A stretch of DNA of 37,801 nt from Asterionella formosa. Taxonomy: Eukaryota. Positions 1 to 37,801 of the stretch are shown one piece after another. How positions within the stretch are numbered: the stretch's first letter is position 1; each line of letters begins with the position of its first letter. Made by a program: the position numbers and the translations under genes. The stretch lies in contig NKIB01015187.1 of the NCBI GenBank assembly GCA_002256025.1, positions 1 through 37,801 on the forward strand. Direction: 5' to 3'. The notes beneath the pieces are model-generated. The model was given only the letters and a program-made list of their open reading frames with translations, searched no databases and had not been told where the DNA came from.

Positions 1-8
1 CCTTCTGT

Positions 9-891
9 ATTGGAATCTATTGGTGATGAAGGTGACGCAATAACACTTTCTCGTACAAACAAGGTGACAATGGTATCTATGTCACCTCGAACTCAGGCTA
101 CAGCACATTCTTGTACAGATAAGGTGACGACATTGGTATCTATTACTGATGGAGGGGACGCAATAACACGTTGTTCTCGTACAAACAAGGCGACATTGGT
201 ATCTATCCTTGTCACCTCGTACTTAGGTTAAAAATAAGATCAAACGAGCTCAAAGTTGTTATCTGTGATCTTATTTAATGGCAATCATAACTAACCAGAA
301 AGTATGATGTGTAATTTTTTAGTAGTAAGATTTAATTCATGTTAAAAGTGAGATCAAAAAAGCTGAAGATTGTTATCTGTGATTTTTTGTTGGCAATCGA
401 ATCTAACCAAAGTATGATCTGTAATTTTTTAGTAGTAAGTTACATTCATGTTAAAAGTAAGATCAAAAAAGCTAAAGATTGTTATCTGTGATCTTATTTA
501 TTGGCAATCATATCTAACCAAAGTATGATCTGTAATTTTTTAGAAGTAAGATATATTCATGTTAAATGTAAGATCAAAAAGCTAAAAATTGTTATCTGTG
601 ATCTTATTTATTAGCAATCATTTCTAACCAGGAGGTATGATCTGTAATTCATAACGATTGATTCGAGCGATTCATCTACTAGTAAATTTTTTTATGATTT
701 GTACCATATGAAATTTTTTGTATGACTCCCGCTTGCTTATTTAGGGTCTTCATTAAATTAATTACTTGTAGGTACAAGAATTGATGCGGGAAAATTCAAA
801 AACAGTGCATCAGGTCGTGGAAAACAATGATACCGGTATCCTCTTGCATTGAATAAATTTGAATTATGTATAACCTTAATTGATGATAGTA
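9..891 (+). repeat. Composite direct repeat, copy A (partner at 4330-4987)
   Basis: Near-identical to 4330-4987 (ATTGGwATCT...TGATGATAGTA). It has ~62-bp subrepeats (TTGGTATCTAT), then ~111-bp tandem units, then a non-tandem tail. Confidence 0.95.
227..646 (+). repeat. Tandem array, ~110-114 bp unit, about 4 copies
   Basis: GTTAAAAGTAAGATCAAA...GTTATCTGTGATC...GGCAATC..TCTAACC recurs at about 227, 341, 450 and 561. Copy B has only 2 units (about 4554 and 4666). Confidence 0.9.
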
Positions 892-1300
892 TACACATTA
901 TGTGCATATATTTATATGTTTCAAAATTTTATAAATATTTTCCTTAGCCTATATATACATTTGAAATCATGTTTAGAGGTTTCTTGTTATGCATACCGGT
1001 TACACATGATCCTGAAATAAATGATCTTCTCTGCACTGTGACAAGGAAAACTGAAAGAATGACGCTTCAACGAAAACAATGATGATAAACCTTGTTGCGG
1101 CTTAGAAGGATTGAAAATGGAAAAGTGAACTGAATCTAGCTATGCTATGCATGTCAAGAGTACATGCCAAGGTAATCAATTGTTGGGTTCACAAAGACTA
1201 AATGATTGCCTCCTTCCCCAACAATTCAAAAACACATTTCGCATTCAGCAGGATACCACCAATGTCGACCAAAAACTTGTAAATGCTCTTGCTGGATCAA
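700..1300 (+). repeat. Decayed dispersed repeat homologous (inverted) to ~34600-35200
   Basis: ATTGATGC..TTCAAAAA..CAGT..GTGGAAAACAATG..TGCATTGAATA..GAATTAT at 780-870 matches the reverse complement of 35050-35126. Weaker blocks (CACATTTC, ATTCAGCAG, CACCAATGT, TGCTCTTG) continue in the same order. Boundaries are approximate. Confidence 0.7.
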
Positions 1301-1676
1301 TGAGCCACTGTTAGAACATCACTGACACATGTTTGTTTTTCAATCTTTCAGGATAATTTTAATCAAAGAGTTTTGTTGTAAGTTATAAATGACATTGGTG
1401 GAACGGTTTATTGATTTGTACTTATGTCATCATTGACTGACACATTATTTTACTGCATTATGCAAAAACTTCATCGATTTCTGGTAAGTGGAGCATGCTA
1501 AAATGGTACTGTAGTGTTGAGACATAAACAAAACATGGCTAACGAGCAAGTAATTCCTTCTCATTGTTATTATAATTAGGAAATCAAAATGGATGAAACA
1601 GAATCGGATCAAAAGGAAATAGGATTTGCAGCATGTAGTCAGACGAGTTTCAGAATCAGAGTGGTGGAAGGGTTGC

Positions 1677-1847
1677 GGGAGGTATGCAAAAAGATATTTG
1701 AAGGCAGGAAGCAATGCATCCTCAAGAGCATTGAAGGGAAGCAGGAGGCATGTATCAAGAGCATTGAAGGGACGTGGGGGAGGCATACATCCTCACACCA
1801 AGCATTGAAGAAGGGAGGCGGGAGGCATGTATCAAGAGCATTGAGAC
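1677..1847 (+). repeat. Degenerate minisatellite (~33-41 bp unit, core GCATGTATCAAGAGCATTGAAG)
   Basis: The AGCATTGA core occurs 4 times, with GGAGGCAT-like leaders. Confidence 0.75.
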
Positions 1848-2466
1848 GATAGAAAAGGGGAACATTGGCTGTTAAAGCATCTGCACAAAATGTAGAAACT
1901 TAAAATTGATTTCGTGATATAACAGTAAAATTACAATCCATTTCAACCTATTTTTAACAGCTATTTCGATAAGACTTACCATCATATAAGGCAGGATAGG
2001 TATATGATAAAAGAATATACATCATAGGATAATGTTTTGATAATTGTATGGTGTTTTGATTATTACGACGAGTAAGCTTAGCCTATTCACTTTCATAGTA
2101 TGTAGTTATCATACATATAACAAAATATGCATCATGCACAGGAAAATTCTCAGAGAAATTCTTTGCCAGTTATTGTATGATACCCCAGATCTTATAAGTA
2201 CGATGCTTTTTATTTGCAGACGTTGGAATCAGCTATTGATTGAATAATGGTTCTGGTACCCTCATAAATATTTTACACTTCGGAGTGGCGAGAACATACG
2301 TGTGGGACAAGCTACACTACGTATATATAAGATATATAAGCTATATATAAAGCGGTCATGTTGTGGAAAGTATATGTGTGGCAATGGGGTTAGGCTGTCC
2401 TATATATTGCCTCTGATGTTGCCAATAAAGAGATTTCTTAAAACTATGGGATAGCACAATGTTATT

Positions 2467-2763
2467 AAGCAAAGTTAAGATGGTTATTTCGAACCCCCTG
2501 CTATTCAAGGTTCATGTGATGCTACTATTTCCTGAATGAAATTAAACTACTTCCTGATTAGTGATGTTGTGGCTCTAATTCTGCAGCATACAAACGTGCT
2601 CGCCAATAGCTAGTCAATGAGAATGGAAGACCAATAATTAAGGCCATGAGCAACAAACTGCGCCGCCATCTGGTGGTCCATTTTCACTTTGATCCACATC
2701 TCATCTTGAAGAACAGATTCGAAAGACGGATCGATGTTCGCAATGGGCGAATTATGATCAAAA
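2467..2763 (+). repeat. ~297-bp dispersed repeat (second copy 13262-13558)
   Basis: AAGCAAAGTTA...AATTATGATCAAAA aligns to 13262-13558 with only a handful of substitutions. Confidence 0.95.
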
Positions 2764-2788
2764 GGTATTATCTTCTTGATTTCGGTTG

Positions 2789-3338
2789 GGTCACTACATG
2801 ACTTATGGAATCAATGTCCAGGCTGTTTGTGATGCTGACTCAAGATTTATTTATTTTGGTGTGATTGCACTGGGAAAATGCAGTGACCAAGTAGCTTTTG
2901 AACAAAATTCCATTTTCGATCGAGTTGCAGCATTCAACACAGGTTTTTATCTGGTCGGTGATGCAGCTTACACATTGTCTGATGTAATGCTTGTTCCCTT
3001 TGTTGACTCACAACGTGATGATCCAAGACAGGATACATTTAACTTTTCCTTTCCCAGCTGAGGATAAGAATAGAAATGGCATTTGGTCTTCTTCAGCCAG
3101 ACAAAATGGTGTCCTCTGAAAAAACCTATCGACAAGCATGAAAACATCTGCACGCATTCTTGATTCATGTACTCAACTTCATAACAATGTGATTAATGAG
3201 AAGATAATTGATAACGAGATTATGGATGATAATCAAATACTTACAGAGATGATTCCAGTCAGTTTGTCACCCCTTGGTTGGGGCTACTTGCCAACTGTGG
3301 AACCATTGTGTATAAGATCAATTATTCCTGATTCTTGA
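2789..3338 (+). pseudogene. PIF/Harbinger DDE transposase (DDE_Tnp_4-type), C-terminal half, frameshifted
   Basis: Motifs GHYxxYGINVQAVCD, GKCSD, YLVGDAAY, then after a frameshift QLRIRIEMAFGLL and LHNxVINE. These are typical of Harbinger transposases. Confidence 0.9.
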
Positions 3339-3720
3339 AAATAAATTTTGATCTTTCATTTTCTCATCAACGACACTGTTTATCATATGATCAATATGTT
3401 ATGATCAAAGGTATCATAGGATAAACGAATCAAAATTTATTGATCAAAGATCATAGTTTATATTGGAGTAGTTGCTCATGCATGCAACCCCTTCCCCTTC
3501 TGTATACAGTACGGAAGTGACAACCCCCAAGCTACCAAATTTTTATGTCTTGTAAGAATTATCGCAGCATGCATGCACACATGACTCCTACAGGTATACG
3601 TGTGCAAATTGAAAACATCTAATTCGTGTGATGCATCTTACAATGGCGATCATATGATCATATAAATTCGATTTATCATCTAATATGAAAAATATTTATC
3701 GTCATGTAGAATATTGTATG

Positions 3721-3754
<34 letters not shown>
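3721..3754. repeat. Compound microsatellite (TA)9(GA)8
   Basis: Read directly from the sequence. Confidence 0.95.
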
Positions 3755-3988
3755 TACATGAATTTTTGTATGTATACCATCACTGGCTGCAAACATCAAC
3801 AACCGCTCAATCTGAATGCGTGTTGCATGAGTAGGACAGTAGTACATGGGTATGTGTACATATCTGCTGTAGCAATCTATAGTTCAGAAGACATGATAGA
3901 TATGCAATTGCGAGTCTATTGTTGTGTGAGTACTGGTACCAGGTACTACTGTCTATTGTATCATCTATTGTACTAGTACCAATATGTT

Positions 3989-4240
3989 GCACAGATATTT
4001 TTGTATGTAAACGTATGTACACGATTGATTTGAATTTAAATCATGCCCATCATAGGGATACCTATAAAAGCAGCACACATATTTTTGCATGTAAACGTAC
4101 GTACCAGTAAACGATTGATTTGAATTTAAATCATGTCAAGCATTGTGATACCTACATACCGGTATGTTACGCAGATATTTGTATGTAAACGTAATACGTG
4201 TAGGATTGATTTGAATTTGAATCATGCCCATGATAGGGAT
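3989..4240 (+). repeat. Tandem array, ~90-bp unit, 3 copies
   Basis: GATTGATTTGAATTTrAATCATG at about 4023, 4113 and 4204, each preceded by ATGTAAACGTA. Confidence 0.85.
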
Positions 4241-4329
4241 AGGATTAGGTACCGGTAGTGACTTTGGTATACCGGTATCTAAAGGTGATTGAGGGTACCC
4301 AATATCACGTAGTCGTACAACAATGTGGC

Positions 4330-4987
4330 ATTGGTATCTGTTGGTGATGAGGGTGACGCAATAACACTTTCTCGTACAAACAAGGTCACATTGGTATCTA
4401 TGTCACCTCGAACTCAGGCTACAGCACATTCTTGTACAGATAAGGTGACGACATTGGTATCTATTGCTGATGGAGGGGACGCAATAACACTTGGTTCTCG
4501 TGCAAACAAGGTGACATTGATATCTATTCTTGTCACCTCGTACTTACCGGTAGGTTAAAAGTAAGATCAAACGAGCTCGAAGTTGCTATCTGTGATCTTA
4601 TTTAATGGCAATCATATCTAACCAGAAAGAATGATGTGTATGTTTTAGTAGTAAGATATATTCATGTTAAAAGTAAGATCAAAAAAGCTAAAAATTGTTA
4701 TCTGTGATCTTATTTATTGGCAATCATTTCTAACCAGGTGGTATTATCTGTAATTCATAACGATTGATTTCAGCAATTCATCTACTAGTAAATTTTTTTA
4801 TGATTTGTACCATATGAAATTTTTTGTATGATTCCCGCTTATTGAGGGTCTTAATTAAATTAATTACTTGAAGGTACAAGAATTGATGCGGAAAAATTCA
4901 AAAACAGTGCATCAGGTCGTGGAAAACAATGATATCCTCATGCATTGTATATATTTGAATTATGTATAACCTTAATTGATGATAGTA
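4330..4987 (+). repeat. Composite direct repeat, copy B (partner at 9-891)
   Basis: Aligns to 9-891 but has two fewer 111-bp units and differs by CCGGTA indels. Confidence 0.95.
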
Positions 4988-5708
4988 GTGATGCACTACT
5001 GTAATACAGTACCGTATCTATTTGAGATGCATCTACACTACATCTACTTACATTCCTATCGTAGAAGAATATCCTGAGTAATATTATAATTTTGGATTTC
5101 ATCTTTTGATATTGCACTGACACTCTGATTTTGTTTTACGGAGGCAGGAGTACTATGTTACCAAGCAATAACTGTTCATGATACCTGGTACCTGGTACCA
5201 GGTACCAGTATCGGTATGCTGGTGTGTGCATATAACCTATATTATTGGTATATACTGGTACTAGGTATACCAGCGGAAAAGGAACGGTACATACATAGAA
5301 AAAAGGGGGACATTCTCAGGACATCTGACTCACTATAATTTCCTATTACATCAGCAACGACATTTGACAAAACTACATCAGTACCAGTATGAAAACCACA
5401 GGTACAATTATCACGAATATCGGTTACAGATACGTGTATGTAGCAAAATCATCCACACGATGACCTATGACCCAGTAGAAGCTATATATATACATCAATA
5501 CGCAGGTATATATGATCATTTATGCCGGTATATAAATGGAAATATGAACATATTATATGAACACACGACAATAACTGGCACAACAAAAGGAGGAGAAAAA
5601 AGCCTTGACCTCAATTGAACTGCACTTGTTAAAGTCCTCGACCTAGAGACGAAGAACTTCATTCTTGAATAAAAGTTCTGTCATCACGAGGAACAGTGAA
5701 ACGAAAGA

Positions 5709-7659
5709 ATGGATAGACTATCTTGTTTTGCACTGTTACTATACATTGGTCTTTCATCTGGACAGGACGGAGACGAGTTGCAGTCGTATGCCACGTATCA
5801 GCTGAAATCGCGTCGTCTTCCAGCTACTGGAAGTGATTCTATTGTGCGCAACGAAGGATTTGGAATCCATTTCTTCGACATCTTTGTTGGAAACCCAGCC
5901 CAGAAAAGGACTCTGGCAGTGACAACCAACAGTGACCACACTGCATTTGCTTGCCAGGTATGTTCTACGTCATTCATTTTATTATACTGAAAAGCTTTCG
6001 AAATCACACTTTCTCCGTTCAAATGCTTCATTTTACCCTCCGTTGCTTCAGGACTGCATTAAATGCGGTAGATTAAGATCAAATGTGTTCAATTCAAGTT
6101 CATCTTCAGCCTTCTCTGTGGTCCCTTGCAATCAATGTTCACCGAAGGCAAATTGCGACGGTGACCGATGTATCCAAAGGGCCCAAATGAAAGATCTTAG
6201 CAGCTGGTCGGGCTACGAAGTTAGGGATCACGTTTTTCATGGGGATGGTGTCAAACTTGAAGCGATTATCGGAACCGACGCAGCAGTCATTTCTGGATTC
6301 CCACTCCAGTTTATTTGTCAAACACAAGCTCGAGGGTACTTTGAAAGTTCTGTCATGAATGGCGTACTTGGTATGTCGCCTGCTCCAACTTCCTTTATCA
6401 ATCAAATGTATAACGCTGGAAAGGTGAAAAAGCCTCGGTTTACTCTTTGTTTCAATAATCGCAATTTGAACGGAATGGATGATAGCAACACTGGGGTGGT
6501 AACTTTTGGTGGATTTGAGCGTGCCTTTCTTCAGACGGAAATGGTCTACACCAAGAAGTTGCTTGATGTCAACGAAGAGCATAGTTATAGAATCAACATC
6601 ACGAAACTTCATCTCCGTGTTGGTGGAGGAACTTCTATCCGTCCTGATTTGGAGCAAGCTACAATCCCAATCGCGCCTATGCATGGGGTCAACACAGAGG
6701 CGGTTTTGGACAGTAGTGTCCCCTTCATGAGCTTTGACAGACGTTGGGAACCAGTATTCATGCAGGCCTGGCTGCAAGCTACTGGTAAAGCATTTTCTTA
6801 TGGACGAGAAGAACTCACATATTCTCAATTAGAAAGTCTGCCAACATTGTTGATAGAGATTGAGGTGCGTTGGCATGGGCAGTTCCAAACAAACGTTATT
6901 CTTTTCGTCCATGCTCACATTCCCTTTCTTTTCGTTTAGGGCGACCCTAATACCCCTAAAGAACTTGATACATCAAGTGTCCCAAATCTTACGGATGACT
7001 ACAACGTTCTCATTGCGGTTCCTGCAACTCGCTACATGGCACGCCTCTTGACAGGAAAAAGAGGTTACAGGCCTCGCATTAAATTTGATGGTATTGAAGG
7101 GTCTACGCTCGGTGCCATCGTTATGCAAGGCCATAGTATTTCCTACGAAATTGACATGAACCGAATCGGTTTTGCTGAATCTCAACGGTGCGAAGCCAGT
7201 CATGCTGTGAGTAGAGGGAGAAGTATTGAAAATGGATCAGGTGGCAGCAACACAACTAATGTGGATGGGACGCTGAGTATCAACAACGCAGTTCACCCCT
7301 CTACTGCTGAGCCTGTATCGACTCTGCATGTTCCTTCTGTTAACAACGATGACATGTTCGTCGGCACGACTTCTATCACTTCCTATGCTAGCATTGCGCC
7401 TAACAGTGGAGAGACCACTAGTACTCTGGGAAAATACACAGGTGGCGGATGCGCCACCGCCTCTTGCCGCTGTTTCATGGCAATCGGTTACGTCTTTATT
7501 GGAACGGCTCTGGCAGTTGCCTACCGTCTTTCAAGGCCCAAAGAACGCACGCTTGCTTCGTTTGAAAACTTCGAAAGAGACGAAGAGCCACTCGTGTTTT
7601 CGGTTGACGCTTCAGCTTACCGAAGAAAAACTTTCCATGAAGGAGGAACTATGGTGTAA
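5709..7659 (+). CDS. Pepsin-family (A1) aspartic protease-like protein, signal peptide plus C-terminal TM; 3 exons (5709-5957, 6052-6864, 6940-7659), ~593 aa
   Basis: Two phase-0 GT..AG introns join the three ORFs in frame. Motifs: IFVGNPAQKRTLAVTTNS, CQDCIKCG insert, NGVLGM, FTLCF, AVLDSS, STLGAIVMQGHSISYEIDMNRIGFAESQRC, and a hydrophobic helix FMAIGYVFIGTALAVAY. Confidence 0.88.
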
Positions 7660-7924
7660 ATGTGGAGGTTTATCTTAAACTTTTATACGTTCAATGTCTG
7701 ACGAGAATTTCTTTGCTACTACCTATGTATTCCGAAGAATAAAATTTTTCCGAACTGAAAGTAGTTATGAATAGTCTCGCCGAATCCTCGCCTCATCCCC
7801 TTGCATATGTATATTCTCGATGATTGAATAGGCAACTTGGTTTGTTCGATGGTTGCATTTCAAATGGGGCTCGTGCTCTAAAACCTAAATTGTCTACTCA
7901 TAATGTTCCCTTCTTCGATCAAAT

Positions 7925-8230
7925 TTACTCGTCAGTCTTTGATCCAAACTCCCAGTCTTTCCTACAAAAGGGGCACGTATTCCGACTCGACGTTAGCCAT
8001 GTCTGAACGCATTGCAAGTGGAACGAGTGGCCACATTTGCCCCAAACTACAGGACACTCGTCCCCTGGAAACTTGCATCCTGGAGCAACACCTTCGTAGG
8101 CTGATTGACAAATGCCACATACTTCGTCGTCTTCTCCGGCATTCCAAGTCCATTTCGCTACTCCGTGGTAGCGTTTGATTCGTACTCGGAGCGACCGTTT
8201 GGGTTTGGCGTCCTCATACAATAATGACAT
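7925..8230 (-). CDS. APC11: Anaphase-promoting complex subunit 11 (RING-H2)
   Basis: VAKWTW..CGICQSAYEG..PGCKFPGDECPVVWGKCGHSFHLQC..W..CPFCRKDW is the APC11 signature. Confidence 0.95.
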   Translation of the reverse strand: MSLLYEDAKPKRSLRVRIKRYHGVAKWTWNAGEDDEVCGICQSAYEGVAPGCKFPGDECPVVWGKCGHSFHLQCVQTWLTSSRNTCPFCRKDWEFGSKTDE

Positions 8231-9131
8231 TGTGTGAATTTTGATAGATCAAAACAGGCACGGAAAATGCTTTTCTTTGCTTATTGCGAGATCACTTGTG
8301 GAACTTGTACTTGGCTGGGTGGTAGCTATAGTTAGTTGCTGTTGTAGTGACTAACACCAGTTCATTAATTAGTAAGTTAACATGCAAATCAAAAAGTAGG
8401 ATTAGGTCTACTTTGCTAGTTTTCGATAGTACATGGTTGTCGAAGCGGCCGTCAGGTGATTTACCCGTACTTGGTACCTGGTACCAGGTTCAAGGTTCAA
8501 TTTTCAATTCAAAAACGGAACGCCTTTGTCACGGTAATCTGGTAGAGTACCTGGTACCCTGGAACCAGGTACCATTACCACCCCTGGTACTGGTACTTTC
8601 TCTTTCACCGCCGTCGTCACGACCTGATCCTTGGTGCTGGTCCTTGAGTTGCCGTGATGGATCCTTAGGGTCGTTCTCATCATTCCGAATTTGCTGTATC
8701 ATTTCCGGGTTGCGGGCAAAAAGTGACATTTGGTATCAAAACACGGTATCAGCAACGGTAACTTGATGGTATCAATCTTGTATCATTGATACGAAATTGA
8801 TACTTTTTTTTGCCCACTCCAAAAACGGTATCAGTGATACTGACGTTTTCACGCAGGTATCATTTCTGTTGTCACTAATAAAATAAACGAAAATAAGCCT
8901 GCAAGGCAAGGCACCACTAATAATATTAATGGCATAAACTATCCCTTCAATTTTATGCTGGCTGCGTACATCGTCCAAGCAACACCATTGATACAATTAT
9001 ACGGCACCAGACAGAAACTTATACTTGGCACTTACTTATATTGGCGATCTCATAACTCCCAAGTGTTTTTGTGTATTTGTTACAACAGATCAGTCATTGG
9101 AATCTCCCTGAATATACTACAAGCAAGGCAA

Positions 9132-10390
9132 ATGGAACCGCATATGGAACCAGTCAGACAAACGCAGACAACAACTTTTGATGTGGAGACCACTGTATAC
9201 TATCAAGATTGACCCACCACCTTCAACAATATAATACAGTCTCTTGCTACAGATACTGAAGTCAATCGATTTGTTGACTCCCTCATACTTCCTGATGACT
9301 TTGTGCTTGATAGTGAAAGGACACAGGTGATTTTCATCAAAGGTGTTCCAATGAAGCAGATCTCGGTCAAGGTTCTCCGAAAAATTTGCGTCAGATACAA
9401 AGTTTCTGGATACAAAAATGGGAAGAAGGCTTTCACTGTTGCTTTGATTGCTCGACTTTTGAAGAGAGACAGCTTGTCACAGAGGATATACCCTAGATCT
9501 TTCAATGTCAATGAATCAGACATTGAATTGGATAGTGATAATGATAATCACAAAGATTCATCAATTAATGATGAGGAATTCAAAGTCGATGAAGATTGCG
9601 AAGATGATAATGATGAAAGGAGCGACAAAGTTCAAGAGGCAACAGCAGTGCAGCCACATGAGTCTTTGGTCAATCCTCGGTTTGAACAAGAGGAAGTGAA
9701 CCCTCCTGTAAAAAAGGCGAAAAAGAATAAGGTACAGGCAAAGTCAACCCCTCCAGATGCTGTGACCTGCATCAACACATACTTCTGTGTCATTTATGTC
9801 TACATGTGCAACAAGCATCGCTGTGATGTTTTGCGTCTAGGTCAGCCACCAACTCTGGCTGAACTTGATGCAAGAAGATTTCGACACCAGTTCATTTTCG
9901 ATCGACTTGTTGTCACATATATTGATGATGAGGATGACGAGCGACTGCACCATTCTAGCATTTCCTGAAGATGAATACTGGGACCATGTTGGAATTGATG
10001 CTGACTACGCAAAAAAATATGATGTCCTCACTTCCAAAGACTTTTCATTGTTGGTAAGGATACATTATTCATCATTATCAAGTTGCCTATCGAAAAAACA
10101 AACAATCAGGCAGTCATGATGATTTTGTCAACTTTGTTGGGTCACGTCATTTCCTATATTACTACCATCTTTGGTTGTGTCAAGTTCCGCATTTATTGAA
10201 TGTTGCTGTACCACTGTTACCAAAGTATGCCTTCCGTGAGAGTATAGACATTGACGATACTGCCACCACATCGTCATCAAAATCAAAATCTTCAAGCAAT
10301 TTCAGTGCTAGAAAGAAGGGAAGACATGCAATCTTGACGCAAAAAACTACATCATCTTCTCAAAAACTTGCAAGTGCATCAAGAACATAA
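9132..10390 (+). pseudogene. Probable Harbinger partner (ORF2, DNA-binding) protein, disrupted
   Basis: One reading path runs from ATG 9132 through an in-frame TGA (9210) and frameshifts near 9950 and 10055. It has a basic helical segment (VLRKICVRYKVSGYKNGKK), an acidic linker and SGSHDDFVNFVG..LYYYHLWL. The ORF2 role is inferred from its position inside the TIRs opposite the transposase. Confidence 0.65.
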
Positions 10391-10828
10391 AAAGTTTGTA
10401 AGGAATGATCCCATACCTTCGGATACATCCAAGATCGTAAATTCTACCAACCTCCTTGACTTTGAAGAAAAGGATGAGGAACTTGGCGATAGTAGTTGGC
10501 GGCCATTCAAACATTTCACAAAATAAAAAGATGTTATCTTATAAATAGTAATTAAAATAGCGTTCAATTACATATAAAACATTCCTTATCTGAACCTTCA
10601 ATCACAAATTTCATAAATTAGTCCATCCTGTTCCATCATGTTGCACTAAGAAAGACGAAAACGTTTGACTACGACAACAACAGTGCCTCCAGCCAACCAA
10701 AACCCCAAAACTGAACAAGAACTTAGATGGTCTGAATGGCTGGATTCACTTGGAAAAGATGTCGAAAGTAGTATGAGCATAAACTTAGTTAGATTACTAG
10801 GCACCAACATCTATGAATAAAATTTGCA

Positions 10829-11281
10829 CATTCCCGTCATCCCCTTTGTCTCAATACCCGGTCGGAATATGAGCGACGTGGCTACTGTGAAACTATACCC
10901 ATTACTACGCTAGTACTGTGAGACTGTAGGCTTGCCCTACCAGCATTCCCTTCTTCCCCTTTGTCTCAATACCCGGTTGGAACATCACGTGACTACTGTG
11001 AAACTGTACATATTACTACGCTGGTACTGTTAGACTGTAGGTTTGCCCTACCAGCATTCCCTTCTTCCCCTTGTCTCAATACCTGGTACCCGGTCGGAAC
11101 ATGACGTGACTACTGTGAAACTGTACCGCTTACTACACTGGTACTATGAAACTGTAGGTTTGCCCTACCAGCATTCCCTTCTTCCCCTTTGTCTTAATAC
11201 CCGGTCGGAACATGACATGGCTACAGTGAAACTGAATCTATTACTAAGCTGGTACTATGAAGCTGTAGCTTTGCGCTACCA
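10829..11281 (+). repeat. Tandem array, 111-117 bp unit, 4 copies, inside the Harbinger element
   Basis: Units start CATTCCC at 10829, 10944, 11055 and 11172. They share CCCCTTTGTCTCAATACCCGGT, CTACTGTGAAACT and CTGTAGGTTTGCCCTACCAG. Confidence 0.95.
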
Positions 11282-11473
11282 ATCTAATGTCTATTACTGA
11301 GTATTGTCGGTGCTGCATCGCTTCCGATCCAGCACTTTCTCTGTCTAATCCTATAGTAGTTGACAGACCATTATCATCCCTTTCTGCTTCCTTGTTCTGT
11401 TACAGTCACGTTTCTCTTGACAACTTGACATTCGCACGCTGTCGATAGTGCAATATATCACTTGTTATCTGGA

Positions 11474-12780
11474 ATGGCAAACGTTCCAAGTGCTACAAGG
11501 AATGGAACGATCTTGGTTGTGAAGGGGATACCGATCGCAGATTTTTCAATCAGGAAAAACGTGTTTCTATGGCGTTTTTCATGTCTAATCAAGAGACAAC
11601 GGAAGAGTAAGGAACGACTCATACTGGTTAGATACTTTGATCATGATGACAAAGGGAAGAGGGAGACGAGACTAGATGACAGTGTCCTGGATTTTGTTCT
11701 CATCAAATTCTATGTGGTCCTAGAGTCTGGCTCGTTCAACAAAACATCATTTGAAACTTCAAGGAAATTTCGGAAACATATAGGACCAGCTATGATTTTA
11801 TGGAAAACTCACTTTCCTCGAGATTTTAAACTACATCAGAAAGACAACAATATGCCACCAAATGCAGCAGAAATAGACGATTTGATATGTTTTATCACTG
11901 ATTCATTTCAGTTAATCAAAACAGTTCCGAGAACCGAGAACTTCCTTTATGTTATCGACAGAATTGAATAAGAATGTGTGTTTTTCCTTAATTTATCTTT
12001 CCTTCCCGATGAGTTTTTTGGAACGGAAGAAAAAGACGATCCATTTTTACATGTGGCGAAAATCTTTTTGTACTTCCGAGAAAATCTATAGCCCTCCTAT
12101 TTTTTTGTTGAAACAAACATTCAAAACAACTGCAACATATAAAGCACTTGCAAATACCATGGAAGGAAAAGCCATACAAGTGTTTCCTTTCAAGAATTAT
12201 ACTGACAGCTTAAAATATTCAAAGCTGCATCTGCCAAATGTGAAAACATCTTGGCATATGATAAAGTGCTTGTTAATGCCAGGTTCTGATGATGTCTCTG
12301 GCAATAGCGACATAGTTATACCGCACACTACCACAATGTTGATCACCAGTTCTGGAAAGAATGGCTACCCAAAACCTCAGAAACCACACCAAGATTATAC
12401 ACCGACAGAATGCGAAAGGGAAACTCCTATGCCTTGGGGAATGATAATGTCCTTGTCTTTAGGAGGGAACTGTTTAAATATATGGGATAATTATTCGGAT
12501 GAGAAGCATGCAATTACATTTGTCCATACCATTCATATTGATCTTTCTCATGTGTGGAGATATAGTCCATGGAGGAGCTTTGGATAATAGTTTAAAAAAT
12601 GGTGCTCTACGGATTCATTTCTATTTGTCGCCAGCTATAAAGCAAAGAAATGGACACTCTGTCACCAAACTGAAACGACAGGATAACAACATACACACTG
12701 ATGGATCAATATGTGGTTGTAACCAGAAATTCTCGTCATTCTTATTGCAACATGACGGAACAGAGCGGTCTAACTTATGA
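11474..12780 (+). pseudogene. Transposon cargo ORF with C-terminal 2OG-Fe(II) dioxygenase-like motifs, frameshifted
   Basis: Three overlapping + ORFs (11462-11971, 11949-12587, 12499-12780). Motifs: PQKPHQDY (His at 12387), GDIVHGG (His at 12568) and LRIHFY (Arg at 12610). This gives HxD...H...R with double-stranded beta-helix-like spacing. Confidence 0.6.
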
Positions 12781-13261
12781 TCAAATTTCATAAAAACCAA
12801 TCCAAAAATAAGTGTTTGGGTTTTGGTTTGGTTCAACGGTTAGTAACGGCCGTAAAGAAACCGTCAAAAACGTAAGAAATTCATCAATGGCATGAGGAAT
12901 ACCGCAATGCTGGTAGGGCAAACCTACTGTTCGAGAGTACCGACGAATTATACAGTATTCTAACATGAATGTTTAATTGGTACCAATGTGTATCATCATG
13001 AAACTTAGTTACAAGTGAAGACAAAGTCATTTCATTCGATGACTGATGGTATTGGTTGAGAAATGTTATCAGGTGCTACACGAAGGATCTATAACTGGTG
13101 TTCACTATGTGGCTAGAAAGTGAGAAAAAATCGGAAACCATTGAGATTGCATCACAATATTTGCTCGAATAGTTCTTTTGTACCATTTGGTTGGTGTCGT
13201 GTTTGTTATCAAGAACACCAGCTAGATCTCTCGATCGTTGTATCGTCGGAATTCTGTTTCA

Positions 13262-13558
13262 AAGCAAAGTTACGATTGTTATTTCGAACCCCCTGCTATT
13301 CAAGGTTCATGTGATGCTACTATTTTCTGAATGAAATTAAACTACTTCCTGATTAGTGATGTTGTGGCTCTAATTCTGTAGCATACAAACATTCTTGCCA
13401 ATAGCTAGTCAATGAGAATGGAAGACCAATAATTAAGGCCATGAGCAACAAACTGCGCCGCCATCTGGTGGTCCATTTTCACTTTGATCCACATCTCATC
13501 TTGAAGAACAGATTCGAAAGACGGATCGATTTTCGCAATGGGCGAATTATGATCAAAA
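13262..13558 (+). repeat. ~297-bp dispersed repeat (first copy 2467-2763)
   Basis: Direct alignment to 2467-2763. Confidence 0.95.
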
Positions 13559-13779
13559 CTGATCACCTTATGTGTATGTAAACATTGTACCCAACAGTGC
13601 TATCAGAATGAATTCTTCGCAACAACGGTGCGTTCTTCGTTGCCATTCCGATTTGAATGCTCAACCGGTACATGCTTTGATCCAATTCTTGTACCGGTAA
13701 TATTTGTCATTATCTCTCCATTCGCATATCAGTAATCGAGTTTCTTACAAGCAATGTGCGTTTGTTGAACAATCCCTTA

Positions 13780-14642
13780 AAAGCTACCTTCTTGCAGGGA
13801 CGACGATGATCGCAGTCTTATAACGAATGATATGCATGGTCTCGATATTGATGGGGAATTATGCTGGGGAAGTTTGATTGTTTGTTTGTTACTCGAAATC
13901 AAAAGCTTTAGTCAATTTATATGACAGAATTGGAGAAGGATGCATTGAAGGCCATACCGATTCCAATTCGAAAAAAAAATGAACCAGGGTTGTTGCCACT
14001 TTCAACTTAAGTCGGGCGGTTGATGGTGGCTAGGAAGCCGTCAATAGCACCAACACATCCTCTCATCATGCCCTCGGAGCTTTTGCATTCAAAGCTGGAA
14101 GCCAATTTGATAAATTCTCCTTTTTCTTTTGGAAAATTAATTTCGAGTTCTTCACAGTTTAGTACAGCATCAATGAACAAATCAAGACATCGATAAAGTG
14201 AAGCAATGCTACAACTGTAACTAGGCATGACGAATGTTGATGTAACTGCCACCAGCCAGCCATCGCAAACCAATGGCTCCCACAATTTCGGGAATTATGG
14301 GCTCAGAAGTGCCACATTTGGAATAATTCCCTGCAATATAAATTTCCAGCAAGGAGGTGAGTTTTTGAATGCTCTGTGTGACATTCTGTATGTCTTCTCG
14401 AAAGCAATCTTGTGATAGAGTTTCTTGACATGCGATTGCCAGGAGATTCTTTCGTGGTGCCACTTGTGCCTTCGTTGTTGTTGTCGTTCAGATGACTGAA
14501 GCTGCCGTTTACAGCGTTGCCTTTGTCATTTGGACGAGTGTTCTTTTTCTTCTGCTTCCTTAGCTAAATGACAGAGGAATAAGAAACCAAGATCACTACT
14601 GTCATCATCATTATCATCAAGTAACTCAAATGGCAACGGCAT
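13780..14642 (-). pseudogene. PIF/Harbinger transposase, with stops, frameshifts and internal deletions
   Basis: From ATG 14642: WQSHVKKLYHKIAFEKTYRMSHRAF, AIGLRWLAGGSY, GCVGAIDGFLATINRP and NNPGSFF. Only degraded traces of the C-terminus follow (RIGIGMAF resembles RIRIEMAF). The lower boundary is approximate. Confidence 0.88.
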
Positions 14643-15290
14643 GATTCATGCAATGGTGTGTTTTTATAGAATATATAGTTTACCAGTGTTATATTTTATG
14701 TTGCTGCTTGATATCAAGACCATCAATATATTCAGGAGTGAGGGATATACACATGATCCTTGCCAGCCATTTGCCATTGAAGATCCATGTTACTCCATGA
14801 TACAATGTGATCACAAATTAGTGATACAGTGACACTTTTGGAGTGAATGAAATTCAGTTCAAATCGAGTTACCGTTGCTGATACATTTTCAAAAAAATTC
14901 AAATTCCGTGATGCACGAAAAAAAAAGATAAGAACGGCCCTTACGACTGCGTTTGTTACCTGGTTGGAATGATAGAATGTGCTACATACACATCATATGT
15001 GTACCGGTAAGTGAAAGTCGAATGATATACCGGCGGTATTTAAGTGCCAGCTGCTCCGAACTACCGGTACCAGAGGTAGTTAGTACCATTCGTAGTACTG
15101 GTTCAAGGATACCGGTATACGCACTAACTCTGTGACAAGATCGTTAGACTACGGTATCATGTAACAAAGAGTAGCACCTGGTACCAGTACCAGTATTATT
15201 TACCCACTGCAGTCTATCGTTCTTACCATGTTCTAATTTTATTAGCGAACTCAAAAATCTCCAAAGAACGACGAAGTGCTGCTCACCACG

Positions 15291-16598
15291 ATGGTGCATC
15301 TCACGGCAGCCCTCACTATTCTAGCGGGCATTACAACCTCAAGCTATGGATTTTCATCATTTTCTTCTCAGTTGACTCGTGGCAAGAGATGGTCAACTCA
15401 ATCACAATTGTCCCTTCAAGAAGACAGTGTTGATTCGATGAAATCGGAGATTGCAGACATGCGCCAAGAAGCTCTCCGACGAATAGACGCACTCAATGCA
15501 AAATTCAGTCGGAGCAATGCCACTGCTGATACTGTATGTGACGACGTTGTTAAGGAAGTGAAACCTCCTGAAGGAATTGTTTTTGAGCCTATGCTTGCTG
15601 TCAGCAACAAACCCACTGCAATCACCGAAAGGCCTTCTTATGATGCCAAGTCCATAGCCAGGGTCAAGAAGCAAGAAGTAACAAGTTTAATAGATGGGAC
15701 ACGGTGGAAAATCATGCTCAATATTGGGCGCGAGCCAGGTTTGTTACAGTAGATTTCATGTTGCTCGCAGGCGAGGTCGTGTTTTTGCCAAGCTGACAAT
15801 AAGACGCCCAAAACTCACAACATTGAGCCACAACACACTTTTCATTCAGGTACTTGGATGCCAAAGACATGGGGTATAAGTGGTGAGCGCCTCTTGCTGA
15901 ATTTGGAGGTGGAATTTTCGCCCCAGCAGCTGTACGAGAGGGAAGAGTTTCTTAATGGTATGGCAGATGCCAAGGTTTTGCTAGTGGTCAATAATGAGCT
16001 CACAATGGGACCTAGCATGACCGAAGGAGCTCGAAAAATACCAGTCAAGAGTGGAGGATGGCGCGTGTCTCAAAGGGAAGGGCCCATGGGCACAGACCTG
16101 CTGAGGTTCTACATTGAGTTGGAGGACGAAGTCCGTCATCGAGGACGAGATGTGAACTGTCCCGGGGGAAGGGTGTATTGCACTTGTGGATACTTCCCTT
16201 TAAATAGTCGACAGCAAACTGGGAGCTTGAAGCAGTCGTTGAAAGAACAACAGGAACGCCTGGCCCAGAGGTATGAACGGCTGAGCCGTGAGGGTGAGGA
16301 CGACAAGTCACTGTTCAGCTGGGCCAAGTTAAAGCGCGCGAAAGACCTTGTTGATTTACGAATTGAAACTGACAGACTCAACGACCGCATGAACGAAGTT
16401 AGAGTCCAAGAGCCAGAAAAGGGGTTTCTCCGACTTTCTCGCAATCAAGACGTTGGGCTAACCCGAGAAGGTGGGGTTTGCTGTAAGGTTGAAAAGGGAC
16501 TAGCGACTGAATTTCATATTCTTGGAAAGTTTGAAGTGGCCTCAATCGAGATACGTGGTGATGATGATGATGATTCAAATGAAAGCTTACGTTCATAG
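15291..16598 (+). CDS. Hypothetical protein, probably plastid-targeted; 2 exons (15291-15738, 15850-16598)
   Basis: A phase-1 GT..AG intron at 15739-15849 joins the ORFs as NIGREPGTWMPKTWG. The N-terminal signal peptide ends SYG-F and is followed by a Ser-rich transit-like segment. Coiled-coil-like stretches are present. Confidence 0.8.
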
Positions 16599-16728
16599 TT
16601 TATATTGGATAATAGTACTGAGATTTGTGTTACGAAGTGGTCAACGTATGGTGAGACCGAACCTTAGAAGGTCAATGAGCAACGTGCCCTACTAATGCAC
16701 AGTATAGAATAAAAGGTAGTTAGGGATG

Positions 16729-17361
16729 TCACATGAGGCTTCTGTAAATCGAAGCTTCTTCTTCCATTTGATCTGGTGTTCGATCCTTTCTGTCGCCATC
16801 CTGAGGAACCACAAGTTTTGGCTTTTCGGAGGTCATGTCCTTACGAGGTGCCCAATCCTGAAGCTCATCGTAGACGTCATCATTTCGGGCAAAGTCTCCT
16901 TCAGTTCGCGGCAAAATATGGACGTGAACATGAGGGACACTCTGTCCTGCTTCTTTTCCGTCTTGAACTGCCACGTTAAAGGCAGTTGCATTGTAGTGTT
17001 TTGCCAGTAGTTCCTGGACCACTCGAACCGACTTCCACAGATCTGCGTACTCGTCGTCGGAAAGGTCACCGATTCGAGGGACTACTCGGTTAGATACCAC
17101 CAATACGTGGCCTGGAACAATCGGTCTAAGATTCACAAAAGCTGCCGATAACGACGACCGATAAAACACATGCTCAGCAGGAATCAGAAACTTTCCAAAC
17201 AACATATCCTCAGTTTCCATGGTGATGATTGACGAGGATGCAATGCCAAATAAAGCAGAGGAACATGAGGTGCTTGATTGTTCAACCCTGAGTGCACATG
17301 AACGCAAAGAACAGAACAAAATAGTCAAAAGTGGAAGTAAAATGCCCAAGAAGAGTTTCAT
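16729..17361 (-). CDS. FHIT: HIT-family dinucleoside triphosphate hydrolase (Fhit-like)
   Basis: FGKFLI, AFVNLRPIVPGHVLV, FNVAVQDGKEAGQSVPHVHVHILPR..DF..ND.VY and RT..QM..EA..YR. Confidence 0.93.
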   Translation of the reverse strand: MKLFLGILLPLLTILFCSLRSCALRVEQSSTSCSSALFGIASSSIITMETEDMLFGKFLIPAEHVFYRSSLSAAFVNLRPIVPGHVLVVSNRVVPRIGDLSDDEYADLWKSVRVVQELLAKHYNATAFNVAVQDGKEAGQSVPHVHVHILPRTEGDFARNDDVYDELQDWAPRKDMTSEKPKLVVPQDGDRKDRTPDQMEEEASIYRSLM

Positions 17362-17538
17362 GTGGACAAAAGCAATGGTATGTTTGGCTGAATGGGATGG
17401 TTGGATCGGCCTTCAGGGTACTATGCATTTTAGTATCGGAAGAAGCATTTTATTGTATATATAATATATATATGAAGCAACATTGGTAGATCGTTTATCA
17501 TGTATGTACTGATAGAATTCCGGTGTATGAGGGGGGGG

Positions 17539-17604
17539 NNNNNNNNNNNNNNNNNNNNNNNNNNNNNNNNNNNNNNNNNNNNNNNNNNNNNNNNNNNNNN
17601 NNNN
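17539..17604. other. Assembly gap (66 N)
   Basis: Run of N following a G8 tract. Confidence 1.
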
Positions 17605-17937
17605 AGTCTTTATTTTTCAGACTACCGGTGTGATGATTCCGGTACCTGTTAGTTTCTTCATTAAAATAATATTCACCTAATTAAGGTTTAATGCGAACTC
17701 AGGCAAACCTTGTTGAGCCTCGGCTTAATAAAGCAACTACAAAATATGACTTCTCTTGGAAAGGACTAGGAGAAATAATCTACATCTTTGTTACACACCG
17801 GACTCGCGTTTTAAATCAACCAAGATCCAATTTTACGAATTGGAGGTGATTGGGAAGATTCCCCTTGGGCTACCGTTATGAATTGGTCATCAAGGGATAA
17901 GTTATAAGAAGACTCGTGTGAACAATACCGCATTTCT

Positions 17938-19701
17938 TCAAGACATGCGTTTCGCTTTGCGTTTGTTGATAGCTTGGCGTACCGCGTTAACACCTTTCGC
18001 TGCTATTTTCTGGTACGCTTTACCTAGTTCATTCCTTGTCTTCCCCAGAATTCTACTTACTCTATCAATTGCATCGTCATCTTCATCATTCTCAATATCC
18101 GCCTGAAAGAAATCAAAAATTGTGTCAATTGCAGAGTCTAACCTAGTCAGCGTTGACGACGCGGATTGCCCAAGACCTCGTCCAAGTTTCAAAAGTTTTC
18201 TGGCACCAACATTACAACCGGCTATACCAGTGGCATAAACACAAAATTCCTTCGGCAGCGAAGATTGACTACTGTCGGTATCTTCCGTCGAGTTTTTGCT
18301 TTCCTGTTTGCTTTGAGGAGATCTAAGAATATTTTGTCTCCACTTGTGCACAACACTCCAGCCTTGTTCGACTTTTGACCGGAATTGGAATCTTGTGGTG
18401 CTCACTATCTGAGACAACCAATGCTCTGATGAATGCACTGCATTACAATTTTCTTTTCCATTCGCTGAATGTGTAGATGTTTCCCGCACCATATAGACCG
18501 ACAAGCTACCATCGTCGTCGAGTCGAGCATAGTAGACTGGCACACTATCTCCAGATTCTTTCAACCGTGCTTCGTCCCTAATTATCGACTCAGGAACATC
18601 ACTATGCCATAATATTACCCCTGGTCTATTTGGATCTCCAACTGATAAAACAAGGTGTGGGCCTCTCAAACTCAGGAAGCAACTTCCAGCTTTATAAATA
18701 TTTGGTAGAGACGTTTTGGATGACCACATCAGAAAATTATCCATGTCTGGTAGAGTTGAATCAGACATGATGACCAATTCGCAATCCTGTGTAATACCAG
18801 CATAGTATCGAGCATTTTTTGATGATAATACAGGTGAATCGGGTGTTAAAATCTCACCGAGATGGAGTGTATCCTTTTTGTGGCTGTGGCTGTGACTGTT
18901 ACCGTCCGATCTATCAACACTTTCATGTCTATAGCCCTCGTCCGTAACAAATGGTTGAGAAATAGGTTCATATACCCATCCATGGAAGCGATCGTATCTT
19001 TCTGCGTAGTCTTGTACAACGATCCTATAAAAGAAAGTGCCATCGTGGTCTGCAGTATACTCCTCCGTTTGAAAAACTCTAATGATCTTGTTCCCGTAGT
19101 TGTCGTAGAGCAGTTCTTTGTGTTCATGCACTCTAACTGGTTTAAGGGTTGATTGGAACATGTTGAAGAGATCGCCTTTTTTTGATTCCGATGACCCGTA
19201 GAAAAACTCTTCAAAGACTCGTCGAGGATCCTTCGCGCGCTCAAACATCGACCACCGTTCAGACCCGTGGTTTGCTTGTTGGTTGCTTGAAGGCCCTCGA
19301 TGCAGATAATCCTCACAATCAAGCAGCCACAAATCATAATTGCTTCGTTTTGTTTGATTGCCTAGTACTTCGTACGCTTCCGCGATCCTTGCGAAGCGAA
19401 CATTGGATTCCTCTACCGATATAGTGTCGTTCTTCTTGTCCGGGTGGTACAGTTGCGCTTGCCTTCGATATGCTCTACGCACGTCCTTCGATGTGGATTT
19501 TTGTCTCTCAGTTTTTCGTTTCTGTCTAGAAGCTTTGCTTTGAGCTGACGGAAGTCCGAGCATATCGTAGAAATCTATTTTCTCCCAATCGTACGTGATA
19601 GTATCGCTTTGAGCGCCACAATGCCGCTCGTGTTCTGCACCAATGGACATGATGGAAAACATCATGCAGCCAAGAAGCCAACTCTTATGTATGCCTTTCA
19701 T
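17938..19701 (-). CDS. Signal-peptide DnaJ (J-domain) protein with a bulb-type lectin-like domain
   Basis: 587-aa ORF with a hydrophobic N-terminus. J-domain DFYDMLG..AYRRQAQLYHPDK..FARIAEAYEVL..KRSNYD. B-lectin-like pattern DTLHLGEIL..LSSKN..QDCELVI..WSSKT..LWHS..ARLDDDGSLSVY. Confidence 0.85.
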   Translation of the reverse strand: MKGIHKSWLLGCMMFSIMSIGAEHERHCGAQSDTITYDWEKIDFYDMLGLPSAQSKASRQKRKTERQKSTSKDVRRAYRRQAQLYHPDKKNDTISVEESNVRFARIAEAYEVLGNQTKRSNYDLWLLDCEDYLHRGPSSNQQANHGSERWSMFERAKDPRRVFEEFFYGSSESKKGDLFNMFQSTLKPVRVHEHKELLYDNYGNKIIRVFQTEEYTADHDGTFFYRIVVQDYAERYDRFHGWVYEPISQPFVTDEGYRHESVDRSDGNSHSHSHKKDTLHLGEILTPDSPVLSSKNARYYAGITQDCELVIMSDSTLPDMDNFLMWSSKTSLPNIYKAGSCFLSLRGPHLVLSVGDPNRPGVILWHSDVPESIIRDEARLKESGDSVPVYYARLDDDGSLSVYMVRETSTHSANGKENCNAVHSSEHWLSQIVSTTRFQFRSKVEQGWSVVHKWRQNILRSPQSKQESKNSTEDTDSSQSSLPKEFCVYATGIAGCNVGARKLLKLGRGLGQSASSTLTRLDSAIDTIFDFFQADIENDEDDDAIDRVSRILGKTRNELGKAYQKIAAKGVNAVRQAINKRKAKRMS

Positions 19702-20181
19702 CGCGATTCCCTGGCTTGTTTATCTTGGTAGAAGTAATTTCTAGGGCCAGAGCGAGCAAGTGTAATTGACGAGAGGATGAACAAAAGGCAAACTCTATCC
19801 TAGCACAGTATTAGTCTGATGTGCTTCCATCAACGTGATGCAGTTTCAAGTTTGTCCGTGGTCTCAAAACGAACAGTTATTTATAAGTATTCATCATAAG
19901 AACGGTTTGTAAGTACATTGTACTGGTTAGGCTTTACCGGTAATTTAGGTCTCGAAAGGCTAATTTATTCGCCACATAATGATACATCCTACATACTACC
20001 GGTAGGTATATTTAGCAACTACCCACCAGTAATTTATTTTGAAAAAAGCTATTTTGTCCCCCCTGCCTTTTTCGATATTTCATCCCCCCATCAATGATTT
20101 ATTTTCAATGCAGCCGCTCACCAAGTGATAACAGAAACAAGACACAATGCATTGATTCTTAAACGAATCAATCGCCATCAA

Positions 20182-21189
20182 ATGAAACGACCCTTCCCTT
20201 CATGCAGAGTCAATCTCCCCGCAACAACAATGGTGCTACTATTGGGGACGAGACCTATTGGGGTGGCGTCCTTGGGATTGACACGGACGGCACACCACCG
20301 CAAACACTTCCATGCAACAACCTTCTGCAGATTGAACCGCTTTCTCTTCGACCCCTGCGAAGTCGACATACCCACAAATGGAACAATACCAACAGTCACA
20401 CTCCCGAAAGATGATTATCGAACGATTCATGCGTCGAACATACTTGGCCTCCAAAATGGAGATTCAGTACGTGCTGGTATCGTCAGTTGTCACGACCACA
20501 ATGGACTCCTCACGGATGAAGCTACTATCCAGTGGGTTCCAGAAGGCAAAGTCAAAAAGCCAGAACCTCTGGGAAATGGGAAACCTCCCGGTTCAATCCA
20601 ATTCGCTTTAAAGAGATTGACAGAAATACCAACACAAAATGACATTAAGGTCAGTCTGATACTAGCCCTTCCTCGACCACTGGCCTTGAGCCGGGTCTTG
20701 CCTATGATTTCTCAAATAGGAGTAGACCACTTGATCTTGACTGGGGCTGCAAAAGTTCCCAAGGACTACTTTGGCTCACACTTGTTTCGGAAGCCTGAAC
20801 AATTACGCGAGCGATTGGTGGAAGGCTTGTGTCAAGCTGGGGACGTTAGACTACCACAACTCACCATTTGTAAGAACTTAAAGCATTTTTTTGAAGATGA
20901 ATTGGAAAGTCTCTTTCCAATTGCGGATTTTGCCCGTGTTGTGTGCCATCCACAGCGATTATCCGAAGGCCCGGAGAAACGCATGAAAGAAGTGGAGTTT
21001 CCTGCAGGCTGCAATCGAATCCTTCTGGCAGTGGGCCCTGAAGGGGGTTGGGAAGAACCGACTGAATTGGATCGCTTTCGAGAGTTAGGCTTTCAACAAG
21101 TCACGTTAGGGTATCGAATCTTAAGAAGCGATGTAGCTGTGGTGAGTTTGATGAGTTTGGCTAATGATGTATGTAATTCTAGGGAATAG
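20182..21189 (+). CDS. rsmE: 16S rRNA m3U1498 methyltransferase RsmE-like (SPOUT), probably organelle-targeted
   Basis: LILALPRP, QIGVDHLIL, EGLCQAG, LAVGPEGGW and VTLGYRILRSDVA. There is a basic N-terminal extension. The start codon is uncertain. Confidence 0.9.
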   Translation: MKRPFPSCRVNLPATTMVLLLGTRPIGVASLGLTRTAHHRKHFHATTFCRLNRFLFDPCEVDIPTNGTIPTVTLPKDDYRTIHASNILGLQNGDSVRAGIVSCHDHNGLLTDEATIQWVPEGKVKKPEPLGNGKPPGSIQFALKRLTEIPTQNDIKVSLILALPRPLALSRVLPMISQIGVDHLILTGAAKVPKDYFGSHLFRKPEQLRERLVEGLCQAGDVRLPQLTICKNLKHFFEDELESLFPIADFARVVCHPQRLSEGPEKRMKEVEFPAGCNRILLAVGPEGGWEEPTELDRFRELGFQQVTLGYRILRSDVAVVSLMSLANDVCNSRE

Positions 21190-21660
21190 CCAGATTTTTT
21201 GCCCAAGATATTTATTTCTTGTTTGGTGTGCCTATTTATTATCCTACCTGATGTTACCGCAAGCCGCTCATGCGTTACCAGTTATATTTCCCTTTCCCGC
21301 ACACTCCTCGCATTATGTTGTGTCATTACTGCGGCAAAGTGGTCCTAAATTACACTGTACTCATGCAGTACTCCAAATGACCTGTCAAGGCGGGTCTCCT
21401 CAACTTTTCGTGTCACCATTTAGCAATCAATCCCCCAAGCTTTCTTTAATCACCCTAGAACAAATCGTCCCGCACCAATTACGGTACACCACTAACCGGT
21501 CTTCAAGCAAAGCTCTTCAACTGATGAAATTTTTTTTTAAAAAACAAGTCGAGCAAGTTTAGAAACAAAGGGGAACATCTTGGACACTTCCAAACATTGC
21601 CCCAAACCTTTAAACAAAACTACACCGAGCCATCTACACCAAACATATGGAATTGTTAAT

Positions 21661-24600
21661 TTACTTGCTTGTCAGTGGTCGATACCCCTTCCAATGCTCT
21701 GGGGGTACCCTGCCTTCTGATTCCATGTATGCAATCAGCCGGCGACATGGGCCATCACCAGTTTCGTTTCGGAGCTCTTCTTCCGCCGCCCTAGCATCTT
21801 CGCCATCCAATACTCTATTCTGTAGCTCATTCAGCTCGTCTTGAATATACCCTTGGTCCATGACGTTTTCAACCATAATTTCATTCGCAGCTTCCAGATG
21901 CTTTATAGCCTTGGGCCAATTTCCTTCCAGATACGCATCGCGACCCTTGCTGAATTCAAGCTCAAAATCTTCCGTGACATGCTGTCTCATGGCACGCAAA
22001 TCTTGATCTGAATTCCAGACGTTTGGTGTATAGCGGTCAGAGTCGAGATTAGCTTGCTCCTCAGATCGACTGAACAAAAAGAAGTCCACACCCGTGTGGC
22101 GTGCATCGTAGGTGAAAATCTTCTGCTTTAGACTGGAACCCTTGACTGTAATGGTGTCTAAATGGCGAAGCTTTGACCTTGCCACATCAGACATAAGCTC
22201 TTGGACTGCTTGACTCAACAAAATGGAGACACCATACTGCTTACAGGCACTCATCATGCGAGAAGCCATGTTCACATGAGGAGACAGATAAGTAGCATCA
22301 ATCTTGTATTCACTTCCGACCGCACCTTCAACAGCCCAACCGGCGTCCATGCCGAAAATCATGTTCACGGAAAAAGCACCGACACCAGCTCCAAGACGGA
22401 AATCATTCTTCCAACTCAATAACTTGTTATCTCTGTAAATACCAGCGAATGATTTAAGCATTCCGATAACAGCACGATCTGTAAAGGTCTGAATACCTGG
22501 AAGGGACTGCAGAGAAAGGCTCATAATTGCTCTACTTGAATTGGCTCGCAGTTCCTTATTTCGTCGACCCGACGTCGCAGTCACACTTCGACTCCCTGCA
22601 GGCTTGGAAAACGACGATACAATTTTGTTTTGTTTCTTACTCGGATAGCGATTCCGAGTGCCATTACCCTTCTGAGTGGCCGTATTGGAAAATACAACGT
22701 CAGTAGCTTGCTCCAACTTTCGGATAACCTCCTTGACCAAACCAATTCTGAAGACCATGAGAAAGGCAGCCCCCAAGTTTTTGTTGCATTGGCCGGAATC
22801 ACCAAATCCCCACCTGAACACTTCTCCGTGCAAAACAGCAGCGACATCGTTGATTAGAATCATCACATCTCCCCCGAGCTGTCTCAGTGTGTGGTCAAAT
22901 CCATTTATTGCAGCGAAACCGAAGAGGGCATACACACTCTTTCCGGGAACAGTTGGATTGAACACTTCTGTTAACGCGCCCTCTTGGGTAGCAAGATTTG
23001 TAGAAATTATATAAGCACCGGCGACTCCCCAACATTTGCGTAACAAATCAGTAATTTTGGAGACAGCATTGATCAGTTGTTCAGTTTCATAGTTTCCCAA
23101 CTTGCCCTGCGGAGATTCCTCGTCGGTATCTTCGTCGTCGGAGTTCGAGCCTCCGACTTTTATTTCTGACAGGGGATTCTTCGCATATCGAGCAACGATT
23201 TTCAGCATCCGTCGAAGAGGACCAAGAACAAGTAGGCCGGAATCTCGTCTCAAAATGGAAAGTCCTCCAATAACACAGACAAGAAGCGTGATTTGTAAGA
23301 GAAACGACGAAAGCGCTGCGGGCTGTATTGAATAGGTCTGGTTATATTTCGCTGTGATTGTGAATGCCGTCTCTACCTCGCTGTTCCAGGTTCCAATCGT
23401 TTGATTAACCACCACATGGATAGCCCCAGATCGAATACCAGCCCGCTCTGCTAGCTCCTCTACAGTTGTGTTTACTGAAGTGCCTCTCCATACGTCGCAA
23501 AGCTCGTTAATTTTTTGTATTGCCTCTGGTGACGGAGAATAAACATTGCTGTCATAAAGGCTACAAAATGTGGCGGTCGGGACGCCCTCATAACCCGGCA
23601 CAACCTCAGTACATCGGATTGGATCAATAGACAAGAAAAGAACAAATATGGATGAATTAGCGAGAGCAGCAGGCTTACTTCCAGCAGATACACCAACAAT
23701 CCAGCTATACACTGTATCAAAAAAGAATTTGCATTCATCAATGCCAGTTCCATTGTTGAGCATGAGATTCAGAGCCTGCATTTGATCAACCATCTGATTG
23801 GCGACCACGTTGGCTCCTCCCCAGGTTTGGAGTGTTCCAATTATTGGAAATATGCCCATTATAATACAACTGCGACGAACTGGTGAGCAAATTTCATATC
23901 GAATAATAATTGCGACAGGAGATGACTTACACAATCAATAAGGCACGATGGGAATTGATAACCAATAGCGCTCTTCCAATGTTACTCGCATTAATCAGCG
24001 CATCTTCTTTTTTAGTTTGTCGTTCTACATTCAATGCTTCGGACTTGTGTTTTTTGCCATCAGAGTGACCGACTCTAGCCGGTACAAAAACGCCTGACAA
24101 GAACCGATTCCGCGTTCCCTTCGCTTTTCCGTTTATATTGCTAACGTTGCTGTTATCATTAATCCACATTTTCTTCCAATGACGGACTAATCCAAATAGA
24201 CGCAGCCGAACTATTGCCATATATGCACGACCAAAAAAGGCGTCCTTGCTGGACGGCCCCAAAATCGCCAAAAAAGCTGCATTGAAGAAGGAAAATGGTG
24301 TTCTATCACTGCAGCCATACTGTGGTGAAAATAAGCAGAGAAACTCTGGAACAAAAACTCCCAATGACATGAGTTCAATTGTTAAATGGAAGGCGTTAAT
24401 GTAACGCACTGTTGAAGGCGAGTAAGCCTTTTCGGATATAATCAAACTATGGTAACCATCAGGTCGGATAAAAATTTCAAAAACCAACTCTAAAATCAAG
24501 ATACACCATACGAAACTGAAACAAAAAGGGTTAGTACCAACCTTGACTTTTATAACGGCGCAAATCGTTTAAGGACTGGACGTACAATGATACAATGGCC

Positions 24601-25925
24601 AAGGCAAAGTCGGCCGAGCGCGGTATGAAGGCCAAACGTGCTTGATCAATAAACATATACCACACACTGCAAATCACTAAAAAATTCACAATCGTCAGCC
24701 GCATGCTGCATGAATAAGGTTTCATGCCATTAAGGAAGAGTTGTCCTTGTCGTTTTGTCGCCAACAATGCCAGATTAGCGTGCCTGGAAATTCGTCTACC
24801 CAGCAGTTTCGCTAAATAATCATAAAGCCAGAAGAATGGAGATCCAATTATGGAAATGAAAATCTTGATATTTTCAGAAAACTGTGATGCTCCTCGCAGG
24901 CTAGAACTAGAACCTGAGTTTTTTCCTCGTGCCGAATGAGTACCTCGCTCTGAGGTAATTTGGGGTTCTTCTGTTGCCGCTCGCAGAGCGGCAGCTTCAG
25001 CATGAGCTGTCTTCAGTGGTTCCATCAGCTCTAGGATTCGTATGCTATTAGTATCGATATCTTTAACAAGCGTGCATAAGAATGCCATGACAAAGGCTCG
25101 CTTACCTGTATCAGCGCGTTGATGAACACCTGTATCTGCCCTCGTTACCGTGTAATACTCCGCATCTTCGTCGAAATGAACCTTCTTGACTGTCGCTAGA
25201 ACATACGTATAAGGCCCTCGCGTCTCTTCTGAAGTTAACCCTCCCCCAGCTGGATATCCGTATCGATTGACCAAGTTCGCACCTTTCACCTGTGAGTTCG
25301 TGACCAAGACTGTATCTCCGACGCGATATCGCCTATAAGTGGCTCTTTTCTTATCTGGTTCTGGAGCTTCCTTGGCTAAAGTCTCTGTAGGTGATTCTTT
25401 CGGATTCCCACGCGCAGTTAGTAGCTTCCTTGCAAATTTCTTTGTGTTCGATAGGGATTGGGCAATCGTAGTACGCGAGGAGCCCCGGTCCTGTGACCTG
25501 TTTAAAGTGTTCAATTCCAAAATGTTGCCATCCAATGTCGGTTGAACTCTTCCAAAGGAAAGCATACTGAGCATGGCATTACTTGGTGGTGCCGACACCG
25601 ACCCTATATCTTGGGGCTGTGTCGGGTCAGGAGTGGCAGCATCAACCTGCTGGTGGTGCGACTGAACCTGTTCCCGCGGCAAAGGCGGTTGCTTCGTCAG
25701 TCCTGACGTCAACTTGCTGAATGATATTCTATTGCCTCCCAGCCCTGCATCTGTTATGGCTCGGCGCATAGAGGTAGTCGAAGTCTTGAGTGACACTGGT
25801 TCTCCTATCGCGTCGTCCCGTGGCGACTGCCGATGCAACGATCCTTCGCCTTGCTCATCGCATCCTTCCGACACATGTGACTCACTCTCTAAGGAATCGT
25901 CTTTCTGATTGAATGACATGTTCAA
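21661..25925 (-). CDS. Multi-TM class III adenylate cyclase-like protein (ion-channel-like N-terminal TM region, TPR-like tail); 4 exons (25925-25106, 25030-24586, 24515-23931, 23869-21661), ~1352 aa
   Basis: GT..AG introns of 75, 70 and 61 nt restore one frame (4059 nt). Motifs: GWAVEGAVGSEYKIDATYLSPHVNMASRM, LDTITVKGS, AYLEGNWPKA..DGPC..WKGYRPLTSK, and an Arg-rich TM segment IVRLRLFGLVRHW. Confidence 0.85.
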
Positions 25926-26410
25926 GATAGCGAAGGTTTGTTGTGGTGAGTCAAGCGGAAAGAGATAACATGATAGGCCGGTGGAAAGTACCTGGTATCT
26001 GGTAACTGGTACCTTTGATGTTGAAAAGAAGATGTAGTAATCATATTATGTAGCACACCTGGTACCAGGTTCTGGTATTTTTCATACCGGTATGATATTC
26101 CTTGTACACATGTACCTATGGTACCAGGTACCAGCACGTTGCGGTAATTTAATATCGGATAAAGAAAGCTAAACTTTTAGTTTCAGCAAAATTACCGCAA
26201 CTTGCAGGCACCAAGGTGTACCAGGAATACTACCTGGACCGGTTACCATTACCGGTAGTAGCCAATATCAGGTGCTAAAATCCTCAAGTATATTTACCAT
26301 GTTGCTACACTACCGGTATAATTGTGCCGACATGCATTTTATTTTTTATTTATCGAGGATGAAACCAAATTTCCATTGTCAAGAAGCTTACAGCTGAGCT
26401 ATTATTTGAA
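25926..26410. promoter_or_regulatory. Divergent (head-to-head) intergenic region between the cyclase-like gene and LTN1
   Basis: 485 bp between opposing start codons. It contains a 17-bp inverted repeat and GGTACC-rich runs. Promoter function is inferred from the geometry only. Confidence 0.55.
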
Positions 26411-29400
26411 ATGGGGAAAGAAAAAAGGAAAACCAGGTTGGAGAAGGGAGGTGGTGGAGCTGCGGAGTTCATTGGCTTTTCCGCTTTTGCTGTGCCCTCG
26501 ACGGACTCAAGCTCAGCTGACGGAGGAACAGCGCTCAAGTGGTCCCCAGTTTACACTGGATCTGACGCAACAATTTCCCTTCTATTCAAAAAGATTACCC
26601 AAAAGCGAGATGGCATTACCAAATCCAAAGCGTTGAATGATCTCGAAGATTATTTCAAGAAAGATGATGCGGTTAAGAAAGAACAAGTTGCTGCTCTGTC
26701 GCACCTCATGTTCATGTTTCATTCCAAGCTCGCTTATGATGATTTTGCCACTGTACGAGCAACCGCTTTGATTGCATTGACTGCTGCTTACTTAAGGATA
26801 CCCAAGGCGTGGACAACTCTTGCTATGGAGCAGCATCACGAAATTTGGGGTATGGTATGGTGCGCACAAGGAGACGCTGCAGCAGACGTACAAATAGCTG
26901 CCAGGGCACTATGCTCACACGTCCACAATGGATCCTTTGATGGTATTCATGACTATGTGAGAAGAATATTGAATTATGGACGGCCCAAGGCAATGCATGA
27001 CGATTTGTTTGCCAGAAACAACGAAGTCCTTTCTGACATGGAACGAGAACAACTCGATGAGCGCTATGAACGCATCTCCACGACAGCAATAGAAGGAATG
27101 AACTTGTGGATCCAAAATCACCCCGAAACTGAAATCTTTCGATATAAAATCCATTTCTCTGATTCATTCTTGTTCAAACCCCTGAATTCTTCGAAATCAT
27201 CATTCCGACGCAAGACATATCAACTGATATCAACTATGTGCCAGCATGCCAAGAGTCTAGTTTACAGTCCAGTTGAAAGGTCGGCCTTGTCCAAGATTCT
27301 CCCTCAAGTAGTTTCGCAAGAAAAAGATCCAGCCAATGTTCCAATTTTTATTGAATTTCTTCTACTTTATTTAAGTGGCAACGGCGACGACTTTGCAGTT
27401 ATCATAGACGCCATTTACAAACCGTTGAGCAAGATGCTCAAGCAAGCTTGCTTCGGAGCATCTGCCAACCAATGGGGTCCCAGTATGTTGCCATTGTTCG
27501 TGACAATTAATGATTTGGAAATTGTGTTACCACTGATTGCTTACCTCTGGGAGGGCAGAGAAGCAGCGATTGGGCCGACTGATCAGCTCTCGATAGCTGC
27601 AGCTGTGGCTGAGTCGTCGTCCTTCTTCTTACTTCGGCGTGAGACAGATATTGAAATGGAAGAATCAAAGGCTAAAAAACTTGCAGCATTATGGCTCGAA
27701 GTTCTATTATTTTTCCTTTCGACTTCCCTACATTTTTTCCAAGGAAAGGAAGCCGATAGGCACCTTCAAATCTGCCTGGCTCGAGATTGCTTTCGGTTGG
27801 ACTTAGCCTCCTACAATCGTGACAACTGCGCATTGCATCATATAAAAGATTGGTTTTGGGTTGTGCAAGTTCCTCTCGTCTTCGAAAGCAGCACTACCTC
27901 TGAAAGTCATGTAAGGTTCAACCAATTACTTGAGGGAGTGTCAGCGGAGGAACAAAGGACTGGTAAAAACGGTAAAGATATGACTCGGCTTCATCCTATT
28001 GTTCGAACGAAGTTCCACTCAGTGCTAGCAAGTTATCAGGTGACGTCGGGCAGTGTCCCGAACAACAACACCTATAACTTCCTCATTAAATCTCTTAACT
28101 ATTGTGGCGCTGAGTACATCTTTGAGATCGGTGGTTTCACAAATATCAATCAGTTTTTGATGAACGACTTGCTTCGGTGGATGGTCTTACATACATCCTC
28201 GTTGGTGGATGGATATGATAAGGAAAATATGCAACTTGCTGAGCAAGATGCAACTCTGCTTGCGATTTGCCTTGGTGCAATCACGTCATCGCTCAATCAG
28301 AAATCTTTGTGGGATGCATTCCTTCGAGAAATTACAGCAGCAAAATGCAATTTAGACATTCTTTCCGCTTGTTTGGTAGTCCTTTCAAATGGTTTCATTG
28401 ACCTGATCATGTCCGGAGCACTTGAAGAATATGCAATTCAAGTAGGCGAGGATTCCGCGAGGCAACGCCAAATCTTGATCAACAAAATTGTCGTCAATGC
28501 TTCTGCGGACGTGGAGCCTTTTAAGTCCTCTGCTCCCCAAACAGCCAATTTCCTCCGGTTGTGTGTCGGGTTACATCCATCCGTGCCACAGTGTTTAATT
28601 GGAAAAGGCGCGGTTGAAAAGTGGCTTGAAGTCGCAACATCTGCTGGGGAACGAACAGAAAACTTCAATCCGTCCTCTTCTCTTCCCAACCCTGTCCTCG
28701 AAACGATGATATCCATAGCAACCAAATGCGACATGATGCATAGCAACGACGTTTTGAAGGTAGCAACCGAAGCTTGGAGAGAAGGTAACCTCGTCTGGAA
28801 ACAAACGGGCGAGATTCTCGCCACGAACAGCGAAATCTGTAAGATGCTCATCGCAATTGGGTCAGCGGAGCTTTCAAATGGCCTCAAAATAATCTGTAAA
28901 TCGTTTTCATCACTTGGTCGCGATGAAGTATTAATATGGTCTACTCGGGCGCGTCGATTAATTGATGCTCATTTGACCTTGGGTACAAGCTTCTCTTCCT
29001 TGCAGCTGGTTGGTCTGTCAGACTTCTCACTTTGGCAATCTGTCGCGACCGGCGAGCTCGACGGAAATGCTTTGTTTGCAATTTTGACGAGTTTGCTTGT
29101 GATTCTCGATTCAGATGTAGAGAGGAGGTCACTGATCCTGGAAGCCGATGGCGCCTTCCCTGGACTATTTGTTAATATCTTGCTTGCAATGTCGGACGCC
29201 GGCGTATACTCCTCAATATACGGTTCTAGAAAAAGCGAGGAAAGATGCAATTTCCTCCTTTCCTTTCTTGGTTCCGCTAAAGATATTGGATTCGGTACGA
29301 TCGAGTTATGGTGCACACAGGTTATTGAGAAACTAGCTATTATGATGAAGAGTCCCTGTTGTGACAATGGGTCCCAGAGAAATGTCACGGTCCTCTCAGT

Positions 29401-31669
29401 GCTCCTTTCCATGTTCCTTGAACGAATGACAATCGATGGCGACTTCGGACTTGTAGAACCCACCGAAGTGAAGGAAGGGCAGACACTTTGGTACATCCAA
29501 AACGATGACGAGCGCGTCCGCCAAGAAGTGACTGTTAAGAAAGTCCATAGGGATGATGTCCCCCGGCTTTACTTTACGATCAGCTTTGAATGTGAAAATG
29601 GACTTCAAGAGAAGCAGACAATTCCTGAACGACTAAGAACATCTTCAAGGTTACTCACAAAAGCTTCAATCCCGGCAAATGAGCAGTCTAAACGCTCCAA
29701 ATTTGCTTTCGAAATATTTGAGAAGGTCATCCTACCGTCTTTGACAGTCCCGATGCACATTGAACGAATGTCCATCACTATGGCTGCTGCAGAATGCATG
29801 AACATTGTAATATCAAGATGTGGCATTTTCGGTAAGGGTGGTATCGGTACTTTTAGATACAATGTTTTTCAAATGCTGCAGTCCCTTCAGGAATACGCCA
29901 TCCAAATGCTATCCGCGGGTTGTATCGATGAAACTTGTCTCGCTTTGCAGGCGCTATCGCGTTGTATGGGTCATGGGGGCATCACCCCCTCTCGAGTAAA
30001 TTTCGACTCAACAAGGTTTGACCCTGATAACTCCGTGAAGGCGATCATCGCACTATTAGAAAGCAAGCAGCGCCCACCTAAGCTGGATCGTGCTGTCCTT
30101 GAATGGCTTGTGGTTGCTATCCCTGGGATTGAATACCCAGAACTGCGAAAAGAAGCATTTGCTTTGGAACTCACATGCTCCTCCCGACTACTGAGCAACA
30201 CGCAGTCATTTGAAAGAATGCAATCATTGAATCTGTCAGACTGCTTATTAACCATGAAAGGACAGCTCGATTCGATTCATATGAATTTGGGAGATGCCGA
30301 TTCAGAGGTCGAAACTGTTTTGTGTACTGAGATATTACGATTGTTCTGTGATGAGTGGGTAGTGGATGATGTCAACAAGTGGACTGATCACGATCACAGC
30401 CAAGTACCAATATGGCATGTACCATTCCGTGATTTTGCTACAACCTTCATCGAGAACGGAAGAGATGCGATAGTTAAAGGAGCAAGAAACAATGCAGACA
30501 GCCTTATCTCGGCTCTCACTGAACCAAAGAAGCGTTGGCTCGCATTCATGTTGCTACATAGTGCTGCAGGCATGCAAATTCCTCTCCATGATCGCGATAG
30601 TCTCGAAAATGTTAATGACCTCACATGTGTTCGATTGACTTGCTGGAAGGGAGAGCTGGTTGTCGAAGAGGAAGCCGAAGAAATTGAAGATGATGTTGTC
30701 AGAGTTGCTCAATGGTTGCCACCTTCGCTTATGAACAACGTTGAAACATGGATTGAGTCTGACCTTGATTTTAACTCACCAAGTATCGACTGCACGGTTA
30801 TTGGACGCATGTTGATGTGGTTGACTGTTCTCAAATGTTTGGAATCCGCAGCCACAGCTGATTTAAGAAACCGAGGGGCATTCAGTTCCTATGTCCAAAA
30901 ATGCAATGCCGTTCTTTTTGTACTTGATATGTTGCTCGTGTATCTCCCTATGAATGAGAAGCGGCAATCGAAGCAAAGCTCTGCAATTTCAATGGAAGAT
31001 ATTTTGTTACATGAAGAAAATATTGGCATCGTTAAACTTTCCGCCCTTGCATTGTTTCGAACAGTTGAAGTGTTTCCGACGCTGTCCAAGCATTGGTGGG
31101 AAGAAGATTGTCCGAAGTCTTTGTCGTCAGCTGTCAGTCAGTTTGTTCAGGCCAATGTGGCCCCGGAGACTCTTCGGAGAGAATTGAGACGCATTGGTGC
31201 AGCCACGAATCTAGGCGAAATGGTGGTATCCGGTAGTATTGTTAGCCGAGAAGTGGTTGCTCGGTACACCCAAGATGAATGCCAATTGAGCGTCGCAATC
31301 ACCCTTCCACCAAATTTTCCATTGCGGAATGTCGAAGTCGACGGTAGGAGGACACTTGGAGTCCCCGAGAAGCGTTGGAAACGATGGGCTCTACAAATCC
31401 GTCTCATGCTTAACAGTCAAGATGGAACATTGCTCGATGCTTTGCTGCTCTGGAAAGAGAATGTGGACAAAGAATTTGAAGGCGTTGAACCTTGCCCTGT
31501 TTGCTATTCAGTCTTGTCAGTAAAGACTCATGAGTTGCCTAATTTGCAATGCAAGACCTGTGAGCATCGATTTCACTCGTCGTGCCTTTACAAGTGGTTC
31601 AAGAGCTCTGGAAAGTCTCAATGCGTCTTGTGCCAGCAGCCATGGAGTGGAAGTAAGCTACAGCAATAG
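26411..31669 (+). CDS. LTN1: E3 ubiquitin ligase Listerin/Ltn1 (ribosome quality control), single ORF of 1752 aa
   Basis: N-terminal FIGFSAF and KRDGITKSKAL, a long helical region, an RWD-like ITLPPNFPL segment, and C-terminal WKENVDKEFEGVEPCPVCYSVL..LP..C..C..RFHSSCLYKWFKSSGKSQCVLCQ RING. Confidence 0.96.
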   Translation: MGKEKRKTRLEKGGGGAAEFIGFSAFAVPSTDSSSADGGTALKWSPVYTGSDATISLLFKKITQKRDGITKSKALNDLEDYFKKDDAVKKEQVAALSHLMFMFHSKLAYDDFATVRATALIALTAAYLRIPKAWTTLAMEQHHEIWGMVWCAQGDAAADVQIAARALCSHVHNGSFDGIHDYVRRILNYGRPKAMHDDLFARNNEVLSDMEREQLDERYERISTTAIEGMNLWIQNHPETEIFRYKIHFSDSFLFKPLNSSKSSFRRKTYQLISTMCQHAKSLVYSPVERSALSKILPQVVSQEKDPANVPIFIEFLLLYLSGNGDDFAVIIDAIYKPLSKMLKQACFGASANQWGPSMLPLFVTINDLEIVLPLIAYLWEGREAAIGPTDQLSIAAAVAESSSFFLLRRETDIEMEESKAKKLAALWLEVLLFFLSTSLHFFQGKEADRHLQICLARDCFRLDLASYNRDNCALHHIKDWFWVVQVPLVFESSTTSESHVRFNQLLEGVSAEEQRTGKNGKDMTRLHPIVRTKFHSVLASYQVTSGSVPNNNTYNFLIKSLNYCGAEYIFEIGGFTNINQFLMNDLLRWMVLHTSSLVDGYDKENMQLAEQDATLLAICLGAITSSLNQKSLWDAFLREITAAKCNLDILSACLVVLSNGFIDLIMSGALEEYAIQVGEDSARQRQILINKIVVNASADVEPFKSSAPQTANFLRLCVGLHPSVPQCLIGKGAVEKWLEVATSAGERTENFNPSSSLPNPVLETMISIATKCDMMHSNDVLKVATEAWREGNLVWKQTGEILATNSEICKMLIAIGSAELSNGLKIICKSFSSLGRDEVLIWSTRARRLIDAHLTLGTSFSSLQLVGLSDFSLWQSVATGELDGNALFAILTSLLVILDSDVERRSLILEADGAFPGLFVNILLAMSDAGVYSSIYGSRKSEERCNFLLSFLGSAKDIGFGTIELWCTQVIEKLAIMMKSPCCDNGSQRNVTVLSVLLSMFLERMTIDGDFGLVEPTEVKEGQTLWYIQNDDERVRQEVTVKKVHRDDVPRLYFTISFECENGLQEKQTIPERLRTSSRLLTKASIPANEQSKRSKFAFEIFEKVILPSLTVPMHIERMSITMAAAECMNIVISRCGIFGKGGIGTFRYNVFQMLQSLQEYAIQMLSAGCIDETCLALQALSRCMGHGGITPSRVNFDSTRFDPDNSVKAIIALLESKQRPPKLDRAVLEWLVVAIPGIEYPELRKEAFALELTCSSRLLSNTQSFERMQSLNLSDCLLTMKGQLDSIHMNLGDADSEVETVLCTEILRLFCDEWVVDDVNKWTDHDHSQVPIWHVPFRDFATTFIENGRDAIVKGARNNADSLISALTEPKKRWLAFMLLHSAAGMQIPLHDRDSLENVNDLTCVRLTCWKGELVVEEEAEEIEDDVVRVAQWLPPSLMNNVETWIESDLDFNSPSIDCTVIGRMLMWLTVLKCLESAATADLRNRGAFSSYVQKCNAVLFVLDMLLVYLPMNEKRQSKQSSAISMEDILLHEENIGIVKLSALALFRTVEVFPTLSKHWWEEDCPKSLSSAVSQFVQANVAPETLRRELRRIGAATNLGEMVVSGSIVSREVVARYTQDECQLSVAITLPPNFPLRNVEVDGRRTLGVPEKRWKRWALQIRLMLNSQDGTLLDALLLWKENVDKEFEGVEPCPVCYSVLSVKTHELPNLQCKTCEHRFHSSCLYKWFKSSGKSQCVLCQQPWSGSKLQQ

Positions 31670-32349
31670 GCTGGTATATCGGCCTCGTCTCAACCAATGG
31701 GAAAAGATGTCGCTAGCACAACAGCTTTCAAGAATTCTAGACTATTTTCTGCTTTGGAAACCATTTCCTCTATTTTCTTACTAGCGATAGATACAGAATT
31801 GCGGCCATTTAAGGGTTGACTGGGTGCTTCGCCTTCTTTTTTGTGAAATATCGTATACCTTCCTGATGGAATTTATATGATAAACTTCATAGATTTGAAC
31901 GTCGGAGGCATCTACGACATCAACTAATGTGTCCCGTGGATATTGCTTTTTGTTACCCCGCTAAAAGGTAGGTATCATAGTCCTCAAACATGAAAATATC
32001 TCGGGCAACCATATTTATGATACCCATCGCAATCTCTCCCCTATAATAAGATAAAATAAGATACCGCTATTTCTATATTGCCGGCATATTAAGAATAGTA
32101 CATGCATGATGATGACGAGCAATGATCGATATTTAGAGTGAGACTTCAAGTTATTACCTTTTATTACCTTTGTGTGGTGATCATTAGTTTTATCAAGGAA
32201 ATTGACCGAAGTTCAAAGTAATTGTACTAACCTGCCCAGTATTTATGAAAAGTGAAATTTCAATCAATTCAGCCTCAGCCAACAAGTACAGTGCAGATGA
32301 ATTTTTGGGAGAAATAATTTTTGCCCATCAGTATGACAATTAAGAATGG

Positions 32350-33342
32350 GAATCCATTCCTACATGAAATTGTTTCTATTGCTTTGCCAGATATGATAGG
32401 AGTGCTGGTCAGAATGAGGCCTGCATTTGCTTGCCAATCTAGCCCTTAAACAAGACTGTACTGGTTATTTTCCTACTAGCTATCCACCATGTAATTCTCC
32501 ATCCATTCAAAGGGGAAGTAAAACAAATGGATCCCTACCTTTGAACCTGTTTAGAACTGATTGCCTCCTAGTAGACAGCATAGGGCAGATATTTCCATTT
32601 GGGTTGCTGTTGGCATTTGTTGCAGCAAAAACAACTTTAGGAACAACACTGCCCCTGACCACAATATTTTCCATCATTCATGCAATATCATCCCAGTAGC
32701 ATTCCTTTCAACTTGTATTTGTTGATGAGTACTTCTTACAGATTCTTTGTCAGAACTCATGATTTTACCACACATCATCTTGCAGAATTGTCTAGGCCTT
32801 TCTTTTGCATTTGTTGGATTTTCAGTTCTTAGAGGGAAAACCCACTGATTTTCGGGTTAGTGCATTGGTCCATACACTCTGTCGCAAGACAAATGGCCAA
32901 GGAAAGAAGAAAACAACTGCCTTTTGACGGGGATGCAAACAATGAGAACTTGGTTTGGCGCATCCCTCTCTTCCTTAGCATTTTTGTTCAACTCAGACAC
33001 AGCGTGGTCATCAAAGTGACAAGGAATCTAATATTTGCAGTTAATATTTTTGTTAATTGGAAGCAATTGGCAATTTGGCTGACCACATGGAATTGACAGG
33101 AGGCAAACCGCACAGGTAGGCAGCTGATACCATTGCTGGATTGGATATTTATACTTGAATGAGCATAGAATAATCATCGTATTATTGAAATCTTGCGAAA
33201 TGTGAGACTCTAGGGTTTGCCTTCTTGCTTGTGATGTTTCCCTTTTCTTGTCTTCAGACAAATTCCTTTTTATGGCCTTTTTGATGACGATGTCATTGAC
33301 AGGCACATACCGTTTTGGATTTACATGGTGAGTAAATAACAT
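32350..33342 (-). pseudogene. Decayed coding-like remnant of unknown (probably TE) origin
   Basis: The ORF at 33028-33342 with a Cys cluster (CAVC..PCGQPNC) continues through scattered stops in protein-like sequence. No family recognised and boundaries are approximate. Confidence 0.3.
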
Positions 33343-33395
33343 TCCAAGTGAAAAGACAATTTGGCATAAAATACTACAATTCTATTTGTAGAAAA

Positions 33396-33683
33396 GGGAA
33401 TGGCTTAGTTGGTTTAGCACGTTGCCTTTGATCTGAGGTCGTTGTGAGGTTCGATTCTTGCAAATTTTTTGAGAAGCAATTGTTGGGTTTATCTCACACA
33501 CTCCTTACCATCCCGCACGGTCTTTCCTGGTGTGCAAGAAATAGTGGTGGGTTGCCCCCCTACTTCCAGCAGCTTGTGCTGCCTTCCTAGGCAGTCAGAG
33601 TTTCCCCTAACGCTATGGCTAAGATGATCACCTTTTGCGAAAGGTGGTTGGGGACTCACCTAAGCTGCGTCTGCAAATAAAAA
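33396..33683 (+). mobile_element. tRNA-derived SINE-like element or tRNA pseudogene with 3' body
   Basis: Pol III A-box TGGCTTAGTTGG (33401-33412) and B-box GGTTCGATTC (33448-33457) at tRNA spacing, but no intact acceptor stem. A GC-richer body follows, with hairpin GATCACCTTT..AAAGGTGGTT and an AAATAAAAA end. Confidence 0.55.
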
Positions 33684-34599
33684 GTATCATGCATATAGGA
33701 TCAAGGGTATTGTACGCTAAGTGGCACAGGATTTTCGTATATATGATAATTTTTGGATCAAAACTATGATCAAGGTATCCTATAACTATGATGATTTATT
33801 AATATTTTACCAACCTTGAAGCATAATGATAATAAGAACATTATCATCACACAATGTATATCAACTGATCAACAACATTACTCGTCATCATCATAAACCT
33901 TCTCATATTATTTTCAATTCTTGTGATTGCCCGATGTATATTATTACTACAACGCATCCTAAAATCAGCTCAACTCTATGCTACCATGTAAATTGTTTCA
34001 TCGTAAATCTATTGTAAACATGATCATAATTCTAATCACAAGCATTTTTCAAAATAGATTGATATGGATCGTAATTTAAATATCAAATTTAGCAATGCTA
34101 TCTATTATTCTACATGCCAGCAACCCAATGTTTCTCTCTCTACTCGGCTCAATGTATATTGTTCCTATCTCGCCCTTTTCTTCCTCTTTTCTGAATCTGG
34201 TGCCAAGCAATGCCTTTCTAATGTTGCGTCTCTCTCCCTGCTGTTAGTGTCATTCTGAACTTGCCGACTATTCCGTTGTTTGATCGGTTTTATTGTCCTA
34301 TGCAGTTACAGTAACAATGAGAAGAAATGACTTGTTAGCTAGACATGTTACACTGACACCACAACATCACGCCATTCCGTCGTATCCTCTTGCTTGCTTC
34401 ACTTACCACAGCCAAATCAAAGCAATTGATGCATAAGTCTGTAATAGTAAATTGTCAGTAAAATCTTGAATAAGTAAGTTTCAGGTTTCCAATGTTGCCG
34501 AATAAAACTTACCGATTCATTTTCGTTAGCTTAACTTTGAGAGAAGGTAAAGTGGCGTTTCCGTCAGATATGTTCCATCAGAAGTGAATAAGTCGAACG

Positions 34600-35200
34600 A
34601 CAAGAGCACTTACCAAATTTGTTTGGTTTTACATTGGTGCCCCCCAACAAGCGAAACGAGCTGCTGAATCAACTGAGAAAAAAGGAAATGTGCGTTTAGT
34701 TTACAATTTGTTGTTGTCCTGCCTCCCAACGATTTTCATCCAAGTACCACATTGATGGCTTCATTACCTTAAATATACTCCATCCTTCGAAGGCGCAATG
34801 TGTCGAAGCCACAATGTTTTTTTTTATTGCGTTAACTTTCCTTTCTTGTCATGTGCTTTACTACAATATTTCTTTTCATGAAGCAGGCATTGTTTGTTAA
34901 CATGACAGAACGATTTCAAATGCATATATTTGCCATGCATATAGTTATAAAATTTGAAAATATATAAATATATCAAGTGTCGTATATTCATAAAAATCAA
35001 AGGAACTCTCAATATGGAATGTCTGGTATTGTTGAGATGATCCTATTCGCATATAGATAATTCGAAAATATTCAATGCACGATATGTCCATTGTTTTCCA
35101 CAACTTCATGTACTGGTACTGTTTTTTTGAAATTTGTTTGCATCAATATTTTCTAAGTCCGTTGGAACTAATTCTTTAGACCATTCAATTGGTGTACTAA
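34600..35200 (-). repeat. Decayed dispersed repeat homologous to ~700-1300 and 4880-4970
   Basis: The reverse complement contains ATTGATGC..TTTCAAAAAAACAGT..GTGGAAAACAATG..TGCATTGAATA..GAATTAT, collinear with 780-870. Confidence 0.7.
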
Positions 35201-35394
35201 GTCATAACCCATTTGTATCATTATTTATATACAAGGATTTTGGTAGCAAATTGTTTGAGCCCCTTTTTTGGGCGGGAGTTCTTCATGTGTACCTGTACAT
35301 TATACGACAATAACAATTTATCATATATATACAGAGTACCAGTAGCAGGTAGGAAGTGATATACTGGGGGTACCAGGTAGTCAGAGTACCAGGT

Positions 35395-35810
35395 AGTAAG
35401 CGAGCAACAGAACACCATATGTTCATGACTGTTGCTACTGCAGTGGGACAGTAAATCATCATAGTTTTAGGATCGTATGATCATAAAATTGAAAAATGAT
35501 AGTCGGAGAGGTAAGCGAGCAACAGAGCACCATATTTTAATCATCATATTTTGAGGATCGTATGATCATAAAATTGAAAAAGGATAGTTGGAGTAGTAAG
35601 CAAGCAACAGAACACCATATGTTCATGACTGTTGCTGCTGCAGCGGGACAGTAAATCATCATAGTTTCAGGATTGTATGATTGTAAAATTGAAAGAGAGT
35701 AGTCGGAGTAGTAAGCGAGCAACAGAACACCATATGTTCATGACTGCTGCTACTGCAGCGGGAAAGTAAATCATCATATTTTTAGGATTGTATAATCGTA
35801 TAATTGAAAA
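35395..35810 (+). repeat. Tandem array, ~115-bp unit (one internally deleted ~85-bp unit), 4 copies
   Basis: GTAAGCrAGCAACAGArCACCATAT at about 35396, 35511, 35597 and 35711, each followed by AATCATCATA..GGAT.GTAT..AATTGAAA. Confidence 0.92.
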
Positions 35811-37057
35811 CAAGATATGCTATTACTCAAACTCAGTTCTGATTTTGTATATGTTAATGTAAATAGCACTGTTGGTTTTATGGTATCATATCTGGACAGC
35901 GTAAAATATTATATGTAGTGGCTGATGATTCATTTCATTGTAGCTAGCAACACCTGATTTTAAGATCATCAAACTTTGAGGAAGATAACGACAACAGTTA
36001 TCTAGTAGAACAAGCAATGTCTTCAAAAAACCATAAAGAGGTTCATGGAAACAAGCGACATGTGGCAAATACTGCCAGTATGGAACAAAGAGGCAAGTAC
36101 CAAAATGATGGGGGGACTACCCCATCATCGATGGGGACACCATCAGCTACTAGTACAAAGGGTCCCGTAATTGATACTGCAAGTGATGATGACATTTCTT
36201 TTTCAGTTGTTGATACAAGAGAAATGGCTCCTGTCGATGATACCATTAATAACTCCCGGATGCAGATAGACGATCATGAATCTGTTCAAATTCATCTGTT
36301 ATTTGAGTGTATTCAAAGGAATCTTCGATTGATTTCATAAGTTTCTTCATCTTCTTTTCCGAAAACATAAAGTCGTATAGTGTAAACAATGGAAGTAAGT
36401 CAGGTTTCTTGTTTGACTGAGGATCCTTTGCATGAAATCCATGAAATGGCATTTGGAAAGCAAGTTGTCAAAGGGCCAGAAGACTATGATGTAAAACAGT
36501 GGAAGGGAAACGCGGAGCTTTTTGCGGCGCTCGTGGAGTTGCAGCTGGAGTGATGGTAACCGAGTGTAGCAATTGTTGAACAGAGCACAGCAGTGTAATA
36601 TGCATGTTCCGCCAGTGTAGTGTTTACACAATACACATGCTGGCATAAATATAGCTATAACAAGGAAAAACGACACAACAATGAACGTGATGGCTGGTTG
36701 TTGAGGATACCGGTATGTGATATACATCAATCCATATCACAAATCATATTATAGTGATGTACATATCAACGCATCTGTATACATAGATCCTATACACCGT
36801 ATAATACTATCATATTAACTGTTGGCTTTTACTGTATACATTTAAAGTCGAATTTATAAGTTAAGTAACATAATTATGATTTAATTATTTATTTTCTATG
36901 ATGTATCGATAACACTTGCGTACATATTTTATTATCATTGTATTATTTTAACATGATCATATTTTGATCAAAATTATATCATAAACATTTTAAGAAATCA
37001 CCATAGTTCTATGATCAATGCATCATAGCTATGTGATATACTTTTTTCAATATTAAG

Positions 37058-37533
37058 TATCATACTTTGGTGATGTATGCATCGATGTAACCCTATCGTG
37101 ATATCACATTATCATCATATCAATCATGATGAGATGATTGGGAACTGTAGTATTCTGCATTGTACTACGGAGTATGATATTATAACACTCACTTTAGTAG
37201 CTAAGTCACTCCTGTAATGTAAACAAGTCGACAGTGCACATACACACACGCTAATCAGGTTTGAGGCAACGGACAGTGGCTGGTTCCAACGAGCGAATAT
37301 CATAATTTGGTGATGTATGCATCGATGTAAACCTATCATGATATCAGATTATCATCTTTTCAATCATGATGATATGATTGGGAACTGTAGTATTCTGCAT
37401 TGTACTACGGAGTATGATATTAAAACACGCACTTTAGTAGCTAAGTCACTCCTGTAATGTAAACAAGTTGACAGTTTACATACACACACGCTAATCAGGT
37501 TTGAGGCAACGGACAGTGGTTCCAACAAGCAAA
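37058..37533 (+). repeat. Tandem duplication, 240-bp unit x2, plus a partial third copy at ~37738-37801
   Basis: TATCATA.TTTGGTGATGTATGCATCGATGTAA at 37058 and 37298. CAGGTTTGAGGCAACGGACAGT occurs three times. Confidence 0.93.
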
Positions 37534-37801
37534 TGACGATACCACCACGGGTACCAATTTTTCCAGCGGCAAACCGCAATGATGAAGGACACTTGTCCCT
37601 CTATTGATGAAGATGACACGGACACCGACTTTTCCAGTAGCAAACAACAATGAAGAGACGCACCCACTTGTCGCTCTATTGATGGTAACAAAGATGCGGA
37701 CAAGTTCAACAGTGAATACAAGAACAACATACCAATGAAAACAAGTCGACAGTGTGTGTACGCACACGCCAAGCAGGTTTGAGGCAACGGACAGTTCCAA
37801 C

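What the first reader, a model, noticed from the sequence alone, without database searches (positions are those of the whole stretch)
8668..14940. Three-ORF Harbinger transposon carrying a 2OG-Fe(II) dioxygenase-like cargo gene
Seen: TTA TSD, TIRs and subterminal IRs delimit one element. It contains a partner ORF (+), a transposase (-) and, between them, a ~430-codon frameshifted ORF (11474-12780) with PHQD...GDIVHGG...LRIHFY. Established: canonical PIF/Harbingers encode two proteins; HxD...H plus a distal Arg is the 2OG-Fe(II) dioxygenase signature; TET/JBP dioxygenases are associated with KDZ transposons in fungi. Inference: this may be a transposon family carrying a nucleic-acid or chromatin-modifying oxygenase, for example for anti-silencing. 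The substrate cannot be read from the sequence, and this copy is dead.
Basis: partly seen in the sequence, partly recalled or inferred. Interest (0 to 1): 0.75.

Follow-up and report, generated by a model that had tools for sequence, protein, structure and literature searches.

The report
Diatom-type transposon carrying an oxygenase-like gene
A dead copy of a very abundant cut-and-paste transposon in an alga-like genome carries, besides its own two decayed genes, a broken copy of an unannotated gene family that looks like an iron-dependent oxygenase, echoing fungal transposons that carry DNA-demethylating oxygenases.

Summary
The element 8668-14940 has a TTA duplication, 12/14 terminal inverted repeats, a 21/22 subterminal inverted repeat and GTATCA clusters at both ends. 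The middle ORF (11474-12780) matches an intact 433-aa protein (P0070) over its whole length at about 89% identity. It is broken by one TAA stop and two 1-bp frameshifts.

The ORF belongs to a small, multi-copy family with no Pfam match, found only in environmental, diatom-like data. Its HxD...H...R motif is conserved: H 18/18, D 17/18, H 18/18, R 14/16. Profile-profile comparison hits PhyH-type 2OG-Fe(II) oxygenases only (score 35.9, P=4.4e-4) and aligns the catalytic residues. Seven other families score 11-17. Language-model neighbours are PhyH, HalD and 2OG-FeII_Oxy_3.

No beta-helix fold was shown, because AlphaFold2 was unconfident in that domain. No tool recognised the element's transposase or its partner ORF. 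Linkage of the ORF to the element rests on its position, a few bridging contigs and equal abundance. Other copies appear to lack the ORF.

The closest precedent is fungal TET/JBP-carrying DNA transposons, including Harbinger types (Kojima 2025). I rate it a new variant of a known kind, of moderate to high interest, with several parts unproven.

The parts
8665..8667 (.). Left copy of the TTA target-site duplication
8668..8681 (+). Left terminal inverted repeat, GGGTCGTTCTCATC
   Evidence: Matches the right end at 12 of 14 positions.
8696..8862 (.). Left subterminal cluster of 10 GTATCA motifs. It includes the 22-nt inverted-repeat arm at 8746-8767.
9213..10526 (+). Partner ORF, about 437 codons, split over four frames. 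Its family is unknown.
   Evidence: No Pfam match. Other copies lack 4 bases at 9938 (table 4).
10614..10682 (-). Inverted fragment of the last 22 codons of the middle gene. It forms an inverted repeat of about 70-85 nt with 12712-12790.
   Evidence: Repeat I1 (69 nt, 77%). tblastn of P0070 residues 412-433 gives 74% identity.
10829..11281 (+). Tandem array of 4.0 copies with a 111-nt period, upstream of the middle gene
11474..12780 (+). Middle gene: pseudogene of a 433-aa PhyH-like putative Fe(II)/2OG oxygenase. It has a helical N-terminal domain and a C-terminal HxD...H...R domain.
11969..11971 (+). In-frame TAA, where P0070 has Gln
12047..12060 (+). 1-bp insertion in an A run (frameshift)
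   Evidence: Table 4 lists a base left out at 12058 and at 12059 in other copies.
12512..12516 (+). 1-bp insertion (frameshift) just before the strand that carries the distal His
   Evidence: In table 4 the base at 12514 is left out in 42538 of 62890 depth units in X1 and in all RNA contigs of X2 and X13 laid there.
12785..12830 (.). Hairpin-like palindrome directly after the stop codon. About 12793 is a junction where many other copies have different upstream sequence.
   Evidence: Table 7 lists 59 loose ends at this place in X1 and 6 in X13.
12891..12950 (-). One inverted partial copy of the 111-nt repeat unit, downstream of the gene
   Evidence: Repeats I2-I4.
13262..13558 (.). Segment S, 97.3% identical to 2467-2763 of the window. 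Read on the minus strand it would hold the tail of the transposase gene.
   Evidence: Table 7 lists 34 loose ends at 13262.
13561..14530 (-). Decayed remnant of the putative Harbinger transposase, in several frames. The GCVGAIDG motif lies near 14030.
   Evidence: Pfam is negative. Table 4 lists indels relative to other copies at 13832, 14218 and 14361. The family assignment is by recall and by indirect links.
14798..14884 (.). Right subterminal GTATCA motifs (3, mirrored) and the 22-nt inverted-repeat arm at 14863-14884
14927..14940 (-). Right terminal inverted repeat
14941..14943 (.). Right copy of the TTA target-site duplication

Best explanation
8668-14940 is a dead copy of a very high-copy PIF/Harbinger-type DNA transposon. 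It sits between host genes of a gene-dense, diatom-like eukaryote.

Besides a decayed transposase gene (-) and a decayed partner gene of unknown family (+), it carries a third gene (11474-12780, +). That gene belongs to a small, unannotated, multi-copy family of 430-500-aa proteins. Each has a helical N-terminal domain of no known fold. The C-terminal domain is most likely a PhyH-like Fe(II)/2-oxoglutarate oxygenase: His-x-Asp plus a distal His would bind iron, and a basic residue about 14 positions after that His would bind 2OG.

Intact, apparently transcribed paralogues exist elsewhere. This copy is inactivated by a TAA stop and two 1-bp insertions.

Inferred, not shown: the oxygenase travels with one subfamily of the element and acts for the element. 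The most plausible action is oxidising a repressive mark or a silencing factor, by analogy with the TET/JBP genes of fungal DNA transposons. The substrate is unknown.

My separate odds: Harbinger-type element 0.85; oxygenase fold and chemistry 0.7-0.75; the gene is a regular component of the element family rather than a separate insertion 0.65; an anti-silencing role 0.2. The confidence given for this explanation covers the first three together, without the anti-silencing role.
For: Ends of the element: TSD, TIR, a 21/22 subterminal inverted repeat and GTATCA clusters. Host genes flank it: APC11 at 7928-8248 (E=3.6e-26), and HIT, DnaJ and listerin downstream.

Abundance: in the best DNA holder, 54405 contigs lie on the stretch and every one of 30 bins is covered, the ORF bins as much as the transposase and partner bins.

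Gene family:
- Full-length homology to P0070.
- 33 proteins at E<=1 in the profile search, with representatives of 371-503 aa at 30-40% identity to each other.
- Clusters of 82, 116 and 50 near-identical members.
- No Pfam family.

Conserved residues: H342 18/18, D344 17/18, K417 18/18, H428 18/18, N434 17/17, R442 14/16, H444 16/16.

Profile-profile comparison: hhalign against PhyH scores 35.9 (P=4.4e-4) and aligns the catalytic motifs. Seven other families score 11.1-17.4. The block-shuffle null reaches at most 25.4 in 70 shuffles. True 2OG-clan pairs score 27-73 and the 13 control pairs at most 18.2.

Language-model neighbours: PhyH 0.92, HalD 0.91, 2OG-FeII_Oxy_3 0.90.

Linkage to the element: a contig of the polyA RNA run X2 runs from the ORF's 3' end into the transposase-side DNA (12735-13228, 9 differences in 494). 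An X13 contig spans 12733-12984, and another spans 10392-10696 (table 8). No loose ends leaving the ORF's 3' end appear among the listed rows (925 further rows were not shown), whereas 59 arrive at 12793 from the other side (table 7).

Precedent: fungal Harbinger-type PHISTA elements encode a transposase, a TET/JBP dioxygenase and a third protein without a Myb/SANT domain. Phytophthora HarbingerS carries SET genes (PMC12730594, sections 1 and 3.1.4 read).
Against: - No fold was shown. AlphaFold2 gave pLDDT 33.8 for P0003 with 9 sequences. For P0070 with 53 sequences it gave 56.7 overall but under 50 over most of 225-433.
- Pfam PhyH and all other 2OG models miss all 53 members, even at E<=10.
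- Profile searches of PDB sequences found nothing relevant.
- HMM-against-sequence scores to PhyH are marginal: E=0.011-0.06 in tiny databases.
- The hhalign probability is only 33%, and it falls to 20% and 2% with two other query alignments.
- R442 is Leu or His in 2 of 16 sequences.
- No tool recognises the transposase.
- The TIR plus TSD alone is what chance gives.
- The ORF has its own inverted repeats: 10614-10682 against 12712-12790, and the 111-nt units against 12891-12950.
- Many copies have other sequence left of 12793. The ORF module may therefore be absent from much of the family, or be a separate unit.
- No second full copy could be inspected.
Confidence: 0.45

Rival explanations
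1. The ORF module (about 10605-12950) is a separate repeat unit that landed in, or recombined into, this Harbinger copy. On this reading it is not a gene the Harbinger family carries: a nested element or rearranged mosaic in a graveyard of transposon copies.
For: The module is framed by its own inverted repeats: 69 nt at 77%, and 46-60 nt at 75-83%. An inverted fragment of the gene's 3' end lies at 10614-10682. In X1, 59 loose ends arrive at 12793 with a heterogeneous consensus (agreement 0.73), so the DNA to the right often has other neighbours. The element is visibly rearranged elsewhere: segment S recurs at 2467-2763, and an RNA contig carries S inverted (record 21).
Against: The inverted repeats are not in mirrored order (left to right: A, B, C ... 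A', B', C'), and no target-site duplication flanks them. The module encodes no transposase of its own. Among the listed rows no loose ends leave the ORF's 3' end, and contigs from two studies bridge it into the transposase side. The abundance of the ORF bins is like that of the Harbinger bins, though such depth is no copy number.
Confidence: 0.25
2. The middle protein is not an oxygenase. It would be a transposon accessory protein of another kind, for example one that binds DNA or chromatin, and its HxD...H...R pattern and PhyH-like strand would be coincidence or a catalytically dead relic.
For: No Pfam, PDB-sequence or fold match. The hhalign probability is 2-33%, depending on the query alignment. 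Language-model scores of 0.9 or more arise 4 to 10 times in 100 for shuffled proteins, by the tool's own note. The GD-to-His spacing is shorter than I recall for PhyH.
Against: The putative metal ligands are kept in 17-18 of 18 sequences across subfamilies that share only 30-40% identity. The only family hit among 8 is an oxygenase family, with catalytic residue aligned on catalytic residue. The score exceeds all 70 shuffles and all control pairs. All named language-model neighbours belong to one clan.
Confidence: 0.27
3. This is a one-off capture of a host gene by this single copy.
For: Only one copy could be examined in its genomic context.
Against: The family occurs as several diverged subfamilies, each with 50-116 near-identical members. 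Tens of thousands of contigs lie on the stretch, its ORF bins included. Paralogous contigs share the downstream junction (table 8).
Confidence: 0.04

Closest known systems
TET/JBP-encoding DNA transposons of fungi, especially the Harbinger-type PHISTA of rust fungi (Kojima 2025, PMC12730594; abstract and sections 1 and 3.1.4 read)
   Same: A PIF/Harbinger-related element with three genes: a transposase, a Fe(II)/2OG-type dioxygenase, and a third protein in which no Myb/SANT domain is found. It is multi-copy, and the oxygenase is presumed to serve the element against silencing.
   Different: PHISTA makes TA duplications; this element makes TTA. The oxygenase here shows no Tet_JBP match (0 of 53 members) and resembles PhyH instead. 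The host is a diatom-like stramenopile, not a fungus. The paper does not mention diatoms, stramenopiles, algae or PhyH: 0 occurrences of each.
PhyH (phytanoyl-CoA dioxygenase, PF05721) family of Fe(II)/2OG oxygenases
   Same: The HxD and GD..H...NS motifs align. It is the best, and the only, profile-profile hit among 8 families. It is also the nearest named language-model cluster, at 0.92; the members of that cluster come from giant viruses.
   Different: The family falls below Pfam's reach. It has an extra N-terminal domain of about 230 aa with no known fold. Its His-to-Arg spacing is about 14, against about 11 in PhyH as I recall it. It is borne by a transposon.
Canonical PIF/Harbinger elements, and Phytophthora HarbingerS with SET-domain cargo (the latter as cited in the introduction of PMC12730594)
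   Same: A 3-bp TTA duplication, short TIRs, two-gene core logic, and a stramenopile host in which Harbingers already carry chromatin-enzyme cargo.
   Different: The cargo here is an oxygenase-like gene, not SET. The DDE_Tnp_4 domain and the Myb-like partner could not be demonstrated in this decayed copy.

Membership tests
PIF/Harbinger superfamily | 3-bp target-site duplication, typically TTA/TAA | tested here: met
   TTA at 8665-8667 and at 14941-14943. That TTA/TAA is the typical duplication is my recall. PMC12730594, section 3.1.4, states that canonical Harbingers make 3-bp duplications.
PIF/Harbinger superfamily | Terminal inverted repeats | tested here: met
   A 12/14 TIR, which alone is at chance level. 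It is backed by a 21/22 subterminal inverted repeat and by GTATCA clusters at both ends.
PIF/Harbinger superfamily | DDE transposase of the DDE_Tnp_4 / PIF type | tested here: inconclusive
   Pfam found no transposase family in 12 fragments or in 21 fragments of the minus strand. There is no similarity to four bacterial DDE_Tnp_4 proteins, and none to the window's own Pfam-verified DDE_Tnp_4 fragment at 2780-3061. Indirect links: segment S (13262-13558) is 97% identical to the DNA next to that fragment. The loose-end consensus at 13958 shares 17 letters with the reverse complement of the junction next to that fragment, by my own reading. The GAIDG-type motif is from recall.
PIF/Harbinger superfamily | Second gene with a Myb/SANT-like DNA-binding domain | tested here: inconclusive
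   No Pfam match at E<=1 for the three largest pieces of the partner ORF. The gene is frameshifted, so a negative result is weak.
Fe(II)/2OG oxygenase superfamily (PhyH-like) | Conserved HxD/E...H metal-binding triad | tested here: met
   H342 18/18, D344 17/18 and H428 18/18 in alignment A5. hhalign places them on the HxD and the distal His of PhyH.
Fe(II)/2OG oxygenase superfamily (PhyH-like) | Basic residue after the distal His that binds the 2OG C5 carboxylate | tested here: inconclusive
   R442 is present in 14/16 sequences (Leu once, His once). K417 is 18/18 and is an alternative candidate. The role of either residue is inferred.
Fe(II)/2OG oxygenase superfamily (PhyH-like) | Double-stranded beta-helix fold | tested here: inconclusive
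   The model has six beta strands at residues 320-384, after the HxD, but at pLDDT under 50. No fold match was found.
Fe(II)/2OG oxygenase superfamily (PhyH-like) | Significant match to the family profile (PF05721) | tested here: not met
   0 of 53 members match PF05721 at E<=10. Only profile-profile similarity is seen: score 35.9, P=4.4e-4, probability 33%.
TET/JBP dioxygenases (PF12851) | Match to the Tet_JBP profile | tested here: not met
   0 of 53 members match at E<=10. No profile-profile test was possible, because PF12851 was not found in 401 bacterial genomes and so no reference alignment could be built.
PHISTA (TET+ Harbinger of rust fungi) | TA dinucleotide target-site duplication | tested here: not met
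   The duplication here is the 3-bp TTA. PHISTA is defined by TA duplications (PMC12730594, section 3.1.4).

The most novel reading that the evidence does not exclude
Diatoms harbour a previously unannotated, transposon-borne family of PhyH-like Fe(II)/2OG oxygenases, fused to a new N-terminal domain. The family has co-diversified with PIF/Harbinger elements. It would protect them from silencing by oxidising a repressive mark on DNA or chromatin. That would be an independent, non-TET reinvention, in stramenopiles, of the strategy seen in fungal TET/JBP-carrying transposons.
Probability: 0.2. Interest if true: 0.8.

Novelty: new variant of a known kind. Interest (0 to 1): 0.6.

Why it matters
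Transposons that carry their own epigenetic enzymes are known from fungi (TET/JBP), plants (VANC, which I recall from Vandal elements) and oomycetes (SET). If this reading is right, diatom Harbingers carry a different oxygenase lineage that no domain database recognises.

That would widen the counter-silencing theme to a major algal group. It would also give a new enzyme family with an unknown, possibly nucleic-acid or chromatin, substrate. And it would offer a handle on how diatoms silence transposons. As I recall, they use DNA methylation and repressive histone marks; I did not check this here.

Even if the function differs, the family is a clean example of a conserved, multi-copy, apparently transcribed protein family missing from annotation.

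Tried and rejected
Fetching the genome or related loci
- Whole genome: none is held.
- Metagenome contig scans with alignment A3 and with P0003: 20 and 26 pattern matches, none confirmed.
- Viral and prokaryote contig scans with P0070: none confirmed.
- Earlier findings of this scan: nothing by place, by sequence or by words.

Family and fold searches
- Pfam on the window's ORF fragments, on P0001 and P0002 and on 53 family members: no relevant family.
- Profile searches of PDB sequences with A2 and A5: only chance rows.
- First AlphaFold2 run (P0003, 9 sequences): unusable, pLDDT 33.8.
- Foldseek and VIA-align on the second model: no match for the C-terminal domain. This is no evidence about the fold, because that domain is modelled with low confidence.
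- Whole-protein language-model search: only 0.85-0.86.

Tests of the transposase
- DDE_Tnp_4 was not found in 61 genomes of one phylum, and in 4 of 201 genomes of another.
- Those four proteins and a small HMM built from them found nothing in the window.
- PDB search with the 95-aa fragment: nothing.
- tblastn and Smith-Waterman between the element's putative core and the verified fragment at 2780-3061: at null level.

Other
- Tet_JBP reference set: 0 of 401 genomes.
- Introns as the explanation of the frame changes: rejected. Close homologues read straight through, and other copies differ by single bases at those places.
- RNA genes in the element: none in Rfam or by ARAGORN.
- Depth from contigs is not used as a copy number or as an expression level.
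- Papers: the search for 'Harbinger' with 'third ORF' gave 2 unrelated papers (listing only). The search for 'phytanoyl-CoA dioxygenase', 'transposable element' and 'diatom' gave 0 papers. The search for 'Harbinger', 'diatom' and 'transposon' gave 18 papers (listing only), none about a third gene by title or abstract start.

Full report
SETTING

The window is eukaryotic and gene-dense. Pfam recognises these host genes:
- an aspartyl protease (5923-6936);
- APC11 (7928-8248, minus strand, E=3.6e-26);
- a HIT protein;
- a DnaJ protein;
- an RNA methyltransferase;
- a listerin-type E3 ligase (26363-31666).

No whole genome is held for the window. The runs that share words with the element are labelled algae, freshwater, lake and river metagenomes. 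The finding lies between APC11 and the next host ORF.

THE ENDS

TTA flanks the element on both sides, at 8665-8667 and 14941-14943. The termini match at 12 of 14 positions. I tested this against chance. One such pair occurs in the real window, and the mean in 40 Markov-resampled windows is 1.2, so the TIR plus TSD alone proves nothing.

The subterminal structure is decisive:
- A 22-nt inverted repeat at 8746-8767 / 14863-14884 is 95% complementary.
- GTATCA occurs 10 times within 8696-8862 and 3 times, on the other strand, within 14798-14884.
- The window total of GTATCA is 43 against 22.06 expected, and none of 100 shuffles reaches 43.

THE MIDDLE GENE

The C-terminal piece found a 497-aa protein, P0002. 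Further searches built a family:
- 4 proteins with P0002 as query;
- 9 at E<=0.001 in the representative library, with the 223-aa piece as query;
- 33 at E<=1 with a profile.

P0070, an intact 433-aa member, aligns to 11474-12777 over residues 1-433 at about 89% identity in the two flanking segments.

The copy has three lesions:
- TAA at 11969-11971, where P0070 has Gln;
- an extra base in an A run near 12058;
- an extra base at about 12514.

Contigs of other copies lack these extra bases. That includes all RNA contigs laid at 12514 (table 4). The lesions are therefore mutations of this copy, not introns and not a feature of the family.

A 69-nt fragment of the gene's last 22 codons lies inverted at 10614-10682.

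WHAT THE FAMILY IS

No member matches any Pfam family of note: 53 members were scanned at E<=10, 15 families were listed, none with more than 2 members and none an oxygenase. PDB sequence profiles give nothing.

The family comes only from JGI/IMG, ENA, Logan and unnamed NCBI records. It carries no name beyond 'hypothetical protein'. It forms clusters of 82, 116 and 50 members at 90% identity or more. That pattern is expected of transposon genes.

Subfamilies share only 30-40% identity, yet certain residues are kept across them:
- H342 in 18/18 sequences
- D344 in 17/18
- K417 in 18/18
- H428 in 18/18
- N434 in 17/17
- R442 in 14/16
- H444 in 16/16

TESTING THE OXYGENASE READING

I fetched reference members of six 2OG or cupin families and of two unrelated control families from bacterial genomes. 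I then ran hhalign locally.
- The family alignment A5 hits PhyH with score 35.9, P=4.4e-4, probability 33%, over 93 columns.
- That alignment places P-H-x-D-Y on W-H-Q-D and G-D-V-V-H-G-G-A-L-D-N-S on G-D-T-I-H-R-A-D-A-N-R-S.
- The other seven families score 11.1-17.4.
- Two alternative query alignments give 28.6 (P=0.0011) and 22.1 (P=0.021). PhyH is the top family with both.
- Seventy block shuffles of the query give mean 18.5, sd 2.9 and maximum 25.4.

As calibration I compared the reference families with each other:
- PhyH-HalD 73
- PhyH-2OG-FeII_Oxy_3 40
- Five further pairs within the 2OG clan: 27-31
- All 13 pairs that include a control family: at most 18.2

So 35.9 is what a true but distant clan member gives.

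Independently, the protein-language-model search with residues 230-433 of P0070 lists only PhyH (0.92; the members of that cluster come from giant viruses), HalD (0.91) and 2OG-FeII_Oxy_3 (0.90) among named clusters. HMM-against-sequence comparisons point the same way but are marginal.

THE FOLD WAS NOT SHOWN

The first AlphaFold2 run failed, with pLDDT 33.8. The second run, on P0070 with 53 sequences, gave pLDDT 56.7 and pTM 0.57. It models residues 10-180 well, as a helical domain. It places six beta strands at 320-384, after the HxD, but with pLDDT under 50. Foldseek and VIA-align found nothing for that part.

THE OTHER TWO GENES

The partner ORF (about 9213-10526) runs through four frames. 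It has no family match.

The minus-strand transposase is badly decayed, and no tool recognises it. From recall, its GCVGAIDG... and ...RYGL... stretches are the Harbinger motifs.

Two indirect links exist:
- Segment S (13262-13558) is 97.3% identical to 2467-2763. That copy of S sits directly beside a Pfam-verified DDE_Tnp_4 fragment at 2780-3061 (E=2.7e-12).
- The loose-end consensus at 13958 (32 reads) shares 17 letters with the reverse complement of that upstream junction, by my own reading. In other copies, therefore, the DNA homologous to 13561-13958 is joined to S as the verified DDE core is.

Direct similarity between the two cores is at null level.

IS THE GENE PART OF THE ELEMENT?

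For:
- It lies inside the TIRs.
- Every part of the element, ORF included, is extremely repetitive in the best DNA holder: 54405 contigs were laid and all 30 bins are covered.
- Paralogous contigs bridge the ORF's 3' end into the transposase-side DNA: 12735-13228 in X2, with 9 differences in 494, and 12733-12984 in X13, from another study.
- Among the listed rows, no loose ends leave the ORF's 3' end.

Against:
- 59 loose ends arrive at 12793 from heterogeneous upstream sequences, so many relatives of the right-hand part lack the ORF there.
- The ORF is framed by inverted repeats of its own: 10614-10682 against 12712-12790, and the 111-nt tandem units at 10829-11281 against one inverted unit at 12891-12950.
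- I could not fetch a second full copy.

I read it as a gene carried by one subfamily of the element (0.65), with a nested or mosaic origin as the main rival.

COMPARISON WITH WHAT IS KNOWN

Kojima (2025, PMC12730594; abstract and sections 1 and 3.1.4 read, plus a term search of the main text) shows that 11 lineages of fungal DNA transposons carry TET/JBP dioxygenases. Among them are the Harbinger-type PHISTA elements of rust fungi. These encode a transposase, the dioxygenase and a third protein without a Myb/SANT domain, and they make TA duplications. The paper's introduction also cites SET genes carried by Phytophthora HarbingerS.

The present element is the same kind of thing in outline. 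It differs in four ways:
- the host, a diatom-like stramenopile;
- the duplication, TTA;
- the oxygenase lineage, which is PhyH-like, below Pfam's reach and without a Tet_JBP match;
- the added N-terminal domain.

The paper does not mention diatoms, stramenopiles, algae or PhyH. A search for 'phytanoyl-CoA dioxygenase', 'transposable element' and 'diatom' found no paper.

VERDICT

The oxygenase reading is probable but unproven. The three-gene Harbinger reading is plausible but rests on one copy and a few bridging contigs. The anti-silencing function is analogy only. I rate it a new variant of a known kind.

Noticed in passing
window 2467-3260: A second, different Harbinger-type remnant. A DDE_Tnp_4 core fragment lies at 2780-3061 (Pfam E=2.7e-12) and continues in another frame to about 3260. 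It is preceded by a 297-nt segment that is 97.3% identical to 13262-13558 of the studied element. Relative to the transposase sense, the two copies of the segment have opposite orientation. Loose ends and an RNA contig suggest that this rearranged form is common in the genome.
   Followed up: partly
[not shown]
   Followed up: partly
window 11963-11980: Two of the changes that separate this copy from the intact P0070 reading, Gln codon to TAA and Arg codon to Cys codon, fit C-to-T transitions, inferred from P0070's protein only. Transitions dominate the differences among copies: about 50 places of each transition kind against 6-26 of each transversion kind in X1 (table 1). That fits decay of methylated repeats.
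   Followed up: no
window 14806-15000: In the polyA RNA run X2 the last bin, which holds the right end of the element and 60 nt of flank, has by far the highest summed contig depth: 10970, against 1-3133 in the other bins. This may be a transcript of the flanking host gene or read-out from the element's end.
   Followed up: no
window 17539-17604: A run of 66 N, an assembly gap or masked stretch, lies between the HIT and DnaJ genes.
   Followed up: no
window 1-5000 and 32000-37801: Both outer parts of the window are AT-rich (GC 0.31-0.39, against 0.43-0.49 in the genic middle). They hold no ORF that Pfam recognises apart from the DDE_Tnp_4 fragment, and are probably further repeat-rich DNA.
   Followed up: no
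window 12785-12830: A near-perfect hairpin of A/C-rich and G/T-rich arms lies directly after the stop codon of the middle gene. It coincides with the junction at which other copies diverge. A related A/C-rich stretch lies at 10686-10712.
   Followed up: partly
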